From assembly GCA_965215365.1 (NCBI GenBank), contig CBDCDS010000003.1, forward strand, positions 1,024,001 through 1,088,000: a stretch of DNA of 64,000 nt. The letters run 5' to 3'. Below are positions 1 through 64,000 of the stretch, in pieces (the first letter of the stretch is position 1; every line of letters starts with the position of its first letter). The notes below the pieces were generated by a model. It was not told where the DNA came from. It ran no database searches and saw only the letters and a list, made by a program, of their open reading frames with translations. Origin of the DNA: Gammaproteobacteria bacterium (GTDB taxonomy: Bacteria > Pseudomonadota > Gammaproteobacteria > Eutrophobiales > Eutrophobiaceae). The position numbers and the translations under genes were made by a program.

Positions 1-1
1 G

Positions 2-943
2 GCGGGGCTGCCCGAAGGCGACATCCTGGAGCTGGGCGCCGGGTCCGGGATTATGGCCCGGGATCTGCTGCTGGAACTGCAAGCATGCGCGGCATTGCCG
101 GCCAACTACCTGATCCTGGAAACCAGCGCAGACTTGCGCCAACGCCAAAAGGAGCTGTTTTGCGCCGACATTCCCCAGTTGTTGCCGCGCATTATCTGGC
201 TGGAGACGCTGCCCGAGCAACCATTGCGCGGAGCCATCATCGCTAATGAGGTGTTGGATGCGTTGCCCGTGGTGCGGGTGGCGCCGGCGAACGGGGTGTT
301 GCGCGAGCTGCGCGTAGGCCATGACGGCGCTGATTTCTGTTGGCTGGAGATGCCGTGTCGGGATGATCGAATCGGCGCGGCCTGGGCAAGTATCAGCGCT
401 GAGCTGCCAGCACCATTGCCCGCCCCCTACCGCACCGAGATAAACCTGCGCGCCGGCGTCTGGCTGCGTTCTCTGAGTGACCTGTTGCAGCAAGGCCTGA
501 TGTTATTGATCGACTACGGTTATCCTCGCCACGAGTATTACCATCCCCAACGGAACACGGGAACCCTGCTCTGCCATTACCGGCACCGCGCCCATGCCAA
601 CCCGTTTCTTTATCCCGGCTTGCAGGACATCACCGCCTCAGTGGATTTTACCGCCGTCGCCGAGTTCGCCCTGGAATGCGGCCTGCAACTGGCCGGTTAT
701 ACCAGTCAGACTCATTTCCTCATCGGTTGCGGCCTGGACGAACTGGTCGTGTCGGCGCAGGACGGTGCCGCGCAACCCGCCCCCGCCATTGCCGCACAGG
801 TAAAACGCCTGACCTTGCCGGGGGAAATGGGCGAACGCTTCAAGGCCATTGCCTTTACCCGGGATTTCCCGCAACCGTTGCTGGGCTTTCAATTCATGGA
901 CCAGCAGGAGCAATTATGGAGAGGGCGCCGCCGAGCCAGCTGA
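2..943 (+). CDS. SAM-dependent methyltransferase, MidA/NDUFAF7 family (5' truncated by window)
   Basis: Frame is open from base 2: DILELGAGSG SAM motif, then ANEVLDALP, LIDYG, QDITASVDF and GEMGERFK motifs typical of MidA/NDUFAF7. Confidence 0.85.
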   Translation, partial: AGLPEGDILELGAGSGIMARDLLLELQACAALPANYLILETSADLRQRQKELFCADIPQLLPRIIWLETLPEQPLRGAIIANEVLDALPVVRVAPANGVLRELRVGHDGADFCWLEMPCRDDRIGAAWASISAELPAPLPAPYRTEINLRAGVWLRSLSDLLQQGLMLLIDYGYPRHEYYHPQRNTGTLLCHYRHRAHANPFLYPGLQDITASVDFTAVAEFALECGLQLAGYTSQTHFLIGCGLDELVVSAQDGAAQPAPAIAAQVKRLTLPGEMGERFKAIAFTRDFPQPLLGFQFMDQQEQLWRGRRRAS

Positions 944-1734
944 TGGACATCCTGCAAGCAATCATCCTGGGCCTGCTGCAGGGGCTCACCGAGTTCCTGC
1001 CTATCAGCAGTTCCGCCCACCTGATCCTGCTGCCAGAGCTGGCAGGCTGGGATGATCAGGGCCTGCTGTACGATGTCGGCGCGCATTTCGGCAGCCTGCT
1101 GGCGTTACTGCTTTATTTCAGAAAAGACCTGGCGCGCATGAGCGCCGGGTGGGTCGCTTCATTCAGCGCCGGGCCTGACCGCGAGGCAGAACTGGTCTGG
1201 TTAGTGCTCATTGCCACCGTGCCGATCGGTCTGGCCGGCCTGTTGCTGCATCAGGAGACCGCGCACCTGCGCGAGCCGCTGGTTATCGCCGGCGCGACGG
1301 TATTGTTCGGGCTGCTACTGTGGTGGTCGGATCGCTATGGCAAGCGGGAGCGCGGCTTATATCGCTTGGGAGTCCGGGACGCTATCGTGATCGGCCTGTT
1401 CCAGGCATTAGCCATGATTCCCGGCGCCTCCCGCGCCGGTGTCACCATGACTGCCGCACTGCTGCTGGGCCTGAACCGGGAAGCCGCCAGTCGCTTTTCC
1501 TTCCTGCTGGCAATCCCCACCATCCTGATGGCCTCTGGCAATGAATTGCTCAAGGTCTCATTATCCACAGCGCAAGTGGACTGGGCCGCACTGCTTACCG
1601 TAAGCGCAGTAGCGTTCATCAGCGCCTATCTCACCATCCACGGGTTCCTGAAACTGGTCGAGCGCACCGGGATGCTGCCTTACGTCATTTACCGCCTGGT
1701 CCTGGGCGGCGTTTTATTCGCCCTGTTTATCTGA
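943..1734 (+). CDS. uppP: Undecaprenyl-diphosphate phosphatase
   Basis: QGLTEFLPISSSAH and PGASRAG motifs, hydrophobic protein; ATG at 943 overlaps the upstream TGA. Confidence 0.95.
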   Translation: MDILQAIILGLLQGLTEFLPISSSAHLILLPELAGWDDQGLLYDVGAHFGSLLALLLYFRKDLARMSAGWVASFSAGPDREAELVWLVLIATVPIGLAGLLLHQETAHLREPLVIAGATVLFGLLLWWSDRYGKRERGLYRLGVRDAIVIGLFQALAMIPGASRAGVTMTAALLLGLNREAASRFSFLLAIPTILMASGNELLKVSLSTAQVDWAALLTVSAVAFISAYLTIHGFLKLVERTGMLPYVIYRLVLGGVLFALFI

Positions 1735-1892
1735 ACTCCTGCGCGGCTTGCCCTGAAAACATCCTGACATATACGCGAAATGCTGTTGACAGCCCTGGCG
1801 GCAACTGGTAGGTTGGCAGCCCATGGACGGGGGTGAAATGGCTTTCCGACTTGGAACGAAACAGATAATAACCGTCAACGCAGGCATCCCGA

Positions 1893-2693
1893 ATGAACAG
1901 CCCCGCAACAGCCGCCGACTATATAGCCTTCCTAGAAGAACTCGTCGAACAGGCCGGGCGGATTCCGCTTGAGTATTTCCGTAGCGACCTGGTCGTTACG
2001 GACAAACGGGGGCAGGGCGGGGCTTTCGATCCGGTCACCCGGGCCGACCGGGAAACGGAACAGTTCATTCGCGACAGAATCGCTGCCGCCTATCCCGAGC
2101 ATGGCATTATCGGCGAGGAGTTCGGCACCACCCGGGCGGACGCGGATTTGACCTGGTTGATCGACCCCATCGACGGCACGCGCGGGTTTGTCTCCGGCAC
2201 GCCCATGTGGGGGGTGCTGGTGGGCTTGAAACAGGGCAATGAATGTCTGGCCGGCGCCATGCGCCAACCCTACACCGAGGAAACCTGGATAGGCGACGGT
2301 AGCGTTGCGCATTTCATCCGCCACCGGCAACGTTCCCGGCTCAGGGTGCGTAATCAGGCAAGGCTGGCAGATGCCATCGTTTGTTGCACCCACCCGGCCA
2401 TGTACCCGACTGAGGCGACGCGGCAGAAATTCCTAGATGTGGTTGCCAGCTGCCGGTTTTCCCGCTACGGCACAGAATGCCTGGGCTACGGTATGCTGGC
2501 AAGCGGTTACGTGGACCTGGTGCTCGAAGGCGGCTTGTCGGCCTACGACATCATGCCGTTGATCCCCATCGTGGAAGGTGCCGGCGGCATCATTACCAAC
2601 TGGCAGGGCGAAGCCGCGCTGAACGGCGGTCTGATCGTTGCCGCCTCCTGCAGACAGTTGCACGAAGAAGCCCTGGAATACCTGGCGTTCTGA
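1893..2693 (+). CDS. Inositol monophosphatase family protein, probable histidinol-phosphate phosphatase (HisN-like)
   Basis: DPVTRADRETE, GEE, WLIDPIDGT and YDIMPLIPIVEGAGG motifs. Confidence 0.8.
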   Translation: MNSPATAADYIAFLEELVEQAGRIPLEYFRSDLVVTDKRGQGGAFDPVTRADRETEQFIRDRIAAAYPEHGIIGEEFGTTRADADLTWLIDPIDGTRGFVSGTPMWGVLVGLKQGNECLAGAMRQPYTEETWIGDGSVAHFIRHRQRSRLRVRNQARLADAIVCCTHPAMYPTEATRQKFLDVVASCRFSRYGTECLGYGMLASGYVDLVLEGGLSAYDIMPLIPIVEGAGGIITNWQGEAALNGGLIVAASCRQLHEEALEYLAF

Positions 2694-2761
2694 TCCTCCT
2701 GAATCGACAGCCGCATTTTGTGGTAATCTCTATCCCGTGAAATTTTGCGCCGCCACGGATA

Positions 2762-3253
2762 ATGAACGTGATAGACGAATTGCTGCTTAACAACGCCCGT
2801 TATGCGGAAAATTTTGACAAGGGCGACCTGCCCGGTCCGCCGGGCTACCAACTGGCCGTGGTGGCCTGTATGGATGCGCGTCTGGACCCGCACCGGGCGC
2901 TTGGTCTTAAAGAGGGCGATGCCCACGTCATCCGCAATGCCGGCGGTGTGGTCAGCGAAGATGTGATTCGTTCACTGGTGATTTCCCAGCGCTTGCTGGG
3001 CACTCGGGAAGTCGCATTGATTCAGCACACCGACTGTGGCATGCTGACCTTCCGTGATGATGAGGTCAAAGACCGTATTGAAGCCGAGACCGGCCTGCGT
3101 CCGGCGTTTGCCTTAGAAGCATTCAGGGACCTGGAACAGAATGTGCGCCAGTCTCTGGCCCGCATACATGCCAGCCCGTTTCTCCCCCATAAGGATCAGG
3201 TGCGCGGGTTCATCTACGATTGCGCTACGGGCCGCCTCAACGAGGTAACCTGA
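2762..3253 (+). CDS. Beta-class carbonic anhydrase (clade D)
   Basis: Zn ligands in CMDAR and HTDC, plus RNAGG motif; short 163 aa form. Confidence 0.9.
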   Translation: MNVIDELLLNNARYAENFDKGDLPGPPGYQLAVVACMDARLDPHRALGLKEGDAHVIRNAGGVVSEDVIRSLVISQRLLGTREVALIQHTDCGMLTFRDDEVKDRIEAETGLRPAFALEAFRDLEQNVRQSLARIHASPFLPHKDQVRGFIYDCATGRLNEVT

Positions 3254-3348
3254 GCGGTAACCGTCAGGGTAACTGTAACCTGTGCCGATACAGCGAGTCT
3301 TACCGCATGCGACCACTTCCCGACTCACTTAACCCGCAGCTCTCACCC

Positions 3349-3449
3349 AGTCGCTTGTTGCCTTGTGAAACATGATTACTATCAATAAGTTATGATAATA
3401 CTGCTGCTCTTTCCCCATAACACACTGCGCTTGATGCGCCCTCGCTGGT
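3349..3449 (+). repeat. 101-bp dispersed repeat, copy 1 (copy 2 at 60237-60337)
   Basis: Manual alignment gives 7 mismatches in 101 bp; contains TATCAATAAGTTA (3380-3392), matching the IHF consensus WATCAANNNNTTR. Confidence 0.85.
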
Positions 3450-3466
3450 TGCCGGACAACCGTTCC

Positions 3467-4530
3467 ATGAAAAGCATCACCCTGTTATTCCTGCTTTGTT
3501 GCACTACTCTGGTTTACAGCCAGGGGCAGGCACAGCAGGCGGCGCCGGTCCGGTACACGGAAGCGCTGCGGCAGCCGGTCCAGCAGACCGTGGAGTTACC
3601 AGGCTACCTGGAAGCGCCCTACGTCAGCGTGCTGGCGAGTGAAGTGGAAGGACTGGTGGCCGAACTTAAGGTGCGGGAAGGGCAGCAGGTGACCCGAGGC
3701 CAGCCCCTGGTCGTACTGCGCACCACGGCGCTGGCGTTGCAGCTACAAGCTGCCGAGGCGCGTCTGGCGGAGGCCGAGGCGCGGCGCAAGCTGGCGCAAA
3801 CCAGCCTGACGCGGGCGCAGGGACTGGTAGAGAAAAACACCATCTCACGCCAGCAATTAGATGAGGCCCGCTATGAGTTCGAGGCCTGGCAGGGTCGCAT
3901 TGACACGCTGCGCGCCGAGGCGGCCTCGATCCGGCATGACATCGAACGCAGCACGCTGCGGGCGCCGTTCGACGGCATCATCATTGCCCGCTATACCGAG
4001 GTGGGGCAGTGGCGCGACGCCGGCGCCGGGTTGCTGGAGCTGTTGTCCGACGAAGCCCAGGAAGTCCACGTGGATGTCCCCGAACAATACTTCAGTGAAT
4101 TGCAAACCGGCGCGCCGGTAACCGTCACGTTCGATTCCGTCCCCGGGCGGGAATACCCGGCCTCTATCCGCGCCGTCATTCCCCGCGCTGACCCGGCCGC
4201 CCGCACGTTTCCGGTGAAGCTCCGGCTCCGCGCAACCCATGCTGAAATCGGTGCCGGCATGGCTGCGCGCGCGGCCTTGCAACTGGGCGAACCGACCCCC
4301 GGTACCTTGGTGCCCAAGGATGCACTGGTGCGCCAGGGCGACAACACCTTGGTATTCCTGGTGAAGCAGGGCAGCGCTTTGCTCACGCCGGTGACGGTGG
4401 GCGCGGCCATGGGGGTCTGGGTGGTGGTAAGCGGTGCGGTGTCAGCGGGCGACAAGGTGGTCACGCGCGGCAACGAGAGGTTGTTCCCGGGCCAGCCCAT
4501 CGCGGCTGAACCCCTGGCGTATCCGCGGCC

Positions 4531-4534
<4 letters not shown>
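3467..4534 (+). CDS. RND efflux periplasmic adaptor (MFP) subunit
   Basis: Signal peptide, lipoyl halves (VREGQQVTRGQPL; LRAPFDG), helical hairpin, GDKVVTRG; directly upstream of an RND permease. Confidence 0.9.
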
Positions 4535-8552
<4,018 letters not shown>

Positions 8553-8600
8553 CTACCCAAGCTTAACTCAGAGTAACAGAGCAAAAACTCAATCACCGGA

Positions 8601-9515
8601 TCAAATCCTGCTGGCAGGTGGTTTTGTATTCAAGGATTTGCGACCAAGCAAATTTTTAACCAGCAGGTCAGCGATATCTACGGGACAGACCCATTGCAGG
8701 CCGCGCCAGGCGGGTACACTATTCACCTCTAACACTAGGTAATTACCATGCGTGTCGAGAATGATATCAACGCCACCATAAAGAATACCCGTAGCCTGCG
8801 CGGCGCTTTCAGCCAGACTGCGTAGTTTGGGGGTGAGTTCGGCCGGGCGGCATTCGCCGCCGCGGGCGCGGTTGGTGATCCAGTGTTCCGAGACGCGTTC
8901 CATGGCGGCGACTGCCTGGTGGTTAATGACAAAAACCCGCCAATCCCGGCCGTTACGTCCGGCTTGGTCGATGAAACGTTGCAGGTAATACACGCCGTTA
9001 ATGAGCTCCGTATCCAGTTGGTAATTCCGGCCATCGATCAGTTGCAGCCCGCGACCGCAGTTGCCGAACAAGGGCTTCTGCACCACAGCATGACCGTTAT
9101 CCAGTTGCGTGCGGATCACTGCATGGGCCGTTGCTGCGCTGGCACATACCCACACCGGCGGCGTGGGCACCCGGCACTGCCGCAGCAGGAAGCTGGTCAT
9201 GGCTTTGTCCACGGTGCGCTCAATGCTGCGCGCGTCGTTATACACCACCACCCCCGACGCGTGCAGCGCGTGCAGGAGGTCGAGCCGGAACGTCACCTCC
9301 TCAAACGTGCCTGCGGCGATGGCGCGTACAAAGGCCGCATCCGGCAGGGTATCCGTAAAGCCGGGAATGTACAGCCCGGTGGGAGACTGTTCGCTGTCAA
9401 AACGACACTGTGTCAGGGACAGGACTTGGGTGCGTACGCCATCAGCCGCAAAGGCAGCTGCCAGTTGTTGCTCATGCCAGCCGTCGTTCTCGGAAAATAT
9501 GACGATTTGTTTCAT
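8601..9515 (-). CDS. RimK-family ATP-grasp alpha-L-glutamate ligase (Orf5/MptN-like)
   Basis: IERTVDKAMTSFLL, KPLFGNCGRG, DWRVFV, WITNRARGG and LEVNSVPAW motifs. Confidence 0.8.
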   Translation of the reverse strand: MKQIVIFSENDGWHEQQLAAAFAADGVRTQVLSLTQCRFDSEQSPTGLYIPGFTDTLPDAAFVRAIAAGTFEEVTFRLDLLHALHASGVVVYNDARSIERTVDKAMTSFLLRQCRVPTPPVWVCASAATAHAVIRTQLDNGHAVVQKPLFGNCGRGLQLIDGRNYQLDTELINGVYYLQRFIDQAGRNGRDWRVFVINHQAVAAMERVSEHWITNRARGGECRPAELTPKLRSLAESAAQATGILYGGVDIILDTHGNYLVLEVNSVPAWRGLQWVCPVDIADLLVKNLLGRKSLNTKPPASRI

Positions 9516-9540
9516 AAGTTGAGAATTATAATGCCAACCC

Positions 9541-10680
9541 ATGGACAATAAATCACTGATCATCATCGGTGCCAGTGCCAGGGCCGCGGCGGAATCTGCC
9601 TGGCGCGCCGGCTACAGCCCGTACTGGCTGGACCAGTTCGGTGATGAAGACCTGCGTCAGCGTTTTCCGGGCCAGACTATCACTGATTATCCGCAGCAGG
9701 CGACCGAACTGATTGAGCAGGCGCCAGCGGCGCCCTTCATCTACACCGGTGCCATGGAAAATTACCCGGAGGTGCTGGACGCGCTAGGCCGACACCGATG
9801 CTTGCTGGGTAATCCTGTGCAGGTTTGCCTCAACACCAGCGACCCGTTCCGCTTGCACGACTTGTTCGAGCAAAGCCGGATTTCCAGCCCTGAAGTACGG
9901 GCCGATGCCCACGTTGGCATAGACCCACGCGTCTGGCTGGTGAAACCCTTGCACGGTGCCGGTGGTGCCGGCATCAGGTTCTGCCAGGAGGCCGACATTG
10001 GCTCCGGTACTGGCTCCGGCATAGATGTCTCCGGCATGGGCTCCAAATCTGGCCCTGACTGTTATCTGCAACAGTATCTGCCCGGCGACAGCTACTCGGC
10101 GGTGTTTGTTGGCACCCGAGACGGCAGCCGGTTACTCGGCGTCACGCGCCAACTGGTTGGTGTGCCGGAATTTCACGCCCCACAGTTCGGCTATTGCGGC
10201 AGTATCGGTCCGGTCGAGTTGGCCACAGCAGAAAGACAGCAATGGGAACGAATCGGCGCAGTACTGGTCGCGGAATTTCAACTGCGCGGACTGTTCGGCG
10301 TGGATGCAATCCGGCACGATGGCAGGGTGCATCCGGTCGAGGTCAACCCCCGCTACACCGCCTCGGTGGAAGTGTTGGAACTGGCCCTGGAGGTGCAAGC
10401 GTTGCAACTCCACTGCCAGGCCTGCGCCGGGCAGCCAATCGAAGTAACAGTCCGGCCACCCCACCGCCTCATCGGCAAAGCCATCCTGTATGCGCCGGCT
10501 GACCTGGTTTTCAAGGCAGTCCCACCGCACGGCTTCTCCGGCGCCGACATCCCCCCCACCGGCGCCCACATCAAGCAGGGTCACCCGGTACTCACCATCA
10601 TAGTGAATGGAACCGCGATTGACGCGATAAATCAGGAGTTGAAGCAAGCGGCAGGGTATATTATGCAGGGGATACAATAA
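9541..10680 (+). CDS. ATP-grasp ligase (OrfY-like, methylofuran/H4MPT pathway associated)
   Basis: N-terminal GASARAAAESAWRAGY..LDQFGDED, KPLHGAGGAGI, GLFGVD and EVNPRYTAS; divergent from the RimK-like gene. Confidence 0.7.
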   Translation: MDNKSLIIIGASARAAAESAWRAGYSPYWLDQFGDEDLRQRFPGQTITDYPQQATELIEQAPAAPFIYTGAMENYPEVLDALGRHRCLLGNPVQVCLNTSDPFRLHDLFEQSRISSPEVRADAHVGIDPRVWLVKPLHGAGGAGIRFCQEADIGSGTGSGIDVSGMGSKSGPDCYLQQYLPGDSYSAVFVGTRDGSRLLGVTRQLVGVPEFHAPQFGYCGSIGPVELATAERQQWERIGAVLVAEFQLRGLFGVDAIRHDGRVHPVEVNPRYTASVEVLELALEVQALQLHCQACAGQPIEVTVRPPHRLIGKAILYAPADLVFKAVPPHGFSGADIPPTGAHIKQGHPVLTIIVNGTAIDAINQELKQAAGYIMQGIQ

Positions 10681-10753
10681 TCCCGGAATTTTTTACTCTG
10701 ACCCCGGATACGGATAGAATACCCTGTTTGTAACGTTGAGAGAGAGAGAGACA

Positions 10754-11308
10754 TTGGAACAATTCCGAGGAACAACCATCCTGTCGGTGCGGCGGGGTGA
10801 TAAAGTGGTAGTGGGTGGAGACGGTCAGGTATCTCTGGGTGATACCGTGATGAAAGGCAATGCCAGCAAGATCAGAAAGCTGTACCGGGAGCAGGTCCTG
10901 GCCGGCTTTGCCGGTGGCACGGCGGATGCTTTCACCCTGTTTGAACGCTTTGAGGCCAAGCTGGAATCCTACCAGGGCCAGCTGGTGCGCGCCGCAGTGG
11001 AACTGGCCAAGGACTGGCGCACAGACCGCATGTTGCGACGTCTGGAAGCCATGCTATGCGTCGCCGATAAATCCAATTCACTGCTGATCTCGGGCAACGG
11101 CGACGTGATAGAACCGGAGAGCGGCATCATGGCCATCGGTTCCGGCGGCGCCTTTGCCAAGGCCGCAGCGCAGGCGTTGCTGGAAAATACGGAACTGGAT
11201 GCGCGTGCCATTGTCGAAAAAGGGTTACACATTGCCGCCGACATCTGCATTTACTCGAACCGCAACCTCACCATAGAAGAATTGCCTTGTGCAGGAGCAA
11301 AAAAATAA
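10754..11308 (+). CDS. hslV: ATP-dependent protease subunit HslV
   Basis: TTILSVRR N-terminal Thr, [18 protein letters not shown]; TTG start after an AG-rich SD. Confidence 0.97.
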
Positions 11309-11361
11309 TGGAAGCGCAAAAAATAGTGCCAGCCCAAAAAAAAATGGAAACCCGGGAAAGG

Positions 11362-12684
11362 ATGGAAGCGCTCACACCCAAGCAGATCGTGGCCGAGCTG
11401 GACAAGCATATTATCGGCCAGGATGCCGCCAAGCGGGCCGTGGCAATTGCGCTGCGCAACCGCTGGCGCCGCTCCCGGGTCGATGAAACATTGAGAAACG
11501 AGATCACGCCCAAGAATATCCTGATGATAGGCCCCACCGGGGTGGGCAAGACGGAGATCGCGCGCCGCCTGGCTAAACTCGCCAACGCGCCCTTCATCAA
11601 GGTTGAGGCGACCAAGTTTACCGAAGTGGGCTATGTCGGCAGGGATGTCGAGTCCATCGTGCGCGATCTGGCAGATGTGGCGGTAAAACTGACCCGTGAG
11701 GAAGAGCTGGAAAAGGTGCGCGACCGGGCCGAACAGGCCGCGCAGAATCGGGTGCTGGATATTCTGTTGCCACCGCCGCGTACGGGCGCCGAGGAAGAGG
11801 AGCAGCCCAATGCCACCAGAGACAAATTTCTGGTCTTGCTCAACAACGGTGAGCTGGATGACAAAGAGATAGAGATAGAAGTGAATATGCCGGCAATAGG
11901 CGTGGAAATTATGGCGCCGCCGGGCATGGAAGAGATGACCAGCCAGTTGCAGGGCTTGTTCCAGAGCATGGGCAGCGAAAAAAAGCGCACCAGAAAAGTG
12001 CACATCAGGGAGGCGCTGAAGATCCTGGCGGAGGAAGAAGCCGCCAAAATGGTGAACGAGGACGAGATCAAACTGCACGCGCTGGAAAATGTGGAACAAA
12101 ATGGCCTGGTATTCCTCGATGAGATAGACAAGGTTACGCGCCGCGCCGAGGTCAGCGGCGCCGATGTCTCCAGGGAAGGGGTGCAGCGCGACCTGTTGCC
12201 GCTGGTGGAAGGTTCCACGGTAACGACCCGCTACGGTATGGTAAAAACCGACCATATCCTGTTCATCGCCTCCGGCGCCTTCCATTATTCCAAGCCCTCC
12301 GATCTGATCCCGGAATTGCAGGGGCGCCTGCCGATACGGGTGGAACTCGAGGCCCTGGGTGTGGAGGAATTCAGCCGTATTCTGGTGGAACCGGACGCGT
12401 CGCTGACGCAGCAATACCAGGCGCTGATGCAGACCGAGCAGGTGCGCCTGTCATTTTCCAAAGACGGTATTGCCCGTATCGCCGAAATAGCCTGGCAGGT
12501 GAACGAGTCCACCGAAAATATCGGCGCCCGGCGCTTGCATACGGTGATGGAGCGATTGCTGGAGTCGTTATCTTTTGAAGCCCCGGAGCAGCGCGATAAA
12601 TCCTTCACCGTCGATGCCGGCTACGTGGACGAACACCTGAATGAATTGATCAAGGATGAGGATTTGACCCGGTATATTTTATGA
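11362..12684 (+). CDS. hslU: ATP-dependent protease ATPase subunit HslU (alternative start 11308)
   Basis: [25 protein letters not shown]-terminal DLTRYIL. Confidence 0.97.
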
Positions 12685-13034
12685 GGCCAGTGGCCGTCAA
12701 CCTGAAGCAGAAGTCACGCTGCCTGGTGCTGGAATACGAAGACGGCAGCAGTTTCAGCCTGAGTTGCGAGTTGTTGCGGGTGTATTCACCCTCGGCGGAA
12801 GTGCGCGGGCATGGCCCCGGTCAGGAGATCCTGCAGACCGGTAAGGAAAACGTCAATATCGATTCAGTTGAACCGATGGGTAGTTACGCGCTGAAGCTGT
12901 GCTTTGACGACGGGCACAATTCCGGCATTTATACCTGGGATTATCTGTATCAGCTGGGCCAGGACCAGGCACGCCTCTGGCAATCCTATCTGGCGGCGTT
13001 GGAAAAGGCTGGCTACACCCGTCAGACACCATGA
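12681..13034 (+). CDS. DUF971 / gamma-butyrobetaine hydroxylase-like N-terminal domain protein
   Basis: [16 protein letters not shown] and [12 protein letters not shown]; usual position between hslU and ubiE. Confidence 0.88.
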
Positions 13035-13765
13035 ACGACCGCGTCGATTTCGGTTTCCACAAGGTCGCGCCGGAAGAGAAGGCCCGGCGGGTGGGAGAAG
13101 TGTTCAGTTCGGTTGCCGCGCGCTATGATTTGATGAACGACCTGATGTCGTTCGGCATTCACCGGTTGTGGAAACGGCTGTGTGTACACCTAGCTGGTGT
13201 ACCGTCTGGCAGCAGGGTGCTGGACCTCGCCGCCGGCACCGGCGATTTGGCCGCGCGGCTGCAGCAGTCGGGTTACGAGGTGGTTGCCTGCGATATCAAC
13301 GAGGCCATGCTCAATGCCGGGCGGGACAAGCTGGCCGATCGCGGCTTGGTGCGGGATGTCCACTATGTGCAGGCGGATGCAGAGCGGCTGCCATTTGCCG
13401 AGAACAGCTTCGACTGTGCCACGCTGGCCTTCGGCCTGCGCAATATGACCGACAAGCCGGCGGCGCTGCGCGCCATTCACGGCGGGTTAAAATACGGCGG
13501 TCAGCTCCTGATTTTAGAATTCTCCCGGGTCAGCTCCGGGTTACTCAGGAAGGTATATGACACCTACTCATTCCATGCCATCCCGGCCCTGGGTAAACTG
13601 GTATTGCAGGACTCGGACAGCTATCAGTACCTGGTCGAGTCCATCAGAATGCACCCGGACCAGGATCGCCTGAAAACCATGCTGGAGCAAGCCGGTTTCG
13701 CCCGTGTGGATTACCTGAACCTGTCTGGCGGCATCGTCGCGCTGCACCGGGGATACAAGCTCTAA
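13031..13765 (+). CDS. ubiE: Ubiquinone/menaquinone C-methyltransferase
   Basis: [38 protein letters not shown]. Confidence 0.96.
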
Positions 13766-13792
13766 GGCGCCTCTATACAGCTTGTTTGTCCA

Positions 13793-14599
13793 TCAATTTG
13801 ATTCCGTGTTGACCTCGTTGATCGGATTGCTCAGCACATCGCCGAGGCTGCCGGGACTGCCGCTCCCGTCCTGACCATTCCCCCGACCATTCCTGCCGCA
13901 CTTGCCGGTTTGATCGTCTGATACAGTGATTGCGCTCCAGCGCCCGCAGTTGACCTTTCCGTTTGCCTTGATCTGTGCGCCACCACGCACCACCGCAGTT
14001 CCAAAAACTTCTGCATAGTCAGAAACATAACTACCTGTACCCGTAACCTTCGCATCCCCGTAAACCTTTGCGTCGATGCGGGCGCCATTCAGGATTTTTG
14101 CATTGCCGAAAACTTCTCCCCCCTTGACCCAGGCAGAATCCACTCTGGCATTGCCATAAACTCGGGCCATATCCGCAACGAGGCCGTTGCCAAGGATAAC
14201 CGCATTGCCGGATACCTGGGCGCCATCGGATACCGTGGAGTTAACCACTCTGGCATTGCCATAAACTCGGGCATTCGCAACGAGGCTATTGCCGCGGACA
14301 ACCGCATTGCCGGATACCTGGGCGCCATCAGATACCTGGGAGTTAATCACTCTGGCATTGCCGCAAACGGTTGACAAGGGTCCAACATAGACGGCACTAC
14401 CCACCTGTGCCGTGCCGGCAACCCAACCGCCCCCATTGGGATGAGGCGCGCCCTGAGTTTCCGTCCCGCAAGCTGCAACCGGTCCACTATGGCCACCTGC
14501 ACAACCGCCGGCAAGCTGATCTGCCGTATCGCAAGCTGCAGCCAGCCTACCTGCCAGCGTCAAGGCGATAAATATCGTGGTGAAAAGTTTTAATTGCAT
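13793..14599 (-). CDS. Secreted left-handed beta-helix (hexapeptide-like) repeat protein, paralog 1
   Basis: Signal peptide, HPNGGGWVA motif, repeated (V/I)xGNAxV units, Cys-containing C-terminus CGRW...TGKCG. Confidence 0.75.
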   Translation of the reverse strand: MQLKLFTTIFIALTLAGRLAAACDTADQLAGGCAGGHSGPVAACGTETQGAPHPNGGGWVAGTAQVGSAVYVGPLSTVCGNARVINSQVSDGAQVSGNAVVRGNSLVANARVYGNARVVNSTVSDGAQVSGNAVILGNGLVADMARVYGNARVDSAWVKGGEVFGNAKILNGARIDAKVYGDAKVTGTGSYVSDYAEVFGTAVVRGGAQIKANGKVNCGRWSAITVSDDQTGKCGRNGRGNGQDGSGSPGSLGDVLSNPINEVNTESN

Positions 14600-14682
14600 T
14601 AGAATTCTCCGAATGCAATAGCAGGGCATTGCATCTATTTATTCGTCAATATTATAGGCAACCTCGTGTAATAGAGGTGCCC

Positions 14683-14841
14683 TATAGGTAACCTCTAAAA
14701 ATACCCTCCGTGGTATTTTTAGAGACGGAAATGAAAAAGTATGATTTTTCATTTCCTTCATTTTCAGTCACTTACGTGACTAAAAATGGCAGCACATCCC
14801 TGTGCTGCACGGTCACCTCTAATTAATAGAGGTGACCTATA
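14683..14841. mobile_element. ~160-bp MITE-like multi-hairpin element, copy A
   Basis: Ends TATAGGTAACCTCTAA...TAGAGGTGACCTATA; five internal hairpins; inverted homolog at 43996-44157. Confidence 0.75.
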
Positions 14842-15505
14842 ATGAATCCGATTGGGTATTGACCTCGCTGATCGGATTGCTCAGCATATCGCCGATGTCG
14901 CCAAGGCTGTCGGAACTGCCGCTTCGGTCTTGTCGGTGTTTGCCATTTTTACCACACTTGCCGGTTTGATCGTCGAATATTTCGATGCCGCTCCAGCGCC
15001 CGCAGTTGACCTTTCCATGGGCTCTAATCACTGCTCCACCACGTACCACCGCACTTCCAAAAACTTCAGTATTTTCAAAGACATAAGTATCTCTTCCCAC
15101 AACTTTGGCATTCCCGTAAATGTTTGCGCTGAGGCCATAGACGCGCGCGCCATCCAGGATCTTTGCATTACCGTAAACTTGCCCCCAGACCGTGGAATCA
15201 ATGACTCTGGCATTGCCATAAACATGAGCGCTACCATGAATGTTGCTATAGCCACGGACAACCGCATTGCCGGATACTCTGGCGCTGTTGGATACCACGG
15301 TTGTGCCAGACACTTTGGCATTGCCACAAACAGTTGCTCCGGCCTCGACATAGACGGTACTTTCAACCTTTGCTGTGTCGGCAACCCAGCCGCCCCCATT
15401 GGGATGATATGCGCCTGGGGTACCTCCCGTTTCGGAGCAAGCTACAGCCGGCCCGCTTGCCAGCGTCAGGGCGGTCAATACCACGGGTAAAAGTTTTAGT
15501 TTCAT
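14837..15505 (-). CDS. Secreted beta-helix repeat protein, paralog 2
   Basis: Same architecture as paralog 1; its stop codon lies in the terminus of the MITE-like element. Confidence 0.78.
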   Translation of the reverse strand: MKLKLLPVVLTALTLASGPAVACSETGGTPGAYHPNGGGWVADTAKVESTVYVEAGATVCGNAKVSGTTVVSNSARVSGNAVVRGYSNIHGSAHVYGNARVIDSTVWGQVYGNAKILDGARVYGLSANIYGNAKVVGRDTYVFENTEVFGSAVVRGGAVIRAHGKVNCGRWSGIEIFDDQTGKCGKNGKHRQDRSGSSDSLGDIGDMLSNPISEVNTQSDSL

Positions 15506-15638
15506 TAAAATTCCCCAAGTGCCAACAGGTTTGAGGCATTCCTAAAAATCAGATGCCACTTGGCGGCAATTATACTAAAATGACCAGGAAAAGTCAATCC
15601 TGAACATACTCTGACCCCGCATATCCCGGACCAACACA

Positions 15639-16226
15639 TTGAAAGCCATCGAACGCCTGCTGAACAATCTACTGCGCCGGGACCCGGAAACCCTGGACAA
15701 ACTAGCCAGCCTGTCCGGCAAGGTGATCCGGCTGCAACTGCTTAATACGGCACAGCCCATTACCAGTCTGCACCTTGAAACGCACGGCATCCGCATCGAG
15801 ACGGACGCCGCCGGTGAGGGGGATGTCCTCATTCGGGGCACGCCGCTCAATCTGCTGGCCTACCTGCGCGCCGCCGCAGCCGGCGGCGCGGCACTCAGCA
15901 GCAACCTGGAGATCAGGGGTGATCTGGGCCTGGCGCAGGATTTCCAACGCCTGCTGCGCGGCTTCGATCCGGACTTGGAAGAACAGTTGGCGCGTTACCT
16001 CGGTGACACCCTGGCGCGCAAGACCGCCAATCTGGCGCGCGCCGGCGTCGGTTTCCTGCGCCAGTTGCAGCACAAGGTTGAACTGGACTTGGGCGAATAC
16101 GCTCTGTATGAAACCGAAACACTGCCGGAGCGGGACGAGATAGAGCGCTTCAACCACGCGGTGGATACGTTACGCGATGATGTAGAGCGTCTCAAGCAAA
16201 GAGTTGATCGACTATGCTCACTATAG
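15639..16226 (+). CDS. ubiJ: Ubiquinone biosynthesis accessory factor (SCP2 domain)
   Basis: LEIRGDLGLAQDF, DLEEQLARYLGD, C-terminal coiled coil LRDDVERL; directly upstream of ubiB. Confidence 0.88.
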   Translation: MKAIERLLNNLLRRDPETLDKLASLSGKVIRLQLLNTAQPITSLHLETHGIRIETDAAGEGDVLIRGTPLNLLAYLRAAAAGGAALSSNLEIRGDLGLAQDFQRLLRGFDPDLEEQLARYLGDTLARKTANLARAGVGFLRQLQHKVELDLGEYALYETETLPERDEIERFNHAVDTLRDDVERLKQRVDRLCSL

Positions 16227-17872
16227 GCCAACTGTTCAGATTGTTAGCCATCCAGCGCGTGCTGGTGAAACACGGCCTGGATGAGCTGGTGTTTACCCTG
16301 CGCCTGTTCCAATCGGTCAGGTGGTTGCAACGCCTGTTGCCTTGGAACTGGTGGCGGCGGCTGGATGCGTCCCGGGGTGTCAGGCTGCGGCTGGCACTGG
16401 AAGATCTGGGGCCGATTTACGTCAAGTTCGGCCAGTTGCTATCAACCCGGCGCGATATGCTGCCGGACGACATTGCCCTGGAATTGGCCAAGCTGCAAGA
16501 CAAAGTGCCGCCGTTTCCGGGCTCTCAGGCCCGGGCCATCGTCGAACGTTCGCTGGGAAAGAAGATAGAGGAGATATTTCAGGCGTTCGATGAAACGCCG
16601 CTGGCATCGGCTTCGGTGGCCCAGGTACATGCCGCCACGCTGCATGACGGCCGCGCTATGATCGTGAAGGTGATACGCCCGCAGATAAAGAAGGTCATCA
16701 GCAGCGATCTCGGTATCATCCACCTGCTGGCGGAGACCCTGGAACGTTATTCCCGGGATGCACGGCGGTTAAAGCCCACCGCCGTCGTGGATGAGTTTGA
16801 AAAAACTCTGGTAAACGAGCTCGACCTGATGGGGGAAGCGGCTTCGGCGTCGCAGTTGCGCCGTAATTTTGCCAACTCGGAGGTGTTATACGTCCCGGAT
16901 GTGGTATGGGAGTTGACCGGCCGGGATGTGATGGTGATGGAACGCGTCAGCGGCATACCCATCAACGACTTGGAGGCGCTGCGACAGGCGGGTGTGAATT
17001 TGCAGTGGCTGGCCGAGCGCGGCGTGGAAACTTTCTTCACCCAGGTGTTTCGCGACAGCTTCTTCCATGCCGATATGCACCCCGGTAACATCTTCGTGCA
17101 GCCGCAGGAAGGGGGGCGGGCGCGCATCATGATGGTGGATTTCGGCATTATGAGCTCGCTCAGCGAATACGACCAGCGGTATCTGGCGGATAACTTCCTG
17201 GCTTTTCTGAACCGTGACTACCGGCGGGTCGCCGAACTGCACATCGAGTCTGGCTGGGTGCCGCCGGATACCCGCGTGGATGAGTTTGAGTTCGCCATTC
17301 GCACCGTCTGCGAACCCATGTTTGACCGCCCCATGAGGGAGATGTCCATCGGCACTCTGCTGTTGCGCTTGTTCCAGACAGCGCAGCGGTTCAATATGAG
17401 GATCCTGCCGCAACTGTTGCTGTTACAGAAAACCCTGGTCAGCGTCGAAGGACTGGGGCGCCAGCTGTACCCCGACCTGGACCTGTGGGCTACGGCCAAA
17501 CCCATTATGCAACGCTGGATGGACAATCGCATCGGTGCCCGCGCCTTGCTGAAAAGTGCCCGGGACAGCGTTCCCTACTGGGTCAACCGCCTGCCCCAGT
17601 TCCCGCACAAGGTGATGGAGCTGGTGGACCGCCTGCATGACGGCAGGTTGCAGGTGGAACTCAAGTATGGCAGCGATGAGTTACGCGAAGAGATCCGCAG
17701 GTACGGAAAGAGCAATGCCCGTCTGGTTATAGGCTGTGTCCTGCTGCTGGTGGCGCTGGCATTCTATCTGATCGGCCCGCGCACCTGGCTGCTGAGCAGC
17801 TTCCCCCTGCTACCCCTGCTGTTCGGCATCGCCGGCGGCTGGCTGGTGATGAAGGTGTTGAACGAGTTGTAG
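16214..17872 (+). CDS. ubiB: Ubiquinone biosynthesis regulatory kinase
   Basis: LGPIYVKFGQ, ASASVAQVH, FFHADMHPGN, DFG motifs. Confidence 0.96.
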   Translation: MLTIGQLFRLLAIQRVLVKHGLDELVFTLRLFQSVRWLQRLLPWNWWRRLDASRGVRLRLALEDLGPIYVKFGQLLSTRRDMLPDDIALELAKLQDKVPPFPGSQARAIVERSLGKKIEEIFQAFDETPLASASVAQVHAATLHDGRAMIVKVIRPQIKKVISSDLGIIHLLAETLERYSRDARRLKPTAVVDEFEKTLVNELDLMGEAASASQLRRNFANSEVLYVPDVVWELTGRDVMVMERVSGIPINDLEALRQAGVNLQWLAERGVETFFTQVFRDSFFHADMHPGNIFVQPQEGGRARIMMVDFGIMSSLSEYDQRYLADNFLAFLNRDYRRVAELHIESGWVPPDTRVDEFEFAIRTVCEPMFDRPMREMSIGTLLLRLFQTAQRFNMRILPQLLLLQKTLVSVEGLGRQLYPDLDLWATAKPIMQRWMDNRIGARALLKSARDSVPYWVNRLPQFPHKVMELVDRLHDGRLQVELKYGSDELREEIRRYGKSNARLVIGCVLLLVALAFYLIGPRTWLLSSFPLLPLLFGIAGGWLVMKVLNEL

Positions 17873-18151
17873 CTGCTCTGTAGCCCCGGTCTTGCGTCTG
17901 GCTTCTTCCAGATCATAGTCGTCCTGCAATCCCAGCCAGAACTTTTCACTGCTTAGCCACCTGTCTTACCTAATGATAATCAACGATTTCAACCTGGTAC
18001 GCATTGCCTTGTCGCCAGATAAAACAAATTCGGTACCGATCATTCGTGGATTATAACGCCAGGCGTTAGACAAAATAAGGTCACCTCGTGTTTGTGAGAG
18101 GCACCCTTATACAGCAAAAATCAGCTGGCGCCTCTTATCTGCCTGTCAATT

Positions 18152-18760
18152 TTATTCCGATTCGGTGTTGACTTCGTTGATCGGATTACTCAGCCTATCG
18201 CCGAGGCTGTCGGAACTGCCGCTTCTGTCTTGTCGGTCCCGGCCATTCCTGCCGCATTTGCCGGTTTGATCGTCGAATACTTCGATTCCGCGCCAGCGCC
18301 CGCAGTTGACCTTTCCGTTTGCCTTGATCTGTGCGCCACCACGCACCAACGCAGTTCCAAAAACTTCCCCCACGACCCAGGCAGAATCCACTCTGGCATT
18401 GCCATAAACCCGGGCCGTATCCGCAACGAGGCTATTTCCACGGATGACCGCATCGCCGGATACCTGGGCGCCATTGACTACTGTGGAGTTAACCACTCTG
18501 GCATTGCCATAAACCCGGGCCGTATCCGCAACGAGGCTGTTTCCACGGATAACCGCATTGCCGGATACTCTGGCATTGTCGCAAACAGTTGATCCGGGCC
18601 CGACATAGACGGTACTGTCAACTTGTGCTGTGTCGGCAACCCAGCCGCCCCCATTGGGATGATATGCGCCCGCGGGACCTCCCGTCTCGGAGCAAGCCGC
18701 AGCCGGCCTCCCTACCAGCATTAAGGTGACAAATACCAAATAAAAAAGTTTTAGTTTCAT
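18152..18760 (-). CDS. Secreted beta-helix repeat protein, paralog 3
   Basis: High similarity to paralogs 1 and 2, including signal peptide and C-terminal LSNPINEVNTES. Confidence 0.78.
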   Translation of the reverse strand: MKLKLFYLVFVTLMLVGRPAAACSETGGPAGAYHPNGGGWVADTAQVDSTVYVGPGSTVCDNARVSGNAVIRGNSLVADTARVYGNARVVNSTVVNGAQVSGDAVIRGNSLVADTARVYGNARVDSAWVVGEVFGTALVRGGAQIKANGKVNCGRWRGIEVFDDQTGKCGRNGRDRQDRSGSSDSLGDRLSNPINEVNTESE

Positions 18761-18879
18761 CAAAATTCTCCAAGCGCCAACAGCTTTGAGGCATGCCAAC
18801 GGTTACCCCTGAAAATTAGTAGCCACTTGACGGTAATTGTACCAGAATGATCAGGAAATGTCCACCCGGACACCCGGAC

Positions 18880-19004
18880 ACCCGGCGCGATATGCTGCCG
18901 GACGACATTGCCCTGGAACGTTATTCCCGGGATACATGGCGCGGTTAAAGCCCACCGCCGTTGTGGATGAGTTTGAGTTCGCCATTCACACCGTCTGCGA
19001 ACCC
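18880..19004 (+). pseudogene. Collapsed ubiB remnant made of three joined ubiB fragments
   Basis: 18880-18918 = ubiB 16445-16483; 18911-18976 resembles 16737-16800; 18963-19004 resembles 17276-17317. Confidence 0.85.
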
Positions 19005-19088
19005 TAACCCGCATATCTCGCCAGGTGATGCGAAGCTCGAAATGAAATATCGGTAGCCATCACCGAATTTTCATGGTAGTATAAAACC

Positions 19089-20240
19089 ATGATAGTTCGA
19101 GACAAGCATGCCGAAGAAATTATCAGACGCCTTGGAAACTTCGAGGTCGTCGCTATCTTAGGGCCACGCCAGATTGGCAAAACCACCTTGGCACGGCAGG
19201 TGGCCGAACGCTATCACACGCAGACCCACCACTTTGACTTGGAGGACCCTGCGGCGCTTTCCCGACTTGAAGGAGATGCCAAATTCACACTGCAACATCT
19301 GAAGGGGTTGGTCATTATCGACGAGATACAGCGCTTGGCCGACCTGTTTCCAGTGCTTCGAGTGCTGTCTGACCGCAGACCGGGGCCGGCGCGTTTTCTG
19401 GTTCTGGGCAGCGCCTCACCGAACCTGTTGAGACAATCCTCCGAGTCGCTTGCCGGCCGTATCAACTACTACGAACTGGGCGGACTGGGGCTGGATGAAA
19501 CGGGTCATAACCGGCTTGACCGGCGTTGGCTGCGCGGCGGTTTTCCGAAGGCCTACCTGGCCAGGTCGGACCGGGACTGCTTTGAATGGCTGGAGAGCTT
19601 TACCCGGACTTTCATCGAACGTGATCTGGCACAACTCGGTGTGCAAACACCGGGCACGACCCTGCGCCGTTTCTGGGCGATGCTGGCACACCGGCATGGT
19701 CAAATCTGGAACTCGTCGGAGTTTGCCCGTTCCTTCGGTGTTGCCGACACAACTGTGCGCCGCTACCTTGACATTCTTACCGACGCGCTGGTCGTCAGAC
19801 AACTGGCGCCCTGGTTTGCGAACCTGAAAAAGCGCCAGGTCAAAGCGCCAAAAGTTTATCTCAGGGATGCGGGACTGGTACACTCCCTGCTTGGTATCAG
19901 CGATGCCGGGACCCTGGACGCACATCCAGCGCGGGGCAGCACCTGGGAAGGCTTGTTGCTGGAGTTGGTTATGGACCAACTCAGGGGGCCGGGCCGGGAA
20001 TTTTATTACTGGCGCACCCATACCGGTGCGGAACTCGACCTGTTCATGCCCTCGGCACGGGCGCGGCTGGGCGTCGAGATCAAGTTATCTTCGGCGCCGA
20101 TAATCACCCCCTCAATGCGCCACGCCATGACAGATCTCGAACTTACGGAATTAGTCGTGGTACATGCCGGCGAGGAATCCTATCCCTTAGGCGAGAAAAT
20201 ACGTGCCGTAGCGGCCCGACGTTTGTTGACGGATTTGTAG
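19089..20240 (+). CDS. AAA_14 ATPase with DUF4143 domain
   Basis: GPRQIGKTT, IIDEIQ, LGSAS, RGGFP, PKVYLRDAG, YYWRT..GAELD..EIK motifs. Confidence 0.88.
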   Translation: MIVRDKHAEEIIRRLGNFEVVAILGPRQIGKTTLARQVAERYHTQTHHFDLEDPAALSRLEGDAKFTLQHLKGLVIIDEIQRLADLFPVLRVLSDRRPGPARFLVLGSASPNLLRQSSESLAGRINYYELGGLGLDETGHNRLDRRWLRGGFPKAYLARSDRDCFEWLESFTRTFIERDLAQLGVQTPGTTLRRFWAMLAHRHGQIWNSSEFARSFGVADTTVRRYLDILTDALVVRQLAPWFANLKKRQVKAPKVYLRDAGLVHSLLGISDAGTLDAHPARGSTWEGLLLELVMDQLRGPGREFYYWRTHTGAELDLFMPSARARLGVEIKLSSAPIITPSMRHAMTDLELTELVVVHAGEESYPLGEKIRAVAARRLLTDL

Positions 20241-20243
20241 CTG

Positions 20244-21548
20244 CTACTCCGTGTCAGCGCCCAGTATCTGCAAGCCCTTGAGCAGGTTCAGGGCTTGTTG
20301 CAGGTCGTAGTCTTCGGCGAGGAGCGCGGTGGTTTCCTGTGCCGTGTCCGCGGCCTCGTCGGTTGCTTCCGGGGTTTCCCCGTTTTCGTTATCCAGGCGT
20401 TGTCTGAGGTTGTCTTCGGTGACGGGCAGCGCTTCCTCAACTGCCAGGGATTCGACCTTCACCCGGCTCAGGGTGATGTCGGGTTCGATGCCGTAAACCT
20501 GTATAGAGCGGCCTGAGGGCGTGTAATAACGGGCGGTAGTCAGTTTCAGCGCGGCGTTGGAAACCGGTAGCACGGTCTGTACCGAACCTTTGCCGAAGGT
20601 CTTGTGTCCCATGATGATGCCGCGCTGGTGATCCTGCAGGGCGCCTGCTACGATCTCTGAGGCGGACGCCGAGCCGGCGTTCACTAGTGCCACGATGGGC
20701 GCGCCGTCTAGCAGGTCAATGGGTTTGGCGTCGAAACTCAGTTTTGAATCGTCCACCCGGCCTTCCGTGTAAACGATCAGGCCCGAGTCCAGGAACAGGT
20801 CGGCCACACCCACGGCCGAGCTCAGGATGCCGCCGGGATTGTTGCGCATATCCAGAATCAAGCCATGCAGTTGGCCGCCGTTGTCCTGCTTCAGTTGTTG
20901 CAGTGCAGCCCTGGCGTCTTCCCCGGTGCGGGACTGGAAGTGCGAGATGCGCAGGTAGCCGAAGCCCGGCTCCAAGGTCCTGGTGCGGACGCTTTTGACC
21001 TTGATCACGTCTCTGGTAATGGTCACTTTCAGCGGTTTTTCCGCGCCGTCCCGGATAATGGTCAGGGTGATGTCGGTGCCCGGCTCGCCCCTCATGCGCG
21101 CCACCGCGTCGTTCAGGGACATTCCTTTTACCGGCGTTTCATCCAGACGGATGACCAGGTCGCCGGCCTGCAAGCCCGCTTGCTGCGCCGGGGTATCGTC
21201 AATGGGTGAGATGACTTTGATGAACCCGTCTTCCATGCCCACCTCGATACCGAGGCCGCCGAACTCGCCGGTAGTCCCTTCCTGCAGGTCCAGGTAGGCT
21301 TCCTCATCTAGGTAGCTCGAATGCGGGTCCAGGCCTTGCAGCATGCCCCGGATAGCATCTTCCAGCAGGGCCTTGTCCTCGACCTCTTCCACGTAGTCTT
21401 GCTTGATCCTGGCAAATACCTCCGCAAACGCCCGGATCTCATCGACAGGCAGTTCTCCCGGCCCGGTAGCCGCCGGCACTTCTGCGCGCGCCGGTAGCGC
21501 GATGACCAACAGGCAGCAGCCAATGGCTCTAATTAGATTCGTGTTCAT
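20244..21548 (-). CDS. ctpA: Carboxyl-terminal processing protease (S41 family, PDZ domain)
   Basis: LDPHSSY, GLGIEV PDZ, DMRNNPGG, SASASEIV, GKGSVQ, TARYYTPSG. Confidence 0.93.
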   Translation of the reverse strand: MNTNLIRAIGCCLLVIALPARAEVPAATGPGELPVDEIRAFAEVFARIKQDYVEEVEDKALLEDAIRGMLQGLDPHSSYLDEEAYLDLQEGTTGEFGGLGIEVGMEDGFIKVISPIDDTPAQQAGLQAGDLVIRLDETPVKGMSLNDAVARMRGEPGTDITLTIIRDGAEKPLKVTITRDVIKVKSVRTRTLEPGFGYLRISHFQSRTGEDARAALQQLKQDNGGQLHGLILDMRNNPGGILSSAVGVADLFLDSGLIVYTEGRVDDSKLSFDAKPIDLLDGAPIVALVNAGSASASEIVAGALQDHQRGIIMGHKTFGKGSVQTVLPVSNAALKLTTARYYTPSGRSIQVYGIEPDITLSRVKVESLAVEEALPVTEDNLRQRLDNENGETPEATDEAADTAQETTALLAEDYDLQQALNLLKGLQILGADTE

Positions 21549-21565
21549 ACCCAACTTATATCATC

Positions 21566-23128
21566 TCATCTCAGCCTGAACAAGGCGTTGCCGGTCATCT
21601 CCGGCGGCTTTTCCATGTCCATGAGGTACAACAGGGTGGGTACCACATCGCACAGGGCTGCGCTGGCGCTGGGCATCACTTCTGCCGGACGGCCCACATA
21701 CAGGAACGGCACCAGATTTTCCGTGTGCGCGGTATGCGCCTGCCCGTTGCTTTTTTCCGTGATGAACGAGCGCATCTGCTCGGCATTGCCGTGATCGGAG
21801 GTGAGTAGCAGTTCGCCGCCGACGCGCCGGGTCTGCTCAAGGATTTGACCGAGGCAGGCATCGATGGTTTCGACGGCCTTGACGGCCGCGTCGAAGTCGC
21901 CGGTATGCCCCACCATGTCTGCATTGGCGTAGTTACAGATGATCACGTCAAATTTTTCCGAAGCAATTGCCGCAGTCAGACGCGCCGTGACCTCCGGCGC
22001 GCTCATCTCCGGACACAGGTCGTAGGTAGCCACGTGCGGGGAGGGTACCAGGATGCGTTCCTCACCGTTGAACACGCGCTCCTCCCCACCGTTAAAGAAG
22101 AACGTAACGTGGGCATATTTTTCTGTTTCCGCGATGCGCAGCTGCCTCAGGCCCGCTGCGGCCAGATACTCACCCAGCACGTTGTTCAGGCGGGCCGGGG
22201 GGAACAGCGCCGGAAAATCAAAGTCCGCGCGGTATTCCGTCATGCTGATGAACGCGCCCAGGTCTATCGGTGCGCCACGCTCAAACGCGTCGAACTGCGT
22301 GGCGCTGAACGCCTCGGCCAGTTGCCGGGCCCGATCGGCCCGATAGTTACTGAAGATGACCACATCGCCGGCCTCGACCCGCGCCGCGCGGCCGCCTCGG
22401 GGTAAAATCGCAGTCGGCTTCACAAACTCGTCCGTCTCGCCGCGGATGTAGGCCAGCTCCACTGCGCTGAACGCATCGACCGCCTGGTACTCGGCCGCCG
22501 CCGCGGTGATCAGCCGGTAGGCGACCTCAGTCCGCTCCCAGTGCTGGTTGCGGTCCATGGCATAATAGCGCCCGACTACGCTGGCAAAGCGGCCCTTGCC
22601 CAGTTCCTGCATTTTCAGGTGTGTCTCATCTAGGTACGCTCCCGCGCTTTTGGGTGGCGTATCCCGACCGTCTAGGAACGCATGCAGGTACAGCTCGCGC
22701 ACATCATATTGCGCGGCAAACTCCAGCAGGGCAAAGATATGCTCCTGGTGGTTGTGCACCCCGCCCGGTGACAGCAGGCCCATGATATGTACTGCGCGCC
22801 CGTTACGCGCGGCGCTGCCCAGAGCTTCCTTAAGTACCGGGTTTGCAAAAAAAGACCGGTCCTCAATCGCCTTGGTAATACGACTGAACTCCTGGTCAAC
22901 GATACGCCCGGAGCCGATATTCATGTGGCCCGTTTCCGAGTTCCCCATCTGGCGCGTCGGCAGGCCCACATCCGGGCCGGATGCGTTCAGCAGGGTATGG
23001 GGATAGTTGTCCCATAACTGGTCCCACACCGGTTTGCTGGCACTGTGGATGGCGTTATAAGCGGTGGCTTCGGAATAACCCCAACCATCTAGGATGAGCA
23101 ATACCATAGGGCGATGAGACAGGCGCAT
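21566..23128 (-). CDS. gpmI: 2,3-bisphosphoglycerate-independent phosphoglycerate mutase
   Basis: LILDGWG, MGNSETGH, AETEKYAHVTFFFNGG, DMVGHTG, SDHGNAE. Confidence 0.96.
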   Translation of the reverse strand: MRLSHRPMVLLILDGWGYSEATAYNAIHSASKPVWDQLWDNYPHTLLNASGPDVGLPTRQMGNSETGHMNIGSGRIVDQEFSRITKAIEDRSFFANPVLKEALGSAARNGRAVHIMGLLSPGGVHNHQEHIFALLEFAAQYDVRELYLHAFLDGRDTPPKSAGAYLDETHLKMQELGKGRFASVVGRYYAMDRNQHWERTEVAYRLITAAAAEYQAVDAFSAVELAYIRGETDEFVKPTAILPRGGRAARVEAGDVVIFSNYRADRARQLAEAFSATQFDAFERGAPIDLGAFISMTEYRADFDFPALFPPARLNNVLGEYLAAAGLRQLRIAETEKYAHVTFFFNGGEERVFNGEERILVPSPHVATYDLCPEMSAPEVTARLTAAIASEKFDVIICNYANADMVGHTGDFDAAVKAVETIDACLGQILEQTRRVGGELLLTSDHGNAEQMRSFITEKSNGQAHTAHTENLVPFLYVGRPAEVMPSASAALCDVVPTLLYLMDMEKPPEMTGNALFRLR

Positions 23129-23184
23129 AGCGGGTCGGTCAGTTACAAGTCTTGTTTGCGCCTGCGGTTTCGGCGCAGTGTGAA

Positions 23185-23388
23185 TTACAGGAGTTTATCA
23201 AAAACACCGAGGGCGATGAGCAGGCCCACACCGATAAGCAGCATATCGACTTTCGCCTTGAGAACGGTGACATCATGTCTCAGCGAAGTGACGTCAACCT
23301 TGTAGTGATCGATCTCTTCTGCGGCATTTGTCGCCGTGGTTTCAGATACTTTCGCTTCAATCAGCGCCTTGTAAAGTAGTGTACTCAT
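23185..23388 (-). CDS. Small coiled-coil protein with C-terminal TM helix (DUF1640/CCDC90-like), copy 1
   Basis: 67 aa MSTLLYKALIEAKVSE...KVDMLLIGVGLLIALGVFDKLL; tandem paralog adjacent. Confidence 0.6.
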   Translation of the reverse strand: MSTLLYKALIEAKVSETTATNAAEEIDHYKVDVTSLRHDVTVLKAKVDMLLIGVGLLIALGVFDKLL

Positions 23389-23455
23389 GGTATTTTTCCC
23401 TGATTCGAGCAGAGGCTCTCCTAGTTGTCGCCCGCTATTCCGGTGCAGTGTGAGT

Positions 23456-23638
23456 TCAGAGGAGTTTATCGAAAACTCCGAGGGCGATGAGCAGACCCAC
23501 ACCGATGAGCAGCATATCGACTTTGGTTTTGAGCGCGGCTACGTCACGCTTATAGCTATCAAGCTCTGCTGCGGCCTTTGTCGCGGTCGCTTCAGATACC
23601 TTCGCTTCAATCATCGCTTTGTAAAATAGTGTGCTCAT
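23456..23638 (-). CDS. Small coiled-coil protein with C-terminal TM helix, copy 2
   Basis: 60 aa paralog with an identical C-terminal 22 aa and synonymous codon differences; 7 aa shorter. Confidence 0.6.
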   Translation of the reverse strand: MSTLFYKAMIEAKVSEATATKAAAELDSYKRDVAALKTKVDMLLIGVGLLIALGVFDKLL

Positions 23639-23825
23639 ACTGGTACCCCTGATTATTATTGCATATCGTTTGACATTAGCTGTAGTGTTTTCTTCCGTAA
23701 GCGTTCCTGATACGTAACTATACACGTTTGCAGCGGGAATGAAAATACTTACTCGCTTGCTGTGGATGGTATTTTCACAGGTTCCCTGTATAATACCCAT
23801 CACCCGTTACCTGTTTGCTGCCGGC

Positions 23826-24251
23826 ATGGAAAAATTACCCGAATTCATTGCCAATCACCTGTGGCTGGTGTGCCTGTTTGTGGCGCTACTGGCCTTGTTA
23901 TTGTGGAACATCTTCGGAGCCTCCATGTCCGGTCTGACCCAGGTCGGGCCGGTGGAAGTCACGCGCCTGCTCAACCATGACAAGGCGCTGTTGCTGGACT
24001 TGCGCACGAGCACCGACTTTGCCGCCGGCCACATCATCAGCGCACGTAATATCCCGGCCGCGGAGTTGGCAGACAGGCAGGAGGAACTGCAAAAATTCAA
24101 GAGCAACCCGATCATCTTCTGTTGCAGTCGCAACTCGGATGGGGTCAAGGCGGGACGCATACTCAAACCGGCCGGGTTTGAAAAAATCTATTCATTAAAG
24201 GGTGGCTTGGAGGCGTGGCGTACTGCCAACCTGCCAATCACCCGCGAGTAA
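23826..24251 (+). CDS. Rhodanese-like domain membrane protein (YibN-like)
   Basis: N-terminal TM, DLR..DFAAGHIISARNIP, LKGGLEAW; upstream of secB. Confidence 0.88.
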   Translation: MEKLPEFIANHLWLVCLFVALLALLLWNIFGASMSGLTQVGPVEVTRLLNHDKALLLDLRTSTDFAAGHIISARNIPAAELADRQEELQKFKSNPIIFCCSRNSDGVKAGRILKPAGFEKIYSLKGGLEAWRTANLPITRE

Positions 24252-24332
24252 GGCGGCCTTCGTGGGTCCCCGGCTGACGACAGGCCGGGGCGGGTAAAAC
24301 TTAAACAGCAAACTACAACTAGGTAAAAGATA

Positions 24333-24821
24333 ATGACAGAGGAACAGGAAAACCAACCCGTAGCGACCGAGGAAACCGGCGCCCGCGGGCAGTTTGAAAT
24401 ACAGAAAATCTACGTCAAGAACGTGTCGCTGGAAACCCCCAGCTCGCCGCAGATATTCCGTGAGCAATGGAAGCCGGCCGTACATATGGACATTGCCAAC
24501 TCTACAGACAATCTTGGCGATAATCTGTACGAGGTCACCTTATCGGTCACTGCGACGGTGAAGCACGAGGAAAAAACGGTCTATCTGGCCGAGGTGCAAC
24601 AGGCCGGTATCTTTCGCATGGTTGATTTTCCCAAAGAGATAACCGGGCGGCTGCTGGCGACCATGTGTCCCAACATCCTGTTTCCGTTTGTGCGGGAAAT
24701 GATATCCGACCTGGTGACCCGCGCCGGTTTCCCGCAACTGCTGCTGGCGCCGATCAATTTTGACGCCGTGTACCAACAGCACCTGCAGCAGCGCGCGGCG
24801 GCAAGCGAAACACAGCATTGA
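24333..24821 (+). CDS. secB: Protein export chaperone SecB
   Basis: IQKIYVKNVSLE, EVQQAGIF, CPNILFPFVRE, LAPINF. Confidence 0.96.
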   Translation: MTEEQENQPVATEETGARGQFEIQKIYVKNVSLETPSSPQIFREQWKPAVHMDIANSTDNLGDNLYEVTLSVTATVKHEEKTVYLAEVQQAGIFRMVDFPKEITGRLLATMCPNILFPFVREMISDLVTRAGFPQLLLAPINFDAVYQQHLQQRAAASETQH

Positions 24822-25828
24822 CGCAACATCCTCGGCGCCGGGTAATGGTTGTCGGCGCGGGGTCCTGGGGCACCGCACTGGCTTTGGTGCTGGCGCGCAA
24901 CGGGCACAGGACTTTTCTCTGGGACTGCCTTGACGCGCATCTGCAGCGGCTGCTTGCGGAAGGCTGTAACAACCGCCATCTGCCCGGCCATGAGTTTCCG
25001 CAGACGTTGACCGTTGTGCGCCGGTTTACGCCCCTGCCGGCGGGCGTGCGCCAGGTCCTGCTGGTGACTCCCTGTGCCGGACTCACAGACGCGCTGGCGC
25101 AGTTGCAGTCGCAACCGGCGCGGGATTTCAGCATCTGTCTGGCCTGCAAGGGCATCGAACCGACTACCCTGGAGCTGAATCACCTGCTGGTGGAAAAATA
25201 CCTGCCCGAAGTACCGCTGGCGGTGTTATCCGGCCCCTCGTTTGCGCGGGAAGTGGCGGCGGGTTTGCCCACCGCAGTGACCATTGCCGCACGGGAGGCG
25301 GCCGTTGCCACGGATTTTGCCGCATTATTCCACAGCGAGAGGTTCAGGACCTATACCCACGACGATATCGTCGGCGTGCAGGTTGGCGGCGCGGTCAAGA
25401 ACGTCATGGCCATTGCCGCTGGCATTGCCGATGGGTTGCGCTTCGGTGCCAACGCGCGCGCCGCGCTGATCGCCCGGGGGTTGGCTGAGATCATGCGCTT
25501 AGGTCAGGTGCTGGGCGGCAGGAGTGACACCTTTATGGGACTGGCCGGCCTGGGTGATCTGGTGCTCACCTGCACCGACGACCAATCCCGCAACCGCCGC
25601 TTCGGTCTGGCACTGGCCCGGGGCAGCAGTCCGACACAGGCCTTAGCTGAGATCGGTCAGGCCGTCGAAGGGCTGCACACTACCCGCGTAGTCTGCGCCC
25701 TGGCAGACAAGCACGGCGTTGACATGCCCATCAGCGCCCAGGTCTTGCAGGTCATCGACGGCAAGGCCAGCCCGCAACAGGCGGTGCATGAACTGCTGAC
25801 GCGAGAACCGAAGGCGGAAACAGGTTAA
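24818..25828 (+). CDS. gpsA: NAD(P)H-dependent glycerol-3-phosphate dehydrogenase
   Basis: GAGSWGTALA, SGPSFA, KNVMAIAAG, GLGDLVLTCTDDQSRNRRFG. Confidence 0.96.
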   Translation: MTQHPRRRVMVVGAGSWGTALALVLARNGHRTFLWDCLDAHLQRLLAEGCNNRHLPGHEFPQTLTVVRRFTPLPAGVRQVLLVTPCAGLTDALAQLQSQPARDFSICLACKGIEPTTLELNHLLVEKYLPEVPLAVLSGPSFAREVAAGLPTAVTIAAREAAVATDFAALFHSERFRTYTHDDIVGVQVGGAVKNVMAIAAGIADGLRFGANARAALIARGLAEIMRLGQVLGGRSDTFMGLAGLGDLVLTCTDDQSRNRRFGLALARGSSPTQALAEIGQAVEGLHTTRVVCALADKHGVDMPISAQVLQVIDGKASPQQAVHELLTREPKAETG

Positions 25829-25908
25829 GGCCACCTCTTGTTCCTGGCTCAGGCTGATTTTTTCTATCATCCGGAAATTTTGCGCATAAGCATCAAACTT
25901 GTGCTACA

Positions 25909-26148
25909 GTGTCTGGCGTGTCGAAGCTTGATGAATTAAAGGAGAGAATCTCACTCTTGAGCAAATTATTTTTCGTGATCGTTGGCTTGATTGTGCTCAT
26001 TGTGGGTGGATTAGTGACTGTATTCACATCCGGGGACGTGAATGCGGTATTTTGGCTGGGTATGGCTCTTGTGGTAGTATTAAGCTGCGCGAACGTAGTG
26101 ATTTTTAAGCGTATTCAGGATCACATTGAAGAGATAGGAAAAATATGA
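25909..26148 (+). CDS. Small two-TM hypothetical protein (low GC)
   Basis: 79 aa, two hydrophobic segments; AT-rich insert after gpsA. Confidence 0.55.
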   Translation: MSGVSKLDELKERISLLSKLFFVIVGLIVLIVGGLVTVFTSGDVNAVFWLGMALVVVLSCANVVIFKRIQDHIEEIGKI

Positions 26149-26225
26149 TCGAGTTCCTTGCACTAGCTGCTGTCGTCTGTTTTTTTGTGGGCACGCTGAT
26201 CTATGGCATCCTGAAGATAGGATGA
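26145..26225 (+). CDS. Putative 26-aa hydrophobic peptide
   Basis: ATGA overlap with the upstream stop; MIEFLALAAVVCFFVGTLIYGILKIG. Confidence 0.3.
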   Translation: MIEFLALAAVVCFFVGTLIYGILKIG

Positions 26226-26268
26226 GCCTCGCAGGACAGAGTAAAGATCTTCCGGCAAAGCCGGCGGA

Positions 26269-27087
26269 TTACTTATCCGATTTTCTCGCAGGGCGTTGTA
26301 GCCACTCCACGGCTATCAGCAGCAGCAGCGCAATCAGTATCAGAAACGTCGCCGCGGCCAGGATGGCCGGGCTGATTTCTTCGCGGATGCCGGACCACAT
26401 CTCCCTGGGGATGGTGCGTTGCTCGATGCCGCCCATGAACAGCACCACCACCACTTCGTCCAGCGACGCCGCGAACGCGAACAGGGCGCCGGCAATGACG
26501 CCCGGACTGATAATGGGCAGCTGTACCTTGAAGAAGCTGCGCACCGGCCCGGCGCCGAGACTGGCAGCCGCCAGCAGCAGTTCACGATTGAAGCCGGCCA
26601 TGGACGCGGTGACCGTGATCACCACGAACGGCGCGCCCAAGGCTGCATGGGACAGGATCAACGCGGTGTAGGTATGGGTCAGGTTCAGGCCGGAGTAGAA
26701 GAAGAACATGCCGGTAGCGCTGATGACGATGGGCACGATGAGAGGGGAAATCAGCAATGCAGTCAGCGGGCGCCGCCAGGGTAGGGCCGGACTGCACAGA
26801 CCCAGGGCCGCCAGAGTGCCCAGCACGGTGGCCAGAACCGTGGCCGCCACGCCGATGATGAGCGAGTTCAGTGCCGCCCGTTGCCATTGTTCACCGAAGA
26901 TGACCTGCTCGTACCAGCGCAGGGAGTAGGCGTCCGGGTCCAGCTCCAGCATCCCCCTGGTAAAGGTGAAATAAGGCTCGGCGTTGAAGGACAGCGGGAT
27001 AATCACCAGAATCGGCGCCACCAGAAACAGGAACACCAGGCCACAGAACAGCCGTAGCGTCAGTTTCCCGGGTTCCTTTATCATCAT
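26269..27087 (-). CDS. Polyamine/opine-type ABC transporter permease (PotC-like)
   Basis: EAA-like loop LLLAAASLGAG, FAASLDEVVV. Confidence 0.88.
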   Translation of the reverse strand: MMIKEPGKLTLRLFCGLVFLFLVAPILVIIPLSFNAEPYFTFTRGMLELDPDAYSLRWYEQVIFGEQWQRAALNSLIIGVAATVLATVLGTLAALGLCSPALPWRRPLTALLISPLIVPIVISATGMFFFYSGLNLTHTYTALILSHAALGAPFVVITVTASMAGFNRELLLAAASLGAGPVRSFFKVQLPIISPGVIAGALFAFAASLDEVVVVLFMGGIEQRTIPREMWSGIREEISPAILAAATFLILIALLLLIAVEWLQRPARKSDK

Positions 27088-28271
27088 CCCAGCCTCATTT
27101 TATCCAGGCCCAGCACCCGGTCGTAGAGCAGGAATAACAGCAGCACCGCTACGAACAGCACACAACCCAGGGCTGCGGCCAGGCCCCAATTCAGCGAGGT
27201 CTGGATATGATAGGCGATGAAATTGGAAATCAACTGGCCGCTCTGCCCGCCCACCAGCGCCGGCGTGATGTAATAGCCGATGGCGAGGATGAACACCAGC
27301 AGGCAGCCGGCGCCCACCCCCGGCAGGGACTGCGGCAGATATACCCGGTAAAACGCTCTGAGCCAGGACGCGCCCAGCGAGGTGGCCGCCTGCATCTGCA
27401 CCGCCGGGATACCGCGCATCACGGAATAAATCGGCAGGATCATGAACGGCAGCAGCACGTGCGTCATTGCCACCAGGGTGCCGGTCATGTTGTGGATCAT
27501 CGTCAGCCGTTGTGCATCGGCGACCAGGCCCAGCCACACCAGCAGCTCGTTGAGCACGCCCTGTTGCTGTAGCAGCACGATCCAGGAGGTGGTGCGCACC
27601 AGCAGTGAGGTCCAGAACGGCACCAGCACCAATACCAGCAGCAGGCGGGCGCGGCGCGGAGACGCCTGAGCGATCAGGTACGCCACCGGGTAGCCCAGTG
27701 CCAGACACAGCAGGGTGATGGTCAGGCTGACCCGGATGGTCTTGATGAACAAGGTGGTATAGATACGGCGCTCCTCGGGTTGGCGCACGATGTTGCCGTC
27801 GCTGCCAACGGTCAGGTCCAGAGCGTTCAGGTAATACACGGGCGTCAACCGGGCGCCGGTGCGCGCCAACGCCTGCCAGATTGCCGCTTCCCCCCAGGCC
27901 GCATGTATGGCCGGCAGGGACTCAGACCAAGGCGCGCCGCCCTTGCGTTGCAGTCCTCTGGCGGTGCGCATGACCGCACTGCGCAGACCTGAGGTATCCC
28001 GGTTCAGCCGCGTGGCCAGCTTGCCGATAGTCTTCTGTTCGCGCGCCTTGCCAAGCTCCTGCGCCGCCAGCGCGTAAACCTGTTCCGGCGGCAAGCCGCC
28101 ACCGTCCCATTGGGCCAGTGCAGCAACGGTCTCGGGCATGATGTCCGCGACCAGCGGGTCGTACAGGCTGCGCATGAACATACTGCCCAGGGGCGCAACA
28201 AATGTTACCAGGATAAACGCCGTCAACGGCAACGCCAGTAATATTGCGGTGGTGCGGGGTTTGTTCACCAT
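27084..28271 (-). CDS. Polyamine-type ABC transporter permease (PotB-like)
   Basis: PFWTSLLVRT, LPFMILPIY, AATSLGA, GYYITPALVGG. Confidence 0.88.
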   Translation of the reverse strand: MVNKPRTTAILLALPLTAFILVTFVAPLGSMFMRSLYDPLVADIMPETVAALAQWDGGGLPPEQVYALAAQELGKAREQKTIGKLATRLNRDTSGLRSAVMRTARGLQRKGGAPWSESLPAIHAAWGEAAIWQALARTGARLTPVYYLNALDLTVGSDGNIVRQPEERRIYTTLFIKTIRVSLTITLLCLALGYPVAYLIAQASPRRARLLLVLVLVPFWTSLLVRTTSWIVLLQQQGVLNELLVWLGLVADAQRLTMIHNMTGTLVAMTHVLLPFMILPIYSVMRGIPAVQMQAATSLGASWLRAFYRVYLPQSLPGVGAGCLLVFILAIGYYITPALVGGQSGQLISNFIAYHIQTSLNWGLAAALGCVLFVAVLLLFLLYDRVLGLDKMRLG

Positions 28272-28290
28272 ATCCTGGTCGGGGCTGTAT

Positions 28291-28357
28291 GGGGTCAGAG
28301 TAGTGTTGCTGCCACCAGAGGCGCTGGCAGTGCCGGGGATAATTTTACTCTGACCCC
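28291..28357. repeat. REP-like inverted pair GGGGTCAGAGTA / TACTCTGACCCC
   Basis: 12-bp inverted repeat at 28291-28302 and 28346-28357; single copies at 10694-10705 and 15607-15618, all intergenic. Confidence 0.7.
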
Positions 28358-28380
28358 TTAATCTGTTGAATCATCCGGGT

Positions 28381-29478
28381 TTATTTAATCAGCCAGGCCG
28401 CGAAGCGTTCATTCATCTCATCCTGGTTGTCGGCCCACCATACCGGGTCTTCGTGCACGGCGTTGAGCATGTTCTGCGGCGCGTTGGGCAGGTGCGGCTG
28501 CATGGCCATGCCGGTTACCTCATGCGTATCCACCAGCGCCAGAGATGAGTGGCGCAAGGGGCCGTAGGAGATGTATCGGGTTACGTTAGCCAGCGACTGA
28601 GTACTGGTTGCAAACGCAACAAATTGTCGGGCCAGTTCCAGTTTGGGGGTGCCGGCCACAACCACCTGGTAAGTGGTAGCCAGTACCTGCCCGTCCCAGA
28701 CGATGGTCAACGGCTGGTTTTCCAGCGCCCAGGCATTGAAGATACGGCCGTTATAAGCCGTACTCATGACCACTTCGCCATCAGCCAGCATCTGCGGTGG
28801 CTGCGCGCCGGCTTCCCACCAGATGACCTGATTCCTGATGGTATCCAGTTTGCGGAATGCGCGCGCAACACCCTCCTCGTCGGACAGGACTTCATACACC
28901 TGGTGTGCCGGCACGCCGTCCGCTACCAGGGCAAATTCCAGATTGGCATTGGGTACTCGCCGCATCCCACGCCGCCCCGGAAATTTATCCAGATCAAAGA
29001 AGTCTGCCATGGTCGTCGGTTTCTGTTCCGGGAATCGGGTGTCGTTGTAAGCATACACCGTGCTGTAAACAATGCTTTTAGCGCCACACCCGACGTCATA
29101 AACGTCCAGGAAATCCGCCGCCGCCGCCGTACCGTCCGGGGCTGCCGGCAGCGTGTCCTCGTCCACCGTTTCCAGCAGCCCTTCGTCGCAGCCCAGCAGC
29201 GCATCGCCGGCCTCCATGTCCACTACGTCCCAGGAGACATTGCCGGTCTCCGCCTGCGCCCGTACCTGCGCCAGACCGCCGTTATACTCATCCAGCTTGA
29301 TTTGAATGCCGGTTTCCTGCTCAAAGCGTTCATGGTAGGCCTTTACCGAGGCGCGGGCATAAGAGCCGCCCCAGGATACGACGGTGATGAAGTCGTGGTC
29401 CTGGGCGCCGGCCGGAATGGTTGCGCCGACCACGGCCAGCGTTGCAATGAGACGGATTGATGTGTTGATGATATTCAC
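28381..29478 (-). CDS. Polyamine-type ABC transporter substrate-binding protein
   Basis: Signal peptide, VVSWGGSY, FFDLDKFPGRRG, AYNGR. Confidence 0.88.
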   Translation of the reverse strand: MNIINTSIRLIATLAVVGATIPAGAQDHDFITVVSWGGSYARASVKAYHERFEQETGIQIKLDEYNGGLAQVRAQAETGNVSWDVVDMEAGDALLGCDEGLLETVDEDTLPAAPDGTAAAADFLDVYDVGCGAKSIVYSTVYAYNDTRFPEQKPTTMADFFDLDKFPGRRGMRRVPNANLEFALVADGVPAHQVYEVLSDEEGVARAFRKLDTIRNQVIWWEAGAQPPQMLADGEVVMSTAYNGRIFNAWALENQPLTIVWDGQVLATTYQVVVAGTPKLELARQFVAFATSTQSLANVTRYISYGPLRHSSLALVDTHEVTGMAMQPHLPNAPQNMLNAVHEDPVWWADNQDEMNERFAAWLIK

Positions 29479-30578
29479 TTGGTTTGCTCCTCAACCCTCA
29501 CATCCAGCGCCCGGCAATCGGTGACCAGCCAGCCCAGGGTCACGGTGTCCCCCGGCAGGATACCGCCGTGGCCGATGGTATTGGGTATTTTAACGATAAA
29601 CTGAGTCTGTCCCAGCAGCGTGGCATGGATGCGCAGGTAGTCACCCATGAAAATAATATCTTCCACTTTGGCCTTAAAGCAGTTCGGATACCGGTCGGGC
29701 GCGGGATTCAACGCCACTCGCTCGGGGCGGATGGTCACACTGGTTTGCACGTCGTTTTCAGTGATGGCCACGGGAAACGCCCGCACAATCTCTCCGGCCA
29801 CTTCAACCTGACACTCAGCGGGTCTGTAAGCGACCACCCGGCCCTCAAGCCGGTTATTCTCGCCGATGAAACTGGCCACGAACAGGCGCTGCGGTTCCTC
29901 ATACAAGGCTTCCGGCGAGGCAACCTGGGAGATCCGGCCCTGTTCCATCACTGCTACCCGGTCCGACAAGACCATGGCTTCATTTTGGTCGTGGGTGACG
30001 TAGATCATAGTCACCCCCAGCCGTTGTTGCAAGGCGCGGATTTCGTACTGCATTTCTTCGCGCAAACGCCGGTCCAGCGCGCCTAGGGGCTCGTCCATCA
30101 GTACCAGGTCAGGTTCAAACACCAGCGCCCGGGCGATAGCAACGCGTTGCTGTTGACCACCGGACAGCTGTGCCGGCCGCCGTCTGGCAAAATCCCGCAA
30201 CTGCACCATATCCAGCGCGCGCATGACGCTCTGCGCTACCTTTTCCCTGGCGATACGCCGCGCCCTTAAGGGAAATGCAAGGTTTTCGGCAATCGTCATG
30301 TGCGGGAACAGGGCATAGTGCTGGAACACGACCCCGATATTCCGTTTCCAGGGCTTTAACTGGTTCACAGGCCGGCCATTGAGCCAGATTTCGCCGCTGT
30401 TGGGCTGCTCAAATCCGGCCAGCATCTTCAGGCAGGTAGTCTTGCCCGAACCGGAGGGGCCAAGCAGAGTAACAAATTCCCCGCGGGCGACGCTCAGGCT
30501 GAAGTCCTGCACGGAAAACGTGTGCCCGTCGTAGCTCTTGCTGACTTCCGAGAATTTTACAAAGGCATCATCATTCAT
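29475..30578 (-). CDS. Polyamine-type ABC transporter ATP-binding protein (PotA-like)
   Basis: GPSGSGKTT, LSGGQQQRVA, LMDEPLGALD, TOBE-like C-terminus. Confidence 0.9.
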   Translation of the reverse strand: MNDDAFVKFSEVSKSYDGHTFSVQDFSLSVARGEFVTLLGPSGSGKTTCLKMLAGFEQPNSGEIWLNGRPVNQLKPWKRNIGVVFQHYALFPHMTIAENLAFPLRARRIAREKVAQSVMRALDMVQLRDFARRRPAQLSGGQQQRVAIARALVFEPDLVLMDEPLGALDRRLREEMQYEIRALQQRLGVTMIYVTHDQNEAMVLSDRVAVMEQGRISQVASPEALYEEPQRLFVASFIGENNRLEGRVVAYRPAECQVEVAGEIVRAFPVAITENDVQTSVTIRPERVALNPAPDRYPNCFKAKVEDIIFMGDYLRIHATLLGQTQFIVKIPNTIGHGGILPGDTVTLGWLVTDCRALDVRVEEQTK

Positions 30579-30654
30579 GGACGCGCGGATTATTGCCTGC
30601 ATTATCAAACTTTTTACTGTTTTATCTGGTATATCCTGTATATCCTGTACATCC

Positions 30655-31638
30655 ATGTCAGCAACCCACAGCAAACTGGCTATCGACTTCTGCGGCCTGC
30701 GGTTCAATACACCGCTGGTGTTGCTCTCCGGCTGTGTCGGCTTCGGTGAAGAATACACCAGAGTTCAGGGTTTTTCCAATCGGGATACCGGCGCGGTGTG
30801 CCTGAAGGGCACCACACTGGCGCCGCGCCTCGGCAACCCGCCGCACCGTATTGCCGAGACCTGGACGGGTATGCTGAACTCGATCGGCTTGCAAAACCCC
30901 GGCGCCCGCGCAGTGGTGGCTGACTACTTGCCAAAGCTGGATTTTTCCGAGACCCGCTTCATCGCCAATGTGTGTGGCTCAACCATCGAGGAATATGCCG
31001 AAATCACCCGTATCTTCAATGATTCGGCTATTGACGCCATTGAGATCAATATCTCCTGTCCCAACATCAGGGAAGGCGGCGTCAGTTTCGGCAATTACCC
31101 GGAGATGTCGGCGCGGGTGGTGGCCGCCTGCCGGCGCGCAACCGACAAGCCACTCATCACCAAGCTGTCGCCGAACCAGACCGATATTGTGGAAAACGCG
31201 CGCCGGTGCATCGCCGCCGGCAGCGATGCGCTGGCCGTCATCAACACCGTTACCGGCATGGCCGTGGACCTGGACACGCGCACACCCGTCATCGCCACCG
31301 GCCAGGGCGGACTGTCGGGCCCGGCCATCAAGCCCATCGCCCTGCTCAAGACCTGGCAGGTGTATCAGGTGGGCAGGGAACAGAACATACCGATAATCGG
31401 TCAGGGCGGCATCACCACCGCCACCGACGCCCTGGAATTCCTCATCGCCGGCGCCAGCGCCGTCGGTATCGGCACCGCCCTGTTCTACGACCCCCTGGTA
31501 TGCCAAAAGATCAACACCGGCATCGTACAATACCTGGATAAGCACGGCCTAGACAATGTTACGGAACTGGTGGGGACGTTGCACACAACACAAATTTCAA
31601 GGAACTGCTGGCCAGAGCGGAGGTGCCGAGTTAAATGA
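30655..31638 (+). CDS. pyrD: Dihydroorotate dehydrogenase, class 1 catalytic subunit
   Basis: GMLNSIGLQNPG, EINISCPN (catalytic Cys), KLSPN, GGLSGPAIKP. Confidence 0.88.
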   Translation: MSATHSKLAIDFCGLRFNTPLVLLSGCVGFGEEYTRVQGFSNRDTGAVCLKGTTLAPRLGNPPHRIAETWTGMLNSIGLQNPGARAVVADYLPKLDFSETRFIANVCGSTIEEYAEITRIFNDSAIDAIEINISCPNIREGGVSFGNYPEMSARVVAACRRATDKPLITKLSPNQTDIVENARRCIAAGSDALAVINTVTGMAVDLDTRTPVIATGQGGLSGPAIKPIALLKTWQVYQVGREQNIPIIGQGGITTATDALEFLIAGASAVGIGTALFYDPLVCQKINTGIVQYLDKHGLDNVTELVGTLHTTQISRNCWPERRCRVK

Positions 31639-31711
31639 GTGGAGAGCAAAAACCTGACAAGGAAATATGCTAAAATTGCAGGTCATTTCAACAGACACAC
31701 AGGAATTACAG

Positions 31712-31933
31712 ATGCAAGCCCAACTTGCAACACGCATCGAAGGCAAAATCAAGCGCGCGGTGAAGAGAGTATGTCAGTCGCAAGGTCTCAAGATGAACCA
31801 CTTCATCGAAGAGGCCCTTCTCGATAAGCTGGAAGAACTGGAAGATACCAAGGATCTGAAAAAAATCCAGAGTGAACCACGTAAACCATTGGAAGTAGTT
31901 TTAAGGGACTTGGAACTCAGTGGCAAACTATAA
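31712..31933 (+). CDS. Putative type II antitoxin (RHH-like)
   Basis: Small protein FIEEALLDKLEELED overlapping a RelE-like toxin. Confidence 0.65.
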   Translation: MQAQLATRIEGKIKRAVKRVCQSQGLKMNHFIEEALLDKLEELEDTKDLKKIQSEPRKPLEVVLRDLELSGKL

Positions 31934-32189
31934 TATTGAAATATCAGCGACCGCAGAGAGACAGCTTCGGAAGATTAACAAACAGGACCAAGTCCGCGTC
32001 TTACGCGCCATTCAGAACCTCGCACAAATGCCTTATCCTCAAGGCTGCCGTAAATTGCGGGGTTATAAAAATATTTTTCGTATCAGGGAAGGAAACTACC
32101 GGATAATTTACAGCGTAGAGGCAGAGCGGCTATCGGTTATTATTCTCAAAGTCGGCCATAGGAAAGGTGTGTACAGGTCGCCTATCTGA
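31920..32189 (+). CDS. RelE/ParE family toxin
   Basis: [40 protein letters not shown]. Confidence 0.88.
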
Positions 32190-32302
32190 TGCGTATTTCT
32201 CACAGAAAAAAGCTCATCGAAGTGGCCCTGCCGTTGGAAGCCCAACGGCTGGGCCTTGAAGCCCACGCCAGCGACCTGAACCCGGTGGCGGTGCTTATCA
32301 AT
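32189..32302 (+). pseudogene. N-terminal remnant of a DUF1156 adenine methyltransferase
   Basis: [12 protein letters not shown] fused directly to [21 protein letters not shown]; as I recall the family, these motifs are far apart in DUF1156 proteins. Confidence 0.7.
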
Positions 32303-32604
32303 AAGGTCAAAACCGACTACCTGGCAGCGGAGACGCGTGGTGGAGAAGATACCAGCCCCCTTGGGATCGAGGGCATCCTGCCCTCGTGGAAGGCTGGAAG
32401 CCTTCCCTCCCGGGGCATCCGGGCTGGAAGCCCTCCTGCCAATTCCCCCGCCATTGACAAGGTCAAAACCGACTACCTGGCAGCGGAGACGCGTGGTGGA
32501 GAAGATACCAGCCCCCTTGGGATCGAGGGCATCCTGCCCTCGTGGAAGGCTGGAAGCCTTCCCTCCCGGGGCATCCGGGCTGGAAGCCCTCCTGCCAATT
32601 CCCC
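32303..32604 (+). repeat. 146-bp direct duplication (period 156) carrying inverted REP units
   Basis: 32303-32448 = 32459-32604; each contains GAGGGCATCCTGCCCTC and GAAGGCTGGAAGCCTTC hairpins, reverse complements of the downstream REP unit. Confidence 0.9.
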
Positions 32605-32619
32605 TCTTAGGCAACCGGC

Positions 32620-33190
32620 GTGAGTCCTGAAACTCAATTCCACCGTACCCATCTTCCCCACTTCGAGGCAGGAGAGATACCCCAACACATTTGCTTCAGA
32701 TTGGCAGACAGCCTGCCTCAGCCACTGCTCAGAGAGTGGGAAGAAGAACTGCATTGCCTCCCGAAGACCGAGCAGCAAGCGCAACGGCGCGACCGTATCG
32801 AGCAAGCTCTTGACCAGGGCCTCGGCGCCTGCTGGCTGCGCCGTCCCGAGATCGCCGCTATGGTACGTGATGCCCTGCATCACTTCGATGGAAAACGTTA
32901 TCAACTACATGGTTGGGTAATCATGCCCAACCATGTTCATGTGCTGGTCACGCTACTGGGGAATCACACCTTATCTGGCATTGTGCATTCATGGAAGTCT
33001 TACACAGCTAATCAGGCCAACAAAATTCTGGCGCGCTCGGGTGAGTTTTGGCACGAAGATTATTTTGATCGGTTCATCCGCACCGAGAAACATTTTGTTA
33101 CAAATCTGAATTACATTCACTGGAATCCGGTACAGGCGGGCTTGTGTAAGAAGCCAGAGGATTGGGAGTGGAGCAGTTATACCCCGGAGG
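32620..33190 (+). mobile_element. REP-associated tyrosine transposase (RAYT, Y1/HUH) domain; ORF continues to 34173
   Basis: [25 protein letters not shown] (HUH), [34 protein letters not shown]. Confidence 0.88.
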
Positions 33191-33196
33191 GTCTGG

Positions 33197-33580
33197 GAGG
33201 GAAAGCTTCCAGCTTTCCACGAGGGCAGGATGCCCTCGATCCCAGGGAGAAGGCTTCCAGCCTTCCACGAGGGCAAGATGCCCTCGATCCCAGGGAGAAG
33301 GCTTCCAGCCTTCCACGAGGGCAAGATGCCCTCGATCCCAGGGAGAAGGCTTCCAGCTTTCCACGAGGGCAAGATGCCCTCGATCCCAGGGAGAAGGCTT
33401 CCAGCCTTCCACGAGGGCAGGATGCCCTCGATCCCAGGGAGAAGGCTTCCAGCCTTCCACGAGGGCAAGATGCCCTCGATCCCAGGGAGAAGGCTTCCAG
33501 CCTTCCACGAGGGCAAGATGCCCTCGATCCCAGGGAGAAGGCTTCCAGCCTTCCACGAGAGCAGGATGCCCTCGATCCCG
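33197..33580 (+). repeat. 8 x 48-bp tandem REP array
   Basis: Unit GGGAGAAGGCTTCCAGCCTTCCACGAGGGCAAGATGCCCTCGATCCCA with two hairpins; read in frame as ([16 protein letters not shown])n. Lone copy near 36064-36087. Confidence 0.95.
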
Positions 33581-33624
33581 GAGGGACGGACACCTTGCCG
33601 GAATCATCGCCTGTTTTCAGGCGC

Positions 33625-34400
33625 ACCGGTTGGGAAACCTTCCTTGATGCAGTTATCCATGCTGGTTTCTCTATTACTGGCACTTGGCCAGTACGCACAG
33701 AAGGAGCAGGGAGAATTATAGCGAAAGGCACCAACGCCCTTGCCTCCAGCATCGTCCTGATCTGCCGCCGCCGTCCCGACGACGCGCCCACCGCCTCCCG
33801 CCGTGACTTCGTCGCCGCCCTCGTCAAACGCCTCGGCGCCAAAGCAGAAGTCGCCCGCGAACTATGCTACCGCCTGTACACCGCCTGCGAACGCAAACAA
33901 CGCCCCGCCGAGACGGAAGCCGCCAAGGCCGCCGACAACTGCTTGTTGGTCATTAGCTTGCCTGCATCAGACACGGCCTCCTCGCATTATGAAGCTGCCG
34001 AGGTTGGCGGCCAGCGCGGGGCGGATGCATTGAAGCACTTGCAAAACGTCATTGGCCGGGTCGAATCGGCCTGGCGTCCGGCCAGCACCGAGGAAGGGTT
34101 CGAGCTCGTCCGGCGTCGCTTGTTCCAGCCCTTGAGCGGCAATGACGCCTACAAACACCGCCCTGTACCGTGACGGTAGCCGCTACTGGTACGCCACGCA
34201 GCGCCAGAGTAGGACGCGATGCCGGCTAGGTGGCCGAGGAGGTCATTTCACATCTCTCCGGTCTGGTCGGCGCCGATGTTACGGTTACGCTGGAAATTGC
34301 TGCCAACATTCCCAACGGCGCGCCGGATAATATCGTGCGGACTGTGACAGAAAACAGCAATACGCTGAAGTTCCGCAGCCACGGCTTTGAGAAGGACTGA
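33625..34400 (+). pseudogene. Fused remnants of DUF1156 C-terminus and DUF499 ATPase
   Basis: [24 protein letters not shown] and ARELCYRLY (DUF1156); [34 protein letters not shown] and RTVTENSNTLKF..HGFE-KD-stop (DUF499). Confidence 0.72.
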
Positions 34401-34477
34401 AAGAGAGACCCGGCCAGTAGTTTCCCGAGTAATCGAATCAACCAGATCGTTTTTCCACCCTGCGCAACGTGATCATT

Positions 34478-35968
34478 TCAACCCGGCTGATAGTCCCCTG
34501 TATATTGACTTAGCTGTTTGTTGAAGATCATCAACCCGTCATCGGCTTCCCGGTTGGTTGCGTGGGCAAGTAACTGTGCCTTGATATCGCCGTAATCAGA
34601 CCAGTTTTGTGCGGCACTGTATTGTTGCAACTGGTGTAATACCTTGACCATGATGCGAAAACTGTCACGCCGTGTCGCCTGACGCAGGCCGTTCAGGTAA
34701 TTTTCACGACACACCGGGGGAATGACAATCTTGTGCTGGTCATGCGCCACCAGTTCGGCGTTCATCATGATACGTGCCATGCGTCCGTTACCGTCGTTGA
34801 ACGGGTGCACTTCAGCGATCATGAAATGCATGAACAATGCGCGTTTAATACCGGGCCTTAGTTGCCGATAGAATTCAAAACCTTGTAATAGCGTACCTTC
34901 CACAAGTTCCGGCAGGACAAACTGTGTGGCGCCGGCCTGATTGGGAACCTGTTTGAACCGGCCCGGCTGTTGCTCGGGACGTTGCGCCAGCAGGATGCCA
35001 TGTCGTGATTTCAGTATGCAGATGAGGCTCTCGGCGCTATCAGGGGTCAGCGTCATCTCTGCGTGGTCGTGGCTAAGGTCGATATGCGACAGCAAATCGT
35101 GGCTGTCTTCATGTCGTTGATATAGCGCCTGACCGGAGCTGACGATGCGCTCGGCCTCGTCCATGGTGAACCGTGTCCCTTCAATATAATTAGAGAAATA
35201 ACTTTCAAAGAAGGCGAGGTTGCGCCAGCCGGCATTGTCATAGGTATAGCTGTGTTCAGTCAGGTCGAGTTTGGCAAGGTAGTTCGCCAGTGCGGAGAAG
35301 CGCTTAAGCCGTTCCCGGTCAAAGGGTTTGCTTTGCGCTCGCGCAATACCGGCGCGTGTGACCAGCGTGCCACCGACCGGATGGGTCTTTAGTATTGCGG
35401 CCGCCATTTCGTTGAGTTGTTGCTGTTGTCTCTCCTTGCCAAGTAAAGGCGCCAGGGCTGACGCTTCGTCCCTCAGTTGGTTTATCCCGGCCTCACCGCG
35501 CACTGCCAGTTCGTCCAGCAGTTGTAACTCGACCCATGCTCTCCCCAGTTTTTTCGGGGAGTCTGCTTTGGCACGCACCGAGGTGAGATTCTCCAACAGT
35601 TGGCGCGGCACATTACTGCGCTGCATTTCCGCAGAGAAAGGTTCCGTGCCATGTTTTACGTTACCTGCCTCAATGCTCAAGCGCAGCGGACCAACACTGA
35701 CGGTGCGGCGCGCGCCCGCAGCCACCATCAAATAAACGCGATTGTCGATGGGACGTAACTCACAAGCGGTGCTGTAAACTGCCACCGGCTCAGTGAAAAG
35801 AAAATTGGCAATAGTTACCCATCCAGTGTGTATAGTCTGTGTAATCTCTATCGGGTCATGACTGTCTATGTAAATGCCACTGCGCACTCGCGTGAGCTCG
35901 CCGCGGCGAAAACGCTGTTGCAGCGCGCGCCGCGTAAGTACGTCAGTGACAAAAAAAAGTGTCGCCAT
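34478..35968 (-). CDS. Fic family protein with N-terminal HTH-like domain
   Basis: Canonical HPFNDGNGRMAR; FESYFSNYIEGT; N-terminal RGELTRVRSGIY. Confidence 0.88.
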   Translation of the reverse strand: MATLFFVTDVLTRRALQQRFRRGELTRVRSGIYIDSHDPIEITQTIHTGWVTIANFLFTEPVAVYSTACELRPIDNRVYLMVAAGARRTVSVGPLRLSIEAGNVKHGTEPFSAEMQRSNVPRQLLENLTSVRAKADSPKKLGRAWVELQLLDELAVRGEAGINQLRDEASALAPLLGKERQQQQLNEMAAAILKTHPVGGTLVTRAGIARAQSKPFDRERLKRFSALANYLAKLDLTEHSYTYDNAGWRNLAFFESYFSNYIEGTRFTMDEAERIVSSGQALYQRHEDSHDLLSHIDLSHDHAEMTLTPDSAESLICILKSRHGILLAQRPEQQPGRFKQVPNQAGATQFVLPELVEGTLLQGFEFYRQLRPGIKRALFMHFMIAEVHPFNDGNGRMARIMMNAELVAHDQHKIVIPPVCRENYLNGLRQATRRDSFRIMVKVLHQLQQYSAAQNWSDYGDIKAQLLAHATNREADDGLMIFNKQLSQYTGDYQPG

Positions 35969-36120
35969 AATGTGCCAAAAACCAGACTGGTTGTTAATAA
36001 CTGTAGCATTTTTGTTAATTTCGTCAATTTCTCTCTCATATTTGTAGGTATTTCACCCGGGCTGGAGGGGCAGGATGCCCCCGACCCCGGACGCAAGAAG
36101 GGACAGGTAATCGGTGGGTG

Positions 36121-36438
36121 TTACTTGGATTGTTTTTCCGCCCGGCGCAGGAATACCTGCATTTCCCTGGCGGCTTGGAGGTCGCCGCGTTGTTCGGCGA
36201 CGGTGATGCCTTGTTGGAAGGCGCGGATGGCTTCGGGGTGTTTGTCGGCGGCGGTCAGGGTGCGACCGTACAGTTTCCAGGCGGCGGAGTAGTGCGGGTT
36301 CAGCTCGGTGGCGCGGGCCAGGTGCCGCGCGGCGTTGGCGTAGTCCTGTTGTTGATAGAGCAGGTTGCCTAAGGTGAAACGCAGCAGCGCATTGTCCTGG
36401 CCTTGTTCCAGCATGGATTGCAGTGTTGTGGCGTCCAT
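36121..36438 (-). CDS. Tetratricopeptide repeat protein
   Basis: DNALLRFTLG, YSAAWKLYGRTL, GDLQAAREMQVF. Confidence 0.8.
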   Translation of the reverse strand: MDATTLQSMLEQGQDNALLRFTLGNLLYQQQDYANAARHLARATELNPHYSAAWKLYGRTLTAADKHPEAIRAFQQGITVAEQRGDLQAAREMQVFLRRAEKQSK

Positions 36439-36458
36439 CAGTCGGGTAAGTTTGCCAT

Positions 36459-37043
36459 TCAACTACGGCGTTTTTGGGCCACCAGCATCGCCTCATTCCT
36501 GAACCCGCGGCGGGTGTCGCCCACCGCGCCTTCCTCATGGTAGTACAACACTTGCAGGGCAGGGAACAGCCGCAGCAGCTCGTTCGGCGCCAGCCGGTAG
36601 GCGGGATTGTCGGGGCCGGCGTCGGTGACTTTTTCCCGGATGAAGGTCTGGTAGAACAGCAAGCCCCGCTGACGCAGCGCGGCGCTGATAGCGGGCGCAA
36701 GGGTGCGGTCCAGGAAGCGGCTGACCACGATGACATCGAAGGACTCGGGGGTGGGAGGGTCGATGGTGACGTCACGTTGTTCGGTAATCAGTGCCAGTCG
36801 GCGTTGGTTGGCCTGTTCTGCAAGCGCTTGTATAGCTATCCTGGAAATATCCCAGGCGCGGGTGGCAAGGCCGTAGGCGGCGAGGTACAGGGCGTTGCCG
36901 CCGCGTCCGCAGGCCAGGTCCAGGGCATCGCCTCTGGCAGGCAGTAAATGTATATGGGAAGATAGTGCGCGGCAGGCTGCAACGGACTGCTCCACTTCGC
37001 CGGTGTAAATCCGGTCCCATTTGACCTGAGCTGTTTCGTTCAT
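36459..37043 (-). CDS. Class I SAM-dependent methyltransferase (TehB-like)
   Basis: ALDLACGRGGNA, FDVIVVSRFLDR, GLLFYQTF. Confidence 0.85.
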   Translation of the reverse strand: MNETAQVKWDRIYTGEVEQSVAACRALSSHIHLLPARGDALDLACGRGGNALYLAAYGLATRAWDISRIAIQALAEQANQRRLALITEQRDVTIDPPTPESFDVIVVSRFLDRTLAPAISAALRQRGLLFYQTFIREKVTDAGPDNPAYRLAPNELLRLFPALQVLYYHEEGAVGDTRRGFRNEAMLVAQKRRS

Positions 37044-37044
37044 T

Positions 37045-38496
37045 TCACTTGCGCCAGAAGGTCGGCGTCAGCAGTACCAGCAGGGTGAAAATTTCCAGTC
37101 GTCCCAGCAACATAGCCAGACACAGCAGCCACTTGGCTACGTCGTTGATGCCGGTGTAGTTGGCGCTGACCTCACCCAGGCCCGGGCCTAAGTTGTTGAG
37201 GCAGGCGGCCACTGCGGAAAATGCTGTGATCTGGTCCAGACCGGTTGCCATCAACAGTATCAACAACAACGCAAACACGGCCACATAGGAGGCAAAAAAG
37301 CCCCACACCGCGTTGATAACGGCTTCATCCACCGGTTTGCCGCCCAGTTTAATGCGGAAAATAGCGCTGGGATGAATCAGGCGCCGGATCTCCCGTCGGC
37401 CCTGCTTGTACAGCAGCACGATGCGGATCACTTTCAGGCCGCCGCCGGTGGAACCGGCGCAGGCGCCGATGAAGCTGGCAAACAGCAGCAGCACCGGCAG
37501 GAACGTGGGCCAGTCCTGGTAGGCCGCGGTGGTAAAGCCGGTGGTGGTGGCGATGGATACGGACTGAAAAATCCCGTGGCTGAGCGTCCCTAGGGTATCG
37601 GCATAAGTGGCCTTGGCCCACAGGTAAATACAGGTAATCACGCATAATCCGCACAACACGCCGATGAACGCCTTGACCTCGGAATCCCGGCGGTAAGTGT
37701 TCAGGCTCAGGGCGCGCCAGGCCATGAAATGCAGGGTGAAATTGATGCCTGCAATCAACATGAACACCACTGCCACGGCGTTGATCAGCTCACTGTCAAA
37801 GTGGCCGATACTGCGGTCGTGGGTGGAGAAGCCACCGATGGACACCGTGGAAAAGCTGTGGCTGACGGCGTCGAACAACGGCATACCGGCCAGCCAGTAC
37901 ATGAACGCGCAGGCAATGGTCAGCGACAGGTAGATATACCACAGCGCCTTAGCGGTTTCGGTGATGCGGGGCGTCAGCTTGGAGTCCTTGATCGGCCCCG
38001 GGGTCTCGGCGCGGTAGAGCTGCATACCGCCGATGCCGAGCATGGGTAGCACAGCCACCGCCAGCACGATGATGCCCATGCCGCCCAGCCATTGCAGTTG
38101 CTGCCGGTAGAACAGCAGGGATCTCGGCAGCTCGTCCAGCCCGGTCAATACCGTGGCGCCGGTGGTAGTCAGGCCGGACACGGATTCAAAGACCGAATCG
38201 GTAAAAGAGATATAAGGCTTGCCGGTGAGCAGGAACGGCATGGCCCCGGCCAGGCCCAGCCCGGCCCAGAACAATACCACCACGATAAAACCGTCCCGCA
38301 AACGCAGTTCCTTCTTCACCTTGTACACCGGCAACCACAGGAACGCGCCCACTGTGAGGATGAGGAACAAGCACAGCAGCAACGCCTTTATCGTTTTTTC
38401 TTCATAAAAGATCGCCAGGGCCAGCGGCGGCAACAGGGTCGTGCTGAACAGCATCAGCAGCAACCCCAGGGTTTTCTGGATGGCGAGGAATTGCAT
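37045..38496 (-). CDS. trkH: Trk potassium uptake membrane protein
   Basis: Selectivity motifs TTTGAT, SIGGFS, TTTGF, NNLGPG; GRLE. Confidence 0.95.
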   Translation of the reverse strand: MQFLAIQKTLGLLLMLFSTTLLPPLALAIFYEEKTIKALLLCLFLILTVGAFLWLPVYKVKKELRLRDGFIVVVLFWAGLGLAGAMPFLLTGKPYISFTDSVFESVSGLTTTGATVLTGLDELPRSLLFYRQQLQWLGGMGIIVLAVAVLPMLGIGGMQLYRAETPGPIKDSKLTPRITETAKALWYIYLSLTIACAFMYWLAGMPLFDAVSHSFSTVSIGGFSTHDRSIGHFDSELINAVAVVFMLIAGINFTLHFMAWRALSLNTYRRDSEVKAFIGVLCGLCVITCIYLWAKATYADTLGTLSHGIFQSVSIATTTGFTTAAYQDWPTFLPVLLLFASFIGACAGSTGGGLKVIRIVLLYKQGRREIRRLIHPSAIFRIKLGGKPVDEAVINAVWGFFASYVAVFALLLILLMATGLDQITAFSAVAACLNNLGPGLGEVSANYTGINDVAKWLLCLAMLLGRLEIFTLLVLLTPTFWRK

Positions 38497-39869
38497 TACA
38501 GAAAAGTAATCCTTACCTGGAACAGTTTTTCCACCTCCGGCACGCGGCTTTTGTCGCCGACCAGCAGGATGACGTGGTCTTCGGAGGCGATGACGGTGTC
38601 GTGGTGGGCGATGATCACCTTGTCGTCGCGTACGATGGCACCGATGCTGGTGTCCGGCGGCAGGGTCAGTTCCTCGATCGTTCTGCCGACCACGTTGGAG
38701 GTGTTGCGGTCGCCGTGGGCGACGGCTTCGATGGCCTCTGCGGCGCCGCGTCGCAGTGAGTGCACCACCACCACATCGCCCTTGCGGATATGCGCCAGCA
38801 GGCTGCCGATGGTGGCCTGTTGCGGGGAAATGGCGATATCGATGACGTTGCTTTGCACCAGGTCCACGTAGGCTGCCCGGTTGATCAAGGCCATGACCTT
38901 GTGCGCGCCCAGACGCTTGGCCAGCATACAGGAGATGATGTTGGCTTCATCGGCATTGGTCAGGGCGCAGAACACATCGGTGTTCTCTATATTTTCTTCC
39001 AGCAGCAGTTCTTCATCGGCGGCATCGCCGTTTAAGACGATGGCGTGGCTCAGTTCCTCCGCAGCCTGCCGCGCGGTGTGCGCCGACAGTTCGATGACCT
39101 TGACTTGGTATTTCTTCTCCAGCAACTTCGCCAGCCGCTGGCCGATATTGCCGCCGCCGGCGATGATGATGCGTTTTACCGGTTCATCCGTGTGTTTGGT
39201 CGATTTCAGCAGGTTCCTGATATGTTTGGGGGCGCCGATGATGAAGACTTCATCACCGGCGAGTATTTCCGTGTCGCCGTCGGGGATAATCGTCTGCCCG
39301 CCGCGGAAGATAGAGACAATACGAAATTCGATAGTCGGCAGGCGTCCGCTGAGCTCGCTTATGCGGTTGCCGACGAGCATGCTTTGCGGCACTATCTTCA
39401 GCGCCACCATCTGCACCCGGCCGGAGGCAAAATCCATTACCTGCAAGGCGCCGGGGACGCCAATCAGGCGCGCGATATATTCGGTCACCACCTGTTCCGG
39501 GCTGATCAATACGTCCACCGGCATGGCTTCCTGGGCAAAAAACCCCGTGCTGTTGAGGTATTCGTTGTTGCGCACCCGGGCGATTTTCATCGGCGTGTGG
39601 AACATGGTGTAGGCCACCTGGCAGGCGACCATGTTAATTTCATCGCTGTTGGTGACCGCGATGATCATGTCTGCGTCTCGGGCGCCGGCCTGTGCCAGCG
39701 TGGAGGGGTAGGACGCAACCCCGGTCACGGTCTTTAAGTCCAGCCGTTCCTGTAAATTGCGCAACGGCGCCGGGTCGTGGTCAATGAGGGTAATGTCATT
39801 GGCTTCACTGCAAAGATTGGCGGCTACGGATGAACCGACCTGGCCTGCCCCCAGAATGATAATCTTCAC
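38496..39869 (-). CDS. trkA: Trk potassium uptake RCK subunit
   Basis: Two GxGxxG RCK_N domains (GAGQVG; GGGNIG). Confidence 0.95.
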   Translation of the reverse strand: MKIIILGAGQVGSSVAANLCSEANDITLIDHDPAPLRNLQERLDLKTVTGVASYPSTLAQAGARDADMIIAVTNSDEINMVACQVAYTMFHTPMKIARVRNNEYLNSTGFFAQEAMPVDVLISPEQVVTEYIARLIGVPGALQVMDFASGRVQMVALKIVPQSMLVGNRISELSGRLPTIEFRIVSIFRGGQTIIPDGDTEILAGDEVFIIGAPKHIRNLLKSTKHTDEPVKRIIIAGGGNIGQRLAKLLEKKYQVKVIELSAHTARQAAEELSHAIVLNGDAADEELLLEENIENTDVFCALTNADEANIISCMLAKRLGAHKVMALINRAAYVDLVQSNVIDIAISPQQATIGSLLAHIRKGDVVVVHSLRRGAAEAIEAVAHGDRNTSNVVGRTIEELTLPPDTSIGAIVRDDKVIIAHHDTVIASEDHVILLVGDKSRVPEVEKLFQVRITFL

Positions 39870-41221
39870 GACTTGATATCAATACCGAGGGACTTGAGCT
39901 TCCGGTACAGGTGAGTGCGTTCCATGTGGACGTTCCGGGCCATTTTACTGACACTGCCGTTGGCCAGTTTCAACTGATACTCCAGGTAGTCCCGTTCAAA
40001 GTTTTCCCGCGCCTGACGCAGGGGTAAATCGAGGTTTTTCACGCTGTCGGCAGCTTTTTTGGCAGGCATATCGCCCAGCGTTGTTTCGACTTCCTCCAGG
40101 TCGATGGCCGTGGGTCCGCCCAGTATCAGCATTCTCTGCACCAGGTTTTTCAGTTCCCTGATATTGCCCGGCCAGGGATAGCGGCGCAGCCGGTTCTGTG
40201 CAGCAGTAGTGAAAGATCGGTACGGAAGTCCCTCCTGCTCGACCAGGAAATTGACAAAATATTCCAGCACCGCGGGGACATCTTCGTAATGTTCGCGCAG
40301 TGCCGGCACGATGATTGGCACCACGTTGAGTTGAAAATAGAGTTCGTCCAGGAACGCGCCCTCTTGCACCTGGTTGGCAAGGTTGTATCGGGTCGCGGCG
40401 ATGACCCTGGCATTGAGCGTAATCGGGGTGGAGCCGTTAACCCGCTTGTAAGACCTGTTTTTGAGCATGTCGCACAAGCGCGCCTGTGCAACCTGATCCA
40501 TATCGGCAATATCCTTGATGAACAGGGTGCCGCCTTCCGCCTCATCAAGATGACCCGTGACGGCTTCATTTTGGATCTGTTCACCATATAACTCGCTGAT
40601 GACCGCGTCCGGTTCCCGGGCTGACACGCTGACGTTGACAAAAGACTTGTCCCTGCGCGCGCTGGCTGTGTGCAGGTGGCGGGCAAGTGCCTCTTTGTCG
40701 GTGCCCGGCTCTCCCACAATCAACACCGGCGTATCGAGGTCGGCGACCTTGTGCAGTCGCTCGCGCAGGTTCGACATCAGGCTGCTTTTACCGATGATGC
40801 GGTAGGACGCATTAGAGTCCAGGCGTAGCCTCAGGTTTTCTTTCTGCAGTCTTGACGCATATAGGGCATTCCTGATAGTCAGCATCAACTTGGCCAGGGA
40901 CAACGGCTTTTCCAGGTAATCGTAGGCACCGAGGCGCGTGGCCTCCACCGCGGTGCCGATGTTGCCATGCCCGGACATCATGATGACCGGACTGCTCAGC
41001 TTGCCCGAGTCACGCCATTCCTTTAACAGGGTAATGCCATCCATGTCCGGCATCCAGATATCGAGCAACACCAGGCGCGGCCGGAATTGCTTCAGCAAGG
41101 TACGGGCCGCGGCGGCGTTTTCCGCGGTGGCTACCTCAAAACCCTCATCCACAAGGATTTCCCGGATCAGCCGCCTGATCTCGGCCTCATCATCAACAAC
41201 GAGAATCTTCTCACCGTTCAC
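39866..41221 (-). CDS. ntrX: NtrX-like response regulator (REC-AAA-HTH)
   Basis: LLDIWMPDMDG, WPGNIRELKN, ERTHLYRKLK; GAFTGA absent; follows an NtrY-like kinase. Confidence 0.8.
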   Translation of the reverse strand: MNGEKILVVDDEAEIRRLIREILVDEGFEVATAENAAAARTLLKQFRPRLVLLDIWMPDMDGITLLKEWRDSGKLSSPVIMMSGHGNIGTAVEATRLGAYDYLEKPLSLAKLMLTIRNALYASRLQKENLRLRLDSNASYRIIGKSSLMSNLRERLHKVADLDTPVLIVGEPGTDKEALARHLHTASARRDKSFVNVSVSAREPDAVISELYGEQIQNEAVTGHLDEAEGGTLFIKDIADMDQVAQARLCDMLKNRSYKRVNGSTPITLNARVIAATRYNLANQVQEGAFLDELYFQLNVVPIIVPALREHYEDVPAVLEYFVNFLVEQEGLPYRSFTTAAQNRLRRYPWPGNIRELKNLVQRMLILGGPTAIDLEEVETTLGDMPAKKAADSVKNLDLPLRQARENFERDYLEYQLKLANGSVSKMARNVHMERTHLYRKLKSLGIDIKS

Positions 41222-43431
41222 ATTGCATCTCTGTTTGCGGCAACCATGCGTTCCGGCGCGTTATCGCTGCGATTGACCGGCAACCTGATGATGACACAGG
41301 CGCCCGGTTCGTTTTCATTGTTGTTAATCATGACCAGACCGCCATGTTCTTCGATAATTTTCTTCACAATGGCCAACCCCAGGCCAGTGCCTTTCTGCTT
41401 GGTCGTCACGTAGGGTTCAAACACAGCCGACATTATATCCTTGTTTAGTCCACTTCCGGTATCCCGGATGCGAATTTCCACATAATCCATGGTCGTCCGG
41501 CTGATCTGGGCGGTGGAGATTAACACAGATAGAGGTTCTTGCGGGCGGCCTGCATCCAGCGCGTTCGTGATGACGTTGTTGAAAACCTGCCGCAGGCGCT
41601 CCGGGTCGGCGCTGAGCACCGCCAGCTCCCGGCTCAGGCTGAGGCTGATGCTGGCGTTGTTGTCCATGTTGTTATAGAGGTCGGCGACTTCCTCCAGCAG
41701 GCTGTTGACATCCACCGCACGCGGTGTCATGACCGGCGCCCTGGCATAATCGGAAAAGGCGCTCACCATGCCTTTCATGGTTTCCACTTGGTTGATGATG
41801 GTGTTGGTGAGCCGGTTCAGCGTCTTGGCCTGGTCCGGGGGTGAGCTATCGAGATATTTGTGGCGCAGGCGTTCCGCGGCCAGTTGTATGGGGGTCAGCG
41901 GATTCCTGATTTCGTGCGCCAGCCGCCGTGCCATCTCGCTCCAGGCCGCATCCCGCTGACCTTGCAGCAAGGCCGTGATGTCATCGAATACGACGATATG
42001 CACCGGTGCCTGTTCCTGCGCCGGCACCACGGAAGTGCCCCTGCAGATAAGCACCTGGCGCCCGCTGGCACCGAACAGGATAACCTGTCGCTCCCACACA
42101 TGTTCCACTTGATCGGACTGGGTGTTGATCAGTTCATGCAGGGGTTCCAGATGGTTATAGCGTGAGCAGATTTGCTCTAACGGCTGCCCGATAATCTTGC
42201 CGAGATCGAGCCCGAGGATGCGCCCGCCGCTGATGTTGATGGTGCGCAGGCAGTTTGCCGCATCCAGCACCAGCACGCCCGAAGATAACCGTTCCAGCAC
42301 CGCTTCTAGGTATTTTTGCTGGGTTTCCGCCTCGTCCTGACTGTATCTGGCCGCATCCCTGGCGTTGGCAATCTTGCGGGTCATGTCGTTGAAGGACACC
42401 ACCAGAAAGCCCAGCTCATCACTGCCTGATACCGGCAGTCTGGTGTGGTAATCGCCTTCGGCCACGGCGCGGGTGCCTTCCGCCAGATCGCGAATCGGCG
42501 CCGCCAGCCGCCGGGCGGAATAAAATGCGGCCCAGACTGCGGAGAACATGCTGAACAGGAATACCATGGTCAGGATCAGGATAAAACTCAACTTGAGCTG
42601 TTCTCTCAGGTAAGACAGTTCCTCGTACTCGGTAAACGCCGACTGCACGCTTTGCGCGAGTTCGTTAACCCGTGCGGTGACCGGGTACAGGGCATGCAGG
42701 ATGCGCGGGCCCACACCGAAGGTGTAATTGGGCAGGTTGACTACGACCCGGAAGGACAATCCAGCGTTTCTGATGGTGTCCATGCCGATATAACTGTTGC
42801 CTTGCAAAACCTGGAACAGGACGCTGTCGGCGGGCGCTTCCGGCACCAGATTATCCGGGTTGGCTGAGCTGTAACCGATAATAATCCCCTGTCTGGTCAG
42901 GACGGTCAGTTCATCGGCACCGCTGCGGCCGCGCAGGCGATCGACTTCAAGGGGAATCGATGCGTCCGGGGTGCGTGCAATATATTCCGCCATTTCCTCA
43001 GACTGCCTGAGCAGTTCCTTCATGCGATTCTCAAGGCCGAGCTGGCTCAATTCCAGCGAGTCCTCCAGCGCTTGTTCTATGCGCAAATCGAACCAACTGT
43101 CGATGCCCCGGTATAGAAAATCCAGGGAGAAGTAGTAGAGGATGAGGATTGGCGCGACCGACAGGATCGCGAACATAGTGACCATGCGCACCGTCAGACG
43201 GGCACCGGCAATGCGTTGCCGGGCCTGTTTGATCAGGCCGCGGATATTCAGGCCGATTAAAATGACCAGGGCCAGCAGGCCCAGAGTGTTGAAAATTAAC
43301 AGGCCGGTATAGAATTCATCGAACTGCGCCGGGTTCTGCAGGGCTTGGCTCAGGATTAACAACGATGCCAGCATGCACACGAACAACAGCACGCCCAGCA
43401 GCAGTATCAAACGTCCGCCACCCGCTTTCAT
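41218..43431 (-). CDS. ntrY: NtrY-like sensor histidine kinase (HAMP-PAS-HisKA)
   Basis: AWSEMARRLAHEIRNPLTPIQL, FEPYVTTK, GTGLGL. Confidence 0.82.
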   Translation of the reverse strand: MKAGGGRLILLLGVLLFVCMLASLLILSQALQNPAQFDEFYTGLLIFNTLGLLALVILIGLNIRGLIKQARQRIAGARLTVRMVTMFAILSVAPILILYYFSLDFLYRGIDSWFDLRIEQALEDSLELSQLGLENRMKELLRQSEEMAEYIARTPDASIPLEVDRLRGRSGADELTVLTRQGIIIGYSSANPDNLVPEAPADSVLFQVLQGNSYIGMDTIRNAGLSFRVVVNLPNYTFGVGPRILHALYPVTARVNELAQSVQSAFTEYEELSYLREQLKLSFILILTMVFLFSMFSAVWAAFYSARRLAAPIRDLAEGTRAVAEGDYHTRLPVSGSDELGFLVVSFNDMTRKIANARDAARYSQDEAETQQKYLEAVLERLSSGVLVLDAANCLRTINISGGRILGLDLGKIIGQPLEQICSRYNHLEPLHELINTQSDQVEHVWERQVILFGASGRQVLICRGTSVVPAQEQAPVHIVVFDDITALLQGQRDAAWSEMARRLAHEIRNPLTPIQLAAERLRHKYLDSSPPDQAKTLNRLTNTIINQVETMKGMVSAFSDYARAPVMTPRAVDVNSLLEEVADLYNNMDNNASISLSLSRELAVLSADPERLRQVFNNVITNALDAGRPQEPLSVLISTAQISRTTMDYVEIRIRDTGSGLNKDIMSAVFEPYVTTKQKGTGLGLAIVKKIIEEHGGLVMINNNENEPGACVIIRLPVNRSDNAPERMVAANRDAM

Positions 43432-43982
43432 TGCTCGAGCATCCATCTGTGCCAGCCGCTCTCCGCTTGCCACTTGTTCACCAGGAAGGCCACCGGTTTC
43501 ATCGGCGGCGGCAGGTTTGTTACATTTATCACACCCTTGAGCGCGGCGCGCAACCTGGTCCCGCGCCTGAGTTCCGCAGCGCCCAACAGCAGGTACCGGT
43601 CGAGCCTGCCCATGTATTTCAGCGCGTTTTCCAGGGTGTCAAACTGGCGCTGCTCGGCTTTGCTGACGGTGGTAACGATATATACATCCGACAACGGCAA
43701 GTAGTCCAGCCGGTATTTTATCCGGGCCTCCCGGTACAGCCGGTCGCGCCACCACCGGCGCTGTTCCCTGACCCTGATGATAATGCGCACATCCAGTTCC
43801 ACACCGTGGTCCAGTGCCTCCCGCAAGTCCTCATCCAGGTTAAAATTGATACGCGCATTGATGTAATAATCGCCTGCCACCCGCTCGGAGGAGACCGCAT
43901 CCACAACGATCCCGCCCGCCGCCGCGTGCAGGTCGGCACTGAGCAGCACCAGCAAAAACAGGGTGACGTATGCTGTTTTCAT
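43428..43982 (-). CDS. DUF4390 domain protein
   Basis: Signal peptide, LREALDHGV, LPPPMKP; conserved position upstream of ntrY. Confidence 0.8.
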   Translation of the reverse strand: MKTAYVTLFLLVLLSADLHAAAGGIVVDAVSSERVAGDYYINARINFNLDEDLREALDHGVELDVRIIIRVREQRRWWRDRLYREARIKYRLDYLPLSDVYIVTTVSKAEQRQFDTLENALKYMGRLDRYLLLGAAELRRGTRLRAALKGVINVTNLPPPMKPVAFLVNKWQAESGWHRWMLEQ

Positions 43983-43995
43983 AAACAAGCGCTAT

Positions 43996-44157
43996 TATGG
44001 GCACCTCTAAAAATTAGAGGTGCCCGTGCAGCATAAGGATATGCTGCCAGTAACAGCAAGCACGTAAGTGCTTGAAAATGAAGGAAACGGAAAATCACAT
44101 TTTTTCGTTTCCGTCTCTAAAAATGCCACGGAGGGCATTTTTAGAGGTTACCATATA
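43996..44157. mobile_element. ~160-bp MITE-like multi-hairpin element, copy B (inverted vs copy A), left edge of CRISPR island
   Basis: Reverse complement aligns with 14683-14841 throughout, with compensatory stem changes. Confidence 0.75.
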
Positions 44158-44208
44158 TTGTTTCTCCCGGTTTAATCTACACGGGGGAAGGTCTGGTTTA
44201 CTCAGACT

Positions 44209-44220
44209 GGCAAGCTTGCT
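44209..44220. promoter_or_regulatory. Candidate operator palindrome upstream of cas6
   Basis: GGCAAGCTTGCT preceded by TTTACTCA; same motif at 46538 and 55339. Confidence 0.5.
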
Positions 44221-44294
44221 GTTGGTAGCCATATCAGGGCAATGCTGTATGATCGGGATGGTAATCAGGATCCTATACTTCCTGATATCCCATT

Positions 44295-45305
44295 ATGACA
44301 GTTTCCACCAGACACAGAACTGAGGCACGCAGCAACCGGGAGGCCGCCGGCAACACCGCGTCGTTGGGTGAGATTAAACTGCCTCTGGCCTGTTATCGTT
44401 TCCGGTTGCGTGCGCGGGAGACGATGCGCTTGCCGGATTATTCTGGATCCGCTTGGCGGGGGGCGTTCGGCAACAGCTTGAAAAAGCTGGTATGTATCAC
44501 CCGCGAACCACAATGTGAGCCTTGCTTGCTGTATCGCAACTGTATTTATCCTTATGTCTTTGAAACACCGCCTGACCCGAGCACAGGCAAACTGCGGAAA
44601 TACAATGCTGCGCCGCATCCGTTTGTACTACGCCCCGGAACCACCCTGAGAGGATATCTGCACCCGGATACCGAACACAACTTGTACCTGACGCTGTTCG
44701 GTCGCGGCAATAACCACCTTCCTTATATCATACACGCACTGGAGCGAGCGACCCAACGAGGCCTGGGCAAGCATAAAGGCAAATTTGATTTGCTGGAATT
44801 GCAACAATATCAGGCTGACGACTGGCGCGGGGTCTATACCCCCGGCGGTGAATTACAGCATCACGCCGCGACTTATGTGGATACGCCGGATTGTCCGGCG
44901 CGCATGACTCTTGAGTTTTTTACACCGATGCGCTGCAAGACTGAAGGTCACTTGGTGACACCGGAACGTTTTACCTTTAAGACGCTGTTCTCCTCCTTGT
45001 TAAGACGGCTGTCCTTGCTCACCACGTTTCATACCGATACCCCGCTGGCAACCGATTTCAAAGGGCTGACCCAGGCCGCCGGAGAAATACCCACGGCACA
45101 CTCTGAGTTACGCTGGCATGACTGGACCCGTTATTCCAGTCGCCAGGACACTCTGATGCAGTTGGGAGGCCTGTCAGGTACGGTAAGCTTCGAAAGCAGC
45201 GAGCTGGCCGTTTTCTGGCCCTACCTGTGGTTGGGACAATGGACTCATGCCGGTAAAAACACCAGCATGGGGCTGGGTAAATATAAAATCACCAACAGGT
45301 ACTGA
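44295..45305 (+). CDS. cas6: CRISPR pre-crRNA processing endoribonuclease Cas6
   Basis: GSAWRGAFG, CxxC..C motif, WTRYSSRQ, C-terminal G-rich loop HAGKNTSMGLGKY. Confidence 0.9.
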   Translation: MTVSTRHRTEARSNREAAGNTASLGEIKLPLACYRFRLRARETMRLPDYSGSAWRGAFGNSLKKLVCITREPQCEPCLLYRNCIYPYVFETPPDPSTGKLRKYNAAPHPFVLRPGTTLRGYLHPDTEHNLYLTLFGRGNNHLPYIIHALERATQRGLGKHKGKFDLLELQQYQADDWRGVYTPGGELQHHAATYVDTPDCPARMTLEFFTPMRCKTEGHLVTPERFTFKTLFSSLLRRLSLLTTFHTDTPLATDFKGLTQAAGEIPTAHSELRWHDWTRYSSRQDTLMQLGGLSGTVSFESSELAVFWPYLWLGQWTHAGKNTSMGLGKYKITNRY

Positions 45306-45317
45306 GCGGTGTCTGTG

Positions 45318-46562
45318 ATGAATGATATTGCCACAAAAACCAGGCCATCCTGCTCTCCGGCTGATTTCAAACGACGCATATTGCTGTGTGTAGCCGGTTT
45401 GTCCCCCCAGGTCATTACGGAAACGCTGTATGAACTGGTCACGCGCAAGGACCGGTTTATCCCAACCTGCATTTACGTCATTACTACGCGCGAGGGCGCA
45501 CACCGGATACGTCTCAACTTGCTGGAACCGGACCCGAACGAACAACATTTTCACCGGCTTTGCGCCGAACTGGATATCGATCCGGAAAGCATCGCGTTCC
45601 ATATTGATACCATCTGTCGAAACAGCCCCCCTACATCTGTCGGTATACCTGCTATCGGGGTCAGTCAGACAGCGCTGGCATCGGACATCGCAGTGCTGGA
45701 CGATATCCGTAGCATCACCGACAATGAAATTGCCGCTGACGCCATTACCAGTACCGTGCGCACCCTGACGGCAGACCCGGAGGCAGCAATCCACGCATCC
45801 ATCGCCGGCGGGCGCAAAACCATGGGTTTCTACCTGGGCTATACGCTGAGCCTGTTCGGACGGGAGCAGGACCGCCTGTCTCACGTTCTGGTATCGCCCC
45901 CATTTGAAGCGCATCCGCAATTTTACTATCCCCCGCAAAGCCCCAAGGTACTGCGTGACCGGGACAACCGGCCCATACACACCGGGGACGCCAGCATCAC
46001 ACTAGCTGATATTCCGTTCGTGCGTTTGCGCGGGCACTTGGACAGCAGCATCCTGGGTGAGGGCATAAGCTATTCAGAGACCGTCGCCCGCACCCAGCGC
46101 AATGTCAATCCGCCACACTTGGAACTGGATACAGCGAGCAAGTTGATAGATTGTGGCGGCTGTCGCGTTGAGCTGTCACCTAGCCTGTTTGCGTTTTATG
46201 CCTGGTTTGCACGCCGTCTGCTGGCAGGCAGGCCGGGAGTCCACTGGGCTCAGCCTGACGCCGCGCAAGAATACCTTGCCGAATATGCCCGAGTGGTCGG
46301 TGATTGCAGTGGCGACTACGAAAACGCGTGTAAAAGCCTGCAGCGGGGTATGGACCAGTCGTTTTATGAGCCGAAGATCAGTAAAATTAACCGTCGGCTT
46401 GAAAATATGCTCGGCAAGGGGCCGGCAAGACCGTATCTGCTGAGTAATATCGGCACGGTTCCCGGCACGCGTTATCGGCTTAAAGGGTTGACGTTGAAAC
46501 ATGAACAGGTACATTCGCAGGGAGAGCATATTCTATCGGCAAGCTTGCCACAGATAACATGA
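45318..46562 (+). CDS. CARF domain protein, NE0113/TIGR02584 family, with C-terminal winged-HTH
   Basis: ILLCVAGLSPQVITETLY, SIAGGRKTMG CARF motifs, LSHVLV; C-terminal LELD..GGCRVELSP...ISKINRRL resembles an OmpR-type wHTH. Confidence 0.8.
   Translation: MNDIATKTRPSCSPADFKRRILLCVAGLSPQVITETLYELVTRKDRFIPTCIYVITTREGAHRIRLNLLEPDPNEQHFHRLCAELDIDPESIAFHIDTICRNSPPTSVGIPAIGVSQTALASDIAVLDDIRSITDNEIAADAITSTVRTLTADPEAAIHASIAGGRKTMGFYLGYTLSLFGREQDRLSHVLVSPPFEAHPQFYYPPQSPKVLRDRDNRPIHTGDASITLADIPFVRLRGHLDSSILGEGISYSETVARTQRNVNPPHLELDTASKLIDCGGCRVELSPSLFAFYAWFARRLLAGRPGVHWAQPDAAQEYLAEYARVVGDCSGDYENACKSLQRGMDQSFYEPKISKINRRLENMLGKGPARPYLLSNIGTVPGTRYRLKGLTLKHEQVHSQGEHILSASLPQIT
46538..46549. promoter_or_regulatory. 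Candidate operator palindrome upstream of cas10
   Basis: Perfect GGCAAGCTTGCC about 60 bp before the cas10 ATG. Confidence 0.5.
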
Positions 46563-46610
46563 CAGAGTTGTTGTAGTAATATCACTGTGTGAATAATAAA
46601 ACCGCCTGCT

Positions 46611-49286
46611 ATGTCAGAACCATCCACTCTCATAACACCATCTGCACGCGTAGCGCTGGCTGCTTTTTTGCATGATCTTGGCAAGTTTGCTGAGCGGGCA
46701 AAAATTGACGCTTCTGACGAGCTTATCGAGAATAATAAGCAGCTTTATTGTCCCTATCACCAGGAAGGCAAGTGGTTCTCTCACGTACATGCGGCTTACA
46801 CTGCTATTGCTATGGATGAGATTGAATCCTATCTGCCACCCTTGAAAGGCCATGATGTAGCGCCTTTCGCAGCATGGAGCGCAGCTCAGGTGGATGACTC
46901 ACTTATCAATGGGGCTGCTAAACATCACAAACCGGAGACGTTTCTGCAGTGGGTTATTGCCACCGCTGATCGCGTGGCATCAGGTTTCGAACGTAATGAG
47001 TTTGAACAGTACAACAAGGCGAGAGAAGGCACAAAAGCCGGAAAAAACCATTACACAGCCCGCCAGTTGACCTTGTTCGAGCAGATAAGGCTGGAACACA
47101 AGAACAGACAACAGGAATATCAGTATCGTTACAAACTCAAGCCGCTTTGTCCTGACGCGCTGGCGCCTGTATCAGCACGGGATTATGAACCTGTCGATGA
47201 TGATGTGGCGCAAAGGGAGTACCGGGAGCTCTGGGATGGCTTCGTCGATGGGCTGAAAAAAATACCTGAAGCTCACAGGAAAAATCTGCCGTTGTGGTTG
47301 GGACATTTTGAGTCTTTATGGGCCTGTTTTACTCACGCCATCCCATCTGCCACGGCGTTCAACACCCGCCCGGATGTCTCACTTTACGATCATTCCCGTA
47401 CTACGGCAGCCCTGGCAGTGGCCATCTGGCGTTATCACCGCGAGCACGCGCATGATGAAGCTGAAGTGGTCCGGCGCACGAGTAAGCGAGATGATTGGGA
47501 TGAGAAAAAGTTATTGCTTATCCAGGGGGATTTTTTCGGAATCCAGAATTTCATTTTTGCGAGTGGCGGGGAAACCCAAAAGCGCGCCGCCAAGCTGTTG
47601 CGAGGGCGGTCGTTCTATGTGTCGTTACTGATGGAATGTGCGGCATTGAAAGTGCTCGATCTTTTGGGCTTGCCGGCGACCAGCCAGATCATCAACGCCG
47701 CGGGAAAATTCCTGATTGTTGCACCGAATACCGAAGCCGTGCAGGAGGAGTTGGCTCAAATCCAACAGGAGTTAGACCGGTGGTTCAAGGAACACACCTG
47801 GGCTGCCTCAGGGATTGGCCTTGCGTCGCTGCCGGCTTGTTGTAACGATTTCCTGAAACGCTCGGGGTCAGGTAATGAACCAGCCCCGTTTCAGCAACTG
47901 ATGGACAAGCTGTTTGCAAAGCTGGAGCAGGCTAAACTGCAACGTTTTGACCTGTGCAGTCAGACGCAGGAGTCGGCTGTTTTCAGCAGTTTTTTTAAGC
48001 AGTTTCAACCTGACAAGGGTGTTTGTCGGATCGATGGCAAATCACCGGCCACGCGCCAGGACGAGAATGATAGCGAGGTGTTCCTGAGTGATCTGGCGCA
48101 TGACCAGATTCGAGTTGGAGAATGTCTTACCCGGTACGAGCGTATATTGGTCACACGTTCAAACATCGACCACCATACCCTGCAGCTACCTGTGTTCGGG
48201 TATTTTGTCAGCTTCACTAGGGACGAAGAGATAACCGGCAGGTTCAGTAAACTGGCGGTGGATGGAGACCTTTTACAAGCCTTCGACTTCTCTCTACCTG
48301 AGTCCGGGGGCGCGCCTCTCTGGAACGGCTATGCCAGAAGGCAAATTAACGGTTCCGTGCCCAGGTTTCAGGATTCCGATCTGGAGCATCCGCACAAGTA
48401 CCGGGGAGTGGATGAGCCAGCCAGGATTGGCGAGGTAAAGACATTGAGTCACATTGCCTGTGAGGATGCAGGAGTTGAGGCATTGATGACTCTGAAAGGT
48501 GATGTGGATAATCTTGGACAGATATTCAAAGAAGGGCTGGTGCATCCGGGCGTGGAGGGGATGACCTTTGCCAAAATGGCAGCTTTGTCACGGCAAATGG
48601 ACGCTTTTTTCACAATATATCTGCCTTATCGATGTCGGCAGGATTATCCTGATACCTATACGGTATTCGCTGGTGGGGATGATTTTTTCCTGATCGGGCC
48701 TTGGCATTCGCAGCTCGGTCTGGCCCGGAAAATGCGATACTGGTTCAGTGAGTATGTTGCCCATAACCGCGAAGTGCATTTTTCGATTGGCCTGACCATG
48801 ACCAAGCCCGGGTTGCCAATACGCCACTTGGCAGCTCAGTCTGAACATGCTTTAGAAGCAGCCAAAGGGCATAATCTCCGAGCAGTAAAACCGGCGCCAA
48901 AGAATGCCGTTACCTGTTTCGGACACAGCGTTGGCTGGAATGAGTTCGAGGCGCTGATGGAAAATGTCAGCGCCTTGGAGATGTTGGCTGAAAAGATAAG
49001 GCTCAGTACAGGTTACCTGTATGGCCTGTTGCAGTTAACGGACATGCGGGCAGAAATTGATAAAAAACTGGAAAATGCCTTATGGCGCGCCTGGTTTGCT
49101 TATCGCACCAAGCGGATGCTTGAACGTGACCATGGTCTGGATGAGGAGCAACGACAGGAATATCAGAGTACATTAGCTGCAACCATCGCAGAAAATGGGA
49201 TACAAAAGCACAAACGAGCATACAAAATTGCCTTGTTTACCTATCTCTATCAACATCGTGGGGAAGAGGTTCTAATACATGAATAG
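46611..49286 (+). CDS. cas10: Type III-A Cas10/Csm1
   Basis: HD nuclease LHDLGKF, VSLYDHSR, LLRGRSF, KGDVDNLG and AGGDDFF palm motifs are intact. Confidence 0.96.
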   Translation: MSEPSTLITPSARVALAAFLHDLGKFAERAKIDASDELIENNKQLYCPYHQEGKWFSHVHAAYTAIAMDEIESYLPPLKGHDVAPFAAWSAAQVDDSLINGAAKHHKPETFLQWVIATADRVASGFERNEFEQYNKAREGTKAGKNHYTARQLTLFEQIRLEHKNRQQEYQYRYKLKPLCPDALAPVSARDYEPVDDDVAQREYRELWDGFVDGLKKIPEAHRKNLPLWLGHFESLWACFTHAIPSATAFNTRPDVSLYDHSRTTAALAVAIWRYHREHAHDEAEVVRRTSKRDDWDEKKLLLIQGDFFGIQNFIFASGGETQKRAAKLLRGRSFYVSLLMECAALKVLDLLGLPATSQIINAAGKFLIVAPNTEAVQEELAQIQQELDRWFKEHTWAASGIGLASLPACCNDFLKRSGSGNEPAPFQQLMDKLFAKLEQAKLQRFDLCSQTQESAVFSSFFKQFQPDKGVCRIDGKSPATRQDENDSEVFLSDLAHDQIRVGECLTRYERILVTRSNIDHHTLQLPVFGYFVSFTRDEEITGRFSKLAVDGDLLQAFDFSLPESGGAPLWNGYARRQINGSVPRFQDSDLEHPHKYRGVDEPARIGEVKTLSHIACEDAGVEALMTLKGDVDNLGQIFKEGLVHPGVEGMTFAKMAALSRQMDAFFTIYLPYRCRQDYPDTYTVFAGGDDFFLIGPWHSQLGLARKMRYWFSEYVAHNREVHFSIGLTMTKPGLPIRHLAAQSEHALEAAKGHNLRAVKPAPKNAVTCFGHSVGWNEFEALMENVSALEMLAEKIRLSTGYLYGLLQLTDMRAEIDKKLENALWRAWFAYRTKRMLERDHGLDEEQRQEYQSTLAATIAENGIQKHKRAYKIALFTYLYQHRGEEVLIHE

Positions 49287-49773
49287 TAAGAGACATCACA
49301 GCAACGAAAGCCAACAACACAGGCAGCACGGTGGGACACAATCCCGGTCAGGATTCCCTTTTGAAATAGAGCGTATCGCGCTTGCAGAGGATGAATTAAT
49401 GTCGGATATGTTCAGCAGTGTTGCGGAAGATGCCGCAAAACACGTAGCCGAATGGGATGAGCAGAGCAAGGAAGCAGGGAAGCAAGCCAGCAAATCGACA
49501 CAGTTGCGTAAGTTCTACGATGAGATTTGTATGTGGCACAGCAAGGTTCAAGATGATAGCGCGTGTCTGCAAAAAAACTTGCCTTTGATACTGATGTTGA
49601 AAGCAAAAGTTGCTTATTCGGAAGGTCGTAAACATGTAAACAAAGCCTATGTAAACGTCTTAAACCGTTGCTTGGATCAACTGCAAGCAAGAGCAGAGCC
49701 ACGAACACTTCAAAATCTGAAATTATTCATGGAGGCCTTTACCGGTTTTTACAAGGTTTACGGCCCAAAATAA
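49279..49773 (+). CDS. csm2: Type III-A small subunit Csm2
   Basis: STQLRKFYDE, KAKVAY, FMEAFTGFYK. Confidence 0.92.
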   Translation: MNSKRHHSNESQQHRQHGGTQSRSGFPFEIERIALAEDELMSDMFSSVAEDAAKHVAEWDEQSKEAGKQASKSTQLRKFYDEICMWHSKVQDDSACLQKNLPLILMLKAKVAYSEGRKHVNKAYVNVLNRCLDQLQARAEPRTLQNLKLFMEAFTGFYKVYGPK

Positions 49774-49788
49774 TCGGGAGATACCAAG

Positions 49789-50511
49789 ATGCAACTTACA
49801 GCAATCAGAATAATCACTGGAGAAATAGAGCTACTCAGCGGCTTACATATCGGTGGTGGCGATGCCGATATGCACATCGGTGGTATCGATAACGCAGTGA
49901 TCAAACATCCGGTTACACAGCAACCGTATATTCCCGGTTCCAGTATCAAGGGTAAAATGCGCAGTCTGCTGGAATGGGAGTTGGGAGTGGTTGGCCATAC
50001 GCAGGGGAAGCCACTCAGTTTCAGCCACGTTGAAAAGCTGGAAGACGACCAACAAGAAGGCGCTAAAATCATGCTGAAACTTTTTGGCGGCGCCCCCGAC
50101 AATAATGTACAACACCTAGTTAAGGAAATCGGCCCCACCCGTCTGGCTTTTTGGGACTGCTCCCTCGACACTGATTGGGTCAAGGAAATGGAAGACAGGA
50201 ATCTCCTGTTAACGGAGGCCAAGATGGAAAACTCCATCGACCGTATTCGTGGTGTGGCTGAGAACCCGCGTCAGACAGAGCGCGTGCCCGCCGGCGCGAA
50301 ATTCTGTTTCAAACTGAGCCTGCGTCAGCATGAAGGCGACGGCAACCTGATGGAGGTAATCCTCAAGGGGCTGCGTCTGATAGAGCTTTCCGGACTCGGA
50401 GGGTCAGGTTCGCGCGGTTACGGCAAGGTCAGGTTCAATAAGCTGGCCTGTGAAAACGAGTCTCTTGAAGAGCATATGAAAACTATTGATCCGTTTCTTT
50501 CTACGGACTGA
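49789..50511 (+). CDS. csm3: Type III-A RAMP Csm3
   Basis: GLHIG, IGGIDN (catalytic Asp), PYIPGSSIKGKMRSLLE, LGGSGSRGYG. Confidence 0.95.
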   Translation: MQLTAIRIITGEIELLSGLHIGGGDADMHIGGIDNAVIKHPVTQQPYIPGSSIKGKMRSLLEWELGVVGHTQGKPLSFSHVEKLEDDQQEGAKIMLKLFGGAPDNNVQHLVKEIGPTRLAFWDCSLDTDWVKEMEDRNLLLTEAKMENSIDRIRGVAENPRQTERVPAGAKFCFKLSLRQHEGDGNLMEVILKGLRLIELSGLGGSGSRGYGKVRFNKLACENESLEEHMKTIDPFLSTD

Positions 50512-50522
50512 TCGATATACCT

Positions 50523-51512
50523 GTGAAGCGCTATTGTATCACCGTCGAGCCGGAATCCGCTTTCGGCACGCCGCTAAAAGGCGACACCTTGTTTGGTCAA
50601 CTGTGTTGGGCGATTTTGAACCGGCACGGTCAGGAGCACCTGGAAGTATTATTGGGCGATTATTCGAGACGGCCCTTCGCTGTTTGTTCGGACGGTTTCC
50701 CCAACGCCTATTTACCGCGCCCATCCCTGCCTGTTTCCTGTTTCAGTCTCCCGCAAGGTGAGGATTACAAAGCTATCAAGAAAAGACTCTGGATACCTAT
50801 GGATACATTGGACGCTCCGGTCCCACAGTGGTTACACACTGCCAAATCGGACAGTGAACTGCCAGTCAAACCGGGCGTGAGCAAAGCACAACGCCAGAAT
50901 ACGCAAAAACCGACATGGGAACATTATCAGCCCCAACCACATAACAGCATTAACCGCCTGACCGGCACGACTGGCGAGGGCATGTTTGCCCCGTACAGTC
51001 AGCAGCAAATCTGGTATTGGCCAGGCAGTAGCCTCAATGTGTACCTGTTGCTTGATGAGACGCAATTATCCCTGCAGGAGGTCCGGACGTTGCTATGTGA
51101 TATCGGTGTTTTTGGTTATGGTCGCGACGCAAGTATCGGGCTTGGAAAATTCAGGTTGACTGATTGTGTCGAAGCGGAATTTAACGCGCCTGAAAATGCG
51201 AATGCCTGCCTGACGTTGGCGCCATGCGCCCCGCAAGGGATGGGCATGGATGGCCGCCACAGCTACTACAACACTGTTACTCGTTTCGGTCGTCACGGCG
51301 ATGTTGGCGTGCATGGGGCGCATGGTCCTTTCAAAGCGCCGGTACTATTGGCCGACACTGGCGCAGTATTTACCCCAGTCAAGGAAGGTCAAACCCGCAT
51401 CGGCCAGGCTCTTGGCGGACTCTCAAAGACGATTCCGGGCACAGTACACCAAGGCTATGCGCCCTGCGTCCCCATCTACCTGCCGCCAAAGACACAGCAG
51501 GTGATAACGTGA
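50523..51512 (+). CDS. csm4: Type III-A RAMP Csm4
   Basis: GDTLFGQLCW, SDGFP, HNSINRLTG, GYGRDASIGLGKF. Confidence 0.9.
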   Translation: MKRYCITVEPESAFGTPLKGDTLFGQLCWAILNRHGQEHLEVLLGDYSRRPFAVCSDGFPNAYLPRPSLPVSCFSLPQGEDYKAIKKRLWIPMDTLDAPVPQWLHTAKSDSELPVKPGVSKAQRQNTQKPTWEHYQPQPHNSINRLTGTTGEGMFAPYSQQQIWYWPGSSLNVYLLLDETQLSLQEVRTLLCDIGVFGYGRDASIGLGKFRLTDCVEAEFNAPENANACLTLAPCAPQGMGMDGRHSYYNTVTRFGRHGDVGVHGAHGPFKAPVLLADTGAVFTPVKEGQTRIGQALGGLSKTIPGTVHQGYAPCVPIYLPPKTQQVIT

Positions 51513-53140
51513 AATTTTTAGACGAGCATCATCTGGCAATTACCCTGCTGACACCGGTGCATATCGGTTGTGGTGAAGACTACACGCCGACTGATTACGT
51601 GATTGATGACGATGCCCTGTTTGCCTTTGACAGTGCTGGAATCATCAATGCGTTTTCGGAAACGGCCAGAATACAATTATCAAGGCTGGTCAGCGGCGCT
51701 GTAAAACCGGATGCTCTGATAAATATTCAAAAATTATTCTATGAGCAGCGCGAAGCTCTGATTGCAAAGGCCAGTCACTATCTTCCCGTTGCTGACGGAA
51801 TAATCGAGCTTTATCGAAAAAGCATAGGCAAGGCAGCCCAGCTGGAAAGTAAGGGAAAAAGAGTGGCAAATCGCTTGGAGATGGAACGCACGTTTTACAA
51901 TCCTGTCGACCAGAAACCTGTTATTCCGGGCAGCAGTTTGAAAGGAGCCATCCGGACGGCCTTGCTTAATTCGATAAACCAAGGCAACCCGCTCCGGCTC
52001 AATGAGAAAAACAGAAAATTACAAGGGCGATTGTTTCAATACGACAAGTTTGAAAATGACCCAATGCGGCTGGTGCATTTGGCTGACACGACGCATGACA
52101 GTGATGACATTGTTCATACTGAAATCCGATTTGCAACCAACCACCCCCGGCAGGAACCGAAACGGCCAAGGGGAAAGCAAACGCAGGCGGAAGCTAAAGG
52201 TCCGTATCAACTGTTGGAAATCTTGTCCGGGTTTGGTCCACGCCAATATCGTAGTCGATTAACTGTTCATAGTGTTGAACAAATACGACAAAACCACAGT
52301 TTGCCAAAAGTTGAACTTCGTTGGACAATCAAACAAATTGTGCAGGCCTGCAATGATTTTTATCTCCCGTTGCTGGAACAGGAATTGAAAATTATCAAAG
52401 AGAGGCGATATGCATCTCCCGATTGGGAACAGCAAATGGATGACCTCCTACCCAAAATCCGGCCCGTGCTCAAATCCAATCAGGCCATGGTATTACGCAT
52501 AGGACGCCATAGTGGCGCCGAAGCAGTAACTCTGAATGGTGTGCGGAGCATAAAAATCATGCAGGGAAGAGAGAAACCGAAGTTCAAAGACAAACCACAA
52601 ACCTTATGGTTGGCGGCCAATGCCCAAGACGCCCGTGCACAGATGCTTCCGTTCGGTTGGATTCTGGTTGAAATAAACCCTGCGGAAACGGTGCCGGCAG
52701 CATTGAGGAATTTTGCCGGTAAAACCAGTGACTCCAAGCAGAACTGGTTAAAAAAACAACAATGTCGAATTGCAGATTTACAGGACAAAATTACCCGTAA
52801 AGAGCAACAGGCTCAAGCCGAACAGCAAGCGGAGATTGATCGGCAAAGAGTGGATGCGGAAAAACAAGCGCGTTTGGCCTCCATGAGTAATGAAAAACGG
52901 GCTATCGAGGAGTTACGGGAGCAGTTCACGAAAGCCCAGGCATCCCAGACCTTGACTGCTCAAAGCGTAGTGCCCGATGAGTTAGCCAAGCTGCTCAAAC
53001 AGGCAAGTCAGTGGCCTGAGCGAGAGCGGACAGCCCTGTGCGATTTGGCAGAAGAAATCTACAAACCTCTGGGCATGTTGCGGGGGAAGAAAGGTAAAAA
53101 CCGCAAGACGATAATCCAACAATTAAAAGGACTGAGCTGA
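51509..53140 (+). CDS. csm5: Type III-A RAMP Csm5 with C-terminal coiled-coil extension
   Basis: LTPVHIGCG, IPGSSLKGAIRTA, LRIGRHSG, PFGW; GTG start overlapping the csm4 stop. Confidence 0.9.
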   Translation: MKFLDEHHLAITLLTPVHIGCGEDYTPTDYVIDDDALFAFDSAGIINAFSETARIQLSRLVSGAVKPDALINIQKLFYEQREALIAKASHYLPVADGIIELYRKSIGKAAQLESKGKRVANRLEMERTFYNPVDQKPVIPGSSLKGAIRTALLNSINQGNPLRLNEKNRKLQGRLFQYDKFENDPMRLVHLADTTHDSDDIVHTEIRFATNHPRQEPKRPRGKQTQAEAKGPYQLLEILSGFGPRQYRSRLTVHSVEQIRQNHSLPKVELRWTIKQIVQACNDFYLPLLEQELKIIKERRYASPDWEQQMDDLLPKIRPVLKSNQAMVLRIGRHSGAEAVTLNGVRSIKIMQGREKPKFKDKPQTLWLAANAQDARAQMLPFGWILVEINPAETVPAALRNFAGKTSDSKQNWLKKQQCRIADLQDKITRKEQQAQAEQQAEIDRQRVDAEKQARLASMSNEKRAIEELREQFTKAQASQTLTAQSVVPDELAKLLKQASQWPERERTALCDLAEEIYKPLGMLRGKKGKNRKTIIQQLKGLS

Positions 53141-53424
53141 TGCACCCGTTAATCGAGAAGCATCGCGCTGATATACTCGCTTTGGCTGAGCAGTACGGGA
53201 TTGAAAACGTGCGCGTGTTCGGTTCTATGGCAAGAGGCGATGCCGGGGATACCAGCGATGTGGACCTGTTGGTTTTTCTTCCAAAGGGCCAGAGCGCATT
53301 GGCTCTGGGGGGGCTGCTCATGGATGTTCAGGATTTGTTAAAGCGACATGTAGATGTAGTATCAGAACGAGGTCTGCACCCGATGCTGCGAGAGAACATA
53401 CTCAAGGAGGCAGTACCTCTGTGA
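53140..53424 (+). CDS. Minimal nucleotidyltransferase (MNT) antitoxin
   Basis: VFGSMARGD..SDVDLLV, VDVV. Confidence 0.9.
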   Translation: MHPLIEKHRADILALAEQYGIENVRVFGSMARGDAGDTSDVDLLVFLPKGQSALALGGLLMDVQDLLKRHVDVVSERGLHPMLRENILKEAVPL

Positions 53425-53783
53425 CCCCTACTTCGGAGTCTGATCGATTGATGCTGATGCACATACTTGATTGCATACAGCAGATCTGGGAATATACTGA
53501 AAACAGCCGGGAGGCGTTTTTTGGCTCACAAATGGTGCAGGATGCAACTGTACGTAATCTGCAAGTGCTAGCTGAATCCACCCAGAGACTCAGTGAAGCC
53601 ATCAAGGCTACCCAACAGGATATTCCCTGGCGCAAAATTGCCGGTTTCCGCAATGTTCTTGTCCATAGTTACCTGAGCCTCGACCTTGAGGCAGTATGGT
53701 CTGTAGTTGAGCATAATCTGAAAGATTTGTCTGAGGCAGCGGAAGCAATGTTGCTTATGGCGGACAAGGACACCAAGCCTTGA
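53421..53783 (+). CDS. HEPN/DUF86 ribonuclease toxin
   Basis: QDATVRNL, IPWRKIAGFRNVLVHSY (Rx4H). Confidence 0.9.
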   Translation: MTPTSESDRLMLMHILDCIQQIWEYTENSREAFFGSQMVQDATVRNLQVLAESTQRLSEAIKATQQDIPWRKIAGFRNVLVHSYLSLDLEAVWSVVEHNLKDLSEAAEAMLLMADKDTKP

Positions 53784-53947
53784 CGATGAAACTAGTTAAA
53801 GCAGGGCCCGCCTTAGTGGTGCGACGCTCAGCCTATCTTCAAGACGCCATAGATCAGCGTACCTACAAAAAAACAAATGACAGCAGCCAGCGCAATGAAC
53901 TCGATCATATTTTTCCGACCTCTTTGTAATTGAAACACTGTGTTTCC

Positions 53948-55266
53948 ATGAACAAGAAAATCCTTGTCCAGACCGTCGGCGGTTCCCATGAACCGATTCT
54001 TACGTCTATAAAAGAGAACAAGCCTGATTTTATCTGTTTTTTCTGCTCTGGCAAAGACTTGGCGACAGGCAAGCCGGGCTCCGAGAAACAGATTACCGGG
54101 AGGGCAGTGTTATCAAAAAGAGCCCCGGGGATGACAGCCCCAGCCTCCCCAATATTCCTACGTTGGCAGGCCTTGAGAAGGACCAATACGAGGTAGTCAT
54201 CATTCCTGCCGATGAGCCGGATGCAGCATTCAAAAAAATATCCGAGCGTTTGCACAAATTGATATCGCAACATCCGGGGGCTGCTTTTATTGCCGATTAC
54301 ACCGGCGGCACTAAATCGATGACCGCTGCTCTGGTACTGGCAGCAGTGGAACACAGAGAGGTTACCCTGCAACTGGTTACTGGCAATCGAGTCAACTTGC
54401 ATGGTGTGGAATCCGGCATGGGGACAACCGGATTAATACCTATGGAAACCGTTCGTGTGCAGCGGGCCCTTACTCAATTCACCGAGTTCTGGCGCTATTT
54501 TTCCTATGGTGAAGCAGCACGAGGCCTAGTCAACATTAAACCTGCCAAGCCCGGGTTGAAACGCAAGCTAAGAGTATTACTGGATTTAAGCAAGGCCTTT
54601 GGCGCTTGGGACCGGTTTGACCATCAGCAGGCACATAACATCATCGGCAATTATGGCAAGCTGATCGCACCGGCCCATCAGCATCTTCTGAACTCATTAA
54701 CAAATCTTACAACGAAATCAGACCGGCAAACCCTCGGCCTGTTGTGGGACTTGTGGTTCAACGCTTTGCGCCGCGCTGAGCAGGGACGTTATGATGATGC
54801 GGTTGCTCGCTTGTATCGCCTGTTGGAGTGGACTGCACAGTGGATTTTGCAGGTCAATTGCGGTGTCGACAAGACTGGTGATATTCCAGCAGACAAAATA
54901 CCCTCCAGCATGTCCTTACAAGCAAACCCGAAAGGCCAATACCAGGCTGGCCTGCTCAAGGCATGGGAACTGGTCGGCCATCATCACCCGGACAAGAATA
55001 GTGCGGCTTTCCAATTCAGTAAGTGTAAGTTGAAGGCGATGCAGACACAGCTTGAGAAGCGGAACTACTCCATACTGGCTCACGGCTTCAGTCCCATCAG
55101 CGAGGAAGACTGGCGTGCCTTCAGAAACTGGATGAAAGAAAATTTTCTACCCATGCTGAAAATGGAAACGCAGGGAGCCGGGCTAAAAACAATCCCGCAG
55201 CAACTGCCGCAGCGCACTTGGCCAGAGATAGAGCAAATGGATAACATTGCCGACAGTTTCAACTGA
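53948..55266 (+). pseudogene. TIGR02710-like CARF-HEPN CRISPR effector split by a 1-bp frameshift near 54098
   Basis: TVGGSHEPI N-terminus in one frame; ADYTGGTKSMTAAL, GRYDDAVARLYR and RNYSILAHG in another; adding one G at GGG 54098-54100 gives continuous TGEGSVIKK..LPNIPTLAGL. Confidence 0.78.
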
Positions 55267-55336
55267 GTTACGGAGTCCGGGAAATGCTCCCATAACGGCG
55301 TGGATTGGAACAAGTGTGGCAACTTGATCTTTACTC

Positions 55337-55352
55337 ACGGCAAGCTTGCCGT
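55337..55352. promoter_or_regulatory. Candidate operator palindrome upstream of cas2-cas1
   Basis: Perfect 16-bp ACGGCAAGCTTGCCGT, adjoining an upstream TTTACTCA. Confidence 0.55.
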
Positions 55353-55377
55353 CCCACCTGAGCGCCGGTTTTTGTGA

Positions 55378-55671
55378 TTGACTCCCAATGTGAAACGCCG
55401 ACTCTACCTTGCAGCCTACGACATCAGCAGCGCCAGTCGACTGCGGGCCGCACTGTATTTTCTGAAAGGGTTCGCCAGCGGTCGCCAGAAGTCTGTGTTT
55501 GAGTGCTTCCTGACAATGCCGGAACGCAAGGAGTTGGTAACAGGCATCAGTAACATCATTGAGCCGGACGAGGATCGTTTTTTATTGTTACCGCTGGCTT
55601 ATGGTGCCGGCATCGAAACTTTAGGCAGGGGTGTGGCACCGTCAGATGAATCCTATTACTACATAGGGTGA
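55378..55671 (+). CDS. cas2: CRISPR-associated Cas2 (first copy)
   Basis: YLAAYDI, QKSVFEC, ED motif. Confidence 0.88.
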   Translation: MTPNVKRRLYLAAYDISSASRLRAALYFLKGFASGRQKSVFECFLTMPERKELVTGISNIIEPDEDRFLLLPLAYGAGIETLGRGVAPSDESYYYIG

Positions 55672-56642
55672 ACAGTATGCTGACCCTGTTCATTGACCGT
55701 AAAAACCTGAAACTGGAACTCGATAATAAATGCCTTTTGGTGCGCCCACCCGGCGCTGTGGTTCAAAGCCTGCCCTTGAATATACTGGACCGTGTTGTCA
55801 TCCGCAGTCAGGTTGCCTTGGATAGTCGCCTGTTGGGAGCCTTGGGGCAGCACAACATTGGTCTGAGTATCATGTACGGCCGCAACGGTCGCCAACATTT
55901 GCAATTATTCAGTCCGGGACACAATGATGCGCGGCGTCGACTTGCCCAGTATGCGCTTTGGAACGATACGCAACGCCGCCTCGACTGGAGTCGCCACCTG
56001 GTGGATGCGAAAGTCTGCGCCCAACGAAGGCTTCTGGAGTACGCGCGTGCACGCCGCCCGGACTTGCGTCATCGACTCACCACCGCTCTGAAAAGTCTGA
56101 ACAATATTATGCCTTCTATTGACAAGGCCACCGACATTGAGGTTTTGCGCGGCCTGGAAGGTTCATCGGCAGCCGTTTACTTCACTGGTTTTCAAAACCT
56201 TTTTGCCGACGGCCTGACATTCACCGGGCGTAACCGACGCCCGCCACGAGATCCGGTTAATGCCTGCCTGTCCTTGGTATATACCATGATCCACAATGAA
56301 GCTGTGCGCGCCTGTCATGGCGCAGGACTGGACCCCTTGCTGGGTTTTTACCATGAACCGGCTTACGGTCGTGAATCCCTGGCCTGTGACATTATTGAAC
56401 CCCTGCGCCCACGGGTTGATCATTGGGTCTGGCAATTGTTTCGCAAGCGTTTGTTAAGAGAAGATAATTTCAGCCGTGAGGGTGGGAGTTGCCTGCTTAA
56501 CAAAAGCGGGCGCAGGATCTTTTTTGAGGGATATGAAACCGAAGCCACACCGTGGCGCCGTTACTTTCGTTTGCAAAGCTATCGCATGGCACGCGCCCTG
56601 TTACAACTTGCTCCGGACTTGCCTGAACTGGAGAGCTCGTGA
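55668..56642 (+). CDS. cas1: CRISPR-associated endonuclease Cas1
   Basis: LRGLEG (E), RNRRPPRDPVNACLS, GFYH (H), SLACDIIEP (D/E). Confidence 0.95.
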   Translation: MNSMLTLFIDRKNLKLELDNKCLLVRPPGAVVQSLPLNILDRVVIRSQVALDSRLLGALGQHNIGLSIMYGRNGRQHLQLFSPGHNDARRRLAQYALWNDTQRRLDWSRHLVDAKVCAQRRLLEYARARRPDLRHRLTTALKSLNNIMPSIDKATDIEVLRGLEGSSAAVYFTGFQNLFADGLTFTGRNRRPPRDPVNACLSLVYTMIHNEAVRACHGAGLDPLLGFYHEPAYGRESLACDIIEPLRPRVDHWVWQLFRKRLLREDNFSREGGSCLLNKSGRRIFFEGYETEATPWRRYFRLQSYRMARALLQLAPDLPELESS

Positions 56643-57403
56643 AACCTTGTTACATTCACGGCAAACAGGGTATGCAGATCAGGTTGGATGGTCCGGCACT
56701 GAGCGTCGACGTGCCTGGACAGTCTGCCGTGTTGACGCCGCTCTCCCGGATTTCCCGCATCGTTGTTTCCGGTTCGCCTGACTGTTCGGTGGCGGCTTTG
56801 CTTGCCTGTGCCGAACAAGGGATCACTATCACGTTCCTGCAACATGACGGCGCAGTCAGGGCGCAGTTATTTGGCAACAGCAAGACCCGAGGGGATTTAT
56901 TCACCCACTTGCGCGACCTGCTGGACCGTCCTGACTGGCCGGAGCACTACCAGCTCTGGCTGGAGTCTTCGGCTAGTCGTGCACGATGTGCGCTGTGCCG
57001 TAAATTGGGCTTGCAGCCAGACAGGTCGTCTGGCAGGCGACTGTCTTCGATTCTGAGCAGGCAGATGGATTATCTGATTGACCCGGGTAAACGGGGCTAC
57101 CTGCAACGCCGTCTGCGCGGCTTGTGTGTCGCCTTGGTCAATGAGGTATTACAGCAGGCAGGTCTTGACGCAACACGCTGCCGTTACTTGGAGCAACATC
57201 TTGACATACCGGGTGATTTCGCAAACCTGCTGGCTTTATCCCTGCAGTTGCCACTGATTGACTGGTTGAAGCGGCAATCACGAAATGAACGTATTGACGA
57301 CCGTGATGTGGTTGCGCTATTTGAGCGAAACAGTAAGAGGCTGGAAAATATTGCCCGGCGCTTGACCAGCCGCTTACATGGATTTTTGATTGACCTTACA
57401 TGA
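56639..57403 (+). CDS. Cas1-like protein (N-terminal beta domain kept, catalytic domain degenerate)
   Basis: PLSRISRIVVSG..ALLACAEQGITITF resembles the Cas1 N-terminus; no EG, NxxLS, H or D motifs seen. Confidence 0.6.
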   Translation: MKPCYIHGKQGMQIRLDGPALSVDVPGQSAVLTPLSRISRIVVSGSPDCSVAALLACAEQGITITFLQHDGAVRAQLFGNSKTRGDLFTHLRDLLDRPDWPEHYQLWLESSASRARCALCRKLGLQPDRSSGRRLSSILSRQMDYLIDPGKRGYLQRRLRGLCVALVNEVLQQAGLDATRCRYLEQHLDIPGDFANLLALSLQLPLIDWLKRQSRNERIDDRDVVALFERNSKRLENIARRLTSRLHGFLIDLT

Positions 57404-57717
57404 AGCAAAGACTCTATCTCATCGCTTATGATATTTCAGACCCTGGACGCCTTGGGCGCGTGGCCAGATACTTGAGCAAACACGCCTGCCGGGTGCAGTA
57501 TTCAGTGTTTGCCGCGCAGCTGAGCAAATCCCGCTTAAAGGGTTTGCTTTCTGAGCTTGAGGAGATAATAAACCCGGATCAGGATGACATCCGCGCCTAT
57601 CCATTGCCCGCCCGCGGTGAGGTAACGTTGTTGGGTCAACAATTCTTTGCAACCAGCGCGTTACTGGTGCAAAATGGCCCCTGTAGATTGGAACTTCTTG
57701 AAGACCCTGTCGCCTGA
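57400..57717 (+). CDS. cas2: CRISPR-associated Cas2 (second copy)
   Basis: YLIAYDISDPGRL, RVQYSVF, DDIRAYPL. Confidence 0.92.
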   Translation: MKQRLYLIAYDISDPGRLGRVARYLSKHACRVQYSVFAAQLSKSRLKGLLSELEEIINPDQDDIRAYPLPARGEVTLLGQQFFATSALLVQNGPCRLELLEDPVA

Positions 57718-57904
57718 AATAGTCTCTGACTTTTGCGTGATAGGTGAACGTGAGGATTTTGTTGCTCTTTCAAAATCTGGCATTGGATTGAATCAATCTG
57801 TGAAAAATGGTAGCTTGGCTGTGCGGCTGCTCTCGCAGCAGGCTGTTTTTTCTGCAATCACCCTTGTAAGTGATTGTTTGAAAAAGTTCTTCTTGGCGCG
57901 GGGG
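57718..57904 (+). promoter_or_regulatory. CRISPR leader
   Basis: AT-rich non-coding region between cas2 and the first repeat; IHF-like site TAAGTGATTGTTT at 57867-57879 (1 mismatch). Confidence 0.75.
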
Positions 57905-60238
57905 GTTTGAACCGCAGACCTGATTAAGAAGGGATTAAGACCCGGTGGAGCACGAAAAACAAAACTCGCCCATCATGGTTTGAACCGCAGACCTGATTAA
58001 GAAGGGATTAAGACAAAGGTTGGCGTCGATGAGGTCGGCGTGGCTCAAGTGTTTGAACCGCAGACCTGATTAAGAAGGGATTAAGACCCCAGATTGGCGC
58101 CTTCTAGGTTGGCGGCGCTCAGGTCGTTTGAACCGCAGACCTGATTAAGAAGGGATTAAGACCAGCGCATGATCGACTATTTCGATCATGCGCTGTTCGT
58201 TTGAACCGCAGACCTGATTAAGAAGGGATTAAGACATTGTGCGCTGGGGGTATGATATAATTGCGATGTTTGAACCGCAGACCTGATTAAGAAGGGATTA
58301 AGACCAAGTTGGCGCCGGTGAGGTCGGCGTCTTCCAAGTTGTTTGAACCGCAGACCTGATTAAGAAGGGATTAAGACGGTGAGGTTGGCGCGTTTCAGGT
58401 TGGCGCCATCTAGGTTTGAACCGCAGACCTGATTAAGAAGGGATTAAGACTCACATAACCTGTGGTGATCAGGTTATGTTCTTCTGTTTGAACCGCAGAC
58501 CTGATTAAGAAGGGATTAAGACTTTCAATCATGCGCTGCTCTTCGGAAAGCCTAGCTGTTTGAACCGCAGACCTGATTAAGAAGGGATTAAGACCGCTAA
58601 TTTGTGGTTTAAGAAAAAAGTCATGGTGACGTTTGAACCGCAGACCTGATTAAGAAGGGATTAAGACCATACAGCTTGTCTCCCTTTTTGACGTATTGGT
58701 TGTTTGAACCGCAGACCTGATTAAGAAGGGATTAAGACCAGCAGCGCTTGATCGACTATTTCAATCATGCGCTGCGTTTGAACCGCAGACCTGATTAAGA
58801 AGGGATTAAGACCCTTCTTTAACTCGGCTTGCCATTCCCGCCGAGGTTTGAACCGCAGACCTGATTAAGAAGGGATTAAGACTTCCTTGAACAAAACATT
58901 CCCCCACATCAGGCTGTTTGAACCGCAGACCTGATTAAGAAGGGATTAAGACGGCGCCTGTCAGGTTGGCGCCTTCCAACTTGGTTTGAACCGCAGACCT
59001 GATTAAGAAGGGATTAAGACTGATGGGCTTCCCGAATTTATCGCTCAAGTAGTCTAAAGTTTGAACCGCAGACCTGATTAAGAAGGGATTAAGACTCTTG
59101 GCGCCGGCGAGTTTGGCGTCTTCCAACTTGGTTTGAACCGCAGACCTGATTAAGAAGGGATTAAGACAATAGGGCGGAATTTAAGGCCGCCGGATTTTTG
59201 GGTTTGAACCGCAGACCTGATTAAGAAGGGATTAAGACTTGGCGCAGTAGAGGTTGGTGCCTTCCATCTTGTTTGAACCGCAGACCTGATTAAGAAGGGA
59301 TTAAGACGCTTCTTTACGATCTTCTTTGCTTCTTTTTTGCTGTGTTTGAACCGCAGACCTGATTAAGAAGGGATTAAGACGCGCCGAATGCAATGGAGAT
59401 TCTCGCGAATCACGATCAGTTTGAACCGCAGACCTGATTAAGAAGGGATTAAGACGCTCCTCGTAGTCCATCCTGTCGTCGATTTTGGTCGTTTGAACCG
59501 CAGACCTGATTAAGAAGGGATTAAGACGTACGCTGTTGGCTCCCTACTTCTGCCTGTGACGCCGTTTGAACCGCAGACCTGATTAAGAAGGGATTAAGAC
59601 AAAAAAGCGCCAAGCGCAAATCTACCGAAACTGAAGAGTTTGAACCGCAGACCTGATTAAGAAGGGATTAAGACGCACAGCGCTGCCGATCCACCGATTG
59701 ATATGGTGGTGTTTGAACCGCAGACCTGATTAAGAAGGGATTAAGACTCATCATCATGTATAGGCCTTTTTTGTGTAATTATTGTTTGAACCGCAGACCT
59801 GATTAAGAAGGGATTAAGACGCCTCTGATTGTTGCGCCTCAACCTGATCATTGGTTTGAACCGCAGACCTGATTAAGAAGGGATTAAGACGACAGAATGT
59901 TACGTTTTCTAGTCGGGCAGCAACGTTTGAACCGCAGACCTGATTAAGAAGGGATTAAGACGAGGTCGGCGCCGTTCAGGTTGGCGCCAGTGAGGGTTGT
60001 TTGAACCGCAGACCTGATTAAGAAGGGATTAAGACTTGGTGATCCCGTTGATGTTGTTGCCGGACAAGGTTTGAACCGCAGACCTGATTAAGAAGGGATT
60101 AAGACATTAATGGGAAAAGTCAAGTGATTTTTCACCGCCGAAGTTTGAACCGCAGACCTGATTAAGAAGGGATTAAGACGGCATCTCCTCTAGTAGGTTT
60201 TAAGTTAAATGGAAGGTTGAACCGCAGACCTGATTAAG
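57905..60238 (+). CRISPR. Type III CRISPR array: 32 identical 37-bp repeats + truncated terminal repeat, 32 spacers (31-38 bp)
   Basis: Repeat GTTTGAACCGCAGACCTGATTAAGAAGGGATTAAGAC; the 3' ATTAAGAC tag, leader position and degenerate last repeat all indicate + orientation. Confidence 0.99.
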
Positions 60239-60337
60239 TCGCTTATTGCCTTGTGAAACATGATTGCTCTCAATAAGTTATGATCATACTGCTACTCTTT
60301 CCGCATAACCCACTGCGCTTGATGCGCCCTCGCTGGT
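60237..60337 (+). repeat. 101-bp dispersed repeat, copy 2, abutting the truncated last CRISPR repeat
   Basis: About 93% identical to 3349-3449. Confidence 0.85.
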
Positions 60338-60338
60338 C

Positions 60339-60420
60339 TTGGTTCTGCCTGCGGGCACGTGCTTGTTCAACCATAGCTACCGCTATGCTTATCGTCGCAG
60401 GCACCCGCAGGCAGAACCAA
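60339..60420. terminator. 17-bp inverted repeat between the array and convergent rsmB
   Basis: TTGGTTCTGCCTGCGGG (60339-60355) / CCCGCAGGCAGAACCAA (60404-60420); long loop, no clear U-tract. Confidence 0.35.
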
Positions 60421-60459
60421 TCCGGCGCGATCTTCGCATCACTGGGTGAGATCTGCGGG

Positions 60460-61779
60460 CTAAACATCCGTCCGGGTCAACGCCGCGTAGTAAAACCCGT
60501 CGGTGTCGTCCGGGCCGGGCAGCAGTTGGCGGCCGTACTTTGTGGGGGTTCCCCATGTTGCCCGGATGGTTGCAGGGTTGGCCTGCGGTTGTCGGTTCAG
60601 GAACGTCTTGATCACTGCGTCGTTTTCCGCGCGCAGCAGCGAGCAGGTGGCATAGAGCAGGTGGCCGCCTGGCTTCAATAACGGCCACAGGGCGTTCAGC
60701 AGTTCGGTCTGTGCGGATTGCAGTTTGGGGAGTTGCGCCGGCGCCTTTAACCGTTTGATGTCGGGATGGCGACGGATGACGCCGGTGGCGCTGCATGGGG
60801 CGTCCAGCAGGATGCGGTCAAACGGGCGGCCGTCCCACCAGGCAGCCGTGTCGGTGGCATCGGCGCGGATAACGTTTGCGCTCAGGTGCAGCCGGTTCAG
60901 GGTGGCACGGAGTCTCCGGATGCGATGTTCATCCACCTCCAGCGCCGTCAGACTGCTGAGTTGCGGTTGCGTCTCAAGGAGCTGGGCGGTTTTGCCGCCG
61001 GGCGCCGCGCACGCGTCCAGTACCAGGTCGTCGGGTTGCGCCTGCAACAGGCTTGCGGCCAACTGTGCGCCGGCGTCCTGTACCGATACGTGACCCTGGT
61101 TAAAGCCGGGTAGTTGATTCACGTCAACCGGTTCCAGTACCCATATACCGCCGGGTGTCAGGGCCAGCGCCTGTGCGGGAATACCGGCCTGCGCCAGCTC
61201 GTTCAGATAGTCTGCCCGGGTCGTGCGTAGCAGGTTGACCCGCAGGTGTTGTGGCGGGCGCCGGTTGTGAGCCTGTAGTACGGCTTGCCAATGTGCCGGC
61301 CAGTCGGCCTTGAGCCGGTCGATGAGCCAGGGCGGGTGGGCATAGCGCGCCGCCGGGCGCTGTTCCAGTTCCACCATGAGCTGCTCATAGTCGCGTTGGG
61401 AACGGCGCAGCAGGGCATTGACCAACGGTTTCGCCCAGTCCTTGCCCAACCCGGCCGTGGCCGCCACCGTGGCCGAGACCGCCGCATGAGCGGGCGTGTT
61501 CAGGTGGTGCAACTGGTACAGTCCGACCAAGATAAGCATTCTGAGATCGGTATCTTTGTGCTTGAGCGGCTTGTCTAGGTAGTGGTCGAGAATCCACTCG
61601 AGTTGCTCGAACCAGCGCAAGGTGCCGAAGCACAGTTCCTTGACGAAGCTGCGATCGTCAGCGCGGTCAATTCTGTACAGATATTGTTCCAGCGCCGCGT
61701 CCAGCGTGAGGCGGTCCTGCACAACCCGGCACAGTGCTGCGGCCGCAAGCGCCCTGGTGTGTTGTCCCGAGAACGGCAC
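60460..61779 (-). CDS. rsmB: 16S rRNA m5C967 methyltransferase
   Basis: NusB-like N-terminus, VQD, DACAAPGGKT, DAPCSATG, YATCS. Confidence 0.96.
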   Translation of the reverse strand: MPFSGQHTRALAAAALCRVVQDRLTLDAALEQYLYRIDRADDRSFVKELCFGTLRWFEQLEWILDHYLDKPLKHKDTDLRMLILVGLYQLHHLNTPAHAAVSATVAATAGLGKDWAKPLVNALLRRSQRDYEQLMVELEQRPAARYAHPPWLIDRLKADWPAHWQAVLQAHNRRPPQHLRVNLLRTTRADYLNELAQAGIPAQALALTPGGIWVLEPVDVNQLPGFNQGHVSVQDAGAQLAASLLQAQPDDLVLDACAAPGGKTAQLLETQPQLSSLTALEVDEHRIRRLRATLNRLHLSANVIRADATDTAAWWDGRPFDRILLDAPCSATGVIRRHPDIKRLKAPAQLPKLQSAQTELLNALWPLLKPGGHLLYATCSLLRAENDAVIKTFLNRQPQANPATIRATWGTPTKYGRQLLPGPDDTDGFYYAALTRTDV

Positions 61780-61785
61780 CGGCAG

Positions 61786-62727
61786 TCATCGACCCGGGGC
61801 AAACAGGTCCGGGTAACCGTTATAAATCTCCTTGATGCCCTGTTGCTTTTTTCCTTCTAGTTGCAGGCGCAGGATGCGCAAGGGATGATCTCCCGTGCCG
61901 ACATCCAGCCCCTGCGGGCCGTAGGCAATAATTTGCCCGCCCGTGCCGTGTGCCCCCGTGCCGTGTACCGTTCCTGCAGCCAGCGTCTGCGCCTGCCAGA
62001 CTCGTAGTTTCACGTTGTGCAGGCGGGTATGGGCGACCGGCGCCGGATTGAAGGCACGCACGTTGCGTTCAATCTGTGCCGCCGGCAAACCCCAGTCGAT
62101 GCCGGCCTCCTGTTTGGTGACCTTGTGGGCGTAAGTCGCCAGGGCCTCATCCTGCGCCTGCGGTTTGCCAGAGCCTGCGTCCAGTGCCGCCAACGCCTCA
62201 AGCAGGCAGTCGGCCCCCAGCGTTGCCAGGCGCGCCGCCAGCGACAAGCCGGTATCGGCAGGGTCGATAGCGCATGCTTTTTGCAACAGGATATTGCCGG
62301 TGTCGATGCCGGCATCCATCAGCATAATAGATATGCCGGTGTGTGCATCCCCCACCTGCAGTGCCCGCTGGATGGGCGCGGCACCGCGCCATCTGGGCAG
62401 CAGCGACGCATGCACGTTGATACAGCCGTGGCGGGGGCTGGATAACACCGCTGCCGGAACGATCATGCCGTAGGCGGCGACGATCAGCGCCTCAATGTCG
62501 TCCCGATCCGCGTCCTGCGCCAGTTGCGCCGGGGTAACGGGCTGTTTGACCGGGACTGCATAGCGCTGTGCAAGCTCTTTGACGGGGCTGGGGCGGGTTT
62601 TCCGGCCGCGTCCTGCGGGCCGGTCCGGTTGGGTATAGACCTGCAGGACCTGGTGTTGCGGACTGTCAAGCAGCGCCTGGAGAATGACGGCCGCAAGCTG
62701 CGGTGTGCCGGCAAAAGAGAGCTTCAC
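61786..62727 (-). CDS. fmt: Methionyl-tRNA formyltransferase
   Basis: [33 protein letters not shown]. Confidence 0.97.
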
Positions 62728-63227
62728 GAGCGAATCTTGTTCTGTTTCTCGATTTTTTTACGCAAGCGCTGCCGTTTAATCGGGGACAGATAATCAATAA
62801 ACAGCTTGCCGTCAAGGTGGTCGATTTCGTGCTGGATGCAGACTGCGCGCAAGCCCTCGGCTTCGGCTTCGGCTGCTGCGCCGTCCGTATCAAGATAACG
62901 GTAGGTGATCTGTTCTGCGCGTTGCACCGGAGCGGTATAGCCGGGCACCGACAGGCAGCCTTCTTCCATTTCCTCCGTGCCGGTCTTGTGCGTGACCTCC
63001 GGGTTGATCAGGATCAACGGTTCATTTCTTTGTTTGGACAAGTCCATCACGACCACCCGTTGCTGCACGTTCACCTGAGTGGCGGCCAGACCGATGCCGT
63101 TCTCCGCGTACATGGTTTCTAGCATATCTGCCGCAAGCTGCCTAACCCCCGCATCCACCGCCGCGACCGGACGCGCCTTGTTACGCAGACGGGGGTCGGG
63201 AAAATGTAACACGGTTAATTTTGACAT
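62724..63227 (-). CDS. def: Peptide deformylase
   Basis: [22 protein letters not shown]. Confidence 0.97.
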
Positions 63228-63299
63228 CGGCTGCACCACTTTGGTATTATCCACGAAAAAACACTCAGAGTTCAACTCTAACCGCACGGGAGAAGCGTC

Positions 63300-64000
63300 A
63301 TGCGTGATAAATTCGTGGGAACACTTGATCAGGTTGCCGACTATCTTGCTGCTCTTAAGTGGTTCTCCCAAAGTAAGTCCATTCTTGTGGATGTCTCGCG
63401 CTTGGATGCCGCCGGGCAAGTTCTGGCGCGTGAGACTCTCGACTTATACTCGCAAGCTACTGGTTTGCGCTTCGTTGAGTCCAGTCTCCATATCGGTGCG
63501 CCCGGCATTATTTTCGACGACGAACAGGCGGGCGGATACGCGCAGATGGTGTACACGCTTCCTGACGGCGAGTTGAAAACCGTCCTCGTTAACATTTACA
63601 AATCAGAGGCAGCGCGCCCTAAGCACTGGGCGCTCTACACATATCTTCACGAGGTTGGCCATGCGCTCGGCCTGAGGCATCCAGGCCCTTACAAGGGCGG
63701 CTACGGCACCGGCAATCACTTTGTGAACGACAGCATCCAGCTCACGGTGATGTCCTATTTCAACCAGCAGCAGAACACCTGGCTCGATGCCGACCGGGCC
63801 TATCCGGTCACGCCCATGGCGGCAGACATTCTGGCCCTTGAGAAGTTGTACGGCGACAGCAACGCCGTCCGTACCGGCGACACCGTGTATGGCTTTAACT
63901 CCAATGCCGGCGGCTACTTTGACAAGATTGCCGGGATCATGAAGGGCATCACACCGTCGTTGAGTCAGGCGACGCTGGCCTTCACCCTCATCGACGACGG
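63300..64000 (+). CDS. M10/serralysin-like zinc metalloprotease (3' truncated by window; absent from the ORF track)
   Basis: Manual translation from ATG 63300: [15 protein letters not shown] zinc motif, TVMSYF Met-turn, [23 protein letters not shown]. Confidence 0.85.

Follow-up and report, generated by a model that had tools for sequence, protein, structure and literature searches.

The closest characterised analogue of the regulator considered here is Csa3. Csa3a of the Sulfolobales joins a CARF domain to a winged helix, as does the NE0113 protein described below, and its palindrome, CAPPa (CRISPR-associated promoter palindrome), is found 12 bp ahead of the BRE/TATA, immediately 5' of the core promoter, a placement like that of the site reported here. 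In the excerpts available of two papers, Csa3a and CAPPa co-occur almost exactly, the targets include adaptation genes, and Csa3 binds cA4 but its DNA binding in vitro is unchanged by cA4 (PMC8699464, PMC8844856; the name Csa3b occurs in the latter). By analogy, this cA4-insensitive DNA binding weighs against gating by cyclic oligoadenylate (cOA). As described in these excerpts, Csa3a differs in being archaeal, in belonging to type I-A systems and in its motif (TCCC-N8-GGGA), and Csa3Sso is without ring-nuclease activity. Makarova et al. 2014 predicted that the NE0113 and Csa3 families, which have no effector domains, are direct transcription regulators (PMC4012209). For the NE0113 family, neither an operator or promoter layout nor any experiment was found in the literature.

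Two further bacterial systems, CalpL-CalpT-CalpS and RtcR, also connect CARF or SAVED sensing to transcription (PMC11229360, PMC9650030, PMC7790460). As far as the excerpts of these sources go, both differ from NE0113: in Calp an anti-sigma factor is cleaved proteolytically, and RtcR is an AAA+ activator that works with sigma-54 on RNA repair genes. In neither case does a single protein combine sensing with operator binding to switch cas promoters. Control of bacterial type III CRISPR expression is poorly known, and a survey of type III loci published in 2024 left their transcription factors for 'future studies' (PMC11229360).

Gene content of the locus and copies of the palindrome

The window, which is the whole stretch of 64,000 nt that was analysed, contains a type III-A locus made up of cas6, an NE0113 CARF gene, cas10-csm2-5, an MNT/HepT pair, a Csm6-like CARF-HEPN gene, cas2-cas1-cas1'-cas2 and a CRISPR array:

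44295-45305, plus strand, cas6 (PF10040, E 1.4e-19)
45318-46562, plus strand, NE0113-family protein with CARF and OmpR/PhoB-like winged-helix domains (GTG 45309 is an alternative start)
46611-49286, plus strand, cas10/csm1 (TIGR02578, 692.8 bits)
49279-49773, plus strand, csm2 (family-model matches)
49789-50511, plus strand, csm3 (family-model matches)
50523-51512, plus strand, csm4 (family-model matches)
inside 51224-53140, plus strand, csm5 (family-model matches; start uncertain)
53140-53783, plus strand, MNT nucleotidyltransferase and HepT pair within the operon (PF01909, PF01934)
54163-55266, plus strand, Csm6-like CARF-6H-HEPN protein (TIGR02710; RNYSILAH at residue 300)
55390-55671, plus strand, first cas2 (GTG 55390 is the likely start)
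55668-56642, plus strand, cas1 (adaptation module)
56639-57403, plus strand, short cas1-like gene (adaptation module)
57400-57717, plus strand, second cas2 (adaptation module)
57905-60179, plus strand, CRISPR array (32 identical 37-nt repeats, 31 spacers)

Cas10 has an HD motif at residue 21 and, in agreement with the sequence-only reading, an intact GGDD at residue 688.

That reading had also reported the palindrome GGCAAGCTTGC(C/T) at 44209, 46538 and 55339, with no other copy noticed in a manual scan of the window, and a motif search reproduced exactly these three copies. Searched as GGCAAGCTTGCY, the palindrome matched at 44209-44220 (last base T), 46538-46549 and 55339-55350 only; 0.04 matches were expected in the window, and none of 100 shuffles reached the observed number. 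The three copies are placed as follows:

44209-44220, plus strand, copy 1, GGCAAGCTTGCT, 5' of cas6 and the NE0113 gene, 74 nt ahead of the cas6 ATG at 44295
46538-46549, plus strand, copy 2, GGCAAGCTTGCC, 5' of cas10, 61 nt ahead of the cas10 ATG at 46611
55337-55352, plus strand, copy 3, which extends, as had been noticed before, to a perfect 16-mer, 5' of cas2-cas1, 39 nt ahead of GTG 55390

Copy 2 lies within the 3' end of the NE0113 open reading frame as read here (final 11 codons). The motif is not common elsewhere in the genome: across 2,726,733 bases (2.73 Mb, 3 contigs), all three copies of the 10-base core, GCAAGCTTGC, fell inside the CRISPR locus, within 11.2 kb, and each preceded a cas gene block. 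Compared with Csa3a, sites were found also ahead of type III interference genes and cas6; none was found in the CRISPR array leader. When up to two mismatches were allowed, 13 matches were found in the window versus 5.5 expected, so the loose form of the palindrome is not special.

An upstream TTTACTCA shared by two copies was confirmed at 44197-44204 (4 nt ahead of the palindrome) and 55330-55337 (1 nt ahead), but it is not conserved. A further copy lies at 47328, the three copies in the window compare with 0.94 expected (9 of 100 shuffles gave three), and in none of 80 homologous loci did it adjoin the palindrome.

Conservation of the site in homologous loci

The comparison set consisted of 80 loci encoding an NE0113 homolog. 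The exact 10-mer was present in 58 of these (102 sites), from Nitrospirales, Gamma-, Beta- and Alphaproteobacteria, Acidobacteriota and one cyanobacterium. It was the commonest of all 1024 palindromic 10-mers in the 80 loci, with 102 copies versus 27 for the next, and 320 palindromes of the same composition had a mean of 1.48 copies (second highest, 11). The consensus was Y-S-GCAAGCTTGC-S-R, with a family-wide core of RCAA-SS-TTGY. Site positions were stereotyped: directly 5' of the NE0113 gene, 0-9 nt past the NE0113 stop codon (12 sites), or ahead of cas6, cas10 or cas2. Gene order and partner genes varied among the loci, III-A and III-B alike, and only the NE0113 gene was always a neighbour. 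When protein columns were searched for covariation with the site variants, nothing clear emerged, and no paper describing the palindromic site was found in the literature.

Position of a -10-like hexamer

A directional -10-like hexamer 27-28 nt past the palindrome is a new finding. At 51 of 105 sites, a TANNNT hexamer on the cas strand started 27 nt (38 sites), 28 nt (11) or 26 nt (2) past the 12-mer, versus one of 105 sites at the same offsets in the mirror direction. Counting only an A at hexamer position 2 and a T at position 6, the numbers were 92 of 105 versus 4 of 105. No informative positions were found between the palindrome and the hexamer among the 105 sites, and a conserved -35 was absent. 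The counterparts in the window are:

44248-44253, plus strand, -10-like hexamer TATGAT, 27 nt past copy 1, predicted transcript start ~44260
46577-46582, plus strand, -10-like hexamer TAATAT, 27 nt past copy 2, predicted transcript start ~46589
55378-55383, plus strand, TTGACT at the -10 position, a weak -10, 27 nt past copy 3, followed by 6 nt and then GTG 55390

A promoter scan listed TAGCCA-16-TATGAT at 44226-44253. The arrangement of a -10, 6-7 nt and the start codon ahead of cas2 was also seen, read by eye, in loci L001, L007, L043, L050, L051, L055 and L073. The poor TTGACT hexamer at copy 3 counts against the activator reading given below.

With a relaxed core and a -10 at the promoter offset, 145 sites were found on the cas strand versus 16 on the opposite strand, in 72 of the 80 loci; in 8 of the 80, a promoter-type site was absent. 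At the same offset, loci without the exact core carried the variants CACAAGCTTGTG, GACAAGCTTGTC and GGCAACCTTGCC. Type III-B loci had the site and its -10 embedded in the 3' end of cmr3, ~100-140 nt ahead of cmr4. There the site always encodes (R/G)KLA with CTT as the leucine codon, a constancy which points to selection on the DNA.

A hexamer 27-28 nt past the palindrome puts the centre of the site near -45.5, which is an activator-type layout. The spacing is fixed and just upstream of the -35 position, a -10-like hexamer is present and no conserved -35 is seen; provided that the hexamer is used as a promoter element, this is the pattern of a class-II-type activator. The same protein and site could instead serve repression or dual regulation, in which the unliganded form would hold the promoters off or block read-through until released by cOA. 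Csa3b is described as a repressor, OmpR-family proteins can repress, and a protein bound at copy 2 or at the related sites directly past the NE0113 stop could block read-through. However, the spacing was fixed within 1 nt in 49 of the 51 TANNNT cases, with no conserved -35, which fits contact with RNA polymerase, and a site ending ~27 nt ahead of the -10 leaves the -10, the start and the place of the -35 uncovered. We therefore regard repression or dual regulation as unlikely.

The location of the palindrome at module borders and the possibility of a short hairpin could also suggest a role in RNA, as a hairpin or as a signal for processing or termination, or else a scar left by recombination where cas modules meet. 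Against this, the sequence is invariant rather than covarying, and a hairpin would have no loop and no more than 4-6 pairs flanking a 4-nt centre. Lying upstream of the predicted -10, the palindrome would not be transcribed from the accompanying promoter, and a strict directional link to a -10 is unexpected for a scar, making an RNA role or a scar extremely improbable.

The NE0113 protein as the candidate activator

The protein encoded between cas6 and cas10 is a full-length member of the NE0113 family (TIGR02584, PF09623, CARF5), as had been recognised from the sequence. It scored 221.6 bits with TIGR02584 (cut-off 80.65) and 136.4 bits with PF09623 (cut-off 23), and the PADLOC model CARF5--CARF matched residues 21-402 (E 5.2e-113). 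TIGR01884 (Csa3) had no match at E ≤ 0.001; the likeness to Csa3, which lies in the pairing of CARF with a winged helix and in a cas-promoter palindrome co-occurring with the gene, is functional and not one of membership. Approximately 6000 relatives were found at E ≤ 0.001, conserved along the full length, and Csm or Cmr genes were present in most of the 80 homologous loci. The NCBIfam product name of the family is 'ring nuclease Csm6', which is a label only.

The CARF domain spans residues ~21-265 (model pLDDT 86.4). With Foldseek, its best structural matches came from the CARF domain of Cad1 (9c77, 9c6a), a CARF-adenosine deaminase of the CARF5 clade; Csm6, Can2 and two ring nucleases, Sso2081 and Sis0455, were also among the best. 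Cad1 enzymes are described as responding to either cA4 or cA6, and the TaqCad1 CARF as cleaving cA4, with a motif-II lysine required for binding (PMC12669630, PMC12825302). The output of Cad1 is a deaminase, whereas that of NE0113 is predicted to be a DNA-binding domain. Among 35 sequences, the pocket motifs GLSPQ (motif I, G30-L31-S32-P33-Q34) and SIAGGRKT (motif II, S164-...-K170-T171) were invariant or nearly so. The residues of a ring-nuclease-type pocket are present, S32 being nearly invariant and K170 invariant, if residue-level equivalence to the catalytic positions of the solved enzymes is assumed.

The C-terminal domain (residues ~270-405, model pLDDT 93.5) is, according to the predicted structure, an OmpR/PhoB-type winged helix, with an N-terminal beta sheet, a helix, a helix-turn-helix and a C-terminal hairpin wing, which bears out the earlier suggestion of an OmpR-like fold. 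VIA-align, a structure search independent of Foldseek, returned OmpR/PhoB-family DNA-binding domains in all of its top 23 rows (Z 9.6 to 6.0, 77-100 residues aligned), the best being BaeR (Z 9.6, rmsd 3.0, 100 residues), and the top Foldseek rows belonged to the same family (E 0.03-1). A profile of 45 C-terminal domains compared with PDB sequences matched RstA (E 7e-4), then PhoB, BasR and KdpE, and with few exceptions the remaining 23 matches listed were OmpR/PhoB proteins (E 0.001-1.9); Pfam Trans_reg_C did not match the protein at E ≤ 0.01. NE0113 shares with the OmpR/PhoB regulators (BaeR, GlnR, VanR, PhoB, RstA) the beta-sheet platform, three helices and wing, but has no receiver domain, the CARF domain taking the place of sensor, and the model has two extra helices between helix 1 and the recognition helix. 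The OmpR/PhoB family typically binds direct repeats, unlike the inverted repeat found here.

Control loci were also compared. In genomes lacking a TIGR02584 match, three III-A loci (44.4 kb in total) contained no site, whereas five of six loci from NE0113-positive genomes had 2-3 sites each, with a -10 on the cas strand. L100, with a divergent NE0113 protein (29% identity), had no site. Across 401 genomes of the class, the S-flanked 12-mer was present in 272, at a mean (summed by hand) of ~3.4 per genome in 39 NE0113-positive genomes versus ~1.8 in the rest, and the core with a -10 was found in 30 of the 39 versus 175 of the 362 others; these whole-genome counts discriminate weakly.

The palindrome might instead be bound by a factor other than the NE0113 protein, either a regulator of the host or a protein encoded elsewhere in the locus, leaving NE0113 as a cOA sensor or ring nuclease only. 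Such a division of roles would suit the family name, the 12-mer background of ~2 per genome across the class, and L098, a 6.4 kb contig on which CGCAACGTTGCG with a -10 lies ahead of cas10 and no NE0113 gene was detected, either there or in the assembly. It is nevertheless very unlikely: in III-A and III-B loci from several phyla, the NE0113 gene is the sole constant neighbour and is itself flanked by sites, and its product carries a DNA-binding fold within a protein conserved over its full length.

We consider it likely that the palindrome is the operator of the locus-encoded NE0113 protein, which would act as a class-II-like activator of three cas promoters, with cOA as its probable ligand. 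The fixed distance to the -10, the centre at ~-45.5 and the lack of a conserved -35 make this mode of action the most likely. In a CARF dimer with two-fold symmetry, each half-site would be occupied by one winged helix, and the protein would recruit sigma-70 RNA polymerase to P(cas6-NE0113), in other words self-activation, to P(cas10-csm...csm6) and to P(cas2-cas1...), whose transcript would probably be leaderless, starting at ~55390. Cyclic oligoadenylate made by Cas10 would probably modulate this activity, and the CARF pocket may also cleave it. The CARF-winged-helix regulon proposed from the sequence was supported by every in silico test run that could have refuted it, but 'regulon' is too unspecific a term, and the geometry points to activation.

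The large catalogued NE0113 family gains from this analysis a candidate DNA site, a promoter layout with predicted starts and defined target genes, and since the site hardly varies from phylum to phylum, it can serve as a convenient marker when promoters of type III loci are annotated. With a precise site, promoter layout and target set, feedback of the cOA alarm on bacterial cas transcription becomes directly testable. More tentatively, NE0113 proteins may be widespread in bacteria as class-II-type activators that are gated by cOA and carry their own ring-nuclease timer, switching on their own gene, crRNA processing, the Csm/Cmr effector and spacer acquisition (in III-B via the promoter inside cmr3) through one nearly invariant operator shared across phyla. 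If this is true, type III immunity would both amplify and limit itself through transcription.

Gene content of the type III locus and its palindromes

Genes of the locus were assigned with Pfam and NCBIfam, and the palindromes and hexamers discussed below are placed among them.

Features of the locus (positions in the window)
39866-41221, minus strand: 451-aa ORF
41218-43473, minus strand: NtrY-like histidine kinase gene, directly upstream of the cas locus
44209: first palindrome copy
44248-44253: hexamer TATGAT, after copy 1
44295-45305: cas6
45318-46562: NE0113/TIGR02584 CARF protein (P0001)
46538: second palindrome copy
46577-46582: hexamer TAATAT, after copy 2
46611-49286: cas10/csm1, with HD at residue 21 and GGDD at residue 688
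After cas10/csm1, in order: csm2, csm3, csm4, csm5
53140-53783: MNT/HepT pair within the csm operon, flanked by csm5 and the Csm6-like gene
54163-55266: TIGR02710 CARF-6H-HEPN (Csm6-like) gene
55337-55352: third palindrome copy, a perfect 16-mer (shared pattern at 55339)
55378-55383: hexamer TTGACT, weak, after copy 3
55390-57717: adaptation module (cas2, cas1, short cas1-like gene, second cas2)
57905-60179: CRISPR array, 32 identical 37-nt repeats

The sequence-only reading had reported the same palindrome before each of the three cas modules and, in a manual scan, had noticed no other copy in the window; a pattern scan with shuffled sequences confirmed this. GGCAAGCTTGCY precedes cas6 and the NE0113 gene, cas10, and cas2, respectively, with no further copy in the 64 kb window (0.04 expected; none of 100 shuffles reached the count), and a search of the CRISPR array leader in the window found no palindrome site. 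In the whole genome (2.73 Mb in three contigs, GC 0.579) the 10-mer core GCAAGCTTGC has exactly three copies, all inside the type III locus. By our own arithmetic, three given copies would all land in an 11.2 kb stretch with a probability on the order of 1e-5. When two mismatches were allowed, there were 13 matches in the window versus 5.5 expected, so the loose pattern is no longer special. An upstream element that had been described as shared, TTTACTCA, does precede two of the three palindromes, by 4 nt (44197-44204) and 1 nt (55330-55337), at about -55 to -65 relative to the predicted promoters, but it is absent beside the site in other loci and was dropped as a conserved part of it.

Cas10 retains the intact GGDD that had been read from the sequence. 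Close homologs of the MNT/HepT pair were found in about ten of 80 related loci. The two cas2 genes surround cas1, and the cas1-like gene (254 aa) matches only the N-terminal part of Cas1; the cas2-cas1-cas2 order is shared by 13 or more homologous loci (among them those designated L007, L043, L050, and L073). About 8 of the 31 spacers (numbers 2, 3, 6, 7, 15, 17, 19, and 29) have a common repetitive TTGGCGCC...AGGTTGGCG pattern, which resembles coding DNA for pentapeptide repeats read in antisense, and spacers 4, 9, and 12 overlap one target, so several spacers appear to aim at the same or related genes. ORF and Pfam annotation connected neither the NtrY-like kinase nor the 451-aa ORF with the cas locus.

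Conservation of the site and its coupling to a -10-like element

A one-genome-per-species scan gave 80 loci from several phyla encoding NE0113 relatives that are 40-67% identical. The exact 10-mer core was found in 58 of these, and the 1.276 Mb of sequence contained 102 copies of it. When all 1024 palindromic 10-mers were ranked by their counts in the 80 loci, it came first, the next being a GC-only word with 27 copies, and the 320 palindromes of the same composition had a mean of 1.48 copies and a second highest count of 11. With flanks, the consensus is Y-S-core-S-R; the symmetry reaches 12-mer length in 67 of the 102 sites and 14-mer length in 42. The sites are concentrated immediately 5' of the NE0113 gene, right behind its stop codon, and ahead of cas6, cas10, and cas2. 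At the same places, most of the 22 loci that lack the exact core had GACAAGCTTGYC, CACAAGCTTGTG, or GGCAACCTTGCC, variants that define a family-wide core, RCAA-SS-TTGY, made up of two half-sites.

The analysis of downstream sequence used every exact site without omission, 102 in the loci plus 3 in the window (105 in total). At 51 of 105 sites a TANNNT hexamer followed the 12-mer, always on the cas strand, the offset being 27 nt for 38 sites, 28 nt for 11, and 26 nt for 2; in the mirror direction this held at 1 of 105 (background 0.0044 per position). An A at hexamer position 2 together with a T at position 6 was found in 92 of 105 sites versus 4 of 105 in the mirror direction. Every position between the palindrome and the hexamer had at most 0.25 bit across the 105 sites, and there is thus no conserved -35. 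With the relaxed core the count rose to 193 sites, spread over 75 of the 80 loci; 145 of these had the -10-like element on the cas strand and 16 on the other strand, with at least one in 72 of the 80 loci; the expected recurrence of the motif in homologous NE0113 loci was therefore found with both the exact and the relaxed core. Elsewhere in the window's genome the relaxed core occurs at about 35 places, none of which combines the AGCT centre, both G/C flanks, and a -10. This coupling of the palindrome to a -10-like element is a new finding of the present analysis. Nitrosomonas and Thioalkalivibrio loci (for example, L050, L068, and L005) are among those that have the palindrome-hexamer module.

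If the hexamer is taken as the -10 (-12 to -7), the palindrome would occupy positions -51 to -40 or so and be centred on -45.5. An activator in contact with RNA polymerase would predict such an arrangement, in which a symmetric site stands at a constant distance and in one direction from the -10 and a -35 is absent; a repressor would more often be expected to cover a core promoter element (-35 or -10) or the start, which would favor the activator reading. Two other promoter assignments were rejected: a sigma-54 reading of TGGCA...TTGC, because the GG-to-GC spacing is 3 nt too short for the sigma-54 consensus, and a -35 in the right half, TTGCCN, which would leave a 26-nt spacer to the -10.

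Transcript starts placed 6-8 nt beyond the three hexamers of the window would be predicted near 44260, 46589, and 55390. In the window, a GTG at 55390, 6 nt after the TTGACT hexamer, opens MKRRLYLAAYD, which resembles the cas2 of homologs. In 8 of 10 sites before cas2, the window counted, the hexamer was seen by eye to be followed at 6-7 nt by a start codon, which suggests that cas2 transcripts may be leaderless.

The core sits within coding sequence in some ten type III-B loci, 100-140 nt before the end of cmr3 and upstream of cmr4 (L060:8883, L025:16681, L002:17164, L028:6930, and others). This embedded core always codes for (R/G)KLA, with Leu as CTT, among otherwise divergent codons, and it is followed at the same offset by a GAGAAT-, GAAGAT-, or GAAAAT-type hexamer. 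The module looks like an internal promoter maintained through selection on the DNA.

Mutual information between site variants (half-site position 2 as A or G; centre as CC or GC) and C-terminal columns of the protein gave no clear recognition-helix column. By eye, variant helices paired with variant sites in a few related lineages: GRLAG(I/V)RK with GACAAG, RKSRVNS with CACAAG, and KAHIK with the CC centre.

AAGCTT has 133 copies in the 2.73 Mb genome versus about 450 from base composition (own arithmetic), a rarity that suggests past or present HindIII-type restriction pressure. A link between the palindrome and such restriction was rejected because the CC-centre variants retain the half-sites and the -10 offset.

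Occurrence of the site in the class and in control loci

The class sample comprised 400 genomes of the window's class, 39 of them with TIGR02584 above the cut-off; the tallies are out of 401 and take in unpublished genomes (G141, G296, and G308 for the 12-mer, and G141 and G308 for the core with -10), on which no individual claim depends. The S-flanked 12-mer was present in 272 of 401 genomes, with a total of 780 sites by our own count (150 listed plus 1410 further rows, halved for both-strand reporting). By hand sums the mean was about 3.4 sites for the 39 NE0113-positive genomes and about 1.8 for the others. The core with -10 pattern was found in 205 of 401 genomes (30 of 39 NE0113-positive versus 175 of 362 others), or 2.05 per genome versus 0.87, also by hand sums. 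The word is not rare genome-wide in the class, and whole-genome counts part the two groups only about two-fold, which is weak discrimination. The exceptional feature is how densely the site occurs next to NE0113 genes, some 76 per Mb in the loci versus about 0.7 per Mb in the class sample (own arithmetic; the two samples differ).

In a small control set of III-A loci taken from the class sample, five of six from NE0113-positive genomes had two to three sites apiece, accompanied by a -10 on the cas strand, and there was no site in locus L100, whose NE0113 protein is 29% identical. Three III-A loci from genomes without a TIGR02584 match (L095-L097, 44.4 kb) had none. A fourth locus from such a genome, L098, on a 6.4 kb contig, had CGCAACGTTGCG with a -10, 97 nt before cas10.

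The NE0113 protein and its predicted regulatory role

About 6000 relatives of P0001 were found at E ≤ 0.001 among 8000 scored candidates, and the top 120 all contained PF09623 and were 277-446 residues long. Aligned with 34 of these 120, P0001 proved to be conserved from end to end, its final 150 residues included. In the full-length model (pLDDT 86.4) the N-terminal half matched CARF domains, those of Cad1 (Cad1-CARF), Csm6, Can2, and the ring nucleases Sso2081 and Sis0455. The C-terminal domain was modeled alone, with the window and 44 of 58 loci having a complete C-terminal region as input (pLDDT 93.5). The first 23 rows of a VIA-align search with this model, a search independent of Foldseek, were OmpR/PhoB-family DNA-binding domains, led by BaeR (Z 9.6, rmsd 3.0 over 100 residues) and followed by GlnR, VanR, CadC, AdeR, and PrrA. 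Foldseek gave the same family at weak E-values (0.03-1), and a C-terminal sequence profile matched RstA (E 7e-4), then PhoB, BasR, and KdpE. The Pfam Trans_reg_C model did not reach E 0.01 against P0001, and the full-length profile had no matches to PDB sequences at E ≤ 0.01. The structural matches indicate that the modeled C-terminal domain has an OmpR/PhoB winged-helix fold, with two inserted helices, which bears out the OmpR-like C-terminus that had been suspected.

The NE0113 ORF of the window reads 11 codons past the stop of its homologs and through palindrome copy 2 (46527-46562). The resulting 11-residue tail, ...SASLPQIT, is absent from relatives and has low model confidence; homolog ORFs end 0-9 nt before the palindrome (12 sites).

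PADLOC names P0001 CARF5--CARF, and the label as used here derives from the names of PADLOC models together with passages of two later papers. According to passages of PMC12669630 and PMC12825302, Cad1 is said to be a member of the same clade and to respond to cA4 or cA6, and the CARF of TaqCad1 cleaves cA4. In the 35-sequence alignment, pocket residue S32 is nearly invariant and K170 fully so, which is compatible with ligand binding, and perhaps cleavage, as in Cad1.

The NE0113 family had already been catalogued, and passages in Makarova et al. 2014 (PMC4012209) predict that it and Csa3 are direct transcription regulators. We found no paper on an NE0113 operator or promoter layout, and papers containing the 10-mer appeared unrelated among the matches listed; supplements to the 2014 and 2020 classifications may cover the C-terminal domain. 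The closest characterized system, as described in passages of two papers (PMC8699464, PMC8844856), is archaeal Csa3a with its CAPPa palindrome, which lies 12 bp upstream of the BRE/TATA; in the same sources Csa3 binds cA4, yet its DNA binding in vitro is unchanged by cA4. The NE0113 family differs from Csa3a in its winged-helix class, motif, host domain, and CRISPR type, and the reach of its predicted site includes interference and processing genes.

In the proposed mechanism, cyclic oligoadenylate made by Cas10 would be sensed by the CARF domains of an NE0113 dimer, a state assumed from the CARF family, and the two OmpR-type winged helices would bind the half-sites of the palindrome. From -45.5 the protein would help sigma-70 RNA polymerase onto -10-only promoters in front of three units: cas6-NE0113; cas10-csm, followed by MNT/HepT and csm6; and cas2-cas1. 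Ligand held, and perhaps cleaved, in the S32/K170 pocket could either strengthen or weaken DNA binding. As far as computation can go, the interpretation offered in the sequence-only reading is supported: the palindrome is probably the promoter-coupled operator of the NE0113 CARF-winged-helix protein, which would probably act as an activator.

What the first reader, a model, noticed from the sequence alone, without database searches (positions are those of the whole stretch)
58015..59998. A quarter of the type III spacers target pentapeptide-repeat genes, all antisense
Seen: the reverse complements of 8 of 32 spacers translate to A(D/N/K)Lxx pentapeptide repeats. They are S2 58015-58050 LSHADLIDANL; S3 58088-58125 DLSAANLEGANL; S6 58305-58340 NLEDADLTGANL; S7 58378-58413 LDGANLKRANLT; S15 58953-58983 KLEGANLTGA; S17 59096-59130 KLEDAKLAGAK; S19 59239-59270 KMEGTNLYCA; and S29 59962-59998 TLTGANLNGADL. 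All are different sequences, all in the same orientation, and they run from the leader end to the old end. Established: Csm complexes need crRNA complementary to a transcript and tolerate mismatches. Inference: there is long-running selection for RNA targeting of one repetitive protein family, and one crRNA could hit many repeats or paralogs. The target could be a highly expressed early gene of a persistent phage or element (pentapeptide proteins such as Qnr/MfpA are DNA mimics, so possibly anti-defence), host paralogs under CRISPR control, or a co-occurring organism. No pentapeptide gene is present in this window.
Basis: partly seen in the sequence, partly recalled or inferred. Interest (0 to 1): 0.88.

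Follow-up and report, generated by a model that had tools for sequence, protein, structure and literature searches.

The report
CRISPR memories aimed at pentapeptide-repeat gene
A bacterium's RNA-targeting CRISPR array, and a second DNA-targeting array elsewhere in the same genome, both store many memories of one unidentified foreign gene made of five-residue repeats, most likely a hot spot on a virus or plasmid that is not in any database searched.

Summary
Array A (window 57905-60250) has 32 spacers and lies downstream of a complete type III-A csm operon. Eight spacers, at the stated coordinates, read as A(D/N)Lxx repeats on their reverse complement. Five of 31 pass a strict stop-free motif test, against 36 of 20000 random own-genome 36-mers and 0 of 253 spacers in seven related arrays (looser motif).

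New here: a second array (type I-G, C3:474889-477583) holds 3 more such spacers among 36. Its leader-proximal spacer overlaps array A's S3 by 14 exact bases, and the inferred flank is TTG, the known I-G PAM. So at least one spacer pair points to the same foreign gene.

The host has no matching gene, which rejects self-regulation. No protospacer turned up in phage, plasmid, viral, metagenome or genome collections, or in 185 related genomes, so the target is unidentified.

The antisense orientation of 8 of 8, and the focus on one gene, fit published type III behaviour: strand selection and early-gene acquisition hot spots. The three I-G spacers share that orientation, but TTN PAM asymmetry explains it, so they add nothing for RNA targeting.

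Verdict: a real, moderately interesting new example of a known phenomenon. What is new is the target class.

The parts
44295..45305 (+). cas6 (crRNA-processing endoribonuclease)
   Evidence: PF10040 CRISPR_Cas6, E 1.4e-19
45309..46562 (+). NE0113-family protein, named 'CRISPR-associated ring nuclease Csm6' by NCBIfam
   Evidence: TIGR02584, 221.6 bits; PF09623
46611..49286 (+). cas10/csm1, with an HD motif at residues 20-21 and GGDD at residue 688
   Evidence: TIGR02578, 692.8 bits against a cut-off of 170; motifs found
49279..53140 (+). csm2, csm3, csm4 and csm5
   Evidence: TIGR01870, TIGR02582, TIGR01903 and TIGR01899, all above their cut-offs
53140..53783 (+). Nucleotidyltransferase/HepT pair embedded in the operon
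   Evidence: PF01909 and PF01934
54163..55266 (+). CARF/HEPN Csm6-type effector
   Evidence: TIGR02710, 179.5 bits; PF09670 Csm6 HEPN; an R-x6-H motif at residue 300
55378..57717 (+). Adaptation genes: cas2, cas1, a short cas1-like ORF, and a second cas2. No reverse transcriptase and no cas4.
   Evidence: PF09827 and PF01867. The Cas1 scores best against Cas4g/Cas1g and Cas1c models, but below their cut-offs.
57718..57904 (+). Leader of array A
   Evidence: Non-coding gap between the cas2 stop and the first repeat
57905..60250 (+). CRISPR array A: 32 exact 37-nt repeats plus a degenerate last copy, 32 spacers
   Evidence: weak CRISPR-DR32 match on the + strand
58015..58050 (-). S2, reverse complement reads LSHADLIDANL
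58088..58125 (-). S3, reverse complement reads DLSAANLEGANL. It overlaps spacer A2S36 of the type I-G array by 14 exact bases.
58305..58340 (-). S6, reverse complement reads NLEDADLTGANL. It matches I-G spacer A2S16 at 27 of 30 bases.
58378..58413 (-). S7, reverse complement reads LDGANLKRANLT
58953..58983 (-). S15, reverse complement reads KLEGANLTGA
59096..59130 (-). S17, reverse complement reads KLEDAKLAGAK
59239..59270 (-). S19, reverse complement reads KMEGTNLYCA
59962..59998 (-). S29, reverse complement reads TLTGANLNGADL. It matches A2S36 at 24 of 26 bases.

Best explanation
The eight spacers are memories of one family of foreign pentapeptide-repeat genes. The carrier is a mobile element that repeatedly attacks this bacterium, most likely a phage, and is absent from public collections.

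Shown:
- The spacers code for pentapeptide repeats on one strand only.
- They are enriched far above chance.
- They are specific to this genome.
- They occur in two independent CRISPR systems, with one pair of spacers overlapping.
- The host lacks such a gene.

Inferred:
- The gene lies in a part of the invader that is sampled preferentially by adaptation, namely the first-entering or earliest-transcribed region. This is the region type III systems are reported to favour.
- In the type III-A array only spacers whose crRNA pairs with the mRNA protect the cell, so selection left 8 of 8 in the antisense orientation.
- Interference would then run the standard Csm course: the crRNA binds the nascent transcript, Cas10 HD DNase and cyclic-oligoadenylate synthesis are switched on, and the CARF/HEPN RNases are activated.
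- The repetitive target may allow partial cross-recognition among repeats or variants. This was not tested.
For: 1. Enrichment. 5 of 31 spacers pass the strict motif and 8 of 32 pass by eye. Background is 0.18% for random own-genome 36-mers and 0 of 253 for related arrays.

2. Second system. The type I-G array at C3:474889-477583 (Cas4/Cas1 fusion, Cas3, GSU0053, GSU0054) has 3 of 36 such spacers.
- The suffix of A2S36 equals the prefix of the S3 reverse complement for 14 nt exactly.
- The flank of A2S36 inferred from that overlap is TTG. This fits the TTN PAM of type I-U/I-G, seen in passages of PMC6547450.
- A2S16 matches S6 at 27 of 30 bases and A2S36 matches S29 at 24 of 26.
- A2S36 is leader-proximal. 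cas2 and an AT-rich leader lie on that side.

3. Not self. No protospacer lies in the own genome. There is only one weak PF00805 ORF, and it is unrelated in sequence.

4. Orientation of array A is +. The chance of 8 of 8 antisense without bias is about 0.004.

5. Published behaviour of type III systems.
- A strong strand bias arises by selection (PMC7515739, abstract).
- Natural and laboratory type III-A spacers concentrate on early phage genes just downstream of an early promoter (PMC13575424, abstract and section 17).

6. Phages do carry such genes in early or regulatory regions.
- Ralstonia phage BHDT_So9 ORF31 (Autographiviridae) lies upstream of the primase. PF00805 E is 6e-43.
- Bordetella phage IFTN6 gp49 lies near the repressor. 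PF00805 E is 1e-49.
Against: No protospacer was found for any spacer in any collection (listed under Tried and rejected). Phage origin, early expression and a single gene as source are therefore all unproven.

Inter-spacer similarity does not separate the models. 7 of 55 pairs reach at least 80% identity over at least 24 nt. Different repeats inside one ordinary pentapeptide gene give 6.8% of 7700 random pairs at that level. So 'the same site in variant phages' cannot be told from 'different repeats of one gene'.

The 14-nt overlap lies in repetitive sequence, so it is strong but not conclusive.

The three I-G spacers share the antisense orientation, but this is explained by PAM asymmetry. TT occurs 24 times on the antisense strand and 6 times on the sense strand of the array A pentapeptide spacers. 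They therefore give no support for RNA-level selection.

A sequence-driven orientation bias of the type III adaptation module cannot be excluded. Only one 5' flank could be inferred, that of S9, and it reads CTA rather than TTN.
Confidence: 0.6

Rival explanations
1. Adaptation artefact. The pentapeptide sequence is over-sampled, and oriented, by a property of the DNA itself, and the spacers are not kept by RNA-level selection. That property could be a motif preferred by Cas1-Cas2, a PAM-like signal, or frequent DNA ends or stalled forks in the repeat.
For: - Both a DNA-targeting and an RNA-targeting system sampled the same short region, which points to a DNA-level hot spot.
- Five array A spacers (S2, S6, S15, S17, S19) align with offsets of only -1 to +1, so they share one end register.
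- The type III-linked Cas1 scores best against Cas1g/Cas1c models.
- PAM asymmetry alone explains the orientation in the I-G array.
Against: - GGCGCC, the palindrome that fills these spacers, is not avoided in the host. Observed over expected is 0.95, with 4103 sites. So there is no sign of a matching restriction enzyme creating ends.
- The III-A locus has no cas4.
- The one inferable 5' flank in array A is CTA, not TTN.
- Without selection, type III acquisition took spacers from both strands in Thermus (PMC7515739, abstract).
Confidence: 0.17
2. The target is not a phage gene but an early-expressed gene of a conjugative plasmid or integrative element, or several unrelated pentapeptide genes from different invaders or from DNA of a co-occurring organism rich in such genes.
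For: - Plasmids of Azospirillum, Ralstonia, Streptomyces and Acaryochloris carry pentapeptide genes that give the best, though weak, matches: 87-89% over 34-39 nt.
- Related orphan arrays sit on small plasmids, so plasmid conflict is plausible.
- One I-G spacer, A2S4, is lower in GC and may come from a different gene.
Against: - The overlap and near-identity links between spacers of the two arrays argue for one gene family rather than many unrelated genes.
- Those database matches have E-values of 0.06 to 0.8 and reflect shared codons only.
Confidence: 0.18
3. Self-regulation: the crRNAs control the host's own pentapeptide-repeat paralogs.
For: One 88-aa pentapeptide ORF does exist at C3:473767-474030, about 860 bp from array B.
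Against: - No spacer matches the own genome outside the arrays beyond 19-25 nt.
- The single ORF is unrelated in nucleotide sequence.
- The genome is 97.6% complete in 3 contigs.
Confidence: 0.03

Closest known systems
Early-gene, antisense-biased spacer content of type III-A arrays (Streptococcus thermophilus, PMC13575424; Thermus thermophilus, PMC7515739)
   Same: The system is type III. Spacers cluster on a small part of the invader. All are in the orientation that lets the crRNA pair with mRNA. There is no reverse transcriptase fused to Cas1.
   Different: Here the target is unknown, so 'early gene' is inferred rather than shown. The target is a tandem-repeat protein gene. A co-resident type I-G array sampled the same region, whereas in S. 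thermophilus the DNA-targeting arrays were spread genome-wide.
Type I-U/I-G adaptation with TTN PAM selection by a Cas4/Cas1 fusion (Geobacter sulfurreducens, PMC6547450)
   Same: Array B lies beside a Cas4/Cas1 fusion, Cas3, GSU0053 and GSU0054. Its spacers are 35-39 nt. Its repeat ends in AGC in the reading direction. The one inferable protospacer flank is TTG.
   Different: The PAM could be inferred for only one spacer, and by way of a spacer of the other array. Interference was not tested.
Phage-encoded pentapeptide-repeat proteins (for example Ralstonia phage BHDT_So9 ORF31, Bordetella phage IFTN6 gp49)
   Same: Same protein repeat family (PF00805). They sit among early or regulatory genes.
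   Different: Nucleotide matches to the spacers are only 86-94% over 31-36 nt, with E from 0.002 to 0.8. These genes are not the protospacers. As far as I saw, their function in those phages is not established.

Membership tests
Type III-A (Csm) CRISPR-Cas | Cas10/Csm1 with HD and GGDD motifs | tested here: met
   TIGR02578 scores 692.8 bits against a cut-off of 170. HD is at residues 20-21 and GGDD at residue 688.
Type III-A (Csm) CRISPR-Cas | Csm2, Csm3, Csm4 and Csm5 subunits | tested here: met
   All four equivalog models score above their cut-offs.
Type III-A (Csm) CRISPR-Cas | Adjacent array processed by Cas6 into crRNAs with an 8-nt 5' tag | not testable with these tools
   cas6 and the array are present. 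The tag ATTAAGAC is inferred from the repeat's 3' end by recalled knowledge. There are no RNA data.
Type III-A (Csm) CRISPR-Cas | Transcription-dependent interference | not testable with these tools
   Needs an experiment.
Type III early-gene / antisense spacer bias | crRNA complementary to the coding strand's transcript | tested here: met
   In 8 of 8 pentapeptide spacers the repeat frame is on the reverse complement of the + strand array. Transcription of the target is assumed.
Type III early-gene / antisense spacer bias | Target is an early-expressed gene just downstream of an early promoter | not testable with these tools
   No protospacer was found in any collection.
Pentapeptide repeat family (PF00805), for the targets | Tandem A(D/N)LXX units in one open frame | tested here: met
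   5 of 31 spacers pass a two-unit stop-free motif, and 3 more pass by eye and by similarity. An HMM test is not possible on 10-12 residues.
Type I-G (I-U) CRISPR-Cas, array B | Cas4/Cas1 fusion, Cas3, GSU0053 and GSU0054 proteins | tested here: met
   Pfam matches.
Type I-G (I-U) CRISPR-Cas, array B | TTN PAM 5' of the protospacer | tested here: inconclusive
   1 of 1 foreign flank inferable reads TTG (A2S36, by way of S3). The self-matching spacer A2S18 has GAT.
Self-targeting / regulatory CRISPR | Protospacers of these spacers lie in the host's own genes | tested here: not met
   blastn-short of all 31 + 36 spacers against the genome. No pentapeptide spacer has a match outside the arrays.

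The most novel reading that the evidence does not exclude
A phage or plasmid that preys on this bacterium puts a pentapeptide-repeat protein, a DNA-mimic-type fold and perhaps an anti-defence factor, at the very front of its infection programme. Because that gene enters and is transcribed first, and because its tandem repeats give each crRNA several partly matching sites per transcript, it has become the shared hot spot of two different CRISPR systems. Successive spacers (S19, S17, S15, S6, then S3 and A2S36) would then record an arms race with variants of that one gene.
Probability: 0.25. Interest if true: 0.7.

Novelty: new member of a known kind. Interest (0 to 1): 0.45.

Why it matters
If the target is recovered, this locus would be a natural case, outside Streptococcus and Thermus, of the type III early-gene hot spot. 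It has a built-in comparison: a type I-G array in the same cell that sampled the same roughly 60 nt. That comparison would help separate acquisition bias from selection.

It would also mark a pentapeptide-repeat gene as a key early function of an unknown mobile element, and so a candidate anti-defence protein. And it would let one test whether repeat-rich transcripts are especially good type III targets.

As it stands, the finding is a well-supported pattern in spacer content with an unknown target.

Tried and rejected
Protospacer hunts, all negative:
- Whole array A by blastn against phages and plasmids.
- Array B against phages and plasmids.
- In those four searches the only hits were E 0.002-0.8 matches to unrelated pentapeptide genes, plus related CRISPR repeats.
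- Exact or IUPAC patterns in viral contigs (8 of 8 scans used), metagenome contigs (2 of 2) and genome contigs (2 of 2). All returned 0 stretches.
- Array A against 60 relatives and against 125 genomes of the same order. These searches scored only 4 and 2 first-look candidates per genome, so their sensitivity is limited.
- All 67 spacers against 30 pentapeptide loci of relatives. The best match was 26 of 29.

Other leads that failed:
- Apparent hits in G053 and G003 fell in threonine synthase-like and FtsZ-like ORFs, so they are chance matches.
- LUZ19 gp6 has no Pfam pentapeptide match, so I dropped that lead.
- Restriction-end idea: GGCGCC is not depleted in the host, so I rejected it.
- Single repeat copies or a one-spacer remnant in G006, G009 and G010 hold no pentapeptide spacer.

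Sequencing runs:
- Only one run was listed, X1, a Hi-C library.
- Laying it on the array gave low depth. Most reads were 90-95% alike and came from a related array with a T>G repeat variant and other spacers. There was no evidence of a protospacer.

Literature: searches listed no paper whose title or abstract start reports CRISPR spacers concentrated on pentapeptide-repeat genes. I opened only two of the listed papers, and each merely mentions a phage pentapeptide gene. Supplements were not consulted and are closed.

Full report
**What is there**

The window is G000:C3:1024001-1088000 of a 2.73-Mb, 57.9% GC proteobacterial genome in three contigs. NtrY-type kinase, sigma-54 regulator and ZapD genes are present.

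Window 44295-57717 carries, all on the + strand:
- cas6
- an NE0113/Csm6-type ring nuclease
- cas10/csm1, csm2, csm3, csm4 and csm5
- a nucleotidyltransferase/HepT pair
- a CARF-HEPN protein
- cas2, cas1, a short cas1-like ORF and a second cas2

The NCBIfam equivalogs name it type III-A. Cas10 keeps its HD and GGDD motifs. There is no reverse transcriptase and no cas4.

After a 187-nt gap, array A starts at 57905. It has 32 exact 37-nt repeats and a degenerate last copy near 60217, giving 32 spacers of 31-38 nt.

Five things put the reading direction on the + strand:
- the position of the operon
- the position of the leader
- the decayed distal repeat
- a weak + strand match to Rfam CRISPR-DR32, at 23 bits and below the gathering score
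- a repeat 3' end, ATTAAGAC, that resembles the usual 8-nt tag (this last point is recalled, not tested)

**The observation**

A strict test asks for two consecutive pentapeptide units in a stop-free frame. It flags S2, S3, S6, S7 and S29, which is 5 of 31, all in reverse-complement frames. S15, S17 and S19 are shorter. I count them because they read KLEGANLTGA, KLEDAKLAGAK and KMEGTNLYCA, and because they are 75-84% identical at the DNA level to S6 and to each other.

The background is low:
- 36 of 20000 random 36-mers of the own genome pass.
- 300 shuffles gave a mean of 0.02 flagged spacers per 31.
- 0 of 253 spacers pass the looser form of the motif in seven arrays of the same repeat family. 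These arrays are a Methylocaldum szegediense plasmid and five unnamed relatives, one of them with two arrays.

So the enrichment is real and peculiar to this genome.

**A second array tells the same story**

The only partial matches of array A spacers in the own genome turned out to be spacers of another array, at C3:474889-477583. It has 37 identical repeats and 36 spacers.

That array lies next to a minus-strand operon with GSU0053, GSU0054, Cas3 and a Cas4/Cas1 fusion, which makes it type I-G (formerly I-U). Cas2 and an AT-rich leader lie on its right side, so it is read on the minus strand. In that direction its repeat ends in AGC, as reported for the Geobacter I-U repeat (PMC6547450, passages).

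Three of its 36 spacers (A2S4, A2S16, A2S36) encode pentapeptide repeats. The links to array A are:
- A2S36 is the leader-proximal, and so newest, spacer. Its last 14 nt equal the first 14 nt of the S3 reverse complement. The other ends match at 15 of 16.
- A2S16 matches S6 at 27 of 30 nt, and A2S36 matches S29 at 24 of 26.
- Reading the flank of A2S36 from S3 gives TTG directly 5' of the protospacer on the crRNA-like strand. This is the TTN PAM that the Cas4/Cas1 fusion selects.

This consistency supports the view that S3 and A2S36 come from one stretch of one foreign gene.

**What it is not**

The host has one weak PF00805 match, an 88-codon ORF at C3:473767-474030 scoring 37.9 bits. It does not resemble the spacers. 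No pentapeptide spacer has a protospacer in the genome. Regulation of host paralogs is therefore rejected.

GGCGCC, the palindrome that fills these spacers, is not depleted in the host (observed over expected 0.95). So I found no sign that a matching restriction enzyme feeds adaptation.

**Where the spacers come from**

I could not find out. All searches for protospacers were negative. They are listed in Tried and rejected, with the limits of each.

The weak hits do show that GC-rich phages and plasmids of proteobacteria and actinobacteria often carry pentapeptide-repeat genes:
- In Ralstonia phage BHDT_So9 (Autographiviridae) the gene sits among small early genes upstream of the primase.
- In Bordetella phage IFTN6 it lies near the repressor.
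- In Gordonia phage Sisko the matching 90-codon gene is the third from the right genome end. I did not test that gene for the family.

These are analogies, not targets.

**Orientation**

For array A, 8 of 8 spacers are antisense. Independent unbiased insertions would give that with a probability of about 0.004.

For Thermus, strand bias is reported to arise by selection, with unbiased acquisition (PMC7515739, abstract). For S. thermophilus, natural type III-A spacers lie mostly on the template strand and over early genes, with a transcription-dependent acquisition hot spot just after an early promoter (PMC13575424, abstract and section 17). The present pattern fits both reports.

The three I-G spacers share that orientation, but this carries no weight for RNA targeting. 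TT, the PAM core, occurs 24 times on the antisense strand and 6 times on the sense strand of the array A pentapeptide spacers.

**One gene or many variants**

S2, S6, S15, S17 and S19 align with offsets of -1 to +1, so they share one end register. S6, S15, S17 and S19 read as variants of (K/N)(L/M)E(G/D)(A/T)xL. That looks like repeated sampling of one site in diverging invaders.

My control says otherwise. Random non-overlapping 36-mers from within single pentapeptide genes reach at least 80% identity over at least 24 nt in 6.8% of 7700 pairs. The observed figure is 7 of 55. The data therefore do not decide between variants of one site and different repeats of one gene.

**Flank check against the tag**

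S9 and S12 overlap by 17 exact nt. S4 is a two-base variant of S12, so three spacers hit one other, non-pentapeptide, site.

Suppose the reverse complement is the transcript. Then the 3' flank of the S9 target reads TAGTCGAT. By my own pairing, worked, this pairs with the tag at only 3 Watson-Crick positions plus one wobble out of 8, and at none of positions -1 to -3. This one target would therefore not be mistaken for self.

**Verdict**

The best reading, at confidence 0.6, is a recurrent foreign pentapeptide-repeat gene that is a shared adaptation hot spot and, in the type III array, is filtered for mRNA-complementary orientation.

It is a new example of a known kind of bias. What is new is the target class and the agreement of two CRISPR types on one short region.

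Noticed in passing
G000:C3:476178-476213 (array B spacer A2S18) and C3:645672-645707 (L016:9672-9707): A type I-G spacer matches the host chromosome at 36 of 36 bases, in the AT-rich intergenic stretch directly upstream of dnaN (dnaN-recF follow). The flank on the crRNA-like strand is GAT, not the TTN PAM, which may be why the match is tolerated.
   Followed up: partly
window 55378-57717: The type III-A locus carries a doubled adaptation module: cas2, cas1, a 254-codon ORF that matches only the N-terminal part of Cas1, and a second cas2. The full Cas1 scores best against Cas4g/Cas1g and Cas1c models.
   Followed up: partly
window 53140-53783: A nucleotidyltransferase/HepT (MNT-HEPN type) gene pair sits inside the csm operon, between csm5 and the CARF-HEPN gene.
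   Followed up: no
window 58163-58198 (S4), 58739-58775 (S12), 58523-58557 (S9), 58451-58485 (S8): S4 and S12 are two-base variants of one site, and S9 overlaps S12 by 17 nt, so three spacers hit one roughly 55-nt target. S4 holds a perfect 14-bp inverted repeat, and S8 also forms a 10-bp hairpin.
   Followed up: partly
G000:C3:473767-474030: The only pentapeptide-repeat ORF in the genome (88 codons stop to stop, PF00805 37.9 bits) lies about 860 bp from the distal end of the type I-G array.
   Followed up: partly
L004 (NZ_OX458334.1, about 9700-10720) and L005 (NZ_CP133219.1, 11297-11405): Small plasmids of Methylocaldum szegediense and Thiothrix lacustris carry orphan arrays of the same repeat family, with 15 and 2 repeats and no annotated cas genes. 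Both plasmids also encode a siphovirus Gp157-family protein.
   Followed up: partly
G000:C3:2323413-2324279 and C3:2120222-2120935: Long arrays of identical 72-nt tandem repeats, open in both strands (11 and 6 copies). They are not CRISPR because there are no variable spacers.
   Followed up: no
window 60223-60300: In run X1 this stretch just past the array has about 260-fold higher depth than the array and many variant letters. It looks like a multi-copy element.
   Followed up: no
window 57905-60216, run X1: Most reads of the Hi-C run that touch the array carry a T>G change at repeat position 21 and other spacers. A related strain or species with a sister array seems to be present in that sample.
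   Followed up: no
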